Source: Saprospiraceae bacterium (GTDB lineage: Bacteria > Bacteroidota > Bacteroidia > Chitinophagales > Saprospiraceae). From it: 64,000 nucleotides of DNA. Position numbers and translations under genes: made by a program. The notes under the pieces were generated by a model. It saw only the letters and a list, made by a program, of their open reading frames with translations. It was not told where the DNA came from and made no database searches. The stretch spans positions 42,515 through 106,514 of the forward strand of contig JAQXDE010000048.1 of NCBI GenBank assembly GCA_029251525.1, written 5' to 3'. This document shows, one piece after another, positions 1-64,000 of the stretch. Every line of letters begins with the position of its first letter. Position 1 is the stretch's first letter.

Positions 1-15
1 AAAATCGAAATTGAA

Positions 16-1170
16 ATGAGCGATATTGTAAATTCATCTTTAGAATTTAAAGAAAAGGAAGAGGAATTAACAACGAAAATGAGATGGGAAGATAATTATA
101 AATCAAATATTAAAAAATCCAAAGAGGTAGCAGAATCTTCTTTTTCATCTGTGCGAAAAGAAAAAATATCTAGAGTTGATTATAGATCCAATTCAAGTCT
201 AGGAGAAGTCAAAAAAGATACAGAAGAACTATTGAATCCTAAGTTTCCGTCCGATCTTAAAAATAGTAATTCAAAGCTTGAGGTAGGTTCCGATTTAAGG
301 GTTCAGCTTATTGAAACATTTAGTTCAGAATTAATATTAATTAAGAGTATAGTCAAAGAATCAGCATCTAAACCAACTAGACCGAAAGTGAATTTTACAA
401 TTGATTCTTTAAATGAAAATCCAAAAAAAATCATTCAAAAGGGATTGGATATTAATGTTAAGCATAATCTTCCAGTAGTAATATCAGCAGAGTTTGCAAA
501 AGCAAAAGAGAATCCATCTAAAGATTCATTTGAAACTACAGAAGTTATTTCCGAGGATCATATGTTTGAAGACTTTGGTGTAGCAGAACCATTGGCAGAA
601 ATGATTCGGTTTCAATTTCTTAACCAGAAAAATTATGTAATAATAAATGAGAGCGATTTTTCAGTAAGAATAAATTTGGGAAGAGAAAGCGGGAGAATAT
701 TTGAAAATAAAATTATTAAACCAAAACATGAAAAGAAGCTGAGGAATAAATTTAAAAGTGGAGATTGGTATTCAATAGTTTATCCTGAAAGAGCTCAAGA
801 AAAAGATATAAAAAGATATAAAAATTTTATCGAATCCATTTTGACCGCTTTGGGTTTAATAAATTTTGAAGATGAGTTTTTCGAGATGTCCGAACAATTA
901 ATCCCTAATTTAAGTATTATACCAAATGAGAACCCGTTGACGGATTCAACTCAAATAGGTAGAGTGGATGCTGGATTTCAAAAATTTATAGATGAAAATG
1001 GTATTCAGGTTTTTAATGGGAATCAACAAACGAAAGCAATAACAGAACTTAAAAGCCTACTTATCTTAACTTTACAATCTCATCAAATTCACCATTATTA
1101 TAAATACACAGTAGGTGATTCGGTTTTAAAACGACCTATAAATAAATTACCAAAATTTAGAAAAAAATAA
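16..1170 (+). CDS. Hypothetical Lys/Glu/Ser-rich protein. The reading frame is open back to position 1, so the gene may be 5'-partial.
   Basis: 384-aa ORF with no recognisable motifs. The frame continues without a stop to the window start. Confidence 0.35.
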   Translation: MSDIVNSSLEFKEKEEELTTKMRWEDNYKSNIKKSKEVAESSFSSVRKEKISRVDYRSNSSLGEVKKDTEELLNPKFPSDLKNSNSKLEVGSDLRVQLIETFSSELILIKSIVKESASKPTRPKVNFTIDSLNENPKKIIQKGLDINVKHNLPVVISAEFAKAKENPSKDSFETTEVISEDHMFEDFGVAEPLAEMIRFQFLNQKNYVIINESDFSVRINLGRESGRIFENKIIKPKHEKKLRNKFKSGDWYSIVYPERAQEKDIKRYKNFIESILTALGLINFEDEFFEMSEQLIPNLSIIPNENPLTDSTQIGRVDAGFQKFIDENGIQVFNGNQQTKAITELKSLLILTLQSHQIHHYYKYTVGDSVLKRPINKLPKFRKK

Positions 1171-1171
1171 T

Positions 1172-1200
1172 TTGCTTAAAAAAAGCATCATTTTTTTTGC
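1172..1200 (+). terminator. Weak hairpin plus T-run after ORF1
   Basis: TGCTT-AAAAA-AAGCA hairpin followed by TCATTTTTTTTG. Confidence 0.3.
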
Positions 1201-1262
1201 AATTAAAACTATCAATTGTTAGTTTTATACAACATTTGGGTCGTTAAAAAGTTATAAGTATA

Positions 1263-2336
1263 ATGAGCAATAAGTTTTACAAATTAAAAGTATCAGGAAT
1301 TGAAAAGTCTACTATAGATTGTTCAATTATTTCTTTCGATATCCCATTGGATTTGTACGAACAATTTTCCTTTAAACAAGGACAATATTTGACTTTGCAA
1401 ACTAAAATTGATGGTAAAGAAATCCGAAGATCTTATTCATTGTGCTCTAGTCCTTTAGATGGTGAATGGAAAGTTGGGATCAAAAAAATTGAAGATGGAA
1501 AATTCTCCACTTTTGCTAATGAGGTTTTAAAAGTAGGCGATGAGCTTGAGGTAATGCCTCCTAACGGAAATTTTTATGCTGAAATTGATAAAACCAATCA
1601 AAAAAATTATGTTGCTTTTGCTGCAGGTAGTGGAATCACTCCAATTTTTTCGATTATCAAAACTCATCTTCTTGAAGAACCAAAAGCAACGTTCAAATTA
1701 TTTTATATCAACCCAAAGGTTGTTTCTATAATCCTTAAGGAAGAATTGGAAGCATTGAAAAACCAATTCATGAGCCGTTTTGAGGTTTTTTACTTTTTAA
1801 CCAGAGAGCATAGAAGTGTTCCTTTATTGAAAGGAAGATTAAGTGAAGAAAAAATGGAAATGATTTTTAAAACTATTTGTGATACCAACCAAATTGATGA
1901 ATATTTTTCCTGTGGTCCAGAACCGATGATTTTGATGATTCGCGATTTCTTGTTGAAAAATAATGTAGGCAAAGAAAAAATTCATTTTGAATTATTCAAC
2001 ACGACTGGAAGTAATATAGAAACAAAGAAAAAAGTAGCGCAAACTTTTAAAGGAAAAGTGGCAGATATCACTATTTTGGAAGGAGGGAAAAGTATGAACT
2101 TTAAGATTGAACAAGGCTCAGACAATATATTAGATGCAGCATTAAAGAATGCGGCTGATCTTCCATTTGCTTGTAAAGGCGGAGTGTGTTGTACTTGTCG
2201 AGCAAAATTGATTGAAGGAAATGTAGAAGTTTTAGTAAATTATGGACTTGAGGAAGAGGAAATTGAGCAAGGCTATATTTTAACTTGTCAATCAATTCCA
2301 ACTAGTGATAAGGTTGTTGTTGATTTCGATAGTTAA
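1263..2336 (+). CDS. paaE: Phenylacetate-CoA oxygenase reductase subunit PaaE (ferredoxin-NADP reductase-like plus a C-terminal plant-type 2Fe-2S ferredoxin)
   Basis: N-terminal FNR-like FAD/NAD fold (RxYS motif, GSGITP). C-terminal cysteine cluster CKGGVCCTCRAK...C typical of a 2Fe-2S ferredoxin. Lies next to paaABCD. Confidence 0.8.
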   Translation: MSNKFYKLKVSGIEKSTIDCSIISFDIPLDLYEQFSFKQGQYLTLQTKIDGKEIRRSYSLCSSPLDGEWKVGIKKIEDGKFSTFANEVLKVGDELEVMPPNGNFYAEIDKTNQKNYVAFAAGSGITPIFSIIKTHLLEEPKATFKLFYINPKVVSIILKEELEALKNQFMSRFEVFYFLTREHRSVPLLKGRLSEEKMEMIFKTICDTNQIDEYFSCGPEPMILMIRDFLLKNNVGKEKIHFELFNTTGSNIETKKKVAQTFKGKVADITILEGGKSMNFKIEQGSDNILDAALKNAADLPFACKGGVCCTCRAKLIEGNVEVLVNYGLEEEEIEQGYILTCQSIPTSDKVVVDFDS

Positions 2337-2598
2337 ATCTCCGCCGACTGATTGGGTATTATTGATTTTTTTTCGAATGATGTCCTTACTTTTATTTACG
2401 AATAGCTATTATTTGAATTTTCTCTAAGTTGAAATTTTCTTATGGTGTTGGTGAGTATTTAGCACGGAGAAATACTTTTTATAACTGATAATTTTGCTTA
2501 TTTTTTCTTGAATTAAAAAGTAGGTTCTGAAAGTCGCAAGTCGCTAGAAATACAATGTTAAATAGTAAGAAATAAATTTTCCATAAAATCAAAGTATC

Positions 2599-3549
2599 AT
2601 GAATATTGAAGATTTAGAAAAAAAATTCCAAGACAGAATTGATGCAGGTCAGAAAATTGAACCTAAAGATTGGATGCCTGAAAAATATCGGAAAACACAC
2701 ATTCGACAAATTTCCCAACATGCTCATTCTGAAATCGTAGGAATGTTGCCCGAAGGAAATTGGATTTCTCGAACTCCAACACTCCGAAGAAAGGTTGGTC
2801 TCTTAGCAAAGGTTCAGGACGAGGCAGGACATGGACTATACCTTTATTCCGCTGCCGAAACATTAGGAGTTAGTCGGGATGAAATGTTTCACCAGCTCCA
2901 CACAGGTAAAGCAAAGTATTCTAGTATTTTTAATTATCCAACAATGACTTGGGCAGATATAGGGACTATTGGTTGGCTGGTAGATGGTGCAGCTATAATT
3001 AATCAAGTAATGTTAACTCGAACATCATTTGGGCCTTATGCTCGTGCAATGGTTCGAATCTGTAAAGAAGAAAGTTTTCACCAGCGTCAAGGTTTTGAAA
3101 TGATTTTAACTCTATGTAAAGGTACAGCCGTTCAGAAAGCAATGGCGCAAGATGCACTCAATAGATGGTGGTGGCCAAGCTTGATGATGTTCGGTCCTCG
3201 TGATGAGGAATCACCAAATACGGAACAGTCTGTCAAATGGAAAATCAAAAGAAAAACGAATGATGAATTGCGTCAACAGTTCATTGATATCGCAGTTGAA
3301 CAAGCAAAAGTTGCTGGACTGACAATTCCTGATCCTGATTTAAAATGGAACGAAGAACGGGGGCATCATGATTTTGGAGAAATAAATTGGAGTGAGTTCT
3401 GGCGGGTTGTAAAAGGAAATGGTCCCTGCAACAAGGAGAGATTGAAAGCAAGAAATGATGCTTGGAATAATGGCGAGTGGGTTCGCGATGCAGCCTTGGC
3501 TCATTCCGAAAAACAAGCCCAAAGGGAAGGATTAAAACAAGCTATTTAA
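2599..3549 (+). CDS. paaA: 1,2-phenylacetyl-CoA epoxidase catalytic subunit PaaA
   Basis: 316 aa, di-iron ferritin-like fold. Conserved stretches EAGHGLYLY and EESFHQRQG match the PaaA family. Confidence 0.85.
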
Positions 3550-3612
3550 TGCTTGGTGGATTATAAATCAAAAAATACTTTATAAGAAACTAAGAATTTA
3601 AAAATAAAAAAT

Positions 3613-3900
3613 ATGTCAAATCTAGAATTCCCTATTTGGGAAGTTTTTATAAGGAGTAAAAATGGCTTGGAGCATCGTCACGTCGGAAGCCTTCATGCAA
3701 CCGATTCAGTGATGGCAATGGAAAATGCACGTGATGTTTACACGCGAAGAGAAGAAGGAGTCAGTATTTGGGTAGTCGAATCAAAAAATATTACAGCTTC
3801 TAATCCTGAAAATCAAGGAGAACTTTTTGAACCTGCCAAAGATAAGGCCTACCGACATCCAACGTTCTATGAATTACCAATTGAGTTAAAACACATGTAG
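3613..3900 (+). CDS. paaB: 1,2-phenylacetyl-CoA epoxidase subunit PaaB
   Basis: 95-aa protein placed between paaA and paaC. Size and position fit PaaB. Confidence 0.75.
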   Translation: MSNLEFPIWEVFIRSKNGLEHRHVGSLHATDSVMAMENARDVYTRREEGVSIWVVESKNITASNPENQGELFEPAKDKAYRHPTFYELPIELKHM

Positions 3901-3985
3901 TTGCTGGTTAATTGTTGGTGTTGTGTAGTTAATGCCAATTAAGAAATTCTTAATTTTTGTTATTTTTTCTCAAAAAAAATTAAAC

Positions 3986-4738
3986 GTGAAAGATAAATTA
4001 TACGAATACCTTTTAATGTTGGGAGATAATTCGATGGTTCTTGGACATCGGTTGTCAGAGTTGTGTGGGCATGGACCTAGTTTAGAGACTGATATTGCAT
4101 TGACTAATATTTCATTGGATTTGTTTGGTCAGGTAAGAAGTTATTTTCAATATGCTGCCGAAATAAAAGGTGGGGATGTAACAGAGGATTCTATTGCATT
4201 TTTAAGATTTGATCGAGATTATAGAAATGTGATTTTAGTAGAACAACCTAATGAGGATTTTGCACATGTGATTGGTCGGCAGTTTTTGTTTGATGCATTT
4301 CACTTGCCTTTGCTTGAGCAATTGATGGAAAGTAATGATGAAATGATTGCAGCGATTGCTGCAAAATCTATCAAAGAATGTCGCTATCATTTACGATTTT
4401 CATCTTCTTGGGTGAAACGATTAGGCGATGGAACAATGGAAAGTAAAATAAAAATGCAATCAGCAATGAATCATTTTTTTCCATTCGTGAGTGAATTATT
4501 TCGAGAAACTTCGATTGAGAAAGAGATGAAGGAGTTGGGGGTTGGGGCAGATTTGAAAATGATAAAAGAAGTTTTTGATGAAAAAGTTAAAGAAGTTTTT
4601 TTTGAATCAACTTTAGAAATTCCGCAAAGCTCATCTAGGCAGACTAATGGAAAAACAGGTATTCATACCGAACAAATGGGTTTTATTTTAGCAGAATTAC
4701 AATATATGCAAAGAGCCTACCCCAATATGCAATGGTAA
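3986..4738 (+). CDS. paaC: 1,2-phenylacetyl-CoA epoxidase subunit PaaC. The ORF is open from 3932. The probable start is GTG at 3986, with ATG at 4016 as an alternative.
   Basis: Co-linear match to E. coli PaaC (LGDNxxVLxxRLxExCGHxPxLExDxALxNIxLDLxGQ). The C-terminus LHTEHLG...MQYLQR-like reads LHTEQMGFILAELQYMQRAYPNMQW. Confidence 0.75.
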   Translation: MKDKLYEYLLMLGDNSMVLGHRLSELCGHGPSLETDIALTNISLDLFGQVRSYFQYAAEIKGGDVTEDSIAFLRFDRDYRNVILVEQPNEDFAHVIGRQFLFDAFHLPLLEQLMESNDEMIAAIAAKSIKECRYHLRFSSSWVKRLGDGTMESKIKMQSAMNHFFPFVSELFRETSIEKEMKELGVGADLKMIKEVFDEKVKEVFFESTLEIPQSSSRQTNGKTGIHTEQMGFILAELQYMQRAYPNMQW

Positions 4739-4848
4739 TTGCATAATATAAATAACAAGAGAGGGTTTACATTAGCTACCCCGAAAAATTAGCTTTGCGA
4801 TTTTTCAGAAGGAAATTCTAGATCATTTTTTAAAAAAAAAATTAATAA

Positions 4849-5340
4849 ATGAATTCCACCCAGAATAAAAACATCCAAGATCTCCTCCGTGAAGTCACCG
4901 ACCCCGAAATCCCTGTACTCTCAATCATGGACATGGGCGTTGTAAGAGATGTTGAAGTAAATGGAAAATCAGTCTTAATAAAAATAACTCCAACCTATTC
5001 AGGCTGCCCAGCAATGGACACGATAGCTACTGATATCAAATTAAAATTAGATGAAGCAGGCTATGATACGACCGTAAAATTAATATTATCTCCAGCTTGG
5101 ACAACTGATTGGATTACAAAAAAAGGTAGGGCCGAATTAGAAAAATATGGTATTGCCGCACCACTTGACGAGACATCTGATAAGCATGCGTTAATTGATG
5201 GAAAACGAATTGTAAAATGTACAAACTGCGGTTCTACAAATACAAAAATGGTCAGTCAATTTGGCTCGACTGCTTGCAAAGCATTATTTCAATGTGAAGA
5301 TTGTCTTGAACCTTTTGATTATTTTAAGTGCTTGAAATAA
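4849..5340 (+). CDS. paaD: Phenylacetate-CoA oxygenase subunit PaaD (DUF59/MIP18-like Fe-S assembly domain plus a C-terminal Cys-rich segment)
   Basis: DPEIPVLSIMDMGVVRDV is a DUF59 signature. The C-terminal CxxC...CxxC reads CTNCG...CEDC. Lies in the paa cluster. Confidence 0.75.
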   Translation: MNSTQNKNIQDLLREVTDPEIPVLSIMDMGVVRDVEVNGKSVLIKITPTYSGCPAMDTIATDIKLKLDEAGYDTTVKLILSPAWTTDWITKKGRAELEKYGIAAPLDETSDKHALIDGKRIVKCTNCGSTNTKMVSQFGSTACKALFQCEDCLEPFDYFKCLK

Positions 5341-5386
5341 TCAAAACAAAAATTGAAATAATAATTTTAATTTTACAATTTTCCAG

Positions 5387-5809
5387 ATGTCAAAACAAAA
5401 CAAACTCGCCGAAGCAATCTTCCAGAAAATGATGTTAAAAGATTATTGCAGTCAATGGATGGGTATTGAACCAATTCTCATTGAGCAAGGACATTGTAAA
5501 ATAAAAATGACGGTCAAAAAAGAAATGCTCAATGGTTATGGAATTCTACACGGAGGCATGGCGTTTACATTTGCGGATAGCGCATTTGCTTTTGCATCGA
5601 ATTCATTTGGACGTCTTGCGGTTTCAATCAATGGAAGTATGAGTTATGCCAAGTCGGCTAAAGAAGGAGATGTTTTAATTGCCGAAGCAACACCATTAAA
5701 TGTTACTCACAAGACCGCTGACTTTGATGTCAATGTGATGAATGAGGCAGGCGAAATTTATTATTATTTTAGAGGAACAGTTTATAGGAGTAGTAAAAAT
5801 GTTATATAA
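5387..5809 (+). CDS. paaI: Hydroxyphenylacetyl-CoA thioesterase PaaI (hotdog fold)
   Basis: 140 aa with the PaaI/YdiI hotdog motif GxLHGGMAFTFADSAFAFA. Lies in the paa cluster. Confidence 0.7.
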   Translation: MSKQNKLAEAIFQKMMLKDYCSQWMGIEPILIEQGHCKIKMTVKKEMLNGYGILHGGMAFTFADSAFAFASNSFGRLAVSINGSMSYAKSAKEGDVLIAEATPLNVTHKTADFDVNVMNEAGEIYYYFRGTVYRSSKNVI

Positions 5810-6196
5810 GAAAAGTGATTTTTGGTTCTTTAGGAAAAATCTAAAACATGATTAACCTTACCCAATTAATTTTGTCGAAGAAAGAAAAGAAAAAGTCTTT
5901 CATGAATTTCTTTATTCCTTTAATGTAAAAGTACAATGGAAAAATCATCTTTAGATTTGTACCTTAAAAATAAACATATATTTAAAGTTTAGCGGAGTAG
6001 TCTTATTAAGTGTATCCCATCTTTTATGATTCAGAAAATGATTTAGCAGAGTTTCTAAAAGACGATACAAAGTAAAAATTTATTTATTTAAAAAATAAGT
6101 TTGTCTAGTCAAGTATACCTAAAAAAAAGAAAAAAAATTTAGTTTTATTTCACCAAAAAATATTCATAATTCACGTAATTAAAATTCATAATTAAA

Positions 6197-7417
6197 TTGA
6201 AAGAAGCATACATCATCGACGGCATCAGAACACCAATAGGAAAATTTACAGGAACACTTGCACCAATTAGAACAGACGATTTAGGTGCACTTGTCATCAG
6301 AGCACTCGTTGAAAAAAATTCAAATATTCCAAAGGATGCATACGACGATGTTATATTTGGTTGTGCCAATCAAGCAGGGGAAGATAATCGAAATGTTGCT
6401 CGAATGTGTCTATTGCTTGCAGGACTTCCATGGAGTGTTCCAGGTGAAACCGTCAACCGTTTATGTTCCTCAGGGCTCTCAGCTATTATTCATTCCAACC
6501 GAGCAATCAAAGCTGGCGATGGAGATATTTTCATAGCAGGTGGAGTCGAGCATATGACACGTGGACCGTGGGTGATTTCTAAAGTTTCCAAAGCATTTGG
6601 TCGAGATGCACAAATGCATGATAGTAGTTTTGGGTGGCGTTTTGTCAATAAAAAAATGAATGAAATGTATGGTACGGACGGAATGGGTGCGACCGCCGAG
6701 AATCTTGTGGAAAAATATAATATCAGTCGAGTCGACCAAGATGCTTTTGCTTATCGCTCGCAAATGAAAGCAGCAGCAGCGCAAGCGAGCGGAAGATTGG
6801 CAAAGGAGATTACCCGAGTCTTAATTCCGCAAAGAAAAAAAGATCCTGTTATTTTTGAGGAAGATGAATTTATTCGAGCGACTACGACGATGGAAGCTTT
6901 GGCAAAATTACGCCCGGCATTTCGTAAAGCAGAAAATGGAGGTACTGTTACGGCGGGTAATGCGTCAGGCTTAAACGATGGTGCAGCAGCAACGATTATC
7001 GCTTCTGAAAATGCGGTGAGAAAATATAATTTAAAGCCTTTAGCAAAAATTGTAAGCTCAGCAGTGGTTGGAGTCGAACCAAGAATTATGGGAATTGGCC
7101 CAGTAACTGCATCTAATAAAGCACTAGTGAAAGCAGGTCTTAAAATGGAGGATATGGATGTGATAGAATTGAATGAGGCATTTGCTTCACAAAGCCTGGC
7201 GTGTATTAGAGAATGGGGGTTGGCTGATGACGACGTGCGAATTAATCCAAATGGAGGAGCGATTGCAATTGGCCATCCGCTTGGAGTAACTGGTGCAAGA
7301 ATTTGTTATTCGGCTGCGTTAGAGTTAAGTTTGACAGGGAAGAAATATGCATTGGTGACGATGTGTGTAGGAGTAGGTCAGGGGTATGCAGCGGTAATTG
7401 AGAATGTTGGTATTTAA
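6197..7417 (+). CDS. paaJ: 3-oxoadipyl-CoA / beta-ketoadipyl-CoA thiolase (TTG start)
   Basis: Thiolase signatures: the N-terminus MKEAYIIDGIRTPIGKF aligns with E. coli PaaJ MREAFICDGIRTPIGRY. Active-site regions NRLCSSGL, NPNGGAIAIGHPLGVTG and CVGVGQG are present. Confidence 0.8.
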   Translation: MKEAYIIDGIRTPIGKFTGTLAPIRTDDLGALVIRALVEKNSNIPKDAYDDVIFGCANQAGEDNRNVARMCLLLAGLPWSVPGETVNRLCSSGLSAIIHSNRAIKAGDGDIFIAGGVEHMTRGPWVISKVSKAFGRDAQMHDSSFGWRFVNKKMNEMYGTDGMGATAENLVEKYNISRVDQDAFAYRSQMKAAAAQASGRLAKEITRVLIPQRKKDPVIFEEDEFIRATTTMEALAKLRPAFRKAENGGTVTAGNASGLNDGAAATIIASENAVRKYNLKPLAKIVSSAVVGVEPRIMGIGPVTASNKALVKAGLKMEDMDVIELNEAFASQSLACIREWGLADDDVRINPNGGAIAIGHPLGVTGARICYSAALELSLTGKKYALVTMCVGVGQGYAAVIENVGI

Positions 7418-7698
7418 AATAAACTCTATTTTGGTAACCTTTTGTTCAAAAGGAAATTAAATTGTTGACGAAATAAGATCTTTTTCTAGAGTTATCAAAG
7501 ACCTCAAATAATTATTACTATCAAGATAATTTTTTTTGTTTTATAATGGGTTCTATCATCAAACTCAAGATAACTTTAGTGTAGCCAATTTAAAAAAAAT
7601 AGCTTTGATGATTAGTTTTCTTAGAAAAGAAAGTATAGAATGATTAAAATAGAAGAAACCCACTTGTGGCTTTTAGAATAATATTAAAACTATTATAA

Positions 7699-10188
7699 AT
7701 GAAGAAACTCAAAAATTACGCCCTCGGTTCATGGATTCAAGGCGAAGGGGAAGGCTCTCCACTTTACAATTCAGTTACTGGTGAAATCGTAGCTATGTCA
7801 ACTACAAAAGGATTGGATTTTGGAGAAATACTCGAGTATGGTCGAAGAAAGGGGGGAGCACCTTTGCGAAAAATGACTTTTCAAGAACGTGGTAATATGC
7901 TTAAAAAACTCGCACTTTATTTAACTAAAAGAAAAGAGCAGTTTTACGAGGTGAGTTATAAAACTGGAGCAACAAGAGCAGATAGTTGGGTGGATATCGA
8001 AGGTGGTTTCGGAAATTTATTTTCTAACGCATCTTTGCGAAAAAATTTTGCGAATCAAACTTTTCACGTCGATGGTGATTTTGTAGATATTTCGAGAGGA
8101 GGAAGTTTTGCGGCGCAACACATCATGGTTCCTAAGCGAGGGGTAGCGATTCATATCAATGCGTATAATTTTCCAGTATGGGGTATGCTCGAAAAGTGTG
8201 CGACGAATTGGATGGCAGGAGTTCCTGCAGTAGTAAAACCAGCTACAGCTACTTCATTTTTAACGGAGGCAGTTGTTCGAGAAATTATCGATTCTGGAAT
8301 CTTACCAGAAGGAGCATTACAATTGATTTGCGGTTCAGCTCGGACAATTTTGGATAGGGTAGATTCGCAAGACGTAGTGACGTTTACAGGTTCGGCCAGT
8401 ACAGGTCAAATGTTGAAAGCACATCCAAGAATTATTTCGGAATCAGTTCCATTTAATATGGAAGCAGATAGTTTGAACTGTTCAGTTCTCGGAGAAAAAG
8501 CAACGCCTGATACTCCAGAGTTTGATTTATTTATTAAAGAAGTTCGAAAAGAAATGACTTCTAAATGTGGTCAAAAATGTACTGCGATTAGAAGAATTAT
8601 TGTTCCCGAATATTTAGTCGAAGATGTGAAGATTGCCTTAGGAAAACAATTAGGAAGAATAGGAATTGGAAATCCGACTGCTGATGGTGTTCGCATGGGC
8701 GCACTGGCAAGCAGGGATCAAGTGATAGAGGTTCGTGAAAGAGTGAAAGAATTAGCTCAAACGGCAGAGATTGTTTATGGTAGTTTAGATAAGATAGATT
8801 TAATTGATGCAGACTACGATAAAGGAGCATTCCTTTCTCCAATTTTATTATTAGAAAAAAATCCATATAAAAATTTAGGTGTTCATGAGATTGAGGCATT
8901 CGGACCAGTAAGTACAATTATGCCGTATAAGGGAATTGAGCAAGCAGTTGAATTAGCTCAAATGGGCAAAGGTTCGTTATGTGCATCCATTGCAACTTTT
9001 GATGATGCAGAGGCGAGGGAATTTGTAGTAGGTGCGGCAAGCCATCATGGTCGAATTTTAGTACTCAATCGAGAGAATGCCAAACAAAGTACAGGCCATG
9101 GTTCTCCTCTTCCAACTTTAGTTCACGGTGGGCCAGGACGAGCAGGAGGTGGAGAAGAAATGGGTGGGATGCGAGGTATCAACCACTATCTTCAAAGATG
9201 TGCGGTGCAAGGAACACCAACGACACTTTCCGCAATTACAGGTATTTATCAACCCAATGCAAAAGTAACAGAAACACCTCAACATCCTTTTAAGTATTAT
9301 TTCGAAGAGATTGAACCTGGAATGTCATTACTTACTCACAAACGAACAATTACTAACTCGGATATTCAGAATTTCGCTAACTTGACTTGGGATGTTTTTT
9401 ATGCTCATACAGATATCACTTCTTTGGATGGAACTATTTTTGAAAAACGAGCGGCGCATGGCTATTTTTTGTTGGCAGCAGCGGCAGGACTTTTTGTTCA
9501 TCCTGCTAAAGGTCCAGTTGGTGCAAATTATGGTTTAGATAATTGTCGATTTATTCGTCCCATTTATCATGATGATACGATTCAAGTACGTTTGACGTGC
9601 AAGGAAAAAGTAGAACGAGACAGCCGTGGAAAAGAACATCCATCAGGTGTGGTCAAATGGTATGAAGAAATTTTTGATCAAGATGGTGAATTGGTTGCGA
9701 TGGCTACTATTCTAACTTTGGTGCAAAAAAAATCTCCGTTTCCAACAATCACAAAGTCCTATTTACAAGGAAAATTAAATGCGCTGGCAGAAAGTACTCA
9801 GCCTAAATGGGGGAAAATGACTGCACAGCATTTAGTCGAGCATATGGAATTTTTCACTCAAATGGCACTAGGTAATATCGAAACGGAAATCACAACACCT
9901 GAAAAATATATGGAAAAGACACAGGATTCTCTATGGGATTATCGTTCTATGCTAAAAGAGTTTGACCATCCAGCTTTGAAAAAAGGAGAAGTGGAAGATT
10001 TACGTTTTGGAAATTTAGAAGAAGCAAAAGATGCTTTTTGGAAAGCTTATGAAGCATTGGAAATTTGGTTTAAAGAGAATCCAAAAGGGACGGTGAAGAA
10101 TACGGTGTTTGGTTGGTTGACGAAATATGAATTTCAATTATTAAATCGGAAACATTGGGCACATCATCTGGAACAGTTTGGGGTTTGA
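7699..10188 (+). CDS. paaZ: PaaZ-like bifunctional oxepin-CoA hydrolase / 3-oxo-5,6-dehydrosuberyl-CoA semialdehyde dehydrogenase, with an additional C-terminal DinB/DUF1569-like domain of about 135 aa
   Basis: N-terminal aldehyde dehydrogenase fold (FTGSASTG, catalytic Cys region KCGQKCTAIRR, EIEAFGP). Central MaoC-like (R)-hydratase domain (around aa 530-690). Extra tail (about nt 9784-10188) rich in His (HLVEHMEF...HWAHHLEQF), resembling a DinB_2 four-helix-bundle metalloprotein. Confidence 0.7.
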   Translation: MKKLKNYALGSWIQGEGEGSPLYNSVTGEIVAMSTTKGLDFGEILEYGRRKGGAPLRKMTFQERGNMLKKLALYLTKRKEQFYEVSYKTGATRADSWVDIEGGFGNLFSNASLRKNFANQTFHVDGDFVDISRGGSFAAQHIMVPKRGVAIHINAYNFPVWGMLEKCATNWMAGVPAVVKPATATSFLTEAVVREIIDSGILPEGALQLICGSARTILDRVDSQDVVTFTGSASTGQMLKAHPRIISESVPFNMEADSLNCSVLGEKATPDTPEFDLFIKEVRKEMTSKCGQKCTAIRRIIVPEYLVEDVKIALGKQLGRIGIGNPTADGVRMGALASRDQVIEVRERVKELAQTAEIVYGSLDKIDLIDADYDKGAFLSPILLLEKNPYKNLGVHEIEAFGPVSTIMPYKGIEQAVELAQMGKGSLCASIATFDDAEAREFVVGAASHHGRILVLNRENAKQSTGHGSPLPTLVHGGPGRAGGGEEMGGMRGINHYLQRCAVQGTPTTLSAITGIYQPNAKVTETPQHPFKYYFEEIEPGMSLLTHKRTITNSDIQNFANLTWDVFYAHTDITSLDGTIFEKRAAHGYFLLAAAAGLFVHPAKGPVGANYGLDNCRFIRPIYHDDTIQVRLTCKEKVERDSRGKEHPSGVVKWYEEIFDQDGELVAMATILTLVQKKSPFPTITKSYLQGKLNALAESTQPKWGKMTAQHLVEHMEFFTQMALGNIETEITTPEKYMEKTQDSLWDYRSMLKEFDHPALKKGEVEDLRFGNLEEAKDAFWKAYEALEIWFKENPKGTVKNTVFGWLTKYEFQLLNRKHWAHHLEQFGV

Positions 10189-10653
10189 TTATATATGTTG
10201 AAATATTGAAAATAAATTTGGGAGAGTTTCAAAGCGATTTGACCTAGATAGTTAAGTTAATTAGAACTAAATTAGGTTAAATCGATTTAAAAATTAGTGG
10301 ATACTTTAACACTGCTAAATTTCCGAAGAGATTTTTTGTAAATGGGTTTTCTAATGATAGTACTTAAAGCTTAAAATCTAGCTTAGCTTTACATATAATA
10401 TTAAATGATTTTCCCTTTTTTAAATTATCAATGTTTATTGTTTTTACTATCTCAGCAGGACTAATGCTGACATTAGCAATTGTAAACAATGGCTCTTCAA
10501 ATGACAATCATCTCGTGTTATCTCAACTAATTATTGCTAAAGGACAGTCTCCAAAGTATACTGATTGTTGATAATGTTACCATCCTAAGTTCTATCATCA
10601 GACAGTAGCCAAACTTTGAACTTGGTTTGAAATTGATTCCAGAAAAAATCAAA

Positions 10654-13600
10654 TTATCTTAGCCTAGCTTCATAGACTTGCATCCCAAAGTTATTATTTA
10701 GAATAAGTACTAAAGGTTGCTTTTGACTATTTTCAACTGTAGCTAATGATCGTACATCTAAGTATGCTATGATTCCGTTTTCAGAAGGAGAAATAGGGTT
10801 AAAACCACCTTTTCCATCTCCCAACAACATCGTTCCAATTCCTGCATCCGAACGAGTAGTTTCTATTTCTCGTTCATAATAATTCCCTGCCAAAAGAATA
10901 TCCATGTGACCATCTCCATTCCAGTCACGAGGAAGAATTCCAAAAACAGGTGCAGTTTGTGCAGCCATCGGAAGTTTATGTATTTCAAATTCCCCTCCTC
11001 CTAGATTTTCAATATAAACTGACTCAAACATTTTCACCTCATGCTCAATAGCTCCTTCTGCCAAATCACCTAAAACTTCATCAAAAGAAGCTTTGGCAAA
11101 TTCATTATAGGTTTTGAATTTCTCCTTAATAAATGGCATCTGTTGTGAAGAACATTGTCTTCCCCGTACAGGGCACAATGATCCATCTTGATCATAATAA
11201 GCTAAATAAATATCATTACTTCCATTGCCATCAAAGTCTTTAACTTTTACTGAAAAAGGTCGTTCAGGTGAAGCTTTGAATTTTAAGTTTAATCCTAAAT
11301 TACCAGCAATCAAATCCTGATCGCCATCGCCATCCATATCAGCAGCAACAATTCTATTCCACCAACCTCCTGTATTTTCCAATTCTTTTTCGGCTGTTAC
11401 ATTCTCTAATTTTCCACCATTATTTTGATAAATAGAAATAGGCATCCATTCTCCTACTACAATTAGATCTTCATCTTTATCTTGATCGATATCCATCCAA
11501 TGTGCATCGGTTACCATTCCTGGTTTCACTAATTCTGGAGCCAGTTCTTTTGTTTTATCTGTAAATCGACCTTGTTCATTGATTAATATATAACTCTTAG
11601 CTTGGTGACCATATTTATTTGAAACTTGACGGCCACCTACAAAAAGATCCAAATCTCCATCGCTATCAATATCACCTGCTTTAGCTACTCCTCCACTAAT
11701 TTTCATACTAGGAAGTTTCCCTTTAGTGAAATTTCCTTTCCCATCATTTATATAAATTCGATCTTGCAAAGCAGCATTTCCTTCTTTAAATTCATTTCCT
11801 CCACTTACTACATAAAGATCAAAATCCTTATCTCCATCTGCATCAAAAAACAAGGCATTTACATCTTCTGATTTTTTATCCTTTGCCCATGTTTGAGATT
11901 TATTTTTAGAAAATTGATTATTGACTCCCTGCAAAAAGAGTACTCCAGCTTGCCCCGCTGCACCTCCTAAATATACATCATCCAAACCGTCTCCATTCAC
12001 ATCGGCAGTTGCGCTACATGGCCCAAGGTGAGACATCCTATGAGGTATCAATACCTCTGAAGCGTAATCATCGTGTTTGTTTTCTTGATGTACATAATCA
12101 ATGCCAGTATTTAAAGTTACATCTTTGAAAAGTGTAGGTTTTGCTATGTTTTGATTACTCGCTCCTTTGCTTCCATCGGATTGTTTTAAAGTCAATTTTT
12201 GATTGACTTTAATATCTTTCATTTCTAATTGTCTGCCATCTAACCACTCAACTTTTAACCGATCAATGGTAGTTACTTTTCCTAATCCGAAATGTAAAAC
12301 TGGGTCATTAGTAGACATGTATCCTCTATTTGGAGATACTTCTAATAATTGCATTTTATCTCCATAGTAAATCCACGCTTTGGCTCCGTAGGACAATCGA
12401 TTCGCTCCATGATCTCCCTCAAGTTTCAATTTAAAATAACTATTCCCATTAATTTGCGTCGCTCTATTTTCATAAATAAATGAAGCATCATCAATATTAC
12501 TAGTTACCAAATCCATATCACCATCATTGTCCAAATCAGCATAAATTGCTCCTTGTGTCCAACTCAAATCGCCTACTCCCCATTCCTCAGCCTTGTTTGT
12601 AAAACTTAGATCATCATTATTTACAAACATATAGTTTTGTAATTTCACAGAAGGGGCTAACTCTATCAACTTTAGAGAACTAATCTTTGATTTTTCGCCT
12701 TTCGCTCTAGCAATATTCGCCAAAGAATCCATCAATACCTTACGATCATGGATGTAATCTTTATTTCTAGTGTCTTTCGGTTGTCCATTAGAAACATAAA
12801 GATCTTTGTCTCCATCATTATCATAATCTGCAAAAAGCGTTGCCCAGCTCCAATCAGTTTGTGCTACCCCCGCCATTTGAGCAATTTCACTAAAAACTCC
12901 ATTTCCATTATTCAACTGAAGATTGTTAAACATATATTGGTAGTGGAACCCATTATTGGCTAATCCCCAAAACTTTTCAGGATTCATTCCACTCATATTT
13001 GCCTTTGTTCGATAATTATCGGCAGGAGCCATATCTGCAGAGTATAAATCAATCCAACCATCATTATTAAAGTCAGCCAAATCTACTCCCATAGTAAAGT
13101 TACTGATGTGTCTCATTGCTTTATTAATCACATTTGTAAATGTTCCATCACCATTATTTTGGTAATAAATATCTGGCTCCTCATAATCAGAAGCAATATA
13201 AATATCTGGCCATCCATCATTATTCAAATCACTAACTGTTGCACTCAAAGTGTAATTATAATTAGAAATTCCTGCCTGGTTACTTACATCAGTGAATTTC
13301 CCATTTCCTTCATTTCGAAACAACCGATCTGTATATTTTGACTTGTCAGCTTGAGCCTCATTTCCATATTTAGCATGACGACTTACAAAGGGTTCATTCC
13401 CTACATATAAATCCATATTACCATCTTTGTCATAGTCAAAAAAGTTAACTGCAGTACAATGTCCATTATCATCAATACCATATTCAGCTGCTTTTTCAGA
13501 AAAGGTTAAATCACCATTATTTATATAAAGATGATTCCGTCTTTTACTTGGATCTGCTATGATAAATTTTCCCACATAGAAATCGAGGTATCCATCATTG

Positions 13601-14004
13601 TTCACATCAGCGACAGTTACACCTGTTGACCAAGTTCCTTTTTTGATTCCTGATTTTTGAGTGATATCCTCAAACTTCATATTGCCTTTATTCAAGTACA
13701 ATTTATCCTCAACCATATTTCCTGCAAAATATAAATCCTGCAATCCATCATTATTTATATCAATAACTGCTATACCTCCTCCATTAAAAACTGCATCTAG
13801 AAGAATGTGATTATAGGTTTCATCTTCATTAATTTGATTAATAAAGTCAATCCCACTTTCTTTTGAGGTTAACTTTTTAAACATTGGAGTTGCTTTTCCA
13901 TTCTTCCCTTTTGCTGGAATTGGAGATTTAGACTTTTGACAACTCGAAAAAATAAAGAGAATTGCTATTGTTAAAATAAAAGTGATGGAATTTCGGTAGT
14001 TCAT
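10654..14004 (-). CDS. CRTAC1-family / FG-GAP (VCBS) repeat lipoprotein with an ASPIC/UnbV domain
   Basis: 1116 aa. Lipoprotein signal (IFSSCQKS). At least 12 FG-GAP-like calcium-binding repeats (DINNDGLQDLY, DVNNDGYLDFY, DYDKDGNMDLYV, DLNNDGWPDIY, DFNNDGWIDLY, DYDNDGDKDLYV, DLDNDGDMDLV and others), plus an ASPIC/UnbV-like segment. Confidence 0.75.
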   Translation of the reverse strand: MNYRNSITFILTIAILFIFSSCQKSKSPIPAKGKNGKATPMFKKLTSKESGIDFINQINEDETYNHILLDAVFNGGGIAVIDINNDGLQDLYFAGNMVEDKLYLNKGNMKFEDITQKSGIKKGTWSTGVTVADVNNDGYLDFYVGKFIIADPSKRRNHLYINNGDLTFSEKAAEYGIDDNGHCTAVNFFDYDKDGNMDLYVGNEPFVSRHAKYGNEAQADKSKYTDRLFRNEGNGKFTDVSNQAGISNYNYTLSATVSDLNNDGWPDIYIASDYEEPDIYYQNNGDGTFTNVINKAMRHISNFTMGVDLADFNNDGWIDLYSADMAPADNYRTKANMSGMNPEKFWGLANNGFHYQYMFNNLQLNNGNGVFSEIAQMAGVAQTDWSWATLFADYDNDGDKDLYVSNGQPKDTRNKDYIHDRKVLMDSLANIARAKGEKSKISSLKLIELAPSVKLQNYMFVNNDDLSFTNKAEEWGVGDLSWTQGAIYADLDNDGDMDLVTSNIDDASFIYENRATQINGNSYFKLKLEGDHGANRLSYGAKAWIYYGDKMQLLEVSPNRGYMSTNDPVLHFGLGKVTTIDRLKVEWLDGRQLEMKDIKVNQKLTLKQSDGSKGASNQNIAKPTLFKDVTLNTGIDYVHQENKHDDYASEVLIPHRMSHLGPCSATADVNGDGLDDVYLGGAAGQAGVLFLQGVNNQFSKNKSQTWAKDKKSEDVNALFFDADGDKDFDLYVVSGGNEFKEGNAALQDRIYINDGKGNFTKGKLPSMKISGGVAKAGDIDSDGDLDLFVGGRQVSNKYGHQAKSYILINEQGRFTDKTKELAPELVKPGMVTDAHWMDIDQDKDEDLIVVGEWMPISIYQNNGGKLENVTAEKELENTGGWWNRIVAADMDGDGDQDLIAGNLGLNLKFKASPERPFSVKVKDFDGNGSNDIYLAYYDQDGSLCPVRGRQCSSQQMPFIKEKFKTYNEFAKASFDEVLGDLAEGAIEHEVKMFESVYIENLGGGEFEIHKLPMAAQTAPVFGILPRDWNGDGHMDILLAGNYYEREIETTRSDAGIGTMLLGDGKGGFNPISPSENGIIAYLDVRSLATVENSQKQPLVLILNNNFGMQVYEARLR

Positions 14005-14462
14005 AAGGACAATATATATTAAAATGATACAAAAAAATTTAATGAATCTATTTTTTTATTAAAACTTGAGACATTAAAAGGCTTAATATAACAAATAATT
14101 CGCCAATTAATCATGAATCAGATCCCTCTTAAGTAGTCCCTCTATCTTTTTTTAATTAAAAAAAATCTCCTTCCGATATTTCCATGTATCACAAGAGGAT
14201 TTAGAATCTATATAGCCTAGTTTAATCTTATACACCAAACATCAGGTCTTTTAGTTTAGAACCCTGTAATTTGGAGCTTAATTTAGGCTTCATTAAACCT
14301 AAATATTGACATTTTTATATCTTTTTTTAAAGTTTATAAATTGATGAGGCAATTAACTTTGACAAATATCTTAATTTGAATAGTTATTCAATATAGTTTG
14401 AAACTTTTGATAGTACTTTTCACCCGAAGAAATGAATGCACTATATCTATCCATAACCTGTA

Positions 14463-14476
14463 ATAAGCGATCAATT
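14463..14476. repeat. Direct repeat copy 1, ATAAGCGATCAATT. It overlaps the stop codon of the islet ORF.
   Basis: Exact 14-mer shared with 15227-15240. Both copies are followed by an A-rich run ending AAAAAC. Confidence 0.5.
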
Positions 14477-15215
14477 AAAAAACCAAATTGACATATTTTT
14501 GATAAATATCTTGGCCTTTATCTGGCGATTTTGCAACTGTTTTCATTTTTATCAAAAACTTATTTAGTTTTTCATACATCGTCTCCCAATCATCTTCTTT
14601 TTGACATTCTTTGAGATTTATTTTGTGTCCAATGACTTTAGTATAATCTTTAAGGAGTTCGATAAACTTTGCTTTTAATACTCTATTATTTTCTTTTAAA
14701 AATTCTGTTTGATAATGAATATTATTCAAATCAGCATTCATTCTTATCGTAAAATCTAAAATACAAGAAACTTGATTCAATTCTTTTTCTCTATTTTTCT
14801 TTCTCCCATTACCAAATAAAGAGGCCACCAAAGTATATTTCAACGAAATATATGGATTGGTTTCTAAAAGTGAAGGAATAACTACTGCTTTCTTTTTCCC
14901 CTTTTGTTTTTTGAGCACTTCTTGAGCTTTTTTAAATTCAGGAAGTGAGTGAGGGTTAGAGAGTAAAATTACATTTTGATACGTTTGCTAGGACGTAAAA
15001 TGGTGATCTAATCCTAAGATTTTTTCGTAAATCATTTTAATTAATTCTACCCCTTTGCGATAGCGAATTTTACTAAGTTCAAGTTGATAATCTTCCTCTG
15101 CCACTTTTAAATTTCCTCTAGCAATATCTTTTTTCAATAATATATTTACAATTTTCCGTATATCTTCATTATCCTCCTTTTCACTTAAATAAAGAATTAC
15201 CTTATCAAGTTCCAT
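14475..15215 (-). pseudogene. Hypothetical 246-codon ORF interrupted by a single in-frame TAG (14988-14990). The two halves are reported separately in the ORF track (14988..15215 and 14475..14918).
   Basis: Both ORFs are in the same frame (15215-14918 = 297 = 99 codons). The 23 codons between the TAG and the downstream annotated start contain no stop. The locus is AT-rich with no recognisable domain. Confidence 0.5.
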
Positions 15216-15226
15216 TAACTCACTTT

Positions 15227-15240
15227 ATAAGCGATCAATT
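15227..15240. repeat. Direct repeat copy 2, ATAAGCGATCAATT. It lies 11 nt upstream of the islet ORF start codon.
   Basis: Exact 14-mer shared with 14463-14476. Confidence 0.5.
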
Positions 15241-16284
15241 TCTAAAAACTAAACTTGATTGGTCTCCTCTAATTCATATATAGTCTCTTGAAAAAAATTG
15301 AGACATAAATGAATCACTCTCTTCAAAACCAAATAAAAAATAATTGACTTTATTTAGGTACTTTAAAAAATGTTGATAAAAATAATGCCTATTCTATTTT
15401 GACTTTTCAGCAATCTGCCATAGTTTAAATAGCTATCTTCATTTAAGAAGTTACTTTCATAATTAAATATTCTACTGTTTCTATATACAGATATGATTCT
15501 TAGTTAAAAATCAATAAATTTCTTTTTAATTGAATCGCAATTTGCTTGTCTACCACTTTAGCATTCTCTATCAAAAAAATACCATTTTTAAAGTAAAAAA
15601 ATTTTGTTTTAGCGCTCATGGAAGCTTTGATAAAGTATATCCCCTCCTTTTCTTTAATTAAAATTGCTTTTGCACACAGTTTCTTTTTTCGATATTGGTG
15701 TTCAACCATAGAATTAATGCGATTCATACCCAAGCTTCTGACGATGCGTTTTTGATTTTGTTAGGGACTTTAATAATCTATTACATCGTACTTCTGTTTG
15801 GTCGCAATTATATGGTCGTTTGTATTTTATTTATTTTGATAATTGGCCAGCAGGTAGGTGGCAATCAGGTGTTCGATAATGTTAAATGTGGGTAGAGCTG
15901 CGTTGACTTTGGCATTGCTTCCTTTTTCTCTATTTTTAATTGTTTTTTTTTAAAGGCTTAAAAAAGTGATGGAAATTATTTTCGGAAAGAGGTTTTAAGT
16001 CACTGAAAGAAAATTCGGATTGGATATTTTCGATTTTAAATATTGGTTTTTGGCGTTCATTATTTTATTAACAGCGGTTGGTAGAGACTATAGTTTTATG
16101 AAAGTTATATATATATGTTTTCAGGGATTTCAACTGCGCTGATTCCACTTTTGAAAGGGTTTGATTTGGCCGTTAACTTTTTGAAAAAAAATAAAGTTGG
16201 ATTTTAATTCCCACTTGAGCTTTTTGGTTTTGTTGATTCTTTATGTCATTCCTATTTTGAACTTGATGGGGGAATTGTAGGAGT

Positions 16285-17784
16285 TTATTTCTTCGAAATG
16301 ATTTTTATCAATTGACATTCGCTCCAATTATTGATTTGCTCATAGTCATACCTTTTGTTGATCTCACCTTTCACATTGGACTCACACATCATTACTTTTT
16401 CTCCGATCTCAAAATCCATTGTTGACTCTACAAATTTAAAACTATCGTCATTTTGTAATTGATTGATTTCTCTAACCTTAATATCAAATCCTTTCCGTCG
16501 ATATAATTTTTGTAAAAAAACAACTTGCCCATTGATATCCCAATGCAAAATATTATATTCTAACGGAATAGACCTATGCATAAATCCTTCAAATAATTCT
16601 CGTTCAGGAGTCAGCCATAATTTATTAAAAGTGTAACTATCGCTTATGCGTTTAAAATATGGATTTCCGAAAATCGCTAAACCAATTACCCCTGCTAAAA
16701 TGAATTTGGAGAAACGAAACGAATTTTTTTCTTTTGAAAAATAATCAAAAGCGATTCGAATTATTTGTTCAATTCCTAAACCAACAACAACTGCAAACAA
16801 TGGTAAAAGTGGTACATCATACCAAATTAAATTTGTCTGAGAAAATGAGATGACTAAAAGAAAAAATGCTCCACTAAAAAACAATAGTCTTACAAATTCT
16901 TTAGTTGTCTGTTTTGCAAAAAAAGTAGCTAGAAAGCCAAGCGGTAAAAAATATAACCAAGGGACAAATCGCTCTTCATAAATTTTTCTCATATGAAAAA
17001 AGGTAGATCTATTATTTCCTTCTTGTGTTTCAAAATATCGTCCACGGATATCATTTTCTAAAACTGCTTCTAAGTATCCAGGGTTTTGATTTTCTCTCAA
17101 AAAATAATAACCTAAAACAATAGTCAAAAAAATAGAAATAGCTCCATAAAAATGTGGAGAAGTAAAAAGTACTCGTATTTGTTTTTTCCAAATTAAAAAT
17201 AAAAGGAGGGGAGGGAGTAAAACAAAACCCATGATACTTTTAGTCATGACTGCTGCTGTTATACTCAATGCTGAAGCATAGATTAATTTTTTTTTTTGTC
17301 TAGGATGGGTAGAATTTATCCATGCGAAAAAGAGAAAAACGGTTAGAGTAGTCCAGAGGGTAAGTAATGAATCATAGTCACCTGTACGAGTTACGTGATT
17401 AGAAATAAAACCTTGAGTGGTCAGTAAAACTAGTGCGGAGCAAAAACCTAAAAGTTGGTTTTTTAAATAATTTTTACAGAAAAAGAAAAGTAATAAAGTT
17501 GTGGCTAATCCAGCCAAAGCTGAAGGTAGTCGAACACCTAAAACTCCCACGCCAAATATTTTGAAACATAAAACTTGGAGCCAAATTAACAAAGGTGGTT
17601 TTGTATTCCATAGATCAGGTTCACCTTGGTAATGAGTAACCAACCAATTTCCATTTTCTAACATTTCAAGTGCGTTTACTGCTTGACGAGACTCGTCCCA
17701 CAAGTGCAATGGTGCAACATCTAAGTGCAAAAATAAGGGTAAACAACACAATGTTAGAAAAATGAAGAAAACGATTTTATTCAT
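16285..17784 (-). CDS. Glycosyltransferase family 39 / ArnT-PMT-like GT-C membrane glycosyltransferase
   Basis: 499 aa with about 10 predicted TM helices. The N-terminal GT-C signature LWDESRQAVNALEM...KPPLLIWLQ is typical of ArnT/PMT_2 (polyprenyl-phosphate sugar transferases). Confidence 0.7.
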   Translation of the reverse strand: MNKIVFFIFLTLCCLPLFLHLDVAPLHLWDESRQAVNALEMLENGNWLVTHYQGEPDLWNTKPPLLIWLQVLCFKIFGVGVLGVRLPSALAGLATTLLLFFFCKNYLKNQLLGFCSALVLLTTQGFISNHVTRTGDYDSLLTLWTTLTVFLFFAWINSTHPRQKKKLIYASALSITAAVMTKSIMGFVLLPPLLLFLIWKKQIRVLFTSPHFYGAISIFLTIVLGYYFLRENQNPGYLEAVLENDIRGRYFETQEGNNRSTFFHMRKIYEERFVPWLYFLPLGFLATFFAKQTTKEFVRLLFFSGAFFLLVISFSQTNLIWYDVPLLPLFAVVVGLGIEQIIRIAFDYFSKEKNSFRFSKFILAGVIGLAIFGNPYFKRISDSYTFNKLWLTPERELFEGFMHRSIPLEYNILHWDINGQVVFLQKLYRRKGFDIKVREINQLQNDDSFKFVESTMDFEIGEKVMMCESNVKGEINKRYDYEQINNWSECQLIKIISKK

Positions 17785-17860
17785 TATTTTCCGAAAATAG
17801 ATTTTGTCAAAACTTAAAATTTAAAGAACGGTGTAAGATAGTTTAAATCATTTTTTTTTC

Positions 17861-17900
17861 CTAAAAAACAAAAAGCACAACCTCTAATGAGATTGTGCTT
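17861..17900 (-). terminator. Rho-independent terminator after arsM
   Basis: On the minus strand, an 8-bp stem AAGCACAA/TTGTGCTT with a 12-nt loop is followed by TTTTTGTTTTTT. Confidence 0.6.
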
Positions 17901-17922
17901 CCATATTTTTATAAATTATTTA

Positions 17923-18975
17923 TTAGCAACAACTTGCTGCATCGCTTCCTTCCTCTGAGCTAAAAGGCATTGCTCCACCGCAACCTTCAAAGACTCCATA
18001 ATGTGTATCCCAAGTTCCATGAAAATTAAAATGATCAGCATATCGAGTAGCTTGTAACATTAAAAAAGTGTTACCACAAACAGTTATTATTTTACCTTTT
18101 GGAAAATTATGATGATCGTCTAAGTCAAAACTATTCACATTATTTTTAATAGTCCCTTTATAGGTAACGGCTTGACCGTAGTCCTCACATTCGTCTTCAA
18201 GGCCATTAATCTTCCATAATCGATAAGTCACAGAGAAAAATCGAATGTTTCCACATTTTTCTTCAACTTCTTTATTTTCTATTGTAATAGGATTATTCTT
18301 TACACTCCTAGGGTCTGTAAAACCAACTTTTCGAGACGTTCTCAGAAAGTCATTCCAGTACAAAGCACCACTCAAACACTCTCCCCAAAGCACAGGATCC
18401 GCCTGCAATTTTTCACTGATTCGACGATCACTGTAGACATCGCTAAAGTACATTTCACCTCCAGGCTTTAGTAGTTTGTAAACATCCGCTAAAACTTTTT
18501 CTTTATCTGTTGCAAGGTTAATAACGCAATTTGAAATGATTAAGTCAAAACTGTTTTCGGCCAAATCCAACTCTTCTAATTTTTCAATATTTCCTTTAAG
18601 GAATTTGACATTGGAGGTTTTATAGCCAAATTTTTCCGTATGATAATCAATATATCGATTGGCAACATCCAATTGTTCGTCAGTCATATCTACACCAATC
18701 ACTTCTCCCGAATGACCGACGAGTTGTGATAATATATAGCAATCTCTTCCACTTCCTGATCCTAAATCAAGGATTCTTAAGCCTTCTAATTTTGAAGGAA
18801 TTGCTAAGCCGCAACCGTAATATTTCATCATGACTTCATCATGGATATTACTCAATGCTACTTTGATGTGCTGCGCAGGTTCTTCCATTGTGCAGCATGC
18901 ATTAGTTTTTAGATCCTCGCTTTTTGATAACTCCTTACCATAGTATTCTTTGATTTCCTCGTGCTTTTCTTTCAT
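17923..18975 (-). CDS. arsM: Arsenite S-adenosylmethionine methyltransferase ArsM
   Basis: SAM-binding motif ILDLGSGSGRDC. ArsM-specific As(III)-binding cysteines in conserved context: NACCT, YYGCG, SNCVINL and WGECLSGA. C-terminal Cys pair. Confidence 0.75.
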   Translation of the reverse strand: MKEKHEEIKEYYGKELSKSEDLKTNACCTMEEPAQHIKVALSNIHDEVMMKYYGCGLAIPSKLEGLRILDLGSGSGRDCYILSQLVGHSGEVIGVDMTDEQLDVANRYIDYHTEKFGYKTSNVKFLKGNIEKLEELDLAENSFDLIISNCVINLATDKEKVLADVYKLLKPGGEMYFSDVYSDRRISEKLQADPVLWGECLSGALYWNDFLRTSRKVGFTDPRSVKNNPITIENKEVEEKCGNIRFFSVTYRLWKINGLEDECEDYGQAVTYKGTIKNNVNSFDLDDHHNFPKGKIITVCGNTFLMLQATRYADHFNFHGTWDTHYGVFEGCGGAMPFSSEEGSDAASCC

Positions 18976-19622
18976 TATATTTTTTTAATAAAAATTATTT
19001 TTTGGTTTCGTCCGAAATCTACGAAATCCTACAGTATCAAATACTAGTTCTAAAGTAGAACAAATTTCGTTAGATTTTTTATATAAACCTATCATATATT
19101 TTACTTCTTTTGAAGTTTTCATAAAAATTAATTCTCAGGAAAAATTGTTTTTATAAAAAAAGCTGCTATACTAATTATTACACAAGACGTTTACTCGACC
19201 TTTCGCAGAATAAGATTGGGCTGCAATAAATGAATCTGAAATAGTATGGTAAATAATCTTTCCGCTTATGGAAACGTTTAAAACTGAAATAGGTTTTGAA
19301 GTCTCCCTTGTGGTACAATCGGGCAAAGGATAATTTATTTTCTTGTTATTATATTTGATAGATAATAAGGGTATTTGTTTAATTATTTTTCAATTTAGAA
19401 TTATGGTGTCTCTCAAAATAAATTTTATTAAAAGTAGATTTTAGGATTAGGAATGGATTTTAATTGATTGAAGTTTCAATATAAATACGTTATAAAATGT
19501 CTACTAATTATATGAAATTTAATGGTTATTTTAAAATGGCATAATTTGTAATTTCATCTTCAAATTATTTCTCATTAAAATTAATCCTGCTAGTTTTGTA
19601 TTTCATTTGAAAAAATAAAAAA

Positions 19623-20378
19623 ATGCAAGACGGCTATATTAAAATAGAAACTTTAAAAAAAGGATTAGCACAAATCACTTTTTTCCATCCAAAACATAAT
19701 TCACTTCCGAGTCACTTATTAAAAGAGTTGGAAAAAACTATCATCGCAGCAGGCGAAGATCCTGAGGTGCAAATCATTATTTTGAAAAGCGGAGGAGACC
19801 GAACTTTTTGTGCAGGTGCAAGTTTTGATGAACTTATTTCTATCAATGATTTTCCAACGGGTAAAAAATTCTTTATGGGTTTTGCTAATGTAATTAATGC
19901 ATGTCGTAAGTGTCCAAAGTTAATTATTGGACGTGTTCAAGGAAAAGCTGTGGGAGGTGGCGTTGGCTTGGCTTCGGCAGTAGATTATTGTTTGGCGACC
20001 AAATTTTCATCGATAAAACTAAGTGAGTTGAATGTTGGAATTGGACCATTTGTAGTTGGGCCAGCGGTGGAGCGAAAAATTGGAATTTCGGCGATGAGCC
20101 AAATTACGATCGATGCAAATTCTTTTCAATCAGCAGAGTGGGCGAAGGCGAAAGGTTTGTACACGGATGTTTTTGAGGATGTTGAAGCACTTGATGAAGG
20201 TGTAATGAAAATGGGGGATTATCTTTTATCGACAAATCCAGAAGCTCAAAGTATGTTAAAAAAGGTTTTTTGGGAAAATTGTTCTCATTGGGATGAGTTA
20301 TTGGAAACAAGAGCAGAAACAAGTGGGAGATTAGTCTTGTCGGATTATACGAAAGAGGCGTTGAAAGCGTATTCGTAA
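19623..20378 (+). CDS. Enoyl-CoA hydratase/isomerase (crotonase) family protein, possibly PaaG/PaaF-like
   Basis: 251 aa with a crotonase fold: FCAGASFDE oxyanion-hole segment, GKAVGGGVGLA. Confidence 0.75.
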   Translation: MQDGYIKIETLKKGLAQITFFHPKHNSLPSHLLKELEKTIIAAGEDPEVQIIILKSGGDRTFCAGASFDELISINDFPTGKKFFMGFANVINACRKCPKLIIGRVQGKAVGGGVGLASAVDYCLATKFSSIKLSELNVGIGPFVVGPAVERKIGISAMSQITIDANSFQSAEWAKAKGLYTDVFEDVEALDEGVMKMGDYLLSTNPEAQSMLKKVFWENCSHWDELLETRAETSGRLVLSDYTKEALKAYS

Positions 20379-20454
20379 TTTTTGCCACGGGCTATTATTG
20401 ATTTTAAGACTTTCCGCTGCCTTATTTATCAGATCTGCAAAGAGCCGCCCTATG

Positions 20455-20844
20455 TTAAAGTGAATCATCCACTTCATTTAACTCTTCTTCGTTAATGTCG
20501 CCAAACCACTTTGTCATTTGCTCACGTGCATTTTCCCGAACTTCATCATTGATATATCCAGCGATCAAAACTAGCCCAAAACTCAAAACTCCCAGGTCAT
20601 CTGTATAACCTAGAAATGGCGTCAAATCTGGAATACCGTCAATTGGTGAAAGGAAATATCCTAATGCACCCAAAACTACTCGTTTTGCCCAAGCAGGAGT
20701 ATCTGATCGTTTGAAGGCGTAATATAAAAGGAGTGCGGTATAAACTGTTTTTTGACCAGCTTGAATCGCATAGTTTTTTATCTTTTCCCAAAAGTTGAAT
20801 TCGGAAAATTTATCGGAGTATTTTTTAAATGGATTTTTCTTCAT
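20455..20844 (-). CDS. DUF1232 (YkvA-like) small membrane protein. The ORF is open to 20958, and the probable start is M39.
   Basis: Conserved YkvA/DUF1232 core ...ALLLYYAF...SPIDGIPDLTPFLGYTDDLGV... Confidence 0.55.
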   Translation of the reverse strand: MKKNPFKKYSDKFSEFNFWEKIKNYAIQAGQKTVYTALLLYYAFKRSDTPAWAKRVVLGALGYFLSPIDGIPDLTPFLGYTDDLGVLSFGLVLIAGYINDEVRENAREQMTKWFGDINEEELNEVDDSL

Positions 20845-21020
20845 TATTTGCTCTGTTTTTTGACTTACGTCAGTATTCGAGATTATTTTTAATTTAAGTT
20901 TAATAAAAAAAGGCACATCATTTTTTCGATAAAACCCACCAAAAAGAGGGTAGTCCACATCTTTTATTTAAGACGTCGTCGAAACTTACTACTACATTTT
21001 TCATCAAAAAACTTTTAATC

Positions 21021-21566
21021 ATGTTAGAAAAGAAACGACGTAAAAGCGAAAACAGTATCAACTCAGGTTCAATGGCAGACATTGCATTCCTATTATTAAT
21101 CTTCTTTTTGGTGACCATTCAAATTGTAGAGGATAAAGGAATATTAGTTTAACTTCCGAGATGGGAAGTGACATCTTCTGAGCCATATGAAGTTAATGAA
21201 AGGAATGTTTTAAATGTTTTAGTGAATGCGAAAAATGATTTGTTGATTGAAAATGAGTATGCTCTAGTTACTAATTTTAGAGAATGGGCGAAGTTATTTA
21301 TTTCCAATCCAACTAGTTCAATACTAATGCCTGAAAGTCCTGAGAATGCAATCATTTCACTTGAAAATGATTGCTCAACTTCTTACGAGATTTACATTGG
21401 AGTTTACAGTGAACTAAAAGCAGCTTATTCAGAATTGCGAGATGAAGAATCTCGAAGAGTTTTTAACAGACCTTTTTCAGAATTAGAAAAGGTAAAACAG
21501 AGGGAGGTAAAAAATAAAATCCCACTGATCATTTCAGATGCAAAACCATCAGATCATATTCAATAA
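21021..21566 (+). pseudogene. exbD: Biopolymer transport protein ExbD/TolR with an in-frame TAA at 21150-21152
   Basis: The N-terminal 43 codons (MLEKKRRKSENSINSGSMADIAFLLLIFFLVTIQIVEDKGILV) form the ExbD TM segment. A TAA follows, then the same frame continues (LPRWEV TSSEPYEVNERNVLNVLVNAKNDLLIENEY...) as the ExbD periplasmic domain. 21021 and 21168 fall in the same frame. No exbB or tonB lies adjacent. Confidence 0.65.
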
Positions 21567-21580
21567 AAATAAAAAATTGG

Positions 21581-21613
21581 ACATGAATTTAATTCCATGT
21601 CCAATTCTTTTTG
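21581..21613. terminator. Bidirectional hairpin terminator between exbD (+) and the cytochrome c peroxidase (-)
   Basis: TTGGACATG-N-CATGTCCAA palindrome flanked by an A-run on the 5' side and a T-run on the 3' side. Confidence 0.55.
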
Positions 21614-21628
21614 AGTAAAAACTCATGT

Positions 21629-22975
21629 CTAATCACATCCCAAATCAATTCTTGATTGAGAATCATTATTTGGAAAACAATTTCCAGAGAGAATATAAGC
21701 TGGTGCATATCTTTCCAAATCGGGATCGTATAATCCATTTTCCAAAAATGTCACTAGGTCATCAATATCACTTTCACTCATTCCAAGTGGTGAAAAAATT
21801 GGAGGAATTTGACTTGCTGGAACATTCACATTTTCGGGAACCGCATTATTAAAATATTCAACCACTTCTTTTAAAGTCGTCTTACTGCTTCCATGAAAAT
21901 AGAAAGGAGTATCTTTTAAGTTATACAATTGAGGAACTTTAAACTTGTGCATGTCCTCTGGGTTTCCCGTAAATCCTCCACGACCTAAATTTCGAGAATC
22001 ATCAATAGATGTATTAAAAACATCTGTTCCACATTGATATAAATCTTTTACACCAACGGAATAAAATGTCATTGAATTTAGTGAGGGGCTACTGTGGCAA
22101 GTTGCACATTTTGCATCACCAAAGAAAAGCATAGCACCCCGTTTTTCTTGTTCTGTTAGGGCATCTCGATTTCCCTTTAAGTAATCCTGGAATGGTGCTT
22201 TGTTGGTTATCAAAGTCCTTAAATAAGCTGCAATGGCAAAACTTGCAGTTATATCAGAATATCTTTCTTCTTCTGGAAAATCACTAAATGCAGATTCGAA
22301 ATAGGGTAAATACCCTAAATCTGTAATTAAATCTTTATTGACCACCATTCGATGCAAATGTAAACTTTCAATGTTTTGAGTTTCTAAGCCTCCATAACCT
22401 AGGTAATTAGAAATAGTTCCATTTTCTTCCTTCCATACAGCTTCTGTTCCTTCGTTGACACCCCCACCTCCGAATTGTCCATTCCATAAAGCATTGGTCA
22501 CATAAGCTGCATTTAGCATACTTAATGGTCTTGCACCTTGTGCATCTATTAGTTCAGGCGTATATAACTCACTCATCATTCGAGACTCTCCATTTACTCC
22601 AAAACCAACACCACCTTCACCAATTCCTTGTATTCGACCTGATTTAAAACCAGCAGAAGGAATATGACAACTACCGCATGAGTAGGTTCCTTTACCAATA
22701 TCTTGCATGGGTGCAAGTCCAAGTCCAGTTTCAAAAAAGAGGAATTTACCTAATGCTACTTTTACAGGAGTGATTGGGTTTTCAGGTGAGGTAGGAATTG
22801 AATTGTAGTCGTTACTTTTGGGAAGTATAAAATGATCGAGTTCTCCACTTAGAGAAAACTTCTTTATCGCATTTTCAAGTAGAATATCATTCTGGGTAGC
22901 GAGCTCTACCTTGTCGCTCCGACAAGAAGAAATCCCTAGTATCAGTATAATTATTCCAAGTATAAGTTTATTCAT
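21629..22975 (-). CDS. Di-haem cytochrome c peroxidase (CCP/MauG family), lipoprotein
   Basis: Two CxxCH haem motifs (CGSCH, CATCH). Lipoprotein signal (LGISSCRSD). 448 aa. Confidence 0.8.
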   Translation of the reverse strand: MNKLILGIIILILGISSCRSDKVELATQNDILLENAIKKFSLSGELDHFILPKSNDYNSIPTSPENPITPVKVALGKFLFFETGLGLAPMQDIGKGTYSCGSCHIPSAGFKSGRIQGIGEGGVGFGVNGESRMMSELYTPELIDAQGARPLSMLNAAYVTNALWNGQFGGGGVNEGTEAVWKEENGTISNYLGYGGLETQNIESLHLHRMVVNKDLITDLGYLPYFESAFSDFPEEERYSDITASFAIAAYLRTLITNKAPFQDYLKGNRDALTEQEKRGAMLFFGDAKCATCHSSPSLNSMTFYSVGVKDLYQCGTDVFNTSIDDSRNLGRGGFTGNPEDMHKFKVPQLYNLKDTPFYFHGSSKTTLKEVVEYFNNAVPENVNVPASQIPPIFSPLGMSESDIDDLVTFLENGLYDPDLERYAPAYILSGNCFPNNDSQSRIDLGCD

Positions 22976-23332
22976 TGTTCACGGGAATTAAAAGAAAGTA
23001 TCAGTCGTTTTTGGTAAAAAGCATGAGCTTGATTTAGTTTTTTATATTTAAAAATGCTTGAAAACGGAGGGATGCAAACCTGTTAAATTTAATTAATCAA
23101 ATATATGATTATTCTAGTCGATTAACAATATACCGAAAGCGGTATTTTAAAGATTGGAAAAAAGAGTTATACGCCCTTGAACTCTTAGTTAATCAAAGTT
23201 ATATTGTTAAGTAAAAATATACATATAAAATATCTTAAGGCCTATTTTTTGTTAAAAAACATTAAAATATTAATAATATGTAAATAAAATGACTTTTAGA
23301 TGGTATTTGTCAATGTTTTATGGTTTTTTTAC

Positions 23333-23377
23333 AAAAAGAGCCGACTTTCATCTACTTGAAAATCGGCTCTTTTTTAA
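23333..23377. terminator. Hairpin terminator after sucB (palindromic, flanked by an A-run and a T-run)
   Basis: AAAAAGAGCCGA-N-TCGGCTCTTTTTT. Confidence 0.6.
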
Positions 23378-23390
23378 GTAATGATAATTT

Positions 23391-24623
23391 TTATAGATCC
23401 ATTAGGAGTGTAACAGGGTCTTCTAATAGATTTTTTACTTTCACTAAAAATGTAACTGAGGTACTTCCATCAATAACTCTATGATCGTAAGAAAGTGCTA
23501 AATACATCATTGGACGAATTTTAACTTCTCCATCGACTGCCATTGGTCGTTGTTGGATAGTGTGCATTCCAAGGATAGCAGATTGTGGTTCATTTAAAAT
23601 TGGAGTACTCATCATTGAACCAAAAATACCTCCATTTGTAATTGCAAAAGTTCCACCTTTCATTTCATCTAAAGTCAAACTACCGTCCCTTGCTTTTTTT
23701 GCCAATTCTTTAATAGCTGATTCGATTTCATGAAATTTCAAAGATTCTACATTTTTCACAGGAGGTACAACTAGTCCTGTTGGTGTAGAAATCGCGATTG
23801 AAATATCCGCAAAATCATGATAAATAATTTCATTTGTATCAGTATCAATTTGGGCATTTACGTCTGGCATTTCCATCAAAACCTTTGCACAAGCTTTTGA
23901 AAATAAAGACATAAAACCTAGTTTAATTCCGTATTTTTCAACAAACCGTTCTTGATATTTTTTTCTCAATTTCATTACCTCTGTCAAATCTACTTCATTA
24001 AAAGTAGTTAGCATAGCGGTATTATTTTTAGCGGAAACCAGTCGTGATGCAATTGTTCTCCGCATTCTGCTCATTTTTTTACGAGAAGTTTCTCGACTAA
24101 AGTTAGCAGTTGGAGTTGGAGAAGGAGATTCAGTTTTTACAATAGTTGCGAGTGCGCTAGTTTTAGCGGCAACTACTTTTTGAGCATCTTCTTTTGTTAT
24201 TCTGCCATCTACGCCCGATCCATTCACTTGATTTATGGTTACACCATTTTCTTTTAAAATTTTGTCAGCAGCAGGAGATGGATGTCCTGAGGCATAAGTT
24301 ACGGAGGCAGGAACTGGATCCTCCTTCTTTACTTCTTTCGCAGGAGTAGTAGTCGCGGGAGGTGACGAATCCACGGGAGCAGCAACACTTGTATCGATTT
24401 TGGCAACCAACGCCCCTATTTCTAAATCGTCATCCTCGGAAGCTACATAAATTAATTTCCCGGCAGCTTCCGCAGGAAACTCTAAAGTTGCTTTATCTGA
24501 TTCAAATTCACAAATTGGCTCATCCAGTTTCACATAATCTCCATTACCTTTCAACCATTGAGAAAGCGTTACTTCGTTTACAGATTCCCCAATAACAGGG
24601 ACTTTCATTTCAACAATACTCAT
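23391..24623 (-). CDS. sucB: 2-oxoglutarate dehydrogenase E2 component (dihydrolipoyllysine-residue succinyltransferase)
   Basis: Lipoyl domain (ESDKATLEF). Pro/Ala/Thr linker. Peripheral-subunit-binding domain ([12 protein letters not shown]). Catalytic domain ending [33 protein letters not shown], which closely matches the SucB C-terminus. Confidence 0.8.
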
Positions 24624-24843
24624 ATTCTAGTTTTTTATAGTAGGTATTTTTTTCGCAAAAATAATCAATTAAATGGTTAACGGAAGGGAAAAAGGAAAGT
24701 TTACAAAATGAGTATTCATATTTTATTTATTAATAATTCTTTTATTTTTCGTATTAAATTTCTTTGAAATAAGAAAATGGAACGAAATTCGATTTAAAAG
24801 AAAAAAAACCGTTATTTAGATATAAAATTGATTTTTTATTTAG

Positions 24844-25587
24844 ATGAAAATAATTCAAATCACCGACTTACATATTGATAAGGAAAATGAGTATCCTTTT
24901 AATATCGATGTTCGTAGAAACTTTCAAAGAATTTTGCGGGCTGCTCGTCAGGCTAAAGTTGACCATTTGGTGATTTCGGGTGATTTGTGCTATGATATTG
25001 GAGATGTGGAAATTTACGAATGGATTAGAGAACAATTGGATTTGACCAGAATTTCTTATGATGTGATAGGTGGAAATCACGATGATACTATGTTAATGTC
25101 GGAGATTTTTGGACTGCAACATTTGGTTACGAAAAATGAATTATATTTTGCTAAGAAATTAGGCAAAGCTACTTGTCTTTTTTTAGATTCTTCAAGAGGA
25201 TTTCATTCTGAGAATCAACTCAAATGGTTAGATCGACAACTAAAAAATGGTAATGATAATTTTGTGATTTTTACACATCATCCGCCGGTAAAAGCTGATG
25301 TCAAATTTATGGATACTAAATACGCATTACAAAATATTTCAGAGATTCAAGAAGTTCTTTTTGGTTATCGAGGGTTTGTTAATATTTTTTGTGGCCATTT
25401 TCATGTTGAAAAATCTATTCAGAGAGATAATATTTTAGTTCAAATCACACCTTCCACCTTTTATCAGTTAGATCAAAGTTCCTTAGACTTTAAAGTAGAT
25501 CACCACAGTATCGCTTACCGCTTGATTGATATTTCTAATCAGTCGATAAAAACTTCAGTTAAATATTTCCGAGGATCAAAAAAGTAA
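24844..25587 (+). CDS. Calcineurin-like metallophosphoesterase (CpdA/Icc-type phosphodiesterase)
   Basis: Motifs GDLCYD, GGNHDD, HHPP and GHFHV are the conserved metal-binding blocks of class III PDE / metallophosphatases. Confidence 0.65.
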   Translation: MKIIQITDLHIDKENEYPFNIDVRRNFQRILRAARQAKVDHLVISGDLCYDIGDVEIYEWIREQLDLTRISYDVIGGNHDDTMLMSEIFGLQHLVTKNELYFAKKLGKATCLFLDSSRGFHSENQLKWLDRQLKNGNDNFVIFTHHPPVKADVKFMDTKYALQNISEIQEVLFGYRGFVNIFCGHFHVEKSIQRDNILVQITPSTFYQLDQSSLDFKVDHHSIAYRLIDISNQSIKTSVKYFRGSKK

Positions 25588-25661
25588 AATAAAAAATCAG
25601 ATTTTGATTCATTGATTTTTTGTCGTTTTTTACAAACTGTAAGAAACAACTTCTATATTTT

Positions 25662-26186
25662 ATGAAAAACCATCTTCAAAATTTTATCAATTTCGTTGAC
25701 ACAGTTAATGAAAACATTGGGAAAACTACTTCTTGGTTAGTGGGTGTTTTAGTGATACTTGTATGTGGTAGAGTCCTAGGGAGAATGTTATTTGATAGCG
25801 AACCAGTTTGGTTACCTGAATTGGAATGGCATTTATTTGCGATGATATTTTTGTTAGCAGCAGGGTATACTTTAAAATATGATAAGCATGTACGAGTAGA
25901 CTTGTTTTATGCTGATTTTTCGGAAAAAGATAAAGCTTTGGTCAATCTTACAGGTGCATTGTTGTTTTTGATTCCTTGGTGTTGTTTGATTATTTGGGTT
26001 TCGTATGATTATGCTTTAGGATCATTTAAGATATTGGAAAGTTCACCAAATCCAAATGGATTGCCGTATCGATTTGTGGTGAAGTTTGCTATTACGATTG
26101 GTGCATGTTTACTGTTATTACAAGCTTTAGCGATGGTAGCAAGTTCTCTTTTAACTTTAAAATATAAAGTTGTGAGAGAAAATTAA
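25662..26186 (+). CDS. dctQ: TRAP transporter small permease (DctQ family). The ORF is open from 25620.
   Basis: About 175 aa with 4 TM helices, immediately upstream of dctM. Typical DctQ architecture. Confidence 0.65.
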   Translation: MKNHLQNFINFVDTVNENIGKTTSWLVGVLVILVCGRVLGRMLFDSEPVWLPELEWHLFAMIFLLAAGYTLKYDKHVRVDLFYADFSEKDKALVNLTGALLFLIPWCCLIIWVSYDYALGSFKILESSPNPNGLPYRFVVKFAITIGACLLLLQALAMVASSLLTLKYKVVREN

Positions 26187-26210
26187 ACCTCAATAAAACG
26201 AAAAACAGAA

Positions 26211-27509
26211 ATGGAATATTTAGCAATTATACTTTTCATTAGCATCTTTTTACTGATACTTTATGGATTCCCGGTGGCATTTACTTTAGGAGGGATTTCA
26301 ACTATTTATGCCTTATGTTTTTTAGATCCATCAGACTTTTCAATGTTGCCATCTAGGATCATGGGGACAATGACAAATGTAGTGTTGTTAGCAGTTCCCC
26401 TCTTCGTTTTTATGGGTATTATGTTGGAGAAATCTGGACTTGCGGAAAGTTTACTCGAAACAATGGCTATGCTTTTCGGAAAAATGAAAGGTGGATTAGC
26501 TATTTCGGTTGTAGTTGTAGGTGCATTGTTAGCTGCCTCAACTGGCATTGTTGGAGCGACGGTAATAACGATGGGATTGATTAGTTTACCAACAATGTTG
26601 AATAGAGGTTACTCGCCAGAGTTATCAACAGGAACGATTGCTGCATCGGGAACATTAGGACAAATCATACCACCATCCGTTGTTTTAGTTTTGTTGGGTG
26701 ATATGTTGGGCGTGACAGTAGGAGATTTATTTAAAGCAGCGTTATTGCCTGGGTTCTTGTTGGTGCTTTGCTATGTTATTTATATTGCAATTTTTGCCCA
26801 TTTTAATCCTCAAAAAGCACCTAGTATTCCTGAAGTAGAAATTGCAGAATTTAAGAGGGAAGGTTTTTATGGAAGAATAATTAAGGCATTTTTGCTACCA
26901 TTTTTTTTAATTGTTGCGGTGTTAGGTTCTATTTTGTTTGGATTTGCGACACCAACAGAAGCAGCAGCAATTGGTGCTATGGGGGCAACAATTTTGACTG
27001 TTTCTCAGAGGAAATTTAATTTAAAAATACTGAATGAAGTGATGCGAGAGACCACGCATTTGACAACTATGGTTTTCATCATTTTACTAGGGGCTACGAC
27101 TTTTACTTTTGTTTTCAGAGAATTAGGTGGAGATACTTATTTGATAAACCTAATTCAAGAATCGGATTTATCACCCAATATGTTCTTATTTATAGTGATG
27201 CTAGTAGTTTTTGTGGCGGGCTTTTTTATTGACTTTATTGAGATTATTTTTATTATCGTTCCTGTGGTAGCACCTATTTTTGAAATCTATGATATGAATT
27301 TGATTTGGATTGGAATCTTGTTGGCGTTGAACTTGCAGACTTCATTTTTGTCGCCACCGTTTGGATTTTCATTATTTTATTTGAAAGGAGTTGCACCCCC
27401 CGAGATTACAACCGCACATTTATATAAAGGGATAATTCCATTTGTGATTATTCAGTTAGTGTTTTTATTTTTAGTTATCATGTTTCCGAAGTTGGTGTTT
27501 TTGATTTGA
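26211..27509 (+). CDS. dctM: TRAP transporter large permease (DctM family)
   Basis: 432 aa, 12 or more TM helices, and the DctM motif region GxxxGxxLGQIIPPS. Confidence 0.8.
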   Translation: MEYLAIILFISIFLLILYGFPVAFTLGGISTIYALCFLDPSDFSMLPSRIMGTMTNVVLLAVPLFVFMGIMLEKSGLAESLLETMAMLFGKMKGGLAISVVVVGALLAASTGIVGATVITMGLISLPTMLNRGYSPELSTGTIAASGTLGQIIPPSVVLVLLGDMLGVTVGDLFKAALLPGFLLVLCYVIYIAIFAHFNPQKAPSIPEVEIAEFKREGFYGRIIKAFLLPFFLIVAVLGSILFGFATPTEAAAIGAMGATILTVSQRKFNLKILNEVMRETTHLTTMVFIILLGATTFTFVFRELGGDTYLINLIQESDLSPNMFLFIVMLVVFVAGFFIDFIEIIFIIVPVVAPIFEIYDMNLIWIGILLALNLQTSFLSPPFGFSLFYLKGVAPPEITTAHLYKGIIPFVIIQLVFLFLVIMFPKLVFLI

Positions 27510-27518
27510 GTATTAAGT

Positions 27519-28235
27519 TTAGTCTCTAACTTTAATTTTATATCTACCATCAGATTCCACTGCGATGAAAGATAATTTTCTATTTTCTTCAAAATCATCG
27601 AAAACTGTTTTTAGATTTTCCCAAAAAGGAAAGTGTTCAGAATCTTTATTTAAGTTTTCTCTAAATTTTTTAGTTGGAAAGATATGAATCGGAATTTTTT
27701 CGCCTTCTTTTTTTGCTTCCATTGCAAGCAAATATAATTCTTGTATTTTATCATTTGTAAGTGGAATACAACCCTTAGTTTGGCAGCCGCCATGTACGTA
27801 AATATTACTCCCTGGATTAATAGGGTCACTTAATATTTTGTCAGAGTCATTTGGGTAATTTAATTTTAGTGAAAGTAAAAAATTACTCTTAGGGTTAAAG
27901 TGACTAATATGATAAAATCCCTCTGGGATTTGTCCATCACCTTCCATTCGTTTTGGACCTAGCTGTCCAGAATTTTTACAAAAGTCATAAGTTGTTAATA
28001 ATTGATAGGTGAGGTCTTTTTCTTTTTTTATCCAAACTTCTAAAAGTTCTTCTTTTTTTAAAGCTCGTAAAAATAGGTTGTAATCGAAAGAGTTGAATCC
28101 TTTTGATATCAAAAGGGTTTTGATATAATTTTTTTTCGCCTCATATGCATTACGGACTCGTTCAAAACGGAATTGCTCTTTTCGAAAAGCACTATCAGAT
28201 TTTCCTTCCCAGTTTTCTATACTGATGTTATCCAA
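27519..28235 (-). CDS. YafK-like L,D-transpeptidase catalytic-domain family protein (tentative)
   Basis: 238 aa. The segment YVHGGCQTKGCIPLTND resembles the YkuD catalytic HG...GCI motif. No signal peptide is evident. Confidence 0.4.
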   Translation of the reverse strand: MDNISIENWEGKSDSAFRKEQFRFERVRNAYEAKKNYIKTLLISKGFNSFDYNLFLRALKKEELLEVWIKKEKDLTYQLLTTYDFCKNSGQLGPKRMEGDGQIPEGFYHISHFNPKSNFLLSLKLNYPNDSDKILSDPINPGSNIYVHGGCQTKGCIPLTNDKIQELYLLAMEAKKEGEKIPIHIFPTKKFRENLNKDSEHFPFWENLKTVFDDFEENRKLSFIAVESDGRYKIKVRD

Positions 28236-28341
28236 GGTGGTTTTTCTTTTTTTAATAAAAATGAATAGTTAAATAACGCTATCGCTGATAAAAACATAAA
28301 AGGTAAGAATACCTTTTTTTATATCGATTCATAGCTGATTC

Positions 28342-29460
28342 TTAAATTTGAATTTTATTATAAAAAACTTTCTCCGTTAACTTTGACCATTCTGTCGCAT
28401 CTGATCTAAATTTATTGTAAGATTCATAAACCCTTTTTGCAAAAGGATCTGCAGCAGTTACCTCAACCAAGACTTCGTCAGTATATTTTTTTAATTCATC
28501 CAAAACCTCTTGTGGGAATACTCGCAATTCTGCATCTGACTCTTCCAATATTTTTTTTAGATAAGAGGTATTTTTTGCTTCCAACTCGGAAAGCATCCAC
28601 ATGTTTAGTCGGAAAGCAGCTGTTCTTAAAATAGCTTGTAAATCAATAGGTAATTCATTGAATTTTTCTTTGTTAAAAAACATTTCAAGGACTGTTCCTG
28701 CCTCATGCCATCCAGGAGAATAATAATATTTAGCAATCTGATGAAAGCCCATTATATAATCATGATAGGGCCCAATCCATTCTGTTGCATCAATTACTCC
28801 ACGCTCTAAACTTGTATATAATTCACCTCCAGCGATTAAAATTGGATTTCCACCAGCCTTAGCTAAAACTTTTCCACCAAGTCCCGGCATCCTCATTTTT
28901 AGACCTTCTAGATCAGCTACTGAATTAATCTCTTTATTGAACCATCCACCCATTTGTACGCCCGAATTTCCTGCGGGTACAGGGATTAAATTAAATTTAT
29001 CGTACAACTCCTCCCATAATTCCAACCCACCTCCACTAATTAGCCAAGAATTCATTTGTTGAGCATTCATTCCAAATGGAACTGACGCGAAAAATTGTGC
29101 AGAGGAGGCAATTCCTGCCCAATAATAAGCAGACCCATGGCCAATTTCAGCAGCGCCACTACTCACAGCATTAAAGATTTCCAAAGGAGGAACCAACTCG
29201 CCACCACCATAAACTTTAATTACCATTCGACCCCCTGACATCTCATTGACCCACTTGGCGAAGAGTTCGCAACCTTCTCCTAAAACCGGAAAGTTGGGAG
29301 GCCATGTTGTGACCATTTTCCATTTATATTTTTTTCCAGAGACAGAAGTTGTTGATGAATTTTGAGCTATGTTTTCATTGGTACAGCCTCTCAATGCAAA
29401 AGGTAATGAAATGATTCCGAGAGCAGCACCTTTGAAAAAATCTTTTCGATTGAGTTTCAT
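28342..29460 (-). CDS. dctP: TRAP transporter substrate-binding protein (DctP family) with a Tat-like signal. The ORF is open to 29490.
   Basis: RKDFFKGAALGII signal peptide. The conserved DctP core ...WKMVTTWPPNFPVLGEG... and GGWF are present. Confidence 0.75.
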   Translation of the reverse strand: MKLNRKDFFKGAALGIISLPFALRGCTNENIAQNSSTTSVSGKKYKWKMVTTWPPNFPVLGEGCELFAKWVNEMSGGRMVIKVYGGGELVPPLEIFNAVSSGAAEIGHGSAYYWAGIASSAQFFASVPFGMNAQQMNSWLISGGGLELWEELYDKFNLIPVPAGNSGVQMGGWFNKEINSVADLEGLKMRMPGLGGKVLAKAGGNPILIAGGELYTSLERGVIDATEWIGPYHDYIMGFHQIAKYYYSPGWHEAGTVLEMFFNKEKFNELPIDLQAILRTAAFRLNMWMLSELEAKNTSYLKKILEESDAELRVFPQEVLDELKKYTDEVLVEVTAADPFAKRVYESYNKFRSDATEWSKLTEKVFYNKIQI

Positions 29461-29657
29461 GATTTTATTTTTTAATTGTAAAAATAGCAATTAATCTTAT
29501 TGTAGTAATTTGAATTGGATTTTTGAAAAAATATTATCCTGATTTTATTTTAATAAGGGGTTGATATTCAATGTTTTAACGGGATTTTTAAAAATACTTT
29601 AGAAGGTAGGAAAACCAAATTATACGAATAAACATTTAATATAAAATCAAATGTATT

Positions 29658-30240
29658 ATTGGTGATGATGAAGTTCTAAGTCGTAGCTTGCTCCAATATT
29701 TGTGTGAGGAATATTTTTGAAGGATTGGAGATAGTTTGGATAGGCTAATTTAGTAAGTGGAACCAAAAAACTAATTTTGAAAAAGAATTTGATTTAGTGT
29801 TTCTGGATATTAGGATGCCTTTGGAAAGGGAAATTGAATTACTTGATTTTTATTTTGAAGTTATTTTTTCCACAGCCTGTGATGAAAATGCGGTAGAAGT
29901 TTTCAATTGGCACCATTTATTTATTGCTGAAACCAACTAGAACAGATTAATTAAGGTGATTGAATATGTTAAAATTAAAGGAATCACTTTACTAAACCTG
30001 AGAAATTTAAACTTCTTCAAGAGTTATTATCTGGACAAAAAATCGAAAAGATAGCCTTGAACATGGCAGATGGTTTTACCTTTGTTAATAATAAAGATAT
30101 TATTTGATGTGAATTGGAAAGTTTTTATACAATCTTGTTTTTGAAATGTGAAATATTTCATCTCATTATAATGACTAAGGTATTTTGAATCACTATCAAC
30201 AGAGATTATTTTTTCTGAATTCATAAATCTTATTTAGTTA
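29658..30240 (+). pseudogene. Degraded LytTR-type response regulator. The receiver domain is broken by a stop and a frameshift, and a possible LytTR remnant follows.
   Basis: Frame 0 reads IGDDEVLSRSLLQYLCEEYF*. Frame +1 reads ...EKEFDLVFLDIRMPLEREIELLDFYFEVIFSTACDENAVEVF..., carrying the phospho-acceptor DLVFLDIRMP and the beta4 VIFSTA motifs. No start codon or intact ORF is present. The extent beyond 29941 is uncertain. Confidence 0.5.
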
Positions 30241-30537
30241 ATTTACACTTGATCAGAAAATTTATCAAACCAGGGAGGGGCAGCTTGCGGAAACATAAAT
30301 CGAAATTTCCTCTCGTAAAAGGGAAGAATTGTTAAATATACCTTCTTTTTTGAAGTAAATTTTTCAATCAACCAAAGTTAGTCATTACGTTTGCCGAGAA
30401 ATGAAAGAGATTTGTCGAGATATCATGATTTTTATTTACAATAAAGCTAGTTTTATAGAGAAAGGTTACCTGTGAGTTACTATAGAGAAATTCTTCCATA
30501 AAACTTAAAAGTCAACTAATCAAAAAAAAATAGAAAA

Positions 30538-31164
30538 ATGTATCTACTCGTATTTGGAGACTGGTGGAGTTCGTTGAATGGAACGCAACAAATGTTTTGG
30601 GGGATCTCCATCATATTTAGTGTCCTATTTGTTATTCAGTTCGTTTTGAGTTTGATTGGTTTAGATTTTGAGGGAGAGACCGATTTTGACGTGAGTACCG
30701 ATTCCGATACTAATGGGGGCTACAACCTAGATCCAAGTTTCACTTTATTTTCAGTTCGAAGTATTATTGCTTTTTTTACCTTCTTTGGATGGACTGGCTT
30801 ACTGACTTTGAATGCTGGTTTGGGAACTACGATGGCAGTTATGTGTGGAAGTGCATCTGGTTTTTTAGCAATGGTGATAGTAGGTTATATGATGTATTTA
30901 TTTTCAAAATTAGGGGAATCAGGAAATGTAGATTTGAATGATGCGCTATTTCAAACAGGAGAAGTATATCTAACTATTCCAGCAGGGAAAAGAGCGGTGG
31001 GGAAAATACATATCAATATTCAAGGAACTATGAAAGAAATGGATGCAATTACGGAAGGAAAAACTTTGTCCACTGGTGCAACGATTAGAGTTGTAGAAAT
31101 CGTGGACGAGAATTTATTACTTGTCGAATCTGTTGATATCTTTTTGGAAGGTGATAAATTATAA
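30538..31164 (+). CDS. NfeD-like membrane protein (partner of SPFH/flotillin)
   Basis: N-terminal TM helices plus a C-terminal OB-fold segment (GEVYLTIPAGKRAVGKIHINIQG...TIRVVEIVDENLLLVE). Lies immediately upstream of flotillin. Confidence 0.65.
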   Translation: MYLLVFGDWWSSLNGTQQMFWGISIIFSVLFVIQFVLSLIGLDFEGETDFDVSTDSDTNGGYNLDPSFTLFSVRSIIAFFTFFGWTGLLTLNAGLGTTMAVMCGSASGFLAMVIVGYMMYLFSKLGESGNVDLNDALFQTGEVYLTIPAGKRAVGKIHINIQGTMKEMDAITEGKTLSTGATIRVVEIVDENLLLVESVDIFLEGDKL

Positions 31165-31289
31165 GCTTATTAATAATAAGCTACCGATACTATATTTTCG
31201 ATACTGTGATCTTCCTATTTTTCAAATGATAAAAGTAGTTGAGTACAAAAAACAAAACCTCTTATTTAAAACCTTAAAAATTACAACTT

Positions 31290-32711
31290 ATGAGTTCCGT
31301 ATTAATTTTAGTTGCCGCTTTTGTAGGCTTAATTTTTCTAATGGGTTTATTTTTAATTTCTAGATACAAGAGATGTCCTTCAGATAGAATCTTGGTCATA
31401 TCAGGTAAGACGGGGCAAGGATCTTCGAAATGTATAGCTGGGGGAGCCACATTTGTTTGGCCAGTAATTCAAGAGTATGAATATTTAGATTTATCTCCAA
31501 TTTCAATTGATGTTGACTTAAAAAGTGCCTTGAGTAAACAAAATATTCGTATTGATGTACCTTCTCGATTTACTGTTGGTATCTCTACAGAGGAGGGAAT
31601 CATGCAAAATGCTGCCGAACGTTTATTGGGAAAAGAAACAATGCAGGTTCGAGACATAGCAAAAGATATTATTTTAGGTCAATTACGTTTGGTAGTTGCA
31701 ACTATGGATATTGAGGAGATTAATTCTGATAGAGATAAATTTTTAACTAATGTAGCCTCTAATGTTGGGGCAGAGTTGAGAAAAATTGGACTTCAATTAA
31801 TTAACGTAAATGTTACAGATATACAAGACGAATCTGGTTATATTGAAGCACTTGGGAAAGAAGCTGCAGCCAAAGCAATCAACGATGCAAGGATGAGCGT
31901 TGCTGAGAAAAATAGAGATGGTTCGATTGGGGAAGCAAATGCCCGCCAAGACCAAAGGGTTCAAGTTTCGAATGCAGATGCATTAGCACAAGTAGGGGAG
32001 TCGGAAGCAGAAGCAAAAGCAATTGAAGGAGCCAATTTAGCTGCTATCAGGATTTCAGAATCGAATGCTGAACGTCGGCAGCGAGAAGCTGAATATTTGA
32101 AACTCGCAACTTCATCCGAGAAAATTCAAGCTGCTAAGGCATTAGAGGAAGCTTACCTTGCAGAGAAAGAAGCAGAACAAGCGCGTGCTGCTAAAGAAAT
32201 GGCAACCGCACAAGCAAACGAAATCGTTCAAGCTGAAATAGCAAAACGTAAAAAAGAGATTGATGCAGAAGGAGAGGCGGAAAGAATACGAAGAATAGCT
32301 AGAGGTAATGCCGATGCAATATTTATGGAGAAAGAAGCAGAAGCTAAGGGTATGTTAGAAATTTTGAATCGCCAAGCACAAGGATTTGGAGAAATCGTAA
32401 AAGCGACTAATGGCAATTCTAAGGATGCAGTTTTGATGATTATTGCAGATAAACTAGAGGACTTAGTAAAAACTCAAGTAGAGGCAATTAAGAATATCAA
32501 AATCGATAAAGTTACTGTTTGGGAGAACGGTAGCGGAAGTGAAGGCGAAGGAAATGCTACTTCTAAATTCGTTTCTGGTTTATATAAATCAGTTCCTCCA
32601 ATGAGTGATTTGTTTAATATGGCAGGAATGGATTTGCCACAATACCTTGGTCAGAAAACAGAAAGTGGCGAAGAGTTGACAGAATCAAAGGAAATCAAGG
32701 ATGAAAAATAA
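31290..32711 (+). CDS. Flotillin / SPFH (band 7) family protein, FloT/YqiK-like
   Basis: N-terminal TM, SPFH domain, and a long Ala/Glu-rich coiled coil (EAEAKA repeats). 473 aa. Confidence 0.8.
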   Translation: MSSVLILVAAFVGLIFLMGLFLISRYKRCPSDRILVISGKTGQGSSKCIAGGATFVWPVIQEYEYLDLSPISIDVDLKSALSKQNIRIDVPSRFTVGISTEEGIMQNAAERLLGKETMQVRDIAKDIILGQLRLVVATMDIEEINSDRDKFLTNVASNVGAELRKIGLQLINVNVTDIQDESGYIEALGKEAAAKAINDARMSVAEKNRDGSIGEANARQDQRVQVSNADALAQVGESEAEAKAIEGANLAAIRISESNAERRQREAEYLKLATSSEKIQAAKALEEAYLAEKEAEQARAAKEMATAQANEIVQAEIAKRKKEIDAEGEAERIRRIARGNADAIFMEKEAEAKGMLEILNRQAQGFGEIVKATNGNSKDAVLMIIADKLEDLVKTQVEAIKNIKIDKVTVWENGSGSEGEGNATSKFVSGLYKSVPPMSDLFNMAGMDLPQYLGQKTESGEELTESKEIKDEK

Positions 32712-32811
32712 TGTGAGTTCTTTGCGACAATTGTGTTTATACCAGTCATTCAAATCAATGGTATCAGAGATGAAAAGTACTAAATCAAAAGAGTTTATTT
32801 CTAAAAAATAG

Positions 32812-32844
32812 GTGGCGGAGACTTTAAGTCTCCGCTTTTTTTTC
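32812..32844 (+). terminator. Rho-independent terminator after the NfeD-flotillin operon
   Basis: GGCGGAGACTTTAAGTCTCCGC followed by TTTTTTTT. Confidence 0.65.
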
Positions 32845-32906
32845 GGAGATACTTAAAACTTATTCTTGCGTAAAGTAGTTATAGCTGGATATAAAATTAA
32901 ATTCTA

Positions 32907-33827
32907 TTGTCAGAAAAAACACAAAAACCTCGATCATATACTATTGGTTGGGCTATACTAATTCTTCTTTCCATCACTTGGGGAGCATCTTTTATTTTGA
33001 TAAAAAAAGGGTTATTGGCATTTTCTCCAATGCAAGTGGCAAGTTTGAGGATAGGAATCGCTGGGCTTGCTTTTTTGCCCGTCCTTATAATTAATTTTAA
33101 AAAAATAGACTGGACTCAAATACAACCATTATTGATTGTTGGCTTTGCAGGAAGTGCAATTCCAGCGCTACTTTTTTCATTAGCTCAAACACAAGTGAGT
33201 AGTTCTGTTGCAGGTGTTTTGAATTCGATGACACCTATTTTTGTTTTGATTCAAGGAGTGCTTTTTTATGGATTGGTTTTGACTAGGAATAAATTACTAG
33301 GAGTTATTCTAGGGTTTTTAGGAGCATCACTTTTGATTATTGGACCATCTTACTTTACGCCTCGATTGGAGGAAGTTGTTTCGATCGGAGATAAAAATGA
33401 GTGGTATGCGTTATTCTTAATTTTAGCAACTTACTGTTATGCTTTGAGTGGAAATACTATTCAGAAATATTTTAAAAATGTTTCCGCGGTAAATTTAAGT
33501 GCAGCAGCTTATTGTTTAGTTGCGCCTGTTGGTATTTTATATTTACTTTTTTCTGATTTCATAACTATTCTTCAAACACACCCTGATGCATTGATGTCAT
33601 TGGGAGCCATTGTATTTTTATCATTAGTTGGGACAGTTGCTGCGTCGGTTCTTTTTTTTAAATTAATTCAGATGTCTAGTGCTCTTTTTGCTTCAACAGT
33701 AGCTTTTTTAATTCCAATTGTAGCTATTGGATTTGGATTTTTGGATGGTGAAAAAGTAACAATTTATCACTTCCTAGGAATGGTAATGATTTTATTTGGA
33801 GTTTATATTACAAGAAAGAGGAAATAA
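32907..33827 (+). CDS. EamA/DMT-superfamily transporter
   Basis: 306 aa, 10 TM helices, and two EamA-like halves. Confidence 0.65.
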   Translation: MSEKTQKPRSYTIGWAILILLSITWGASFILIKKGLLAFSPMQVASLRIGIAGLAFLPVLIINFKKIDWTQIQPLLIVGFAGSAIPALLFSLAQTQVSSSVAGVLNSMTPIFVLIQGVLFYGLVLTRNKLLGVILGFLGASLLIIGPSYFTPRLEEVVSIGDKNEWYALFLILATYCYALSGNTIQKYFKNVSAVNLSAAAYCLVAPVGILYLLFSDFITILQTHPDALMSLGAIVFLSLVGTVAASVLFFKLIQMSSALFASTVAFLIPIVAIGFGFLDGEKVTIYHFLGMVMILFGVYITRKRK

Positions 33828-33838
33828 TTTTCGAATAA

Positions 33839-34585
33839 TCAATCTGATTTGTCAACCACTTTTTTTCTGAGTTCAAAATTCTTTCCAAGGTAAACCTTAC
33901 GAACCATCTCATCGGCAGCTAATTCTTCTGCAGTTCCCGCTTTCAAAATATTTCCTTCAAACATTAAGTAAGCTCGATCAGTTATCGAAAGTGTTTCTTG
34001 TACATTATGATCGGTAATCAAAATTCCGATATTTTTATTCTTTAATTTTTCAACTATATTTTGGATATCTTCGACCGCAATTGGATCAATTCCAGCAAAA
34101 GGTTCATCCAGTAAAATGAATTTTGGACTAGTTGCTAATGCTCTAGCAATTTCAGTCCGACGACGTTCTCCACCTGAAAGGGAATCTCCTGAGTTTTTTC
34201 GAACTTTGTGCAAAGAAAATTCATCAATTAAATTTTCTAGTTTTTCCTTCTGTTCATTTTTGGATAATTTAGTCATCTCCAAAACAGCTTTTAGGTTATC
34301 TTCTACACTTAGTTTTCTAAAAACAGAAGGTTCCTGCGGTAGATATCCGATTCCTTTTTGCGCTCTTTTATACATCGGAAGTTGGGTGATGTTTTCATCA
34401 GCCAAAAAAACATTTCCAGAATTAGGTTGAATAAATCCAACTGTCATATAAAAAGTGGTCGTTTTTCCAGCACCATTTGGACCGAGCAATCCTACTATTT
34501 CTCCTTGATGAACTTCAATGGAAACCTCTTTAACCACTTTTCGGCTGCCGTAAATTTTGACTAGTTTTTCTGATCTTAAAATCAT
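33839..34585 (-). CDS. lptB: LPS export ABC transporter ATP-binding protein LptB
   Basis: Walker [13 protein letters not shown] signature LSGGERRR, and Walker B ILLDEP. The size (248 aa) and N-terminus are typical of LptB. Confidence 0.85.
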
Positions 34586-34605
34586 ATTTTTTTTTTTACT
34601 GAGAA

Positions 34606-36318
34606 TTAATTCTTTTCTCCTCGTTGCGGTTTAGGTCTATCCGAAGCTGGCGGTGAGGTTGATTGATTTCCTTTTTTAGATTTTGCTTTTTCATCAGCAG
34701 AAACGGTTGCATCTAATTCCCAACCTGCACGTAACTCTTCTAGTTCTCTAGCAAATAACGGTTCAGGTTGTGAAAGGTTATCATAATTTCCAGTATCCCA
34801 TCGTCCATTTCCATTTGTATCTTGAATCATTCGAACTGAATATTTTCCAGTTGCAATTGATTTAAAGGTTTTTTTGAAAATAGAATTACCATTCATAGGA
34901 ATGATTTCTACTAATGTATTTGATTTATCTAACAATTCAATTACATAGTTTTTACCAGGTTGCATGTCCACAACGGTCAATGTCATATCTCCAAAGTTAG
35001 TTGCTGTTTTTACTTCTAATGTTTGAGTAAGTGTATCATTTTGCATACCAAAAATATCTGTAAGGGCACCTGGTAGTAATTTAAGAAGATAAGGTATTTT
35101 CTCTTTAAAAGGATATTGTATAAGTAATTTTCTATTGTCTGTTGAATCAATTTTTATTGTCGGAACAACTCTTTGGGAAACTGTATCTACTAAAATTGCC
35201 ACAAAACTAGTATCAATATTTTTCAAAGGATGATTGAATGAAATTGAAGAATTTTTATTTGATCTAACTTCTAATTTAGAGCCTGGTGTGATTTTTTTAG
35301 CTGGGTTTAATTTATATTTCTGAAAAAAAGTGGTTCGTGATAATTTTGGAATTTTGATTGTATCGGGAGAAAATGTATCTCTTGCAATAAAGACATTCCA
35401 ACTAGAATCATTCGGGACATCGTACCAAAATAAAAGTGAATCTTTTACTGTTTGAATATAAGTTTTCTGTCCAACGTCTTCAAAAGTAAGTTTGTATTCC
35501 CCCTCATGTGGCTTTCGATTAAAACCAAAAGCGATACGACCATACTTTTTTTTATCTTCTCCTTGTAATTGTAATTTAAATTCTTCTTGAAACATTTGTA
35601 AAGTCAAGTCTACTTTGGTCGAGTCGGTCACAACAATTGGTTCTTTTAAAAAGCCAATTTTTTCACTTTGATTATCAAATAAATAATTTGCATTTCCATC
35701 AATTAAGGCAAATACTTTGAATGTATCTGAACGAACATTTTTGATAGAAAAATTTCCTCCTTCATCTGTTTTAGCAAAATAAAAAGGTTTCTCTTTTCGC
35801 ACTACTGTATCTGCCAAATTATCGTACAACATTACTAAAACATCCTTTAGTGGCTTTTTATCAAAAGCTTCAACAACTTGTCCTGTGACTTCCAATGAAT
35901 CAATAAAATCACCTGTCGAAAAAACAAAGCGTAAATCTTTTACAGGATTTCGTTCTGTCAAGTCCTGTACGGCCGTTCCAAAATTAATTGTGTAAGTGGC
36001 ATTCTTACGTAACACTTCTTCCTCATCAAACTCAAATCGAACGGTTTTCTTTTTTAGTGAGACGTCAAATTTTTTTTGTAATGGAGGTGAAACAACTACT
36101 TGTTTAAAAACATCTTTCAGTTGCAACCATTCATTAAAAGTTAATTTGATCGTTTGCTTTTTAAAATTGGTTTTATAATTAGGAGTAGAATTTGAATTAT
36201 CAATTATTGGTGGGATTGTATCTTTTTTTCCACCTGTTAAAGTACCCTGGTTAGCACAGCTAACCAAAGTCAAAAGGATGATCAAAATGATAAAAGAAAG
36301 AGAATTATATTTTTGCAT
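34606..36318 (-). CDS. Hypothetical lipoprotein with predicted Ig-like beta-rich domains and a basic Ser/Pro-rich C-terminal tail
   Basis: 570 aa. Lipoprotein signal ([10 protein letters not shown]). No catalytic motif recognised. Stands directly upstream of lptB on the same strand. Confidence 0.35.
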
Positions 36319-36426
36319 AAAGATCTATTGTTCAGAAGTCTCGCAAAATTAACTGGAATTGCCTATATATGTGTATATATGAGTCGTTAATTAATTCTTA
36401 AAGTAGTAGAAATTTGAATTTAACTA

Positions 36427-37335
36427 TTAACGTTTGTTTCTAGGATGAAATAGAATAATCGTTTCTTTCAAGTATTCTGTGTCCAAGTGTGTATAAATTT
36501 CTGTTGTAGTAATACTTTCATGACCCAACATATCTTGTACCGCTTTTAAATCTGCACCACCTTCCACTAAATGCGTAGCAAAAGAATGTCTAAATGTATG
36601 AGGGCTTACTTTTTTAGTAATTCCAGCTTTTTTAACTGCTTTTTTAATAATCATAAAAATCATCACACGAGTAAGACGTTTTCCTCGACGATTTAAAAAT
36701 ACGATATTCTCATGTTCGGGATGAACCATCGACAATTGATTTCGATAATTATTGACATAAAAGTAAATCTGTTGCAATGCTTCTTCACCAATCGGAACGA
36801 TTCTCTCTTTATTGTTTTTTCCTATCACCTTGATAAAACCAATATCAGGATATAAATTTGACAATTTTAAATTTACCAATTCACTTACTCGAAGTCCACA
36901 AGCATAAAGTGTTTCCAGCATTGCCCGATTTCGATGTCCTTGTGGATGACTTAAATCAATGGCTGAAATAATAGCTGTGATCTCATCATAAGAAAGTACT
37001 TCAGGTATTTTCCGTGAAATTTTTGGTGCTTCCAAAAGTTCGGTGGGATCTTCTTTGATAATATCCTCTAATAATAAGTATTTATAAAAAGTCTTAATTC
37101 CAGAAATGATTCTTGCCTGAGATGTTGCCCCTAAACCTAAATCACTTAATGTGAAAATAAAGGCTTCCAATTCCTTAAATTTCACCTCAGAGGGAGAGAG
37201 TTCATATTTATGATTAATTAAAAATCGTTCTAATTTTTCGACATCACATGAATATGCTTCAATGCTATTCTCACTTAGCGAACGCTCAAGCAAAAGGTAA
37301 GCTTTGAAACCATTAATGTGAGGAGTCCAATTCAT
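36427..37335 (-). CDS. xerD: Tyrosine recombinase XerD/XerC
   Basis: N-terminal SAM-like core-binding domain. C-terminal catalytic R...HxxR...Y residues (HTFRHSFATHL, ITTTEIYTHL). Confidence 0.8.
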   Translation of the reverse strand: MNWTPHINGFKAYLLLERSLSENSIEAYSCDVEKLERFLINHKYELSPSEVKFKELEAFIFTLSDLGLGATSQARIISGIKTFYKYLLLEDIIKEDPTELLEAPKISRKIPEVLSYDEITAIISAIDLSHPQGHRNRAMLETLYACGLRVSELVNLKLSNLYPDIGFIKVIGKNNKERIVPIGEEALQQIYFYVNNYRNQLSMVHPEHENIVFLNRRGKRLTRVMIFMIIKKAVKKAGITKKVSPHTFRHSFATHLVEGGADLKAVQDMLGHESITTTEIYTHLDTEYLKETIILFHPRNKR

Positions 37336-37512
37336 ATTTTTTTTGACAAAAATAGTATTTTTTAAATTATACGGAGTGAGCTGAATCTGTAAGTAAAATT
37401 AATTGTAAAACTTTTAGTATTTTTTAAAGTTAGCTTGATTAGGAATTAGCATAAAGTTGAAAAAATTCCCAAGACTTTATAAATTTGTCATTTAAAAAAG
37501 TTGTAACAATAA

Positions 37513-38205
37513 ATGCCAGTATTTTGGTTAACAGAAGAACTTTCCTTTCCTCCCGCTGAACTTGCGAATGAAGATGGAATATTAGCAGTCGGAGGGGATT
37601 TGACTCCCAATCGACTTTTACTAGCCTACAATATGGGGTTATTTCCGTGGTTCAATCCTGAGGATCCAATTTTGTGGTGGTCACCTGATCCTAGGTTTAT
37701 ATTATATCCCCAAAGATTGAAGGTGTCTAAAAGTATGCGACCTTATTTTAATCAAAAAAAATTTACCGTAACCTTTGACACACAATTTGAGAAGGTAATG
37801 ACAGCTTGCCAGCAACAATATAGAAAAGGACAAGGTGGAGGAACTTGGATTACCGATGAAATGATTGATTCATACACGGAATTAAATAGAATGGGATTTG
37901 CTCATTCTGTGGAAGTTTGGCAAGGTGAAAAATTGGTAGGTGGATTGTATGGAATTTCTTTGGGGAAAATTTTTTTTGGTGAATCCATGTTTTCCACTGT
38001 ATCAAATGCATCAAAGTTTGGTTTTATTTTTTTAGTTCAAAAATTAGAAAATTTAGGTTTTTGGTTGATTGATTGTCAACAACAGACAAAACATTTAGAA
38101 AGTTTAGGTGGAGAATTTATTGACCGAACAGATTTTTTAGATTACATAAAAAGAAACAAAATCGAGAAAACTAATAAAGGGAATTGGAGTGATTATTTAT
38201 TGTAG
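37513..38205 (+). CDS. aat: Leucyl/phenylalanyl-tRNA--protein transferase
   Basis: Conserved Aat blocks: FPWFNPEDPILWWSPDPR, HSVEVW and GESMFS. Confidence 0.85.
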   Translation: MPVFWLTEELSFPPAELANEDGILAVGGDLTPNRLLLAYNMGLFPWFNPEDPILWWSPDPRFILYPQRLKVSKSMRPYFNQKKFTVTFDTQFEKVMTACQQQYRKGQGGGTWITDEMIDSYTELNRMGFAHSVEVWQGEKLVGGLYGISLGKIFFGESMFSTVSNASKFGFIFLVQKLENLGFWLIDCQQQTKHLESLGGEFIDRTDFLDYIKRNKIEKTNKGNWSDYLL

Positions 38206-38315
38206 CATAATACAAATGTTCTTAAATATGCTTAACATTTTTGTATGCAGATGACTTGCTAATTGTTCCTATTTAATTTTCTTTTCCTACTTTTGTTTCT
38301 AAAACAAACTATAAA

Positions 38316-40037
38316 ATGCGTTTATTATTTTTACTGATTATTGCAACGATCTTCTTCCTTTCGTTCAGTACATTCGAATCCAACAAGAAATATCCACAAG
38401 GTTATTTTCGCTCCCCTGTGAGTGGAACGATTCGTTTGTCAGGAACATTTGGTGAGTTGCGTCCGAATCATTTACACGCAGGAATTGATATCAAAGCAAA
38501 GGATGGAAAAATTGGACAAGCACTTTATTCCGCTGCCGATGGTTATGTTTCTCGCATTAAAATGCAATCAGGTGGCTATGGGAAAGTATTGTACATTGAT
38601 CATCCAAATGGTTATACCACAGTTTATGCACACATGCATGAGTTTGACAAATCAGTTGAAGAATATGTGAAACAAAAACAAAAACAAAAAGAAACTTTTG
38701 CCGTCGAACTTTTTCCAAAGCCAAATCAATTTAGTTTTAAAAAAGGAAATAAGATCGGAAAATTAGGAATGTCAGGACGTTCATATGGGCCGCATTTACA
38801 TTTTGAAATTCGAGACACCAAAACAGAGAAACCAATTAATCCATTACTTTTTGGAATCAATGTCACTGATAATATTCCTCCTCGTATACATCAATTAAAA
38901 ATTTATAATCTTAATGATAAACGAGAAACTCAAAAAACTAAGACTATTGATTTATTGAAAAACGGAAAGAAGTATTTTGTCCGTAAAGATACGTTGACCA
39001 TTGGAGCATGGCGTGTTGGATTAGCATTAAAGACTTATGATAATCAAAATGGTGCATCGAATTGGAATGGAATTTATTCCTTGGAAATGTTTCAAGACGG
39101 CCAACCTATTTATGATTTTAAAATGGAAACTTTCTCCTTTAATGAGACAAGATATATTAATGCTCATTTAGATTATGAAGAGCAAGTTGTGAAAAAAAGT
39201 TACTTCAATCGTTGCTATGAATTGCCTGGGAATGAACTTTCTATTTATGGAATCCAATCCGATGCTGGAATAATTCCTTTGAGCATGGGTAAAGCGAGTA
39301 AAATAGAAATGGTGATTAAAGACATTGCTGGGAATCGATCTACCTTGAAATTTTGGATAAAAAGGGGAGAGATTAAAAATTTACCTTCTAAGGTCTTTAA
39401 TTACATTTTACCTTATGATGAAGACAATCAAATAGAAACTGGCTCACTGTCTCTTTTTCTAAAAAAAGGAACATTGTATGAAAATTTATATTTAAAATAT
39501 AATACTTCAATTGATGAATCTGAAGGTGTTTTTTCTACAGTACATCAAATTCATGATTACAAAACTCCTGCTCATAGGTATTTTGATATAGGAATAAAAC
39601 CATCTGGAATACCTGAAAATATGCGAGAAAAGGCATTTATTGCCTATTGTGGTAAATCTAGATCACCTCAGAATTGTGGAGGAAAGTGGAAAGATGGAAA
39701 ACTTACTACTAAAGTTAGAGACTTTGGTAACTATTGCATTATGATCGATACTAAATCTCCTTCCATTGAACCCATTAGTTTTAAATCAAATATGCGAGGT
39801 GCATCAAGAATGACCTTTAAAGTAAAAGAGAATTTCGAAACAGCTCGGAATATTGAGCCTTTCACTTATAAAGTTACCGTCGATGGTAAATGGATATTAA
39901 TGGATTATGATGGAAAAAATGATTTGTTGATTCATCGGTTTGATGGTAGTATTCAAAAGGGAAAACATTTACTTCGAATTGAGGTAACGGATGACCGAGG
40001 AAATGAGAAAATTTATGAGAGAGAATTTACAAGATGA
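38316..40037 (+). CDS. M23 family metallopeptidase with a large C-terminal extension
   Basis: HxxxD and HxH zinc motifs (NHLHAGIDI, GPHLHFEIR). Signal peptide. Confidence 0.75.
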   Translation: MRLLFLLIIATIFFLSFSTFESNKKYPQGYFRSPVSGTIRLSGTFGELRPNHLHAGIDIKAKDGKIGQALYSAADGYVSRIKMQSGGYGKVLYIDHPNGYTTVYAHMHEFDKSVEEYVKQKQKQKETFAVELFPKPNQFSFKKGNKIGKLGMSGRSYGPHLHFEIRDTKTEKPINPLLFGINVTDNIPPRIHQLKIYNLNDKRETQKTKTIDLLKNGKKYFVRKDTLTIGAWRVGLALKTYDNQNGASNWNGIYSLEMFQDGQPIYDFKMETFSFNETRYINAHLDYEEQVVKKSYFNRCYELPGNELSIYGIQSDAGIIPLSMGKASKIEMVIKDIAGNRSTLKFWIKRGEIKNLPSKVFNYILPYDEDNQIETGSLSLFLKKGTLYENLYLKYNTSIDESEGVFSTVHQIHDYKTPAHRYFDIGIKPSGIPENMREKAFIAYCGKSRSPQNCGGKWKDGKLTTKVRDFGNYCIMIDTKSPSIEPISFKSNMRGASRMTFKVKENFETARNIEPFTYKVTVDGKWILMDYDGKNDLLIHRFDGSIQKGKHLLRIEVTDDRGNEKIYEREFTR

Positions 40038-40070
40038 TTTTGTAAAACAATTATCATTTCATCTTGTTTC

Positions 40071-40565
40071 ATGAAAAGATTTTTTAAACAAATAGAATAC
40101 CCTAAAATTATGACACATCTAAAGCCAGGAGATAAAGCGCCAAGTTTTTCAGGACTAAATGAGAATGGAGAGAAGGTGTTACTTAATGATTTTAAAGGAA
40201 AAAAGTTAATTCTCTTTTTTTATCCAAAAGACAATACGCCAACTTGTACTGTTGAAGCATGTAACTTGCGGGACAATTATTCGATGCTTCAAGAAAAAGG
40301 ATTTGAGTTGCTAGGTGTCAGTCCTGATACTCAAAAAAAACATCAAAATTTCATCAAAAAATTTGATTTTCCATTTCCTCTATTAGCTGATGAAAGTTTA
40401 GAAGTGACTAAAGCCTTCAACGTTTGGGGGCCGAAAAAATTTATGGGAAAAGAATATGATGGATTACACCGAACAACCTTTGTGATAGATGAAAAGGGAA
40501 TGATAGAGCAAGTAATCACAAAAGTAAAATCGAAGGACCACGCGGCACAAATCTTAGAAAGTTAA
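40071..40565 (+). CDS. bcp: Thiol peroxidase / peroxiredoxin Bcp
   Basis: Peroxidatic Cys in PxxxTxxC (DNTPTCTVEAC). 164 aa. Confidence 0.8.
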   Translation: MKRFFKQIEYPKIMTHLKPGDKAPSFSGLNENGEKVLLNDFKGKKLILFFYPKDNTPTCTVEACNLRDNYSMLQEKGFELLGVSPDTQKKHQNFIKKFDFPFPLLADESLEVTKAFNVWGPKKFMGKEYDGLHRTTFVIDEKGMIEQVITKVKSKDHAAQILES

Positions 40566-40620
40566 ATTATTAGGTAGCAGTATTCAATTAGGTGTTTTTT
40601 GACGACTTACGAATGCTGCT

Positions 40621-41325
40621 TCAATCACTTTTAGCAAAAGCAATGGTTGCTAGACTTACCTTTGTTCCTCTTACCTTTAATATCTTTATAGCTCCAGCTT
40701 CAAGGGTAGCACCTGTGGTTAAAACATCATCAACTAAAAGAATATGTTTATTTCTTAATAATTCAAGGCGTTTAACCTTAAATGCTTTAATGACATTTTG
40801 GAAGCGTTCGATCCGTGATTTTTGAGTTTGAGTTTCTGTGAAGATTTTTCTTTCGAGCGCATCTTTTGCCCAAGGAATTTTCATCGTCTCTGAAAGTCCT
40901 TGGGCAAAGACATCACTTTGGTTAAATCCTCTTTTGATTTCCTTTTTGAAGTGCAAAGGAATCGGAACGATTAAATCAATGTTTTGATATAGTTCAGATT
41001 TAATTAGCGTTTTCCCAAGCATTTTCCCAAGAATAACACCAACTTCTTTTTTTCCTCTGTATTTTAAATTATGAATCAGATTTTGTGTTTTACTTTCTTT
41101 TAAAAAATGAAATAATGAGGTACCCGTTTGAATATCAACACGGCCCCAAAATTTTCTGGTGAAATCATTTTCTTTAAATAAATGAAAATCAGTTCGGGGT
41201 AAAAGAAATTCGCAAGTTGTACAAAGTATTTGTTTAGAAGGTAAATGTTGTTTCCCACAAGCCAAACAAAGTCGTGGGTAAAACAAACAAATGGCATCGT
41301 CTAGAGATTGTAGTACTGGATTCAT
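40621..41325 (-). CDS. comF: ComF family protein (phosphoribosyltransferase domain)
   Basis: N-terminal 4-Cys zinc finger (CLACG...CTTCE). C-terminal PRTase motif ILLVDDVLTTGATL. Confidence 0.7.
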   Translation of the reverse strand: MNPVLQSLDDAICLFYPRLCLACGKQHLPSKQILCTTCEFLLPRTDFHLFKENDFTRKFWGRVDIQTGTSLFHFLKESKTQNLIHNLKYRGKKEVGVILGKMLGKTLIKSELYQNIDLIVPIPLHFKKEIKRGFNQSDVFAQGLSETMKIPWAKDALERKIFTETQTQKSRIERFQNVIKAFKVKRLELLRNKHILLVDDVLTTGATLEAGAIKILKVRGTKVSLATIAFAKSD

Positions 41326-41407
41326 AGCATCAAAATAAATAATATTTTAAAGCTATGAAAATATTGTTTTTATGTATTAATGATAATAATATTTCATGAG
41401 TGAGGGC

Positions 41408-41442
41408 CTAAAAAAACGTCCGTCCTGAAGAACAGGACAGAC
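41408..41442 (-). terminator. Rho-independent terminator downstream of htrA (minus strand)
   Basis: Minus strand: CGTCTGTCCTG-TTCTT-CAGGACGGACG followed by TTTTTTT. Confidence 0.6.
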
Positions 41443-41659
41443 GCATCAAAACAAAACGAAAAACCAACTTTAAACAAGTTTTTATAAATATATTATTTGG
41501 ATTATTAACAATTAATATTATAATAACCAATTTTAATAAAAAAATGTTTCAATAAAAGTGTTAATAAAATCTTAAATATTAATAAAAATGTTATTTTATA
41601 AAACATTCAGTATAATGTTTTTAGGCTAAAAAAAAATAAAATCGTAGCCCAAATTTTAG

Positions 41660-42790
41660 TTAACCTTTCTTGAGAGTTACAGGAATTTGTTTAATTTTCC
41701 CACCTCTATTAATTGTAATATTAACTTTTTCTCCCTGTCGCTTAGTACCTACAAGTTCTTGTAGTTTTGGAGAAGAATTAACTGTTATTCCATTAACTTT
41801 GATGATTACATCATCTTTTTTGATGCCTGCATATTCTGCAGCACCACTTTCAACTGTATTTGTGACGACAACACCTTGGGTAATGTTTAACCCTAACTCA
41901 TCGGCTAATTCATTATTTAGATTTCGGATATAGACACCTAAAAGGCCTCTTTGATACGAACCAAATTCAATAATATCTTGCGCAATTTTCTCCATGAAAT
42001 TTACTGGAATGGCAAATGAGTATCCTGAGTAACTTCCAGTCTGGGTAGCAATAGCAGTATTGATTCCGAGTAATCGCCCCTGGGCATCAATAAGTGCACC
42101 ACCACTGTTTCCAGGATTAACAGCAGCATCAGTTTGAATAAATGATTCAATAGAATTGCCTCGAATAATTCCAATGTCTCTTCCCTTTGCGCTGATGATT
42201 CCAGCAGTCACAGTTGAATTTAAATCGAAAGGATTGCCAACAGCTAGAACCCACTCACCAATTCTAGCTCGATCTGAATCTGCTTTTTTCAAAACAGGCA
42301 ATTGTCGAGCATCAATTTTTAAAACTGCTAGATCTGCTTGGGCTTCAGTACCAATGACCTTTGCTTTATATGTTCGATTGTTAGACAGAGTAACTTCAAT
42401 ATTGTCAGCATCTTCAATCACATGGTTATTTGTTATAATGTATCCATCTGAACTATAAATAACTCCAGATCCAGTTCCTCCACGAGGACCTCCCTCTCCA
42501 GGATTACCGAAAAGAAAATCAAGTGGATTCCCAGAGTTGTTCTGTTGATTTCTGCCACTAGTTGCTGTTATATGAACAACAGAAGGAGTTGCTTTTTCGG
42601 CAGCATCAGCGAAATCAAATACAGTAGCAACCGATCCTGGTTTAAGATTTAAATTATTGGAAACAGGTTGAGCATATTTTTCAATATCTGAAGCATTTTT
42701 TATTGGAGAAGTAGTAAGAAAGTAAACGCCCATGAGTGTTATCATACCACCAATGATTCCAGCGAAAACAAGCGAAAATAAATTTTTCAT
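41660..42790 (-). CDS. htrA: Periplasmic serine endoprotease DegP/HtrA/DegQ family (trypsin-like plus PDZ). The ORF is open to 42832.
   Basis: Catalytic triad contexts (TNNHV, D, GNSGGAL), a PDZ domain, and an N-terminal TM/signal. Confidence 0.8.
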   Translation of the reverse strand: MKNLFSLVFAGIIGGMITLMGVYFLTTSPIKNASDIEKYAQPVSNNLNLKPGSVATVFDFADAAEKATPSVVHITATSGRNQQNNSGNPLDFLFGNPGEGGPRGGTGSGVIYSSDGYIITNNHVIEDADNIEVTLSNNRTYKAKVIGTEAQADLAVLKIDARQLPVLKKADSDRARIGEWVLAVGNPFDLNSTVTAGIISAKGRDIGIIRGNSIESFIQTDAAVNPGNSGGALIDAQGRLLGINTAIATQTGSYSGYSFAIPVNFMEKIAQDIIEFGSYQRGLLGVYIRNLNNELADELGLNITQGVVVTNTVESGAAEYAGIKKDDVIIKVNGITVNSSPKLQELVGTKRQGEKVNITINRGGKIKQIPVTLKKG

Positions 42791-43052
42791 AATGATTGAC
42801 GTTTTTTGTAAATAAAAAAGTAAATTTTTCAAAAGAATAATTGTAAAAATAACGGTATTGCCTTATGTTTGTTGATATACTAAATTGCTTTAACAGGAAA
42901 TTAACAAGGATGTGAAAACCAATGATCTTTCCAAATTAGTATTAATCAAATACAACAACTACAATCTAAACTCCGTATATCAATTAACTTATTTTAAGGA
43001 TAACACTTATTGGTTTAATAATAACCTTTATTAAAGAAAAACCATCACCGCT

Positions 43053-43634
43053 ATGGAGAAGCATATTCTTCAAATGAATGCTATCGAAGGGCAACTAAAA
43101 CCCGAGACAGATATTGAACATAAATTGATTAACCATCCTGATTTTATGAAAGGCTTGTTCTGGGGACAACCTCGGTATGGTCATCCAGAAGGTAAAATTA
43201 TTTATCATATTGCGGAAGTACTCAAAAATATCGACCAACTAAATATTAATCTCCACACGCGTCAGCAACTTCGATTGATTGCCTTTTTACATGACACATT
43301 TAAATATCTAGAAGATACCAAAAGACCAAGAGATTGGTCTAGGCACCATAGTATATTAGCATTGAACTTTGCTAAGCAATTTATTGAGGACGAAGTTGTG
43401 TTAAAGATTATTGAGCATCATGATGAAGCTTTCTATAGTTGGAGGATGCAATATGTTTTTAATAAAATAGTAGAAGGCGAAAAAAGGATTGAGAAATTAA
43501 AAAAAAATATGGGTGATGATTTGCAAATTTTTTATCTCTTTTTTAAATGCGATACTCGAACAGGAGATAAAAACCAAAAACCATTAAATTGGTTTGAAGC
43601 TACGATTCAAAACATCGAAATAGTAAAATTATAA
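43053..43634 (+). CDS. Hypothetical protein, possibly an HD-domain phosphohydrolase
   Basis: H...HD...D spacing (GHPEG ... FLHDTFK ... HHDEAF). 193 aa. Confidence 0.35.
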   Translation: MEKHILQMNAIEGQLKPETDIEHKLINHPDFMKGLFWGQPRYGHPEGKIIYHIAEVLKNIDQLNINLHTRQQLRLIAFLHDTFKYLEDTKRPRDWSRHHSILALNFAKQFIEDEVVLKIIEHHDEAFYSWRMQYVFNKIVEGEKRIEKLKKNMGDDLQIFYLFFKCDTRTGDKNQKPLNWFEATIQNIEIVKL

Positions 43635-43653
43635 CAATAATAGCTATTTTTTT

Positions 43654-43692
43654 ATACCACTAAATTTCTTCGAGATTTAGTGGTATTTTTTT
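43654..43692 (+). terminator. Rho-independent terminator
   Basis: ATACCACTAAAT-N8-ATTTAGTGGTAT followed by TTTTTTT. Confidence 0.6.
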
Positions 43693-43874
43693 GCAATCAA
43701 CTCAAGCAAAATTAAATGTGGTTCAAAGTCATTATTAAAATATTACTTTTTATAAAATTAAATAGAATTAAAGAAAGCGTTTCAAAGTGAACTTCTATTT
43801 TTTAACAAGAAATATTAATTTTGTGGTACACATTTTTTAAATCATTTTTCTAAAATTAACTAATAATATCTTTT

Positions 43875-45470
43875 ATGAAAAATATTTGGGTCGCATTCAT
43901 TTTTCTTTTTTCAGCTATTCAACTTTTAGGACAAGCTTCTTTAGAGGCTATTGATGATATTCCTTCTAGCCTTGCAGCAACAATTACTGCAGATAATTTA
44001 CGAGCTCACCTAACAGTTCTTGCTTCCGACGAATATGAAGGAAGAGAAACTGGAACAGAGGGGAATCGAAAAGCTGCGCAATATATTGCTAGTTACTTTA
44101 AGTTATTAGATTTGCCAAAAATTGGTGATGATGACTCTTATTATCAAAATGTAATGTTTACTTGGACTAAATGGGAAGAAGCAAGTATAGAAGTTAACGG
44201 AGAAAAATTCAGGCACCTATGGGATTTTTTATCTTTTCCTTCTCGAAATGGAAAAATACCAATGTTACAAATTGATGAAGTAGTATTTCTTGGGTATGGT
44301 ATCGACGATGCAAATTATAGTGATTATGGAAAAAAGAATATGAAGGGTAAAACTATTATGATTTATAAAGGAGAACCTATGGATAAAAAGGGAAATTCTC
44401 GAGTCACGGGAAATACAGCTCCATCTGAATGGACCACAAATTGGAAAATGAAATTAAAAAAGGCTCATGAAAAAGGAGTGAAGATGGTTTTATTTATCGA
44501 GAATAATTTACAAAAGGAAATTAGCGAGAACCGAAGGTTTTTAGTAGGTGCAAAAATGACACTAGGCGAGCAGACTGATCCTTTGACAATTTATGCAAAT
44601 AGTGCCTACATCTCCACTAATATTGCAAAAGCAATCATGGGCAATCAAGCTAGAAAGGTTATAAAGGCTAGAAATAAAATAAAGAAAAAAGGAAAATCAA
44701 GAAGTGTTAAAATTTCAACTGATATAAAAATTATTCAAACTAAAAATATTAAAACTTTAGTTGGAAATAATGTTTTGGGATTTATAGAAGGAAGCGACCC
44801 CAATTTGAAAGATGAAGTAGTAATAGTTACTGCACATTATGATCACTTAGGAAAAAGAGGAGAAGATGTATATAATGGAGCAGATGATAATGGGTCAGGA
44901 ACGAGTACAGTTTTGGAAGTAACAAGAGCATTGGTTGGAGCAAAGAAACAAGGGCAAGGTCCGAGGAGGAGTATATTGTGTATGTTGGTTACAGGGGAAG
45001 AAAAAGGACTATTGGGTTCTCAATTTTATGCTGAGCATCCAATTTTCCCAATTGCTAATACTGTTGCCAATGTGAATGTGGATATGGTAGGACGAGTAGA
45101 TAAAAAATATAAAGATACTCCAAATTACGTCTATGTAATTGGCTCAGATAGGTTGAGTACAGAACTTCATGACATAAATGAAAATGTTAATAAGAAGTAC
45201 ACCAATTTAGTGTTGGATTATACTTATAATGAGGATGATGATCCAAATAGGTATTACTATCGATCAGACCATTATAATTTTGCAGAGAAAGGAATTCCAG
45301 CAATCTTTTATTTTAATGGAACTCACGCAGATTATCACCGGACTTCAGATACGATTGAAAAAATTAATTTTGAAAAAATGGCAATTATTGGAAAATTAGT
45401 TTTTCATACTGCGTGGCAATTAGCAAATCAAGATAAGAGAATTGAGGTTGATGTAGAGGGACGAAATTAA
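43875..45470 (+). CDS. M28 family zinc aminopeptidase with a PA domain, secreted
   Basis: Signal peptide. M28 zinc-binding motifs (HYDHLG, DDNGSGT, GEE, HTxxD). Confidence 0.75.
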   Translation: MKNIWVAFIFLFSAIQLLGQASLEAIDDIPSSLAATITADNLRAHLTVLASDEYEGRETGTEGNRKAAQYIASYFKLLDLPKIGDDDSYYQNVMFTWTKWEEASIEVNGEKFRHLWDFLSFPSRNGKIPMLQIDEVVFLGYGIDDANYSDYGKKNMKGKTIMIYKGEPMDKKGNSRVTGNTAPSEWTTNWKMKLKKAHEKGVKMVLFIENNLQKEISENRRFLVGAKMTLGEQTDPLTIYANSAYISTNIAKAIMGNQARKVIKARNKIKKKGKSRSVKISTDIKIIQTKNIKTLVGNNVLGFIEGSDPNLKDEVVIVTAHYDHLGKRGEDVYNGADDNGSGTSTVLEVTRALVGAKKQGQGPRRSILCMLVTGEEKGLLGSQFYAEHPIFPIANTVANVNVDMVGRVDKKYKDTPNYVYVIGSDRLSTELHDINENVNKKYTNLVLDYTYNEDDDPNRYYYRSDHYNFAEKGIPAIFYFNGTHADYHRTSDTIEKINFEKMAIIGKLVFHTAWQLANQDKRIEVDVEGRN

Positions 45471-45506
45471 GAAATATTTGTGGAGACCATTTAAAGTAAA
45501 AATGAA

Positions 45507-45548
45507 AAGAGCGTTTCAAGTAAAACTTGGACGCTCTATTTCTTTGGA
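45507..45548 (+). terminator. Rho-independent terminator after the M28 peptidase
   Basis: AGAGCGTttCAAG-taaaa-CTTGgACGCTCT followed by ATTTCTTT. Confidence 0.55.
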
Positions 45549-45602
45549 TTATAAAATTCTATTGGTTACAGAGCCTAAGCTTTGCGAGTAGGCAAAAAAA
45601 AA

Positions 45603-45695
45603 GTGAGTTAAGAACCGACCTTACCCCCCAATAAGCTGGTTCCACTCACTTAATTTAAGGTCACTTCTGACCTCAAAGATCTTTGCTTAATTTTC
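45603..45695 (+). ncRNA. Candidate structured sRNA, copy A (two hairpins, C-rich loop)
   Basis: Hairpin 1: GTGAGT(TAA)GAACC...loop TTACCCCCCAATAA...GGTTCCACTCAC. Hairpin 2: GGTCA-CTTC-TGACC, then a conserved CTTT..GCTTAAT tail. Paralogous to 45813-45905, with compensatory substitutions between the copies. Confidence 0.35.
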
Positions 45696-45812
45696 CTGTG
45701 TTCAAATAGTGTTATTAAGTGTTCTTTCTAATACGGGGGTATCTGGGAGGAAATTTAGCAAAATCTTTATCTTTAAAATTCCCTCTTCTGGGAACTATTT
45801 TTTTATAAAAGG

Positions 45813-45905
45813 AGTGAGTAATGAGACCGATATTACCCCCCAATAAATCGGTCTCACTCACCCTTTATAAAGTCATTGCTGACTTTAATTCTTTAAGCTT
45901 AAATC
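45813..45905 (+). ncRNA. Candidate structured sRNA, copy B
   Basis: Hairpin 1: GTGAGT(AAT)GAGACCGAT...TTACCCCCCAATAA...ATCGGTCTCACTCAC (15 bp paired). Hairpin 2: AGTCA-TTGC-TGACT. Followed at 45902-45937 by a hairpin plus T8 terminator. Confidence 0.35.
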
Positions 45906-45937
45906 AGTAAAAACTGATTGTTTGCGTATTTTTTTTC
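45902..45937 (+). terminator. Rho-independent terminator following sRNA candidate copy B
   Basis: AATCAGT-AAAA-ACTGATT followed by GTTTGCGTATTTTTTTT. Confidence 0.5.
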
Positions 45938-46561
45938 ATAAACTTATGGGAGGAATTTGGAAACAGTTAAATTGAATTCACATAGCTAAGTGATAATATT
46001 TCGATTATTTAGTTTCCCAAAGACATATATTTATTTTCAACAACTGTGCCAATCAAGTTTTTTTAACGAATTATTTTTTAATTTAATTTGAAAAATATTA
46101 GCTAAAAAATTATCTCTCTTATTTCTATATACCTACCAATAAGTCTCTTTTCAAAAAGGGTCTACAATTCTTTAATCCATAATAGAATTTTAGAATTTAT
46201 CATCCTTGTAACTTTCTCCTCAACTTTTTAAAAGAGTAATTTATAAGTTACAATTTCTTCTTTTGCAATTTTGAAGCCAACACATACCAATTTAATTTTT
46301 CGAATATCAAAATTGTGACACGGGAAAAAATCACATAGTTGTTTTTTTAATAATTTAATGCGATTAAACTGCACTTTTGGCCTTTTTGTAAAAGGTTAAT
46401 GTTTGCAAGGGTAAAACTGTCTTGTTTCTACGTCATATTGGCAGTTTTAAGGTGATGGCACATCGTTTGGACTGGTGGTAATTGTATATTTTAAACATTG
46501 TTTTTTTCTCAAAATTTGTTTAAAATAATTAATAAATTTCAATCTAGGATCAAAATTTTTT

Positions 46562-46612
46562 AAAAATCTGGAGTTATAACTCCAAAATTCAGATTTTGAT
46601 TTTTTTTTTTTA
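46562..46612 (+). promoter_or_regulatory. Leader hairpin plus 13-T tract ending 14 nt before the htpG start codon (attenuator, thermosensor or upstream terminator)
   Basis: AAAATCTG-GAGTT-AT-AACTC-CAAAATT-CAGATTTT with an inner perfect 7-bp stem TGGAGTT/AACTCCA, then GATTTTTTTTTTTTT. Confidence 0.35.
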
Positions 46613-46626
46613 ATAAAAAACAAACC

Positions 46627-48492
46627 ATGCAAAAAGGTAATATTTCAGTAGAAACGGAAAATATATTTCCCATCATCAAACAATTCCTCTATTCTGATCA
46701 AGAAATATTTTTAAGGGAATTAGTTTCTAACGCAGTCGATGCAACTTCTAAATTAAAAACATTGGCGTCTAAGGGAGAAGTTAAAGGTGAAATTGGCGAT
46801 ATAACTATCGAAGTGTCAGTAGACAAAGAAAATAAGACGATTACGATAGCTGATAAAGGTATCGGGATGACGGAAGCTGAGGTGATGAAGTATTTGAATC
46901 AAGTAGCATTTTCGAGTGCAACAGAATTTCTGGAAAAGTACAAAAATGAAAGTTCAATTATTGGACATTTCGGATTAGGATTTTATTCTGCTTTTATGGT
47001 AGCAGATAAAGTGGAGGTAAAAACTCGTTCTTACAAAAAAAATAAAAAAGGAACGACTTGGACATGTATAGGCGATACTGAATATACAATTGATTCAAAT
47101 GATCGAAAAACTAGGGGAACAGATATCATTTTACACGTCAGCGATGATGCGACAGAGTTTTTAGATGAGGGACGAATTGAAGGTCTTTTGACAAAGTACT
47201 GTAAATTTTTACCAGTAGAGATTAAATTTGGAACCAAAACTGAGACCTCTTTTGAAGGAGAAGGGGATGATCAAACAGAAATTAAAACAGAAATTGATAA
47301 TATTATCAATAATCCAAATCCAATTTGGAAGAAAAAAGCAAATAAATTAAAAGAGGAGGATTATAAAAAATTCTATAATGAATTATATCCTTATTCGACT
47401 CCTCCTATGTTCTGGATTCATTTGGATATTGATTTTCCATTTAACTTAACTGGAATTTTATATTTTCCAAAATTGGGGAATTCAATTGAAGTTCAGAAAA
47501 ATAAAATTCAATTATACTCTAATCAAGTCTATGTAACCGATGAAGTAAAAGAAATTGTACCTGAGTTTTTGACTTTATTGCATGGGGTGATTGATTCACC
47601 AGACATTCCTTTGAATGTCTCTAGAAGTTATTTGCAAAGTGATGCAAATGTTAAAAAAATTACTGGCTATATCACTAAAAAAGTAGCTGATAAATTGGCA
47701 AGCCTTTTTAAGAAGAAAAGAGAAGACTTCGAATCAAAATGGAATGACTTAGGAGTATTCGTAAAATATGGAATGTTGTCTGAAGAAAAATTTCATGATA
47801 AAGCAAAGAAATTTGTTTTATTGAAAGATGTGGATGGTAATCTTTCTACAATTGAAGAATTCAAAGAGAAGATCAAAGACACGCAGACAGATAAGCATAA
47901 TAAATTAGTGATGGTTTACACTAATAATCCTGCAGGTTCGGATACCTATATAGAGGCTGCAAAAAATAAAGGATATTCTGTATTACAATTTGACAATGTC
48001 ATTGATAATCACTTTATGCAGCACATGGAATCAAAATTAGGAGATGTTACTTTCGTTCGAGTAGATTCTGATACTGCTGATAATTTGGTGCAAAAAGATG
48101 AAGTGACTGAATCTGTTTTAAACGAAAAAGAACAAGAGAAAGTAAAAACTTTATTTGAATCAAAAGTAAGCCAGGCAGGTGCAACAATTACAATGAAAGC
48201 ATTGTCACCGGATGATTTACCAGTTCAAATTACTAGGCCTGAATTCATGAGAAGAATGAAAGAGATGCAATCATTGCAAGGTGGTGGAATGGAAGGGTTC
48301 CCTGATAGTTATAATGTGGTAGTGAATTCAAATCATCCTTTAGTTGCAGAAAAGTTGTTGAAAATGCGAAGTGAAGAAAAGAAGGAAGACTTCGTAACAC
48401 ATTTATATGATTTAGCGAGGTTAAATCAAGGGATGTTACAAGGAGCTGAATTAAGTTCATTTGTCAATAAAAGCCTAGAGTTTTTGAAGTAA
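46627..48492 (+). CDS. htpG: Molecular chaperone HtpG (Hsp90)
   Basis: GHKL ATPase N-terminus (ELVSNAVDA, ADKGIGMT, GxxGxGFYSAF). 621 aa. Confidence 0.9.
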   Translation: MQKGNISVETENIFPIIKQFLYSDQEIFLRELVSNAVDATSKLKTLASKGEVKGEIGDITIEVSVDKENKTITIADKGIGMTEAEVMKYLNQVAFSSATEFLEKYKNESSIIGHFGLGFYSAFMVADKVEVKTRSYKKNKKGTTWTCIGDTEYTIDSNDRKTRGTDIILHVSDDATEFLDEGRIEGLLTKYCKFLPVEIKFGTKTETSFEGEGDDQTEIKTEIDNIINNPNPIWKKKANKLKEEDYKKFYNELYPYSTPPMFWIHLDIDFPFNLTGILYFPKLGNSIEVQKNKIQLYSNQVYVTDEVKEIVPEFLTLLHGVIDSPDIPLNVSRSYLQSDANVKKITGYITKKVADKLASLFKKKREDFESKWNDLGVFVKYGMLSEEKFHDKAKKFVLLKDVDGNLSTIEEFKEKIKDTQTDKHNKLVMVYTNNPAGSDTYIEAAKNKGYSVLQFDNVIDNHFMQHMESKLGDVTFVRVDSDTADNLVQKDEVTESVLNEKEQEKVKTLFESKVSQAGATITMKALSPDDLPVQITRPEFMRRMKEMQSLQGGGMEGFPDSYNVVVNSNHPLVAEKLLKMRSEEKKEDFVTHLYDLARLNQGMLQGAELSSFVNKSLEFLK

Positions 48493-48514
48493 AGAATTCA
48501 GTAGAATAAGATAA

Positions 48515-48552
48515 GAAGAGCCATTCTACTAGTTTAGAATGGCTCTTTTTTG
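48515..48552 (+). terminator. Rho-independent terminator after htpG
   Basis: AGAGCCATTCTA-CTAGTT-TAGAATGGCTCT followed by TTTTT. Confidence 0.65.
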
Positions 48553-49210
48553 CGGGGATTATATTCATATGTTTAATATGAGTAATGATTTTATGCGAAC
48601 TTATTTTATAAAATACTTAGAATATTAATCTTGTGCAGAATTTGGTATAATAGAAATGCACCAACTGACCTATTATACTTTTTAAAAAAATATATTAGTG
48701 TTTTAGAAAATTTTCAATTGTTTTTGAATTTCAAAATGAATGGGTATGAATGGTTTCTGTCTAATAAATACGTTCTACTCCTTAGATATATCTTTTACAC
48801 TTTTCTAAAATATATTTTATTCACCACACTACTCATTTTTAATTATATAGCAACTACTACTGAGGAAGGTCTTGGTGATGTGTTCTTGATTTTATACGAG
48901 ATATTTCTAGACTTGTAGAACAAGAAAATATGAAGCTATTTTTAGCAGTTCTTGCAGGTCAATAATTTATAATTTTAATAAGGATAGAGGAACCTAATTA
49001 GACGGCTGTAGAAATATTGGAGCGATTAATGAACTTTATTTCTTACCATTTAATTGGTGAAATTGCAATTGAGTTCAAGTAATGAGAGGGGAGTCTTTTT
49101 TATTTACCTATTCTGAAAGAGGTAAATAATAAAATTGAATAAAGTATAATCCATGTTTTTTTTGGAAGAATAATATTGTCCTTATTCTGTTAATTTACAA
49201 AACGTGTAAA

Positions 49211-49262
49211 TAAAAGGCGCATCAAAGATTAATTTGATGCGCCTTTATTATTTTTTTATTTT
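49211..49262 (-). terminator. Terminator downstream of sdhB. The hairpin is palindromic with T-runs on both sides.
   Basis: AAAGGCGCATCAAA-GATTAA-TTTGATGCGCCTTT followed by ATTATTTTTTTATTTT. Confidence 0.55.
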
Positions 49263-49268
49263 GAAAAA

Positions 49269-50021
49269 TTAAACACTCTTTTCAGAGCCCAAAACCGACC
49301 CAGCATATTGTCGATTCATCAATGCAATATTCGTAATTGAAATCCCCTTTGGGCATTCCGCTTCACAAGCTCCGGTATTGGAGCACATGCCGAAACCTTC
49401 CAAATCCATTTGTTTTACCATTGATTGTACACGGGTAGATTGCTCCACCTCTCCTTGAGGCATCGTACCTAAGTGTGCAACTTTTGCAGAGGTAAATAAC
49501 ATCGCGCTAGCATTAGGGCAAGCAGCGACGCATGCTCCACACCCTATGCACTCTGCTGCATCCATTGCGAAAGCTGATCTACCTTTTTCAATTGGAATGG
49601 CATTCCCATCTTGGGCTTGACCAGTATTTACAGAGATATACCCACCCGCTTGAATGATTCGATCAAAAGAAGAACGATCTACAATCAAGTCTTTGATAAC
49701 GGGAAATGCAACTGCTCGCCAAGGTTCAACAACTACAGTATCACCATCTTTGAATGATCGCATGTGTAACTGGCAAGTAGTGGTTCCTGAATCAGGGCCA
49801 TGAGGCTGACCATTGATGACCATATTACATGACCCACAAATTCCTTCACGACAATCATGTTCGAAAGCAACGGGTGTTTCTTTTTTAGATACCAAGTCTT
49901 CATTTAAAACATCCATCATTTCTAAAAATGACATATGTTCATCTGCTTCTACTTGATGATCCTCTAGGTAACCTTTTGATTCTCCATTCCTTTGTCTCCA
50001 AACTTTTAAATGAATTTTCAT
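49269..50021 (-). CDS. sdhB: Succinate dehydrogenase / fumarate reductase iron-sulfur subunit
   Basis: 2Fe-2S (CxxxxCxxC...C), 4Fe-4S and 3Fe-4S cysteine clusters (CIGCGAC, CSNTGAC). 250 aa. Confidence 0.85.
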
Positions 50022-50137
50022 ATCGAATTTATTTTAGAACGAATTGTATTTGTTTAAAAGATCTAATTCGTTAGTTTTTTAATAGAAATAAAAATACGTC
50101 ACAAGAGTATTAATTGTCTAAAGTTGACCACTCGTTA

Positions 50138-52132
50138 CTATTTGTAAGATCGAGTTTTTAATTCAATGTCTTTAAATTCTAAATGTTCTTTGTGAACTTT
50201 CGGCTCGATTTCATCCCATTCCCAAGCCGCGACGTAAGCATAATCTTCATCGTTACGCTTTGCTTCACCTTCTTCAGAAGCATACTCTGACCTGAAATGT
50301 CCACCACAGCTTTCGTCTCGATCTAAAGCGTCTAACATCATGACTTCTCCTAATTCTAGAAAGTCAGCTACTCTGCTAGCTTTTTCTAATTCAGGATTGA
50401 ATTCATTTACTTCACCAGGAACAAAAACATCATTGTAAAATTCAGCTCTCAAGTCTCGAATCATTTGACGACCTTTTTTCAAGCCTTCTGCATCTCGAGC
50501 CATACCACAGTATTCCCACATGATTTTTCCTAAACGACGGTGGAAACTTTCCACAGATTGGTTTCCTTGGATTTTAATCAGGCGTTCTAATTTTTCATTC
50601 GTCTCTTTTTCAGCAGCCAAAAATTCAGGACTATTTGCATCGATTTGAGGTGTTCGAATTTCTTTTGATAAGAATGGTCCAACAGTATATGGTATAACAA
50701 AATAACCATCAGCCAATCCTTGCATCAATGCCGAAGCTCCTAATCGGTTTGCTCCGTGATCTGAGAAATTTGCTTCTCCCAAACAAAATAATCCTGGAAC
50801 ATTAGTCTCCAAATTATAATCAACCCAAACTCCGCCCATCGTATAATGGACTGCAGGGTAAATTTTCATTGGCATCTTATATGGATTTTCTGCTGTAATC
50901 TTTTCATACATCTGGAAAAGATTACCATATTTTTCCTTGACAACTGCCTCGCCTAATTCTATGATTTTATCATCATTAGGATTCTTGATTCCTTGAGAAA
51001 TGGCGGCTGATTTCCCGTATCGCTGGATAGCTGCGGCAAAATCTAGATACACTGCAAGACCAGTTTTACTAACACCCTTTCCTTCATCACAAGCTACTTT
51101 TGCAGCACGCGAAGCAACATCACGTGGTACTAAATTTCCGAAAGCAGGGTAGCGTCTCTCCAAATAGTAATCTCTATCTGATTCTTCTATATCCAAAGCA
51201 GTTTTCTCACCACGCTGAATAGCTTCAGCATCTTCCACTTTGTTTGGGACCCATACTCGGCCATCGTTTCTTAATGATTCTGACATTAAAGTCAATTTTG
51301 ATTGATACTCACCAGAAACAGGAATACAAGTTGGGTGGATTTGAGTGTAACAAGGATTAGCCATTAAGGCACCTTTTTTAACTGCACGCCAGGCAGCAGT
51401 TACATTCGACCCCATTGCATTGGTAGAAAGGTAAAAAACGTTTCCATAGCCACCTGTTGCTAAAACAACACAATGAGCAGGGAATCTTTCCGACTTTCCA
51501 GTCAACATATTTCGAGCAATAATTCCCCGTGCTTTTCCATCTATTTTCACCAAATCCAACATCTCATGTCGGTTATACATTTCTACATTTCCCAAAGAGA
51601 TTTGTCGAGACAATGCTTGGTAAGCACCTAATAGAAGCTGTTGTCCCGTTTGACCTCTTGCATAGAAGGTTCTCGATACTTGAACTCCACCGAAAGATCG
51701 GTTTGCTAGAAGTCCACCGTATTCCCTCGCAAAAGGAACACCTTGTGCCACACACTGATCGATAATGTTCCTGCTTACCTCAGCTAAGCGGTGAACGTTC
51801 GCCTCACGACTTCGGTAGTCACCACCTTTGACTGTATCATAAAATAGTCGATAAACAGAGTCACCATCATTTTGATAGTTTTTTGCAGCATTGATTCCAC
51901 CCTGGGCAGCAATACTGTGCGCCCGACGAGGACTATCATGAAACGTGAAACATTTCACTTTATAACCCAACTCTCCAAATGTTGCTGCAGCCGAGGCACC
52001 TGCCAATCCAGTTCCTACAACGATAATTTCGAGTCTTCGTTTATTATTGGGCGCAACGAGATTCATCTTTCCTCGATAATTTTCCCACTTAGTTGCGATT
52101 TTACCCTCGGGTATATTTGATTTAAGTTCCAT
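50138..52132 (-). CDS. sdhA: Succinate dehydrogenase / fumarate reductase flavoprotein subunit
   Basis: FAD-binding GxGxxG ([12 protein letters not shown]). Covalent-FAD His region. 664 aa, typical of the Bacteroidetes FrdA/SdhA type. Confidence 0.9.
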
Positions 52133-52190
52133 AATTTTTTTGGATAAAATTTTAAAATGAAAATTTTGTTTGATTCTTTAAAAAACCAGC

Positions 52191-52913
52191 TTACGCTTTG
52201 GTCAAATAAAATACGATTGGAATTATGGCAAACCCCAAAGGAATCAAAATTGAATAGGCAGTTCCTAAACCATTGATAATGGGTGTATATTTTTTATGAT
52301 TCAAACCTAGCGTCTGAAATGCACTTTGAAATCCATGACTCAAGTGCAGACCGATGACTATCATTGATACCACATAAAATATTACAAACGGAATATTACT
52401 GAAGGTAGCAGCCACTAAGGTGTATAAATTTTTAACTTCAACTCCATCGTAAGTAACCAACTCAGGAATGCTTGTCATTTTCATCTTGAACCAAAATTGG
52501 AAAAGATGAATCAAAATAAAAACTAAAATAACCGTTCCGAACCAAGCCATATTTCGACTTGAATAGGTAGTCGTTTTCGTACTTTTAACAGCATAGCGCG
52601 AAGTTCCACCACCCGAGGCTGCTTTATTTTGAAAGTATAGCAATATTCCAAGCACTGCATGAAGAAAAATAAAAAAGAAATTTCCGATGGAAATAAATTG
52701 TATCAAAGGATTCTGTCCCATGAAATCAGCGTAAAGATTAAACTTTTCACCACCATCGCCAGCAAGTAATTGTAGATTGCCTAACAAATGAACAGTTAAA
52801 AATAGAATCAAAAATATTCCAGTTAAGCTCATTGTAAGTTTTCGCCCGATTGAGGAAAATAAAAAATTGGTTAACCAACTCATATAAAGATTTTTTTTAA
52901 TGGTTTTGCCCAA
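52191..52913 (-). CDS. sdhC: Succinate dehydrogenase / fumarate reductase cytochrome b subunit (Bacteroidetes b558 type). The true start may be an internal Met near 52883.
   Basis: 5 TM helices with conserved His residues. Located upstream of sdhA and sdhB on the same strand. Confidence 0.65.
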   Translation of the reverse strand: MGKTIKKNLYMSWLTNFLFSSIGRKLTMSLTGIFLILFLTVHLLGNLQLLAGDGGEKFNLYADFMGQNPLIQFISIGNFFFIFLHAVLGILLYFQNKAASGGGTSRYAVKSTKTTTYSSRNMAWFGTVILVFILIHLFQFWFKMKMTSIPELVTYDGVEVKNLYTLVAATFSNIPFVIFYVVSMIVIGLHLSHGFQSAFQTLGLNHKKYTPIINGLGTAYSILIPLGFAIIPIVFYLTKA

Positions 52914-53189
52914 AGTTAATAAAGGGTCAAATATTTCTTCGTTTTAACTTGAATCGTGTTGATTAATTGCTAAAAAACACGATTTTTTCCATACTTCAAC
53001 AAAACTATTTATTTAAAGGGATTTTCCCAACAGTTGTTCATCCTAGAGGGGCAGGATTGGTTTATTTAGAATTAATCAAAATTAGAGTAAAAAGAATAGA
53101 TTTATATGGGGAAATCAATAAAATAGGTTTGAGAAATATTCTTAATTTCTAATGAGTATTAATGTAGTTGGGTTAACTTTGTATTTTAA

Positions 53190-53708
53190 TTGAATTTAAA
53201 TTTATTTATGAACAGGATAGCGAAAATAACATTTCAGGATTTTATACAAGCATTTCCAGAAGCAGAGTTGCCAATTGATTTAACGGAGGATACCCAATCA
53301 ATTTTTAGTAAAGAGAATAAACCTTTATCAAAGCAAATGATTGAGGAATTCATTGTTCCAATTGATGACTCTATTGATGAATTTACAGAGTACATTCCAT
53401 GCTTTCGAATTCCACGGACTAAAGACTTTTATGCGATTATTTTTTGGAAAGCAGGTTTGATGAACTATCAATATTTCATTGTTACTTTTGATAAAAAAGG
53501 AAATTTAATAGAAAAAAAGATGGTTGCGGGAACTCAAGTAAAGGGAGATGCGTTATTAAGAACTGTAACCACTATTAAAAAGGATTGGACGATTGCGAGT
53601 GTAGTTGGAGTGGTTTCTGCAAATGATGATCTCGCTTATGACCCTGCTACAAGTCTCGATTCTATCCTAGAATTGACCCAAGATGGGAAAATTTCAAATT
53701 TAACTTAA
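53190..53708 (+). CDS. Hypothetical protein
   Basis: 172-aa ORF with no recognisable motif. Confidence 0.3.
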   Translation: MNLNLFMNRIAKITFQDFIQAFPEAELPIDLTEDTQSIFSKENKPLSKQMIEEFIVPIDDSIDEFTEYIPCFRIPRTKDFYAIIFWKAGLMNYQYFIVTFDKKGNLIEKKMVAGTQVKGDALLRTVTTIKKDWTIASVVGVVSANDDLAYDPATSLDSILELTQDGKISNLT

Positions 53709-53764
53709 ATAAAGCATTCACTATCATTGCTTAACAAGACGGATTTTTTATTACAAAAAATACT

Positions 53765-55963
53765 ATGAAGAAAAAGAAAAAACTCAAAAAAATAAAAATG
53801 GGTCAAAAGCCCTCAGCTGCCGAACTAAAACATCAAATATTTAAATTCCTAAAAACCAATCCTAAAAAACGACTCACTGCAAAACAATTAATCAAAAAAT
53901 TAAATTTGGGGAACAGTCCTGATGCAGTCAACGATGCTATGTTGAAATTGTCGAAGGAGGGGAAATTATATGAGATTGAACCAGGTAGATTTCGCCTTGA
54001 CAGATTTGCAGATACCTCAAGTGGTAAAATAAAATCACGTAGGAAATTACATATTGGTAAAGCAGATGTTACTCGAAGTGGCGCTGCATATATTGTCGTA
54101 GACGACTTAGAAGACGATGTTTATGTTGCACAAAGACATACCAATGGAGTGATGCAAGGCGATCAAGTTCAAGTATCTGTGCACAAGCCCCGAGGTCGTA
54201 GGAAGCCAGAAGGTGAAATTGTGAAAATTTTAAATCGAGCGACAGAGCATTTCTTGGGGGTCATTCGGATTTATGAAGACTATGCATTGCTTACACCAAG
54301 CATGTATCAATATGAAGATCTGGAGATTCAAGTTGGGCTAAATGATTTGAGAGATGCGAAAGATGAAGATGTGGTCGTGGTTAAGGTAACTAAATGGGGT
54401 GAGAGTTTTAACTTCAGGTCTGTTGGAATTGTGACAAGTGTGCTCGGAGAGGAAGGGGGAAGTGAAATAGCAATGAAGTCAATTCTGATTAACAAAGGAT
54501 TTGAATTAGAATTTTCAGAGGCTGTGAAAAGGGAGTCAGAAGCATTGACGGATGAATTGTCAGAAGCGGATGTTGCTCGACGAAGAGATATGCGAGATAT
54601 CACAACTTTTACAATTGATCCAGACACTGCAAAGGATTTTGATGATGCATTATCATATCGGATTTTAGAAGATGGACGAAAAGAGATTGGCGTTCACATC
54701 GCTGATGTAACTCATTACGTTCGACCTGAAACTGCTTTGGATAAAGAAGCATTGAAGCGAAGTACCTCGGTTTATTTGGTGGATCGAGTGTTGCCAATGT
54801 TGCCTGAAAAAATTTCAAATGAATTGTGTTCACTTCGACCAAATGAAGATAAATGTACTTTTAGCGCAGTTTTTACTTTTAGTGCAAAAGGAAGAATTGA
54901 GGAGCGTTGGTTTGGAAAAACATTGATTCATTCTGACCGAAGATTTACCTATGAAGAAGCGCAAGAAGTTTTGGAAAAAGGGAAGGGCGAATATGCTGAG
55001 GAATTATTAGACTTAAATAATTTAGCTAAAAAACTTCAGAAGAAAAAATTCAAAAATGGCGCAATCAGTTTTGAATCTCCTGAGGTGAAATTTAAGTTGG
55101 ATGAAAATGGAGTACCGACTGATGTTTTCGTTAAGGTACGAAAAGATGCACATAAATTGATTGAAGAATTTATGTTGTTGGCAAACAAAGAGGTAGCCAC
55201 TTATATTGTCAAGAAAAGCAAAGCTGGAGGTGGCGAAATTCCTTTCGTTTATCGAGTTCACGATGAGCCAGATCCTGATAAAATTGCCGATTTTGCTAGG
55301 TTTGCGTTAGAATTAGGTTTCAAAATGGAAATGCAAACACCTCAACAAATTGCGGAAAGTTTCCTTGCACTTGACATAGCGGCGCAAGAAAATGAAGCGC
55401 TTCGAATGTTGCAACCTATTGCGATTCGTTCGATGGCAAAAGCAATCTATACTTCTGATAATATTGGGCATTATGGATTGGCATTTGAAAATTATTCACA
55501 TTTTACTTCTCCAATTCGAAGATATTCTGATGTGTTAGCACATAGGTTGTTAGAACAAAATCTAGGAGAAACATATCGAACAGATAAAGGTGAGTTAGAA
55601 GCAAAATGTCGACATATCTCTGGTCAAGAAAAAAAGGCAGCAGAGGCTGAAAGAGAGTCTGTAAAATATAAGCAAGTAGAATACACGAGTAAACATATTG
55701 GTGAAGTTTTCGATGCCCATATTTCTGGAATGATCGACCGTGGAATTTTTGTTCAAATTGATCACAGTAATGCAGAGGGGCTGATTGGTTTTGAAAATTT
55801 CTCAGAATCGTATGAGTTAGGAACTGGACGATTGAAAGCAATTGGTACACGAACTGGAAGTATTTTGAAGATGGGACAAAAGGTAAGAGCTAGGATTATT
55901 TCAACAGATTTAGAAAAAAAATTGATTGAATTAGAATTGGTCGAAGAAGGGGAGGAGGAATAA
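53765..55963 (+). CDS. rnr: Ribonuclease R
   Basis: Basic N-terminus, cold-shock/OB domains, RNB catalytic domain, and a C-terminal S1 domain (GEVFDAHISGMIDRGIFVQI). 732 aa. Confidence 0.85.
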   Translation: MKKKKKLKKIKMGQKPSAAELKHQIFKFLKTNPKKRLTAKQLIKKLNLGNSPDAVNDAMLKLSKEGKLYEIEPGRFRLDRFADTSSGKIKSRRKLHIGKADVTRSGAAYIVVDDLEDDVYVAQRHTNGVMQGDQVQVSVHKPRGRRKPEGEIVKILNRATEHFLGVIRIYEDYALLTPSMYQYEDLEIQVGLNDLRDAKDEDVVVVKVTKWGESFNFRSVGIVTSVLGEEGGSEIAMKSILINKGFELEFSEAVKRESEALTDELSEADVARRRDMRDITTFTIDPDTAKDFDDALSYRILEDGRKEIGVHIADVTHYVRPETALDKEALKRSTSVYLVDRVLPMLPEKISNELCSLRPNEDKCTFSAVFTFSAKGRIEERWFGKTLIHSDRRFTYEEAQEVLEKGKGEYAEELLDLNNLAKKLQKKKFKNGAISFESPEVKFKLDENGVPTDVFVKVRKDAHKLIEEFMLLANKEVATYIVKKSKAGGGEIPFVYRVHDEPDPDKIADFARFALELGFKMEMQTPQQIAESFLALDIAAQENEALRMLQPIAIRSMAKAIYTSDNIGHYGLAFENYSHFTSPIRRYSDVLAHRLLEQNLGETYRTDKGELEAKCRHISGQEKKAAEAERESVKYKQVEYTSKHIGEVFDAHISGMIDRGIFVQIDHSNAEGLIGFENFSESYELGTGRLKAIGTRTGSILKMGQKVRARIISTDLEKKLIELELVEEGEEE

Positions 55964-55993
55964 ATTTATTTTATATAACTATTCATTTATAAT

Positions 55994-56755
55994 ATGATTT
56001 TAGTAGTTGATATTGGAAATTCAAATATTGTGCTCGCGCTTCATAATGGTGAAGATTGGAAACATATTTTTCGATTACCAACTTTACCTGATGAGTCACC
56101 ACTTTTTTATAAGGTGAAAATCTTGAATGACTTTTTGGAAGAAAATATTGATGCCAGTCAAATTAAAAAATGTGTTTTGAGTAGTGTGGTTCCGATTCTT
56201 CGCGATGTATTTGAAGAGATACTATTGGGTCTTTTCAGGAAACCGCCTGTTATAGTAAACGCTACTATTTTTCCAAAATTAAAATTACAAATAGAACGAC
56301 CTGATGAGATCGGAACTGACTTGGTAGCTAATGCAATTGCTGCTAATCAACTATTTATGAAAGATTGCATTATTGTAGATTTTGGAACGGCATTAACATT
56401 TACAGTTGTATCGAAGGAAGGTCATTTAAAAGGGGTGAACATTGTCCCAGGTTTGGAAACTGCTATTCAATCACTTTTTGGAAATACAGCACAACTTCCA
56501 GAGGTGCCCCTCGAAATACCAAAATCAACTATCGGTAAAAATACAGTTACAGCAATTCAAGCAGGAATCTTGATCGGTTATGTTGGTTTAGTAAGACATC
56601 AATTGGCAAGCATACGATCAGAGGTTGGAGAGCAATACATAGCTGTAGCAACAGGAGGTTTATCGAAAATTTTGTCTGAATTAGAAAACGACTTTGAAGA
56701 AGTAAATATGGATTTGACGATTGAAGGTTTGAGATTAATTGGTGAAATTGATTAG
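55994..56755 (+). CDS. coaX: Type III pantothenate kinase
   Basis: N-terminal ILVVDIGNSN (ASKHA fold). 253 aa. The GTD and ATGG motifs are present. Confidence 0.8.
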   Translation: MILVVDIGNSNIVLALHNGEDWKHIFRLPTLPDESPLFYKVKILNDFLEENIDASQIKKCVLSSVVPILRDVFEEILLGLFRKPPVIVNATIFPKLKLQIERPDEIGTDLVANAIAANQLFMKDCIIVDFGTALTFTVVSKEGHLKGVNIVPGLETAIQSLFGNTAQLPEVPLEIPKSTIGKNTVTAIQAGILIGYVGLVRHQLASIRSEVGEQYIAVATGGLSKILSELENDFEEVNMDLTIEGLRLIGEID

Positions 56756-57029
56756 GTTTTTTCATTGAAAAAATAATTTGGAAAGCGTTTTGGAATTGAA
56801 TTTGCAAAATGCTTAAATGTTTTGTAGCTATTTAGATTTTTTCCAAAGTGAATCAAATAAAATACAAAATGATATTTTTAACCAAAATTAGATTAAACTA
56901 TTTATTTTTTTTTGAGTCAAACCTGCGATCTTTGAGCTATACCAAATTGTAAATACCAAAACTAAAGTAAATTATCATTTAAAGTACGTAGCTCAAATCG
57001 CGCTTTTATTTTTTCAAAATCAAAAATCA

Positions 57030-58679
57030 ATGCATATGAATCGAAGAGTTTCACTCGCATTATTAATGGGAAAACAGAAAAAATCTGCATCCGAATTAAC
57101 TACCTCAGTAACAACTGTGACGAACACTTTTGATACCTATACAGGAACGTGGGGATTTGAACAAGCTGCTCATCTACTGCGTCGAACTACCTTCGGCCCA
57201 ACTTATGCTCAAATCAACCAAGCAACATCAGATGGTTTGAATGCAACTATAAGTAAGTTATTTGAGAATCAATCACTTCCAGCTGATCCGATTTATTATA
57301 ATTTCGAAAATGATCCAAATATCGCCAATGGTGAATCTTGGGTTGATGAACCAACGAACAATCAAATCTCAGGCTTGAATAATGCTAGAAAAAGATCTTT
57401 AGAAGCTTGGTCTTTCAAAATTATTCGAGAATCAGGCATGAACATTCGGGAAAAAATGTTGCTATTTTGGCATAATCATTTTGTAGTATCCAATACTAAC
57501 GATGCAAGATTTCAGCATAAATACATTAATTTGTTGAGAGAAAATGCTTTAGGAAACTTTAGAGAATTAGTAGAGTTGATCACCGTAGATCCCTCAATGT
57601 TACAATATTTGAATGGTACACAAAATTCAAAAAATGCTCCCAATGAAAATTATTCAAGAGAATTGTTAGAACTTTTTACTATCGGAAAGGGAGATGCCGC
57701 TGGGCCAGGTGACTACACTAATTATACAGAGGATGATGTAGTTCAGATAGCTCGTGCACTCACAGGTTGGAAACATTTTGATGCTGATGATTTGACGCAA
57801 GTACAATCAGATTTTAGGCCTAATCGACATGATACTGGTGACAAACAATTATCAAATCGTTTCAATGATATTATCATTACTGATGCAGGAGAAGATGAGT
57901 ACAAAACTGTCATTGATATAATTTTTCAACAAGATGAAGTTGCTCGATTTATTTCTAGAAAACTATATAGGTGGTTTGTTCATTTTGATATTAATAGTGA
58001 GGTTGAAACCAATATTATTGAACCAATGGCACAAATGTTAATTGCTGATAGTTATGATTTACAACCAACGATCAAGGCACTTTTATCGAGTGAGCATTTT
58101 TATGATCTATCTATTCGAGGCTGTATGATTACCCATCCGATTGATTATTTATTCAAAATGGTCAATACATTTGAATTAGAACTCAACCCAGATATCTTAC
58201 AAGAATATAATATTTTAAGAAGGTTGTTTAGAGCCATAGCTCCGCTCGAAATGGTCATGTATTCTCACCCAAATGTAGCAGGGTGGAAAGCTTATTATCA
58301 AACTCCTCAATATTATAAAATTTGGATAAACGCAGTTACACTTCCTGTGCGAATGAATTTTTCTGATACCTTGTCCGAAGGATATAATGTATCCGGATTT
58401 CAAGTAAAACTTAATGTACTCGCCTTTACAGCATCACTTGACAACCCAGCAGATCCCGATGATTTAATTAATGAAATCGCAAGTATTCTTTATGCTCAAC
58501 CTTTAGCTCAAGAGCAAGTAGATTCATTAAAAGCTTCTCATGGAATTACAAATCCTGAGTGGCAAAATGAATATTTAGATTATAGTACTGGGAATACTAG
58601 TTTAGAACCAACTATAAATAATAAGCTCAAAGGGTTGGTTAAAACGATGCTAAAAATGCCTGAGTTTTATCTCATGTAA
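57030..58679 (+). CDS. DUF1800 family protein
   Basis: 549 aa. WHNHF-containing core typical of DUF1800. Immediately upstream of a DUF1501 gene, which is the usual pairing. Confidence 0.55.
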   Translation: MHMNRRVSLALLMGKQKKSASELTTSVTTVTNTFDTYTGTWGFEQAAHLLRRTTFGPTYAQINQATSDGLNATISKLFENQSLPADPIYYNFENDPNIANGESWVDEPTNNQISGLNNARKRSLEAWSFKIIRESGMNIREKMLLFWHNHFVVSNTNDARFQHKYINLLRENALGNFRELVELITVDPSMLQYLNGTQNSKNAPNENYSRELLELFTIGKGDAAGPGDYTNYTEDDVVQIARALTGWKHFDADDLTQVQSDFRPNRHDTGDKQLSNRFNDIIITDAGEDEYKTVIDIIFQQDEVARFISRKLYRWFVHFDINSEVETNIIEPMAQMLIADSYDLQPTIKALLSSEHFYDLSIRGCMITHPIDYLFKMVNTFELELNPDILQEYNILRRLFRAIAPLEMVMYSHPNVAGWKAYYQTPQYYKIWINAVTLPVRMNFSDTLSEGYNVSGFQVKLNVLAFTASLDNPADPDDLINEIASILYAQPLAQEQVDSLKASHGITNPEWQNEYLDYSTGNTSLEPTINNKLKGLVKTMLKMPEFYLM

Positions 58680-58740
58680 GAATACGTGCACCTTTTTTTA
58701 TTTCAAATTTTATTTCAAAAAATCTTAAAACTTAGTTCTT

Positions 58741-60297
58741 ATGAAAAGAAGGACATTTATAAAAAGAAGTTCTGCGGCATCTGTTCCTGTTTTGTTAGGA
58801 GGAGTAAATGTATCCGCTTTAAATAGCCCGATGTTTAATATGTTAAACACGGACTCAGATAAAGTATTGGTTTTAATCCAATTAGATGGAGGGAACGATG
58901 GATTGAATATGTTGATTCCAAAAGACCAATATGCTAATCTTTCTCAAGTGCGTCAAAATGTAATTGTACCTGAAAATACTATTCTGGATTTGACTGACAC
59001 ATTGGGATTTCATCCTTCAATGAGTGACCTTAAAAATGTTTTTGATAATGGAAAATTAAACATCATTCAAAGTGCTGGTTATCCCAATCAAAACCGTTCA
59101 CATTTTCGTTCGAGGGATATTTGGTCCTCTGGTTCAGCAGCTGATGAATATTTAAATTCCGGTTGGTTAGGGAGATATTTTGAATCGATGTATGCAGGTT
59201 TTCCAACTGGATACCCGAATGCAGAGAATCCAGATCCATTTGCAATTACTATTGGCTCTCAAGTCACTCAAACTTGCGAAGGCTCTGGAGGAAATTTTAG
59301 TATGGCGTTAGTTGACCCTGATAATTTATCAGCTTTGGCAACTCCTATAAATGGAACTTTACCTGATTCATGTTTCGGAGATCAAGTTGAATTTTTGATT
59401 GATAGTATCGTGCAAACGAATGCATATAATGATGTTATTCAAACAGCGAATGACAATGGAGCAAATCTTTCGACCAAATATGAAGATGATGATAGCCTTG
59501 CAAGCAAATTAAAAATTGTTGCAAAATTAATTGCAGGTGGGTTAAAAACAAAAGTATATGTTGTCAACCTTGGAGGATTTGATACACATGCATTGCAAGT
59601 TGACGGTTCTGATCCAACAACTGGAGATCATGCGGAATTATTAAGTAGTTTATCAAAATCAATTTGTGCATTTCAAGATGATTTGGAACAGCTAGGTTTA
59701 GATGAACGAGTGGTTGGAATGGCTTATTCAGAGTTCGGAAGACGAATTCGTTCGAACGATAGTTTGGGGACAGATCATGGAACGGCTGGGCCGATGATGC
59801 TTTTTGGTTCATGCGTAAATCCTGCAGTATTGGGAGATAATCCTGAGATTTCACCAGACGTAGATAATCAAGAAGGAGTACCGATGCAATTTGATTTTAG
59901 ATCAGTTTATGGCAGTGTTTTGATGGATTGGTTTGAGGTGGAAGAGCAAGTGGTGAAAGATTTATTGTATGATGATTTCCAACATTTACCAATTTTAGAA
60001 AATTGCGATTCCGTAAGTGCTTATGATATTTTAAAAGAAGGAGAACTGGAGTTGAATGCATATCCAAATCCATTTGATCAATCAACTAATATTGAATTCA
60101 CAGTAAAATCTGGTTGGGTGAAAATTAGTTTGTTTGATGTCATTGGAAGTGAATTAAAAGTTTTAACCAATCAAAAATTCAATGAAGGAACCCATCAAAT
60201 CAGAATGGAAGGAAATGATTTACCATCAGGAAGCTACTATTATCGTATCCAAACTGATTATGGTCAAAAGACAAAACGATTGATAAAAGTGAGGTAG
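58741..60297 (+). CDS. DUF1501 (sulfatase-like) protein with an N-terminal twin-arginine signal and a C-terminal T9SS sorting domain
   Basis: Tat motif KRRTFIK followed by a hydrophobic stretch. DUF1501 motifs GGFDTH and DHGTAG. The last ~85 aa (from ELNAYPNPFDQSTNIEF to the C-terminal RLIKVR) match the Por/T9SS C-terminal domain. Confidence 0.65.
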   Translation: MKRRTFIKRSSAASVPVLLGGVNVSALNSPMFNMLNTDSDKVLVLIQLDGGNDGLNMLIPKDQYANLSQVRQNVIVPENTILDLTDTLGFHPSMSDLKNVFDNGKLNIIQSAGYPNQNRSHFRSRDIWSSGSAADEYLNSGWLGRYFESMYAGFPTGYPNAENPDPFAITIGSQVTQTCEGSGGNFSMALVDPDNLSALATPINGTLPDSCFGDQVEFLIDSIVQTNAYNDVIQTANDNGANLSTKYEDDDSLASKLKIVAKLIAGGLKTKVYVVNLGGFDTHALQVDGSDPTTGDHAELLSSLSKSICAFQDDLEQLGLDERVVGMAYSEFGRRIRSNDSLGTDHGTAGPMMLFGSCVNPAVLGDNPEISPDVDNQEGVPMQFDFRSVYGSVLMDWFEVEEQVVKDLLYDDFQHLPILENCDSVSAYDILKEGELELNAYPNPFDQSTNIEFTVKSGWVKISLFDVIGSELKVLTNQKFNEGTHQIRMEGNDLPSGSYYYRIQTDYGQKTKRLIKVR

Positions 60298-60322
60298 ACA
60301 ATATCCTTTTTTTATAAAAATA

Positions 60323-60358
60323 AAGCCCATTGTATGATTTCATATGATGGGTTTTTTA
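60323..60358 (+). terminator. Hairpin plus T-run after the DUF1501 gene
   Basis: AAGCCCAT...ATGGGTT followed by TTTTTT. Confidence 0.45.
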
Positions 60359-60415
60359 ATTTATTTATATCTTTATCGCCTAACCAGTTTTTTGAAAAAA
60401 AACGAAACGAATATT

Positions 60416-61903
60416 ATGGAACCAATTTTTACTAATGATGCTGTAGTTCTGGGAATTCTCCTTGCAGTTTTAGCATTCATTTTTTACACGCATAGTTTAG
60501 AATCAGAAGGATGGAAAAAATTCTACAGATTCGTACCTGCCTTATTATTATGTTATTTTATTCCCGCTATTTTATATTATCCTCTTGGATTGATTGCCTC
60601 AGATTGGTTTGACAATTCTTTGTTGGAGTATGTAAAAGATCTGACGCTATTCGTTCCTGAAAAGATGAAAGCAAGTTTTGAAAGTGTTCAAGCTGTTTTT
60701 AATTCAGGTTCTTTTGATGATATAAAATTGCTTTTAGAAAAAAATGGGGTAGAGGATGATGTCATTGGAAAATACACTCGACATTCTCAATTGTACTTTG
60801 TAGCATCGAGATATTTATTGCCTGCCAGTCTGGTTTTGCTTTGTGTAAGTATTGATTTCAAAGCAATTATGAATTTGGGATGGAAAGCAATTGTGATGTT
60901 TTTGACAGCAACTCTTGGTATTGTCATCGGTGGACCTATTGCACTCTTTGTAGCCATCAATTTATTCCCAAGTATTTTAGGTGAAAACTCAATGGAAATT
61001 GCAAATGGACTTTCAACAGTTGCGGGAAGTTGGATTGGAGGTGGAGCAAACCAGAACGCGATGAAAATCATTTACGAAGTACCTAATGAAGTATTTGCTA
61101 TAATGCTTGTTGTCGATATTGTTGTTGCAAATATTTGGATGGGATTCCTTTTATATGGAGCAAATATTACTGAACGAGTGGATGCATGGTTGAAAGCAGA
61201 TACCTCAGCTATTGATGATTTGAAAGAGAGAGTAGCAGCATATAGTGCAAGTATTGCTCAAATGCCAACAACTACGACTTTATTTGTCATGTTAGCAATA
61301 GCATTTGGAGCAGTTGGAATTTCACATTGGGGAGCAGATTTAATCGCGCCATTTTTTGGAGATATGAATGAAGTATCAAAGGTTGTTATTGGTGCAAATG
61401 AAGATGGTAGTAAGATTTTCTCACCAGGAAGTCTTGTTGAAAATGGATTAAGTTCTGTGATGTCAGGATTCTTTTGGTTGATTGTAATTTCGACAACGGT
61501 AGGTTTACTTTTATCATTTACCCCTGCTCGAAAATTAGAGGGAGTCGGTGCATCAAGATGGGGATCAATTTTTATTTATATTTTAGTTGCTACTATCGGA
61601 ATGCATATGAATTTGGGCAAGGTATGGGCAAATCTAGGGCTATTTGGAATTGGAATTATTTGGATGTTAGTACACGTTACACTGTTAATTTTAGTTGCAA
61701 AATTGATTCGAGCACCATTTTTTTTCGTTGCAGTTGGAAGTCAAGCCAATGTCGGAGGAGCTGCTTCAGCCCCAGTGGTAGCATCAGCATTTAGTCCTTC
61801 GTTAGCTCCAGTTGGAGCTTTGTTGGCAGTTTTGGGATATGCGATAGGAACTTATGGAGCTATCATGTGTGCTGAAATTATGAGGGCTATGGTTGGCGGT
61901 TGA
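60416..61903 (+). CDS. Polytopic membrane protein, DUF819-like (tentative). The ORF is open from 60344.
   Basis: About 495 aa with 12 or more predicted TM helices. Family assignment is from overall architecture only. Confidence 0.4.
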   Translation: MEPIFTNDAVVLGILLAVLAFIFYTHSLESEGWKKFYRFVPALLLCYFIPAILYYPLGLIASDWFDNSLLEYVKDLTLFVPEKMKASFESVQAVFNSGSFDDIKLLLEKNGVEDDVIGKYTRHSQLYFVASRYLLPASLVLLCVSIDFKAIMNLGWKAIVMFLTATLGIVIGGPIALFVAINLFPSILGENSMEIANGLSTVAGSWIGGGANQNAMKIIYEVPNEVFAIMLVVDIVVANIWMGFLLYGANITERVDAWLKADTSAIDDLKERVAAYSASIAQMPTTTTLFVMLAIAFGAVGISHWGADLIAPFFGDMNEVSKVVIGANEDGSKIFSPGSLVENGLSSVMSGFFWLIVISTTVGLLLSFTPARKLEGVGASRWGSIFIYILVATIGMHMNLGKVWANLGLFGIGIIWMLVHVTLLILVAKLIRAPFFFVAVGSQANVGGAASAPVVASAFSPSLAPVGALLAVLGYAIGTYGAIMCAEIMRAMVGG

Positions 61904-62146
61904 TGAAAATAAGTAAAGTCCAAGTGAACTGAAAAATACATCTTTACATCACTTGGAGATTAGTTATTCTTTGTTCGATATCATTTATTCAAAAAAGTCA
62001 CTTTTTTTTTTTTTTAAACCTAAACAATCTTACTCTAAATTTGATTTATTTATTTAGACAATTATCTATCAGAAGCTCTTGAAAGTAAAATAAATACTTT
62101 TTTTCTTACAAATTTATATTGGCATAAACTTCATATTTATTAAAAA

Positions 62147-62647
62147 ATGGAATTACAAGACGGTAAGGATAAATTTATTCAATCATGGGGAACGCTAGGT
62201 TCTAATTGGGGGATCAATCGAACTATGGCACAAATTCACGCCTTATTGCTCATCTCTCCTGAGCCGCTTTGCGCTATGGAGATCAAAGAAAAGTTAAATA
62301 TTTCAATGGGAAATACTAATATGAATATTCGTCAATTAATTGATTGGGGCTTAGTTTATAAAAAGTTGAAATCCGGAGAAAGAAAAGAATTTTTTGTAGC
62401 TGAAAAGGAAATGTGGGAGGTTGTTAAAAAAATTGTAATTCAAAGAAAAAAGAGAGAACTCGAACCGGTTATAAAAATATTAGATGAAATTTCAGCAGTA
62501 GATGGAATTTGCAATGATTCAGATGAGTTCTGTAAAGTGGTAAAAGATATTAAGTTATTTTCAAATAAAGCGGATTCAATTCTTGATAATTTAATCAAAG
62601 CAGATTCCAATTGGTTTATGCGATCATTTATCAATATGATAAAATAG
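62147..62647 (+). CDS. GbsR/MarR-type winged-helix transcriptional regulator
   Basis: N-terminal W-G...WGxNRTxAQIxALLLISPEPL...EI...L..S.GN.....R.L.DWGLV pattern characteristic of the GbsR/OpcR family. Confidence 0.5.
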   Translation: MELQDGKDKFIQSWGTLGSNWGINRTMAQIHALLLISPEPLCAMEIKEKLNISMGNTNMNIRQLIDWGLVYKKLKSGERKEFFVAEKEMWEVVKKIVIQRKKRELEPVIKILDEISAVDGICNDSDEFCKVVKDIKLFSNKADSILDNLIKADSNWFMRSFINMIK

Positions 62648-62668
62648 TTCTGATAAATCAACAATGCT

Positions 62669-62692
62669 GGATCCATTTTTATGGATTTTTTC
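62669..62692 (+). terminator. Hairpin plus T-run immediately after the regulator gene
   Basis: ATCCAT-TTTT-ATGGAT followed by TTTTT. Confidence 0.45.
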
Positions 62693-62725
62693 CTACTATT
62701 TTAGGTCGAAACCTTTCTCAATAAA

Positions 62726-62770
62726 CGAAGCCCAAGCCTTTCTCTTGAAAACTTGGGCTTCGTCTATTTA
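62726..62770 (+). terminator. Second hairpin (11-bp stem) downstream of the regulator gene
   Basis: CGAAGCCCAAG-N14-CTTGGGCTTCG followed by TCTATTT. Confidence 0.45.
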
Positions 62771-62785
62771 CCAAAAGAAAGTGAT

Positions 62786-63100
62786 TATTTGATCACTACT
62801 TTTTTATGAATGACTTGTTGATCGGATTTTAGCTAAATGATATAAGTTCCACCTGGTAATTTTCAAACTGAAAGTTTTAGTCAATTGACCTGAGGTAAAA
62901 CCTACCTCTTACTTATGAATACTTTGTCCAGTAATAATTAAATTATTGTGAAGATCATTTTTTGGCTTTCCTTTGAATACAACGGTAAATTGCCCATCAT
63001 TTGGGGTTGGAATTAATAAAAAATTCTTTTAATGCATCAATTTTATTAGAAGCTTTTGTCAATACAATTACAGTTTAAAATGTTTTTGTTCGACAATCAT
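62786..63100 (-). pseudogene. Remnant of a T9SS C-terminal sorting domain (decayed)
   Basis: Minus strand reads IPTPNDGQFTVVFKGKPKNDLHNNLIITGQSIHK*EVGFTSGQLTKTFSL, then (shifted frame) KLPGGTYII*LKSDQQVIHKKVVIK*. These are typical Por_Secre_tail blocks (PNPxxGxFTV...; LxxGxYxxxL...K) broken by TAA, a frameshift and TAG. No upstream body is present. Confidence 0.45.
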
Positions 63101-63262
63101 TTGTCACAGTTAAGGTTACGATACAAGTTACTGTTGCGTCATAATCGTGTATTGGTGTTCATTTAGGGAGATATCCAAAAATACGACAGGAGTTGTACCT
63201 GAATATGCAAATAAAGAGACAGTTGGTGATTTTATACCAAGACATCTCGTGATTTTTTTGCC

Positions 63263-64000
63263 TTATGGCCTCAATATTACCAAGCGTCTGGTGGCCAAAG
63301 TTTTACCTTTTTCATTTACTAAACTATATAAGTAAGTTCCTTTTTTAAAGTTATTTATATCTAGTTGAATAGTATCTACAGAGTTGTTAAAGTCATAATT
63401 ATTACTCCAAACTTTTACTCCCAAAATATTATAAATATTTAAATCATATTTTCCATTTGGAATATTTATAACATCAAACCTCACCTGATCAATTGCGGGA
63501 TTCGGGTATGCATAAATGTTTGGTTTCTGATCATATAATTTGATAATACCTACTGTGTTCGGGTCAGTTGATTTGTATTGAGCATTAGTTGGGGCATCGG
63601 TAATTGGATCTGCCGTAATAATTGCAATTGGTTCTTTTGATTCATCATTATAATAACGATAAGTCAAGGTTGTATCTCCACCTAGAAGAGGGCTAATTCC
63701 TCCTAAAAAACCAGTTACATCTACCCAGATTGCAGGAAATCCAGGGAGGGTAGGAACTAATGCTTGCACACTTGTTTCCGTTATATCTAACCTTCGAACC
63801 CTAAGTACATCATAAGTTCCAACTGGTAAAATCACTTTTCCCCAAGCATCTACTGTCTCAGTTCGAGTGGTAGTAACTTCAATTGCAATTGAATCGGGAG
63901 TCGTCGGCAATGGTAAACTATCTGTAAACATTGCAGGTAAATCACTCCATGCGAATGGAACCGAAACAAATGAAGATGAATTATTATCATCGTCATAATT
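63263..64000 (-). CDS. T9SS C-terminal-domain-containing secreted protein, 5'-partial. The N-terminus lies beyond the window end.
   Basis: The frame is open from 63931 through 64000. The C-terminal ~80 aa (YAYPNPAIDQVRFDV...GTYLYSLVNEKGKTLATRRLVILRP) match the T9SS sorting domain. Confidence 0.65.
   Translation of the reverse strand, partial: NYDDDNNSSSFVSVPFAWSDLPAMFTDSLPLPTTPDSIAIEVTTTRTETVDAWGKVILPVGTYDVLRVRRLDITETSVQALVPTLPGFPAIWVDVTGFLGGISPLLGGDTTLTYRYYNDESKEPIAIITADPITDAPTNAQYKSTDPNTVGIIKLYDQKPNIYAYPNPAIDQVRFDVINIPNGKYDLNIYNILGVKVWSNNYDFNNSVDTIQLDINNFKKGTYLYSLVNEKGKTLATRRLVILRP

Follow-up and report, generated by a model that had tools for sequence, protein, structure and literature searches.

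The closest described counterparts of the interval analysed here are bacterial pseudogenes and degraded operon relics, with which it shares intact homologues in syntenic positions, multiple disabling lesions and an apparent internal deletion, as well as a drift of GC content to the non-coding level, a nonsynonymous to synonymous ratio raised ~4-fold and lesions that segregate in the population. There is no difference in kind from such relics; the parent gene family here is uncharacterised, lacking a model in Pfam or NCBIfam as well as any structural relative. Two further kinds of system resemble the interval in part. With cassettes flanked by attachment sites or target-site duplications it has in common AT-richness and a short exact direct repeat on either side of an open reading frame (ORF), but its repeats lie within old coding sequence and occur at chance frequency, and relatives carry the gene without the repeats. 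With programmed amber read-through and pyrrolysine recoding it shares an in-frame TAG in a conserved reading frame, but the orthologue has Leu at that site, and the gene here carries a 5′ truncation along with ten more point lesions. Also relevant is the DUF805b RNA (Rfam RF02914), a candidate cis-regulatory motif of Bacteroidota, of which copies above the threshold lie 22–31 nt upstream of a start codon in related loci L005, L012, L017, and L009. The genes downstream at these loci had no DUF805 domain in Pfam scans.

The interval (14005–16284) is situated between a CRTAC1-like gene and a GT39 gene in the 64,000-nt stretch of Saprospiraceae DNA that was analysed (the window). It had been described, in a sequence-only reading, as an AT-rich islet with no ORF above 150 aa, and both points were upheld: the longest ORF found by an ORF scan is 147 aa, and GC content at 14–16 kb is 0.27–0.28 against a window mean of 0.337. 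By class of sequence, the islet (0.281) matches the non-coding DNA of the window (0.265, range 0.195–0.353; coding, 0.354), and its low GC is simply that of ordinary non-coding DNA. No tRNA gene and no Rfam family at or above its gathering score was found in the window, and ORF and domain scans revealed no ORF or domain of an integrase, transposase or other recombinase, nor a remnant of one, within the interval or next to it. A simple promoter and terminator scan gave no signal above shuffles and called no terminators. TAG is the stop codon of 6 of the 46 long ORFs in the window, which indicates the standard genetic code. Sensitive blastn and nhmmer searches of the GT39-proximal part (15690–16300) against all fetched loci gave matches in conspecific contigs only. 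The only functional part expected in the interval is the CRTAC1-like gene's own upstream region, from 14005 to ~14110.

One plausible gene, a minus-strand orphan of 246 codons split by a single in-frame TAG, had been proposed for the interval. Its frame (15215 to 14475) and the position of the TAG were given exactly, and its lack of a recognisable domain was confirmed, with Pfam and NCBIfam returning only sub-threshold noise for the reconstructed 246-aa ORF. It is, however, neither an orphan nor an entire gene. A protein search retrieved 184 homologues of ~390 aa in Saprospiraceae, the best being 79% identical (E = 4e-122), and the ORF represents merely codons ~62–306 of ~391, its start ATG aligning with an Ala codon inside the orthologous gene and homology continuing in other frames on both sides. 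Searches of the window by tblastn with the homologues P0001, P0004, and P0021 gave E = 2e-154 over three frames, the main match of P0001 extending from 15308 to 14286 with pieces in two other frames. At the DNA level, alignment with L014 showed 79% identity from 15336 to ~14160, terminator included, and blastn gave 76.6% identity to L017 (7702–8797), while the terminator region was also matched by L005 (9190–9249 to window 14202–14144). The natural stop of the ~391-aa gene is located at 14222–14224. None of the 184 homologues has a Pfam domain, and the intact ~391-aa family, both partner proteins, the regulator and the cargo described below likewise gave only sub-threshold noise with Pfam and NCBIfam. 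Searches of the PDB by sequence and profile produced a single weak match, to the Rad50 coiled coil (E = 2e-4). The features of the interval are listed in Table 1.

Table 1. Features of the interval 14005–16284 (window positions).
Feature	Position	Strand	Remarks
CRTAC1-like gene upstream region	14005–14159	-	Kept in cluster-less relatives: blastn similarity reaches 14054 (L016) and 14110 (L018)
Relic of terminator-like hairpin and T-run of ~391-aa gene	14160–14215	-	Alignable with L014 and L005; one stem mismatch in window
Pseudogene of predicted secreted all-alpha ~391-aa protein family	14222–15336	-	Orthologue codons 22–391; start codon and first 21 codons missing
Heavily damaged 3′ end	14228–14373	-	TAA stops at 14371–14373, 14353–14355, 14283–14285, and 14228–14230; +1 frameshifts at ~14332 and ~14276
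14-mer copy 1	14463–14476	+	Reverse complement encodes I-D-R-L of family-wide conserved FSIDRLL (SIDRLL) in alignment A1, ancestral frame
Least damaged central stretch of pseudogene (246-codon ORF)	14475–15215	-	Orthologue codons ~62–306
-1 frameshift, codon 306 (1-nt deletion)	14483–14484	-	Creates TAA 14475–14477 that ends the 246-codon ORF
In-frame TAG for Leu137 (TTA in L014)	14988–14990	-	Identical in L001–L004
Premature stop, Gln58 (CAA) to TAA	15225–15227	-	Abuts upstream 14-mer
14-mer copy 2	15227–15240	+	E-I-D-R-L in N-terminal helix; aligns with K-I-N-H-L(-Q) of P0001
Premature stop, Trp50 (TGG) to TAG	15249–15251	-	Lesion catalogue
+1 frameshift, codon 34	15297	-	Alignment with orthologues
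Putative deletion junction	15337–15385	-	Relatives have ~2.4 kb here: variable genes, secreted partner gene, first 21 codons of 391-aa gene
Decayed DUF805b RNA motif (Rfam RF02914)	15386–15421	-	Within 59-nt block 15380–15438 conserved with relatives (blastn)
Relic of ~148-aa partner A gene (form without signal peptide), C-terminal two thirds	15452–15706	-	In-frame stop 15500–15502; N-terminal Cys-motif part unrecognisable
Unassigned AT-rich non-coding DNA, ~580 bp	15707–16284		Downstream of GT39 gene; stops in all frames

When compared to the closest intact orthologue, the pseudogene has lost codons 1–21 and has acquired seven premature stops and four frameshifts, and the conserved C-terminal 85 codons contain four of these stops and three of the frameshifts. 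At the position of the TAG codon the family consensus in the alignment (A1) is Leu (HHFTSLQTYQN), and this TAG counts as just an ordinary nonsense change within a set of 11 disabling point lesions. The ratio of nonsynonymous-or-stop to synonymous changes is 35:36 in the window lineage against 5:29 and 13:49 in intact orthologues (pooled 18:78; Fisher p = 4e-5, odds ratio 4.2), these being crude counts and not likelihood dN/dS. Inside the 246-codon ORF, lineage-specific changes stand at 24:23, and at 12:52 for the pair of intact orthologues (p = 5e-4). Relative to conspecific contigs, SNPs make up 1.05% of islet positions, as against 0.31% for the flanking DNA (a 3.3-fold difference, p = 3e-5) and 0.75% for intergenic DNA elsewhere. 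On a gene of 27–30% GC the window lineage has undergone 59 GC to AT and 57 AT to GC changes, with 13 and 33, respectively, in L014. The suggestion that the interval is now decaying was well founded: selective constraint has been relaxed, and this stretch of DNA is defunct and evolves neutrally.

The intact counterpart of the relic is a conserved yet wholly uncharacterised gene set of Saprospiraceae. It comprises a TPR-like regulator; partner A, a Cys-motif protein of ~148 aa that lacks a signal peptide; variable genes; partner B, a paralogue of partner A that is likewise ~148 aa long but predicted to be secreted; and the predicted secreted ~391-aa all-helical protein. One clade alone has a DUF805b leader RNA in addition. 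The ~391-aa gene adjoins the CRTAC1-like gene in some species. In L011–L013 an intact 393-aa gene is separated by 213 nt from the CRTAC1-like gene downstream of it, which is 87% identical to that of the window, and an intact 391-aa gene occurs in L017, upstream of a CRTAC1-like orthologue 83% identical. The protein of the neighbouring gene in L012 has only 44% identity to the relic, as against 87% between the CRTAC1-like genes, a mismatch which leaves strict orthology with that locus uncertain and makes L014 and L017 the better comparators. Regarding position, the cluster follows an NMN-transporter gene in L005 and L006 (L007 and L008 share the cluster, their sequence ending before that gene), and it precedes the CRTAC1-like gene or a 131-aa gene in L005, L011–L013, and L017. 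L016 and L018, the closest relatives by CRTAC1-like protein, lack the whole cluster, so ancestral presence is inferred from L012, L017, and L005. The neighbours of the relic in the window (GT39, aldehyde dehydrogenase) are unlike those in all relatives, and we assume that a rearrangement brought about the present context. This pattern of presence, absence and pseudogenisation among near relatives shows the cluster to be dispensable and subject to fast turnover.

Further remains of this gene set were recognised upstream of the pseudogene. With the proteins of L005 and L012 as queries, tblastn found the relic of the partner A gene (E = 1.6e-7 and 6e-7), and the family HMM aligns with it over positions 56–144 of 146, passing through the in-frame stop. 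Protein searching with the 85-aa relic matched only the relic itself; the same search with partner B gave nine relatives. The DUF805b copy of the window scores 24.0 bits, below the gathering score of 35.6, whereas the orthologous elements of L012, L005, and L017 score 43.7–46.1 bits (36.9–46.1 when L009 is included). In the window copy, substitutions are found in each arm of the stem and in the conserved 3′ tail. By blastn, the blocks of L017 homologous to the window lie at L017 positions 5266–5323 and then from 7702 onwards, and from the order of these blocks an internal deletion of ~2.4 kb would have occurred in the window lineage between this motif and the pseudogene.

The feature that had drawn attention to the interval was the 14-mer ATAAGCGATCAATT, correctly located by the sequence-only reading as exact copies at 14463–14476 and 15227–15240, the only two in the window, and taken to be attL/attR or a target-site duplication around a small foreign cassette that had entered between the CRTAC1-like gene and the GT39 gene. 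The pair does bracket the longest ORF, the interval is AT-rich relative to its coding flanks and the cluster is absent from L016 and L018. However, homology to intact orthologues, which runs from 15336 to ~14160, passes the upstream copy by 96 nt and the downstream copy by ~240–300 nt, so both copies lie inside ancestral coding sequence and are in frame with it. The gene is intact and without the repeats in L014 as well as in L011–L013 and L017, where it stands beside the CRTAC1-like gene, and the 14-mer occurs in none of 91 non-conspecific loci. The L014 site orthologous to the N-terminal copy already matches it at 10 of 14 bases. Within the window there are six different direct-repeat pairs of at least 14 nt within 1 kb, Markov-shuffled windows having a mean of 1.5–1.8 (67–71% of them at least one), and no recombinase accompanies the pair. 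Nor do L016 and L018 supply the empty site, with CRTAC1 and GT39 genes directly adjacent, that a cassette would call for: the gene upstream of the gap there is the NMN transporter and not GT39, not a single 14-mer is present, and similarity to the window stops hundreds of bases short of the repeat, at 14054 in L016 and 14110 in L018. A cassette insertion is refuted on a condition that the sequence-only reading had itself set, namely relatives with an intact conserved gene lacking the repeats, and is extremely improbable; the identity of the two 14-mers is a coincidence between two old coding stretches which both spell I-D-R-L. That gene conversion had made the two IDRL sites identical was also considered but is unnecessary, because the 10/14 identity is already seen in the orthologue and because of the chance expectation. 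It is less far-fetched, if still unlikely, that the whole cluster is a horizontally mobile accessory island of foreign origin which entered an ancestor, without involvement of the 14-mers, and is now being lost. Among species with CRTAC1-like proteins 83–89% identical its distribution is patchy, L012 and L017 having it and L016 and L018 not; variable cargo lies between conserved ends, intact family genes have a GC of 0.30–0.32, under the coding mean, and SdpC-toxin/SdpA modules are found beside the pair in L098. Set against this, its position is constant across several species, its ends have no integrase or transposase, its DNA identity to L017 (76.6%) is near the 80.6% of the adjacent CRTAC1-like gene, and those family members which carry names, a minority of the matches, belong only to Saprospiraceae, Lewinellaceae or unclassified Bacteroidota.

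A different possibility is that the gene is alive, either through read-through of the TAG (by a suppressor tRNA, pyrrolysine or programmed recoding) or as a split protein of 75 aa and 147 aa. A single stop in 246 codons, 79% identity to an intact homologue and the recurrence of the same ORF structure in many metagenome contigs (P0013 on 53) would fit with this. But orthologues have Leu (TTA) at the TAG codon, TAG serves as an ordinary stop elsewhere in the window, where no tRNA gene occurs, and the start codon and signal peptide are gone. The damage to the C-terminal 85 codons, the 24:23 ratio within the ORF and a further 1-nt deletion causing a frameshift at 14533 in conspecific contigs, inside the 147-aa ORF, also speak against it, and a living gene is very unlikely. 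The lesions might alternatively be artefacts of assembly or sequencing, the region being AT-rich and of low complexity, and several of the frameshifts do fall in A/T homopolymer runs. Seven of the lesions are nonetheless base substitutions and not indels. Furthermore, four independent JGI metagenome contigs from different samples, which match the window at 99.6% identity, contain the identical TAG and both 14-mers, and although they show 24 differences from the window over 2280 bp, none of these is at any stop codon or catalogued frameshift. With four independent assemblies in agreement at every catalogued lesion, error has practically no likelihood as an explanation.

The reading we favour, at a probability of approximately 0.92, is that the interval is the fossil of an accessory operon that is intact in related Saprospiraceae, formed by ordinary pseudogenisation with neither a mobile element nor recoding. 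Selection on the operon would have been lost in the lineage of this window. The ~2.4-kb internal deletion suggested by the block order would have brought codon 22 of the 391-aa gene up against the DUF805b leader. The remaining DNA has drifted since then under AT-biased mutation, gathering the stops and frameshifts that are seen directly. For annotation purposes, 14222–15336 and 15452–15706 are best labelled as pseudogenes, and none of the ORFs of 75, 147, and 77 aa ought to be recorded as a hypothetical protein, though the first two may have residual transcription or translation.

The relic leads to an undescribed accessory operon, seemingly widespread in Saprospiraceae, in which a regulator, a Cys-motif pair and a 391-aa long-helix bundle bracket highly variable cargo. 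This locus could encode a secreted effector or toxin and be controlled by DUF805b, a proposal that we put forward tentatively and hold to be somewhat less probable than its opposite. If it is correct, the repeated loss of the cluster, by deletion in L016 and L018 and by pseudogenes in the window, would represent turnover of an antagonism system, and the DUF805b motif would gain its first testable gene context outside of DUF805 genes.

The reading frame lying between the CRTAC1-like and GT39 genes is the longest stretch between lesions of a larger, dead gene. The sequence-only reading had correctly noted that no ORF above 150 aa is present in this islet (the longest is 147 aa), that the minus-strand frame from ATG 15215 to TAA 14475 is interrupted solely by the TAG at 14988–14990, and that the reconstructed protein has no recognisable domain, there being no Pfam or NCBIfam match. 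The description of an orphan gene of 246 codons did not survive a search of a large protein collection, which returned 184 homologues (the best, P0001, 79% identical), nearly all of 365–420 aa and thus ~145 residues longer. They all lack Pfam domains, and those with a named source come from Saprospiraceae, Lewinellaceae or unclassified Bacteroidota MAGs. With three homologues (P0001, P0004, P0021) as queries, tblastn traced minus-strand homology from ~15336 to 14225, spread over three frames and crossing several stops. DNA of L014, the contig encoding P0001 and the closest intact orthologue, aligned at 79% identity from 15336 down to ~14160, past the natural stop of the relic and including a terminator-like hairpin-plus-T-run beyond it. 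Beyond 15336 in the upstream direction this similarity ends: the relic has lost its start codon together with codons 1–21 (the signal-peptide N-region). The supposed start ATG corresponds to an Ala codon within the orthologous gene, and the supposed stop (TAA 14475–77) owes its existence solely to a −1 deletion seven bases upstream. The table lists the lesions met on following the L014 frame through the alignment.

Coordinates of flanking genes, lesions of the relic, and conserved elements in related loci
Feature	Locus	Position	Strand	Remark
CRTAC1-like gene (FG-GAP/UnbV_ASPIC)	window	start at 14004		1116 aa
GT39 gene (PMT/PMT_2)	window	stop at 16285		499 aa
+1 insertion	window	15297	−	
Trp50 to TAG	window	15249-51	−	
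Gln58 to TAA	window	15225-27	−	
Leu137 to TAG	window	14988-90	−	amber codon of the sequence-only reading
−1 deletion	window	~14483	−	
Glu343 to TAA	window	14371-73	−	
Gln349 to TAA	window	14353-55	−	
+1 frameshift	window	~14332	−	
Tyr372 to TAA	window	14283-85	−	
+1 frameshift	window	~14276	−	
Gln390 to TAA	window	14228-30	−	
Natural stop of relic	window	14222-24	−	
Conserved ORF-poor stretch	L005	9156-10803		
Conserved ORF-poor stretch	L017	8815-9967		
Conserved ORF-poor stretch	L012	13208-14674		
Conserved ORF-poor stretch	L016	13377-15017		
Conserved ORF-poor stretch	L018	7293-8888		
Conserved ORF-poor stretch	L014	1450-1938		
DUF805b motif	L005	6230-6265		above gathering score
DUF805b motif	L012	2900-2935		above gathering score
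DUF805b motif	L017	5283-5318		above gathering score
DUF805b motif	L009	5136-5172		above gathering score

Four conspecific JGI metagenome contigs (L001–L004), 99.6% identical to window 8471–20919, share the TAG and the 14-mers and show no differences at the catalogued lesions. Assembly error as the source of the stops and frameshifts is excluded by this agreement across four independent assemblies. An extra 1-nt deletion at 14533, found in these contigs and not in the window, alters the C-terminus of the 147-aa ORF product (P0013); the build-up of lesions continues within the population. Read-through or recoding of the TAG is likewise excluded, given the ten further point lesions and the 5′ truncation, the Leu codon at its position in orthologues, the use of TAG as a normal stop (ending 6 of 46 long ORFs in the window) and the relaxed constraint inside the ORF. 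The window and L001–L004 differ at 24 positions in the 2280 nt of the islet (14005–16284) against 32 in 10168 nt of mostly coding flanks (p = 3e-5), a density 3.3 times that of the flanks and comparable to that of intergenic DNA elsewhere (10 in 1326 nt). Lineage-specific codon changes, counted where L014 and L017 (a relative with an intact gene) agree and given as simple counts and not likelihood estimates, amounted to 32 nonsynonymous, 3 stop and 36 synonymous in the window lineage alone, versus nonsynonymous:synonymous counts of 5:29 and 13:49 in the intact lineages of L014 and L017, respectively (p = 4e-5). For the central 246-codon ORF alone, the counts were 24:23 versus 12:52 in the intact lineages (p = 5e-4). 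GC-to-AT and AT-to-GC changes are equal in number in the window lineage, which for a gene of just 27–30% GC amounts arithmetically to a ~2.4-fold per-site AT bias, one that the intact lineages do not show. SNP density, codon counts and AT bias, all simple counts, agree in direction: the islet DNA is drifting.

An insertion bounded by the 14-mers, proposed as attL/attR or a target-site duplication, is also excluded. The repeat ATAAGCGATCAATT does occur at 14463–14476 and 15227–15240, and nowhere else in the window, but both copies are internal to the ancestral coding sequence. Taken in the ancestral minus-strand frame, the first reads ATT GAT CGC TTA, that is I-D-R-L within FSIDRLL, part of the family consensus (alignment A1); the second reads likewise and lies in the N-terminal helix, aligned to K-I-N-H-L-Q of P0001, with 10 of 14 positions already matching in the orthologous L014 DNA. 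As homology to the gene extends 96 nt past the second copy and 240–300 nt past the first, the repeats cannot delimit an insert. Nor does the pair stand out statistically: the window has six distinct pairs of direct repeats ≥14 nt long lying within 1 kb of each other, and first- and third-order Markov shuffles have 1.5–1.8 such pairs on average (at least one in 67–71% of shuffles). The 14-mer was not found in any of 91 fetched non-conspecific loci. The islet is indeed more AT-rich than its surroundings (GC 0.27–0.28 at 14–16 kb versus 0.337 for the whole window), yet this is no foreign signature, since it matches the neutral DNA of this genome: with ORFs of at least 120 aa as the coding mask, GC is 0.354 in coding DNA, 0.265 in non-coding DNA (0.195–0.353 among stretches of at least 150 nt) and 0.281 in the islet. 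Intact orthologues have a GC of 0.30–0.32 versus 0.27–0.28 for the relic. The cluster as a whole may, at a low probability, have reached some ancestor horizontally; such an origin is not needed here and is a different matter from the 14-mer insertion. Four other long stretches of the window (650–1160 nt; 29491–30537, 45471–46626, 48493–49268 and 18976–19622) lack ORFs of ≥120 aa, have a GC of 0.235–0.287 and may represent additional relics or non-coding genes; nowhere in the window did an Rfam family reach its gathering score.

A second relic lies upstream. Partner A, a 148-aa protein without signal peptide bearing the motif FGNPKYEDCRNFGICK, is encoded right after a regulator in L005 and L012, and these two proteins have minus-strand matches at window 15691–15446 (E = 1.6e-7 and 6e-7, respectively). 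Positions 56–144 of 146 of an HMM of seven partner-A-type proteins align to 15706–15452, through a stop at 15500–15502; the N-terminal third is not recognisable in the window relic. Directly downstream, 15438–15380 is 85% identical to the intergenic block that follows partner A in L005–L008, L011–L013 and L017. This block is the DUF805b RNA motif (Rfam RF02914). The copies of L012, L005 and L017 score 43.7–46.1 bits and that of L009, a more distant locus, 36.9 bits, all above the gathering score of 35.6. The window copy (15386–15421) reaches only 24.0 bits; bases are substituted in both of its stem arms and in the conserved tail. The motif always lies, in the four species, 22–31 nt ahead of the start codon of the first cargo gene. 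Pfam scans saw no DUF805 domain in the genes downstream, and at the gathering threshold the motif was not found in the more distant L010, L096, L097 and L098. From this element to codon 22 of the 391-aa gene the distance is ~2.4 kb in relatives, containing variable genes, the gene for the secreted paralogue (partner B) and the first 21 codons of the 391-aa gene, versus ~50 nt in the window. Judging from block order, the simplest reading would be an internal deletion that removed these ~2.4 kb. The remaining 580 bp (15707–16284) had no match among the fetched loci. Upstream of the partner-A gene of L017 are two similar ~100-nt tandem segments (4300–4400 and 4593–4700; …AGTCGAATGTTTTTTTGAAAAAA…GTTAGG[GA]TGTCCAAAAACGA…), which could be duplicated promoter or operator regions.

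In a scan with one genome per species, the nearest relatives by CRTAC1-like protein were Saprospiraceae MAGs. In L011–L013, 213 nt separate an intact 393-aa family gene from the CRTAC1-like gene downstream of it (87% identical to that of the window), which has the same orientation. L017 (CRTAC1-like 83% identical) has an intact gene of 391 aa upstream of its CRTAC1-like orthologue; the product is 87% identical to P0001, and DNA identity is 76.6% to the relic versus 80.6% for the CRTAC1-like gene. The cluster is missing from L016 and L018 (CRTAC1-like 88–89% identical), where 1.4–1.55 kb of ORF-free DNA separates an NMN-transporter gene from the CRTAC1-like gene that comes after it. The order in L005/L006, in which the CRTAC1-like gene is not present, is GH2, NMN transporter, an oppositely oriented gene for a 506-aa regulator, and genes of 148, 238, 67, 148 and 384 aa; L007/L008 have the same cluster from the regulator on, their sequence ending before the GH2 and NMN-transporter genes. 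The cluster thus has a fixed place yet is dispensable, and among close relatives it is intact, deleted or, in the window, pseudogenised. The neighbouring 390-aa family protein of L012 (8001–9182) is only 44% identical to the relic, though the CRTAC1-like proteins are 87% identical and the family members P0001 and that of L017 are at least 79% identical to the relic; either very fast family evolution or allele exchange between lineages would account for this contrast. A 1–1.6 kb stretch with neither an ORF above 58 aa (L005) nor an Rfam match, yet 70–86% identical in DNA between species, follows the 390-aa gene in some species and the CRTAC1-like gene in others; the window retains its first ~60 nt only (14144–14202). 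In L016 and L018, second copies of short pieces of it (~35–110 nt) lie upstream of the CRTAC1-like gene (e.g., L016 9142–9242 versus 14085–14325), which suggests that this gene moved into or within the ORF-poor region.

In every one of the nine independent loci surveyed (L005, L012, L015, L017, L009, L010, L096, L097, L098), the intact gene set has a secreted ~148-aa Cys-motif protein followed by a ~390-aa protein. The gene for the non-secreted paralogue comes after the regulator in L005, L012 and L017, runs into the 3′ end of the 390-aa gene in L097 and L098, overlapping it, and is close by in L096. A homologous ~506-aa TPR-like regulator is present in L005, L012, L017 and L096. Cargo between the conserved genes is different in every species, so that the locus looks like one of variable cargo. 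Between the ~148-aa paralogues lie 238- and 67-aa genes in L005 (6296–7958), six genes including a PQQ-like beta-propeller in L012 (2966–7980), and, in L017 (5343–7574), genes of 189 and 353 aa, one of which encodes an aspartyl-protease domain. Two tandem SdpC-toxin/SdpA modules adjoin the pair in L098 (1–4467). Because of the signal peptides, variable cargo and SdpC neighbours, our guess, which is not a result, is that the intact locus may be a secreted effector or toxin-type accessory locus.

That the islet represents ordinary operon decay in an uncultured Saprospiraceae population is well supported, and what is worth a further look is only the parent locus, uncharacterised so far, and its DUF805b link.

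Follow-up and report, generated by a model that had tools for sequence, protein, structure and literature searches.

A modular structured RNA family encoded divergently from htpG in Saprospiraceae

Results

Identification of the RNA family

Comparative sequence analysis establishes that the gap upstream of htpG encodes a previously undescribed family of structured non-coding RNA, known from Saprospiraceae/Bacteroidota MAGs, and that in the window (the whole 64-kb stretch of DNA that was analyzed) the RNA strand is the minus strand. The locus is probably a modular sRNA gene that has a sigma-54-type promoter, belongs to the proteostasis regulon and would act in trans via C-rich boxes.

The gap is free of ORFs and is flanked by genes for an M28 peptidase and HtpG, as confirmed with Pfam. 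The original prediction had recognized in it two paralogous two-hairpin elements of ~93 nt, and both are present, at 45603-45695 (element A) and 45813-45905 (element B). They align with about 70-78% identity and share an identical 14-mer, TTACCCCCCAATAA (45621-45634 and 45833-45846). The compensatory differences between their arms are real (GAACC/GGTTC vs GAGACC/GGTCTC, and GGTCA/TGACC vs AGTCA/TGACT), and both elements carry a 3-nt bulge on one side only. The spacer string ACGGGGGTA at 45733-45741 and the hairpin followed by T8 at 45902-45936, which had also been pointed out, exist as sequence features. Each element folds with a z-score of -4 to -7, also when folded as the plus strand. In a covariance-model search of the 64-kb window with filters off, the two elements scored 95 and 90 bits and the next-best, unrelated match 17.6 bits, confirming that the pair is confined to two copies in the window.

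Homologs were sought by an exact-pattern scan of 185,579 species genomes (one genome per species), which returned 42 stretches, all from Saprospiraceae/Bacteroidota MAGs. The covariance model identified 98 modules in 45 related loci, plus the two in the window, and these additional copies keep the pairing, bearing out the proposal of a conserved structured RNA family with tandem paralogs. The arrays are tandem, with one to four modules per locus and a single locus per genome; the complete 6.19-Mb chromosome OZ244935.1, for example, has one. Contigs from the same species (L001-L008) are identical across the element and therefore provided no covariation information. In every locus whose contig extends to htpG, the array lies upstream of and divergent from this gene. 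The gene on the other side of the array differs between loci; in the window and in most loci it is a convergent M28 peptidase gene.

The element region contains no conserved ORF, relatives show indels that are not multiples of three, and no transposase was seen near the elements. A REP, MITE or other dispersed repeat was considered and rejected, as there are two adjacent copies, none further in the 64 kb, and one locus per genome beside htpG. CRISPR arrays consist of identical 25-40 nt repeats with unique spacers of similar length; here the units recur about every 200 nt with about 70% identity between copies, and the ‘spacer’ is conserved and structured as well; this candidate was also rejected.

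The window gave no match at gathering thresholds to the 4227 models of Rfam 15, which include LhrC, RsaE, Qrr, 6S-Flavo, Flavo-1 and the motifs whose names begin with Bacteroid. A permissive search of 45400-46700 returned chance-level matches only (E of at least 0.56, all far under gathering), and the arrays of eight further loci matched nothing in Rfam. Full-text literature searches on Saprospiraceae sRNAs and on sigma-54 sRNAs in Bacteroidetes turned up no account of this RNA.

Covariation and RNA strand

The consensus structure comprises 26 base pairs, 20 of which show compensatory changes. Of the alignment cells in these helices, 96.7% are paired, vs 40-48% when the partners are slid, and the observed covariation was reached by none of 500 shuffles. 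The strand was determined by counting G·U pairs in the consensus helices across 83 distinct copies: the minus strand has 244 and the plus strand 13, and the fraction of paired cells is 96.7% on the former and 78.4% on the latter. When read on the plus strand, the most common variants carry A·C and C·A mismatches in three helices described below (H1, H2 and P1). The covariance-model scores of the window copies are likewise strand-specific (95 and 90 bits on the minus strand, 23 and 19 bits on the plus strand). These observations identify the minus strand as the RNA strand, because it is there that the G·U wobble pairs fall, and the plus-strand orientation first proposed is overturned. The combination of compensatory changes and strand-specific G·U pairs also argues for a structured RNA, not a DNA palindrome.

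The strand of a hairpin RNA cannot be fixed from a single sequence; here it was set by the G·U asymmetry among homologs. The fold energy of the window locus is near-equal on both strands (-120.2 vs -117.7 kcal/mol), and the G·U count in minimum-free-energy folds of individual sequences was suggestive of the strand, the count on the consensus structure being decisive. When whole plus-strand units were aligned and folded with MAFFT/RNAalifold, the 5' arm was misaligned and almost no plus-strand structure was obtained. In many loci the terminator of the convergent peptidase gene lies within about 10 nt of the first plus-strand unit, leaving no room for a plus-strand promoter.

Module architecture

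The RNA would span about 46026 to 45594 on the minus strand, roughly 430 nt, and consist of two tandem homologous modules (Table 1). Each module has at its 3' end a short hairpin, H2, and then a very stable hairpin of ~22 bp, H1, and displays one or two C5-7 boxes in a 5' domain upstream of H2. In distal modules a covarying long-range helix, P1, closes the 5' domain. The 3' part of module 1 is element B (covariance-model match 45802-45895, minus strand, 95.1 bits) and that of module 2 is element A (45591-45683, minus strand, 90.5 bits); with the spacer included, the repeating unit is about 180-220 nt, and not the ~93 nt first assigned to it.

Table 1. Features of the array and of the adjacent htpG promoter region (coordinates of the window; sequences marked RNA are read on the RNA strand).
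Feature	Coordinates	Strand	Description
Sigma-54-type promoter motif of the array	46037..46051	-	TGGCACAGTTGTTGA; -24 TGGCAC, -12 TTG, facing the array
Sigma-54-type promoter motif of htpG	46456..46470	+	TGGCACATCGTTTGG; divergent, 404 nt from the array promoter
Module 1, promoter-proximal	45803..46026	-	~220 nt: 5' leader, C-box, internal hairpin, H2, H1
C-box of module 1, candidate seed	45947..45958	-	RNA AAAUUCCUCCCA; conserved in relatives
Internal hairpin of module 1	45902..45919	-	RNA AAUCAGUUUUUACUGAUU; stem of the plus-strand terminator originally supposed
H2 of module 1	45869..45886	-	RNA AAAGUCAGCAAUGACUUU; consensus helix 1
H1 of module 1	45812..45863	-	~22 bp, GGGG apex, 3-nt bulge in 3' arm, then UCCUUUUAU
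Small inter-module hairpin	45779..45794	-	RNA UUCCCAGAAGAGGGAA, then UUUU; close relatives of the window only
Module 2, promoter-distal	45594..45775	-	P1 5', C-box 2, C-box 1, variable hairpin, P1 3', H2, H1, U9
P1 5' half	45757..45768	-	RNA AAAGAUUUUGCU; pairs with 45675-45687
C-box 2 of module 2	45745..45753	-	RNA UUUCCUCCC; partly paired with AGGAAA at 45694-45699, extending P1
C-box 1 of module 2, candidate seed	45733..45742	-	RNA AUACCCCCGU; predicted exposed, complementary to H1 apex
P1 3' half	45675..45687	-	RNA AGCAAAGAUCUUU; from comparative pairing and folds
H2 of module 2	45654..45677	-	RNA UUUGAGGUCAGAAGUGACCUUAAA; from fold and consensus structure
H1 of module 2	45601..45651	-	Long hairpin, GGGG apex; plus-strand C6 at 45624-45629
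U9 tract	45594..45602	-	Directly 3' of H1 of module 2

The C-rich apical loop described for the plus strand is, on the RNA strand, the H1 apex UUAUUGGGGGGUAA, in which the stem is lengthened by UUAUU/GGUAA, including two U·G pairs, and a GGGG tetraloop is left. About 90% of aligned copies share exactly this apex, and GUGAG/CUCAC, the lower stem, is almost invariant, while the mid-stem covaries freely. In module 1 the apex corresponds to the plus-strand C6 at 45836-45841, and the covariation of H1 is found in consensus helices 2-4. Consensus helix 1 is H2; each of its six pairs shows compensatory changes, and pairing is kept in 98.2% of cells.

Promoter-proximal modules, compared in 32 loci, have one C-rich box each, often in a hairpin loop whose stem is lineage-dependent. 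Counterparts of the module 1 C-box in other lineages (CUCCCCCUU, CCCCCC and CCUCCC) lie in hairpin loops. The layout of module 2 is common to about 47 distal-type modules, and a C-rich box occupies the position of C-box 2 in all distal-type modules. In ~35 modules the best partner of the P1 3' half, with 9/9 pairs, is found at a fixed site directly 5' of C-box 2, and the covariation of P1 includes the combinations GATTTTTAC/GTAAAGATC, GGTTTTTGC/GCAAAAATC and GATCTTTGA/TCAAAGATC.

The hairpin and T8 at 45902-45936 had been interpreted as a plus-strand terminator, an assignment that did not survive comparison. The hairpin is kept with differing sequences in three other loci (L012, L015 and L018), the plus-strand T-run is missing in two of these (L015 and L018), and it is gone in relatives whose HtpG is 89% identical. 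In L015 an A·C mismatch on the plus strand is a U·G pair on the minus strand (alignment read by eye), i.e., it pairs as G·U on the minus strand only, and 45902-45919 is therefore best regarded as an internal hairpin of the minus-strand RNA. The small inter-module hairpin also covaries (TTCCC/GGGAA, TTCC/GGAA and TTCTCA/TGAGAA), and in L012 a plus-strand C·A is a minus-strand U·G. A terminator-like site on the plus strand (45779-45805) was also flagged at this hairpin.

Promoters and transcript unit

Sigma-54 promoters have the consensus TGGCAC at -24 and TTGC at -12, with GG and GC 12 nt apart. Only two matches to TGGCAYNNNNNTTGR occur in the 64-kb window, namely the array and htpG motifs of Table 1. 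The pattern TGGCAY-N5-TTGR is directed at the array in 34 of the related loci, at a distance of 150-370 nt from the module nearest the promoter. In 32 loci a copy is directed at htpG; its distance to the downstream htpG ATG is 22-168 nt in 30 loci. The -24 element, TGGCAY, and the spacing are as in sigma-54 promoters, and the -12 element reads TTGR where the canonical sequence is TTGC. The mapped SM4 promoters of Flavobacterium psychrophilum, assigned to sigma-54 by the authors of that study, have TTTGT at the place of the -12 element, and these sigma-54-type promoters drive groESL, dnaK, grpE-dnaJ, htpG, lon, clpB and an sRNA (PMC9723704). By analogy, a non-canonical -12 element may be normal for the phylum.

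Transcription of the array would start at about 46026 and run divergently from htpG, from a -24/-12 promoter of htpG-like form that, judged by its motif, would be sigma-54-dependent. Because the array and htpG promoters have the same form, induction of the RNA most likely accompanies that of the proteostasis (heat-shock-like) regulon. No internal sigma-54 motifs were seen between modules. As primary-sigma promoters of the individual modules, -7 boxes of the Bacteroidota form TAnnTTTG were looked for by eye on both strands and rejected, the sole candidates, GATCTTTG and GATTTTTG, being the two halves of P1. The palindrome TGTGAcacgggaaaaaaTCACA was rejected as a shared activator site, as it is conserved in close relatives alone.

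All close relatives retain the plus-strand A8-9 run, which on the RNA strand is the U9 after H1 of module 2, and the 3' end of module 2 has the form of an intrinsic terminator, with the stable hairpin H1 directly before U9. The 10 nt after H1 contain 7.2 U in last modules vs 4.8 in first modules, and the U-tract is weaker or absent after many promoter-proximal modules. H1 and the U-tract of the last module would thus serve as the intrinsic terminator of the array. The presence of one conserved promoter per array, together with the many first modules that have no U-tract, points to a multi-module primary transcript. Its modules would function together as a single multi-seed RNA, or as individual sRNAs released by termination or processing.

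Discussion

Most likely, the RNA would act as a trans-acting sRNA and use its exposed C-rich boxes to pair with rare G-rich sites in target mRNAs. Every module has C-boxes, most of them unpaired or in loops, and the stems of these loops often covary between lineages; in the window, which has a GC content of 34%, runs of at least five C or G are uncommon, numbering 23 in 64 kb. The idea of a C-rich seed, part of the original prediction, is retained in altered form: the apical loop has lost this role, and the G-rich boxes noted in the spacer are, on the RNA strand, the C-rich boxes. The phylum to which Saprospiraceae belong is largely without Shine-Dalgarno sequences, and G-rich targets would therefore not be ordinary ribosome-binding sites.

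The base-pairing mechanism and its targets are speculative. No conserved target emerged when duplexes were predicted between the C-box regions and the starts of 47 ORFs of the window. The strongest duplex lies at the 3' end of the RNase R gene, 35 nt upstream of coaX (-17.2 kcal/mol), and is single, unconserved and without statistical weight. G-rich sites are absent from the htpG 5' UTRs of 30 loci. That the H1 apex and GUGAG/CUCAC are nearly invariant is better explained by a protein or other conserved partner than by pure seed pairing.

This last observation is accommodated by a protein sponge or scaffold, a possible but rather unlikely mode of action in which the repeated H1 hairpins would bind a protein that two to four modules titrate or assemble under stress. 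Strand, promoter and structure would be the same as for the trans-acting sRNA, the mode of action alone being different. A protein ligand would fit a constant apex and lower stem separated by a freely covarying mid-stem, the tandem multiplication of modules (one to four copies) is typical of titrating RNAs, and the empty search for mRNA targets also speaks for it. However, the locus encodes no candidate protein, its neighbors other than htpG being variable, and the conserved exposed C-boxes would be left without a role. The RNA resembles CsrB/RsmZ in the repetition of a conserved hairpin apex along the molecule, but its loops are GGGG and not A(N)GGA, and there are one to four hairpins only. 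A CsrA-type sponge was rejected, as H1 has the apex UUGGGGGGUA and H2 the loop AGAAGU or GCAAU, with no repeat of GGA loops; to our knowledge, CsrA is not known in the phylum of Saprospiraceae.

It is improbable that the RNA is a self-gated stress sensor or regulator, in which a C-box would pair with the apex of its own module's terminator hairpin (C5-7 with G6) and the seed would be masked at normal temperature, until heat or proteotoxic stress. The flanks of the C-runs vary (UUA, AUU, AAC, CU and others) and do not match those of the apex, and complementarity between a C-run and a G-run alone is general. A specific tertiary or masking contact between C-box and H1 apex was rejected on these grounds and is kept at low probability. 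We know of no RpoH in the phylum of Saprospiraceae. Self-gating, if true, would add an RNA-level layer of thermosensing to a sigma-54-driven heat-shock regulon, and tandem modules would give it a graded, multi-seed output.

A cis-acting 5' leader on the minus strand, i.e., a riboswitch or attenuator of a downstream protein gene, is very improbable. Some lineages do have a co-directional gene 60-280 nt past the array: in L039, L058 and L060 its product is a conserved secreted protein of ~430 amino acids whose function is unknown, and in L053 it is a CHAT-domain protein. In the window and most loci, however, the next gene is the convergent M28 peptidase and there is nothing downstream to regulate; a strong terminator (U7-9) closes the last module, and it is htpG, on the opposite side, that is always conserved, and not the downstream gene.

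Two further readings can hardly be maintained. The first is that of plus-strand sRNAs of ~93 nt or ~330 nt with TTACCCCCCAATAA as seed and the hairpin and T8 at 45902-45936 as terminator: the hairpins do fold on the plus strand and hairpin and T-run sites are found there at 45779-45805 and 45902-45936, but the pairing, G·U and covariance-model comparisons all favor the minus strand, the T8 is not conserved, many loci lack promoter space after the upstream terminator, and the conserved promoter motif faces the opposite way. The second is a DNA-level element without an RNA role, either palindromic protein sites (e.g., for an activator of htpG) or a REP/MITE-like repeat; sigma-54-type promoters need upstream activator sites, and repeated palindromes in a regulatory intergenic region beside such a promoter would fit this reading. 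DNA palindromes are strand-symmetric, however, and here the substitutions show a strong asymmetry, with G·U on a single strand. The stems covary around a constant apex with one-sided bulges, the distance from the elements to the htpG promoter is 600-1000 nt with a second promoter in between, and there is one locus per genome with no transposase nearby.

Saprospiraceae are abundant, largely uncultured degraders of marine, freshwater and wastewater environments, and almost no regulatory RNAs are known from Bacteroidota other than Bacteroides and Flavobacterium. The new family is well supported: it has 98 copies, strong covariation, an assigned strand and a terminator, together with a promoter motif. 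Its physical link to htpG is probably accompanied by a transcriptional one, and the analysis suggests that the chaperone regulon includes an RNA arm. It also extends -24/-12 promoters on chaperone genes from one Flavobacterium to a second class of the phylum. The alignment and model are directly usable for annotating MAGs and for searching metatranscriptomes for the transcript.

Several known systems share individual properties with this RNA. Qrr1-5 of Vibrio and GlmY/GlmZ of enterobacteria are sigma-54-dependent sRNAs with -24/-12 promoters, Qrr comprising several paralogs. They have no sequence relationship to the present RNA, do not form tandem modules at a single locus and have no link to htpG, and the sigma-54 assignment of the RNA described here comes from its promoter motif. 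Rfp36 and Rfp1 of F. psychrophilum are sigma-54-type sRNAs, and Rfp36 demonstrates that sigma-54-type promoters drive sRNAs in Bacteroidota alongside chaperone genes (PMC9723704). Rfp36 is not beside htpG in F. psychrophilum, and has in common with the present RNA the 11-nt GGGGGUAAUAC alone, in another structural context.

NsiR1 of Nostoc, PrrF1/PrrF2 of Pseudomonas and OmrA/OmrB of E. coli are head-to-tail duplicated sRNAs, each copy with its own promoter. The present arrays are similar in having homologous units in one intergenic region with a copy number that varies among relatives, but a single conserved promoter was found per array. LhrC1-5 of Listeria monocytogenes and RsaE/RoxS of Firmicutes are multicopy, partly tandem sRNAs induced by envelope or stress regulons; their C-rich motifs, in loops or single strands, pair with G-rich mRNA sites, and they end in an intrinsic terminator. 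The Saprospiraceae RNA would resemble LhrC and RsaE as a multicopy tandem sRNA of stress type, its induction being predicted from the promoter, with C-rich motifs and an intrinsic terminator. No Rfam family matched the Saprospiraceae RNA, however, and it has no sequence or structure homology to LhrC, RsaE or RoxS; it differs from them in modules that are twice as long, in a near-invariant G-rich terminator apex and in a long-range closing helix.

Strand of the RNA

The two paralogous elements proposed in the gap between the M28 peptidase gene and htpG (a location confirmed by Pfam) are present, align at 70-78% identity and share an exact match to the 14-mer TTACCCCCCAATAA. Each folds into a long and a short hairpin, and does so on either strand with z-scores between -4 and -7. 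The differences between their stems (GAACC/GGTTC vs GAGACC/GGTCTC, and GGTCA/TGACC vs AGTCA/TGACT), the 3-nt bulge on one arm only and the occurrence of ACGGGGGTA in the spacer were all seen in the sequence as described. The gap had been called free of ORFs, and contains only short, unconserved ones. An Rfam scan of the window matched no family.

The original prediction placed the RNA on the plus strand. Read in that direction, the commonest variants put A·C and C·A oppositions within stems (e.g., CCAAC...ACTGG alongside CCAGT...ACTGG, or GATCTTTGC facing GCAAAAATC), which turn into G·U pairs when the minus strand is read. When 83 distinct cores were read as minus, RNAalifold gave 26 pairs and compensatory changes in 20 of these, as expected of the structured, covarying RNA family that had been proposed; 96.7% of cells were paired, compared with 40-48% for slid partners, and none of 500 shuffles matched any of the five observed measures. 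Over the same columns, with the three invariant apex pairs left out, 244 G·U pairs were counted on the minus strand and 13 on the plus strand, where 78.4% of cells were paired. A covariance model scored the window copies at 95 and 90 bits on the minus strand and at 23 and 19 bits on the plus strand. These comparisons show that the RNA is the window's minus strand. The fold energies of the window's own sequence do not separate the strands, which is why a reading of that sequence picked the wrong one.

Module architecture

On the minus strand, each module ends in a 6-10-bp hairpin (H2, usually GGUCAGAAGUGACC) followed by a ~22-bp hairpin (H1). The ~93-nt units first proposed were wrongly bounded, as modules also include a 5' domain upstream of H2 and have a median spacing of 201 nt. 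The base of H1 (GUGAG/CUCAC) is almost invariant, the middle of its stem covaries freely, and its apex, UUAUUGGGGGGUAA, is the same in ~90% of copies (75 of 83 aligned cores); the scan pattern demanded both apex and base, and scan-derived copies alone cannot prove the constancy of either. The extent of tolerated apex change is shown by variant copies adjoining scan-derived ones: two pattern-independent copies, at loci L020 and L024, have UUCAUCGGGGGGUAG. The apex lengthens the stem by UUAUU/GGUAA, two of these pairs being U·G, with GGGG remaining as the tetraloop, so that the C-rich apical loop suggested as a seed is not a feature of the RNA. The G-rich spacer boxes complementary to that loop do exist; on the true strand they are the C-rich boxes of the RNA. 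Termination is assigned to H1 of the last module and the U7-9 tract after it, a tract that many first modules lack. The hairpin and T8 reported past copy B are there, but their assignment as the terminator was wrong.

Distal modules, of which copy A is one, have a long-range helix (P1) upstream of H2, typically GAUUUUUGC...GCAAAGAUC. Its 5' half forms nine of nine pairs at a fixed position in ~35 modules and covaries (GAUUUUUAC/GUAAAGAUC, GGUUUUUGC/GCAAAAAUC, GAUCUUUGA/UCAAAGAUC). Within P1 lie two C5-7 boxes and a variable hairpin, along with a GGGAUA-like stretch whose pairing partner is part of the first box. The promoter-proximal module, of which copy B is one, is without P1 and has a ~125-nt leader with one C-rich box, often located in the loop of a hairpin, the stem of which varies among lineages (AAACC/GGUUU, CAUUUCU/AGAAAUG or UUGAAA/UUUCAA).

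Distribution and synteny

The window derives from an uncultured member of the Saprospiraceae (Bacteroidota). Homologues of its HtpG bear the names Saprospiraceae or Phaeodactylibacter, and the nearest species-representative contig is a Saprospiraceae MAG. The element is identical among contigs of the window's own species; syntenic contigs with HtpG 95% and 89% identical retain both copies, as well as the boxes ACGGGGGTA and GGGAGGAA in the spacer and, between the copies, a small hairpin that covaries. A pattern scan (GTGAG-N8-18-TTACCCCCCAATA-N6-16-CTCAC) of 185,579 species, one genome each, yielded 42 stretches, each holding 1-4 copies in tandem and every one from a Saprospiraceae/Bacteroidota MAG. 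The covariance-model search of relatives proposed earlier was run with a model trained on 83 distinct copies and recovered 98 modules across 45 loci; in the window it found exactly the two known modules, in agreement with the earlier statement that there were no others. As far as the exact-apex scan can tell, the RNA family is limited to Saprospiraceae.

The array lies upstream of htpG in every locus with sufficient contig, and its C-loop strand runs in the same direction as htpG. Complete arrays hold two (15 loci), three (6), four (2) or one (3) modules. The gene on the other side is not constant, being an M28 peptidase in most loci. In one sub-lineage it encodes a conserved secreted protein of ~430 aa, on the same strand and 130-280 nt downstream of the array, with a signal-peptide-like N-terminus, a low-complexity Lys/Glu-rich middle, 52-57% identity between loci and no Pfam match. 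Peptidase-side terminators at other loci have A-runs and T-runs on their flanks, a bidirectional form, and lie at most ~10 nt from the last RNA module. A deeper-branching lineage (HtpG ~70% identical) carries atypical, part-duplicated arrays with the apex variant, module spacings of 106-403 nt and an inserted terminator-like palindrome, GCCCGCTA...TAGCGGGC; its htpG promoter is just 22 nt from the ATG.

Coordinates of features in the window and at related loci
Feature	Position	Strand	Remark
M28 peptidase terminator hairpin	45508-45540	+	AGAGCGT...ACGCTCT and T-rich tail
U9 after last H1	45594-45602	-	
Copy A	45603-45695	-	
Copy B	45813-45905	-	
Array-facing motif	46051 to 46037	-	
Inter-promoter block	46258-46285		CTTTTGCAATTTTGAAGCCA
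Palindrome	46313-46334		TGTGACACGGGAAAAAATCACA
Inter-promoter block	46368-46390		CTGCACTTTTGGCCTTTTT
Inter-promoter block	46430-46445		CGTCAnATTGGCAG
htpG-facing motif	46456-46470	+	TGGCACATCGTTTGG; 146 nt upstream of htpG ATG at 46627
Leader hairpin	46567-46586		TCTGGAGTTATAACTCCAGA
G-rich site	55948-55962	+	GAAGGGGAGGAGGAA; last codons of RNase R gene, 35 nt upstream of coaX (55994)
Gene beside array, L053			CHAT-domain protein
Gene beside array, L039	3300-4565	+	~430 aa secreted protein, function unassigned
Gene beside array, L058	2065-3357	+	~430 aa secreted protein, function unassigned
Gene beside array, L060	6009-7316	-	~430 aa secreted protein, function unassigned
Atypical array, L024	4250-5130		
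Atypical array, L020	4810-5040		

Promoter motifs

A motif pointing at the array (TGGCAY-AGTTn-TTGR) was found at 34 loci, ~150-370 nt beyond the promoter-proximal module, and one pointing at htpG (TGGCAY-N4-TTTGR) at 32 loci, 22-168 nt upstream of the ATG. Each occurs once in the 64-kb window, and both have the form and spacing of -24/-12 promoters. Mapping of 5' ends in Flavobacterium psychrophilum placed a sigma-54-type motif, SM4, at groESL, dnaK, grpE-dnaJ, htpG, lon and clpB, and also assigned it to the sRNAs Rfp36 and Rfp1 (PMC9723704). The promoter sequences listed there have TTTGT at -12 (PMC9723704), so the missing C of the motifs here (TTGR for the canonical TTGC) may be no objection in this phylum. 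The htpG motif extends to Saprospiria the finding of such promoters at chaperone genes.

By analogy with the mapped promoters, transcription would start at ~46026, and the motifs predict an RNA of ~220 nt if it ends after the first module or ~430 nt if it reaches the U9 tract. Internal modules showed no promoter of their own, which makes a primary transcript spanning several modules the simpler interpretation.

The palindrome between the divergent promoters is confined to close relatives (9 of 29 loci, including the window) and may bind an activator or other transcription factor. Three more inter-promoter blocks are kept among relatives with HtpG 89-95% identical. The predicted htpG 5' UTR is long and AT-rich, and includes a hairpin that a scan marks as terminator-like on the minus strand and that is missing from relatives with HtpG 89% identical.

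Possible function

Sequence comparison establishes a non-coding RNA gene that is conserved, structured and defined as to strand. It is built of tandem modules, has a terminator, is tightly linked to htpG and is accompanied by two conserved -24/-12-type motifs that point in divergent directions. These features lead us to infer that the array would be co-induced with the proteostasis regulon.

How the RNA acts is the weakest part of this explanation. Exposed C-rich boxes, where C5 and G5 runs are rare, are the usual signature of seeds that pair with G-rich mRNA sites, and only 23 such runs occur in the 64 kb of this 34% GC genome. We therefore favour a multi-seed sRNA that would act in trans, its C-boxes base-pairing with G-rich mRNA sites. 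Against it, no convincing mRNA target of the C-boxes was found among the 47 window ORFs and the htpG 5' UTRs, and the near-invariant apex and base of H1 look more like a site recognised by a protein or other conserved partner, which makes a sponge or scaffold RNA a less probable but serious rival. A leader controlling the downstream gene is unlikely, as that gene is usually convergent, and a DNA-level element is excluded by the strand asymmetry.

The sole start-proximal G-rich site among the 47 window ORFs lies upstream of coaX; of the duplexes predicted for the C-box region, the one at this site was best (-17.2 kcal/mol), an isolated lead in one genome.

Comparison with known systems

No description of the array RNA was found in the literature. 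Rfp36, a sigma-54-dependent sRNA of F. psychrophilum, contains CCAAGGGGGUAAUAC (supplement of PMC9723704). An 11-mer, GGGGGUAAUAC, is common to Rfp36 and, in some modules (e.g., L039 2930-3021), the apex of H1 with its 3' flank; its structural context differs, and the overlap may be a coincidence.

In behaviour, the predicted RNA resembles LhrC and RsaE/RoxS, stress sRNAs that have C-rich seeds and occur as multiple tandem copies, and the sigma-54-driven Qrr, GlmY/Z and Flavobacterium Rfp36, the role of sigma-54 here being suggested by the motif. It is a member of none of these and is without an Rfam match. It is, on comparative grounds, a solid new RNA family in an interesting regulatory context, with a predicted function, and differs from those systems in its longer modules, in the apparent use of one promoter for several modules and in a terminator hairpin with a near-invariant G-rich apex.
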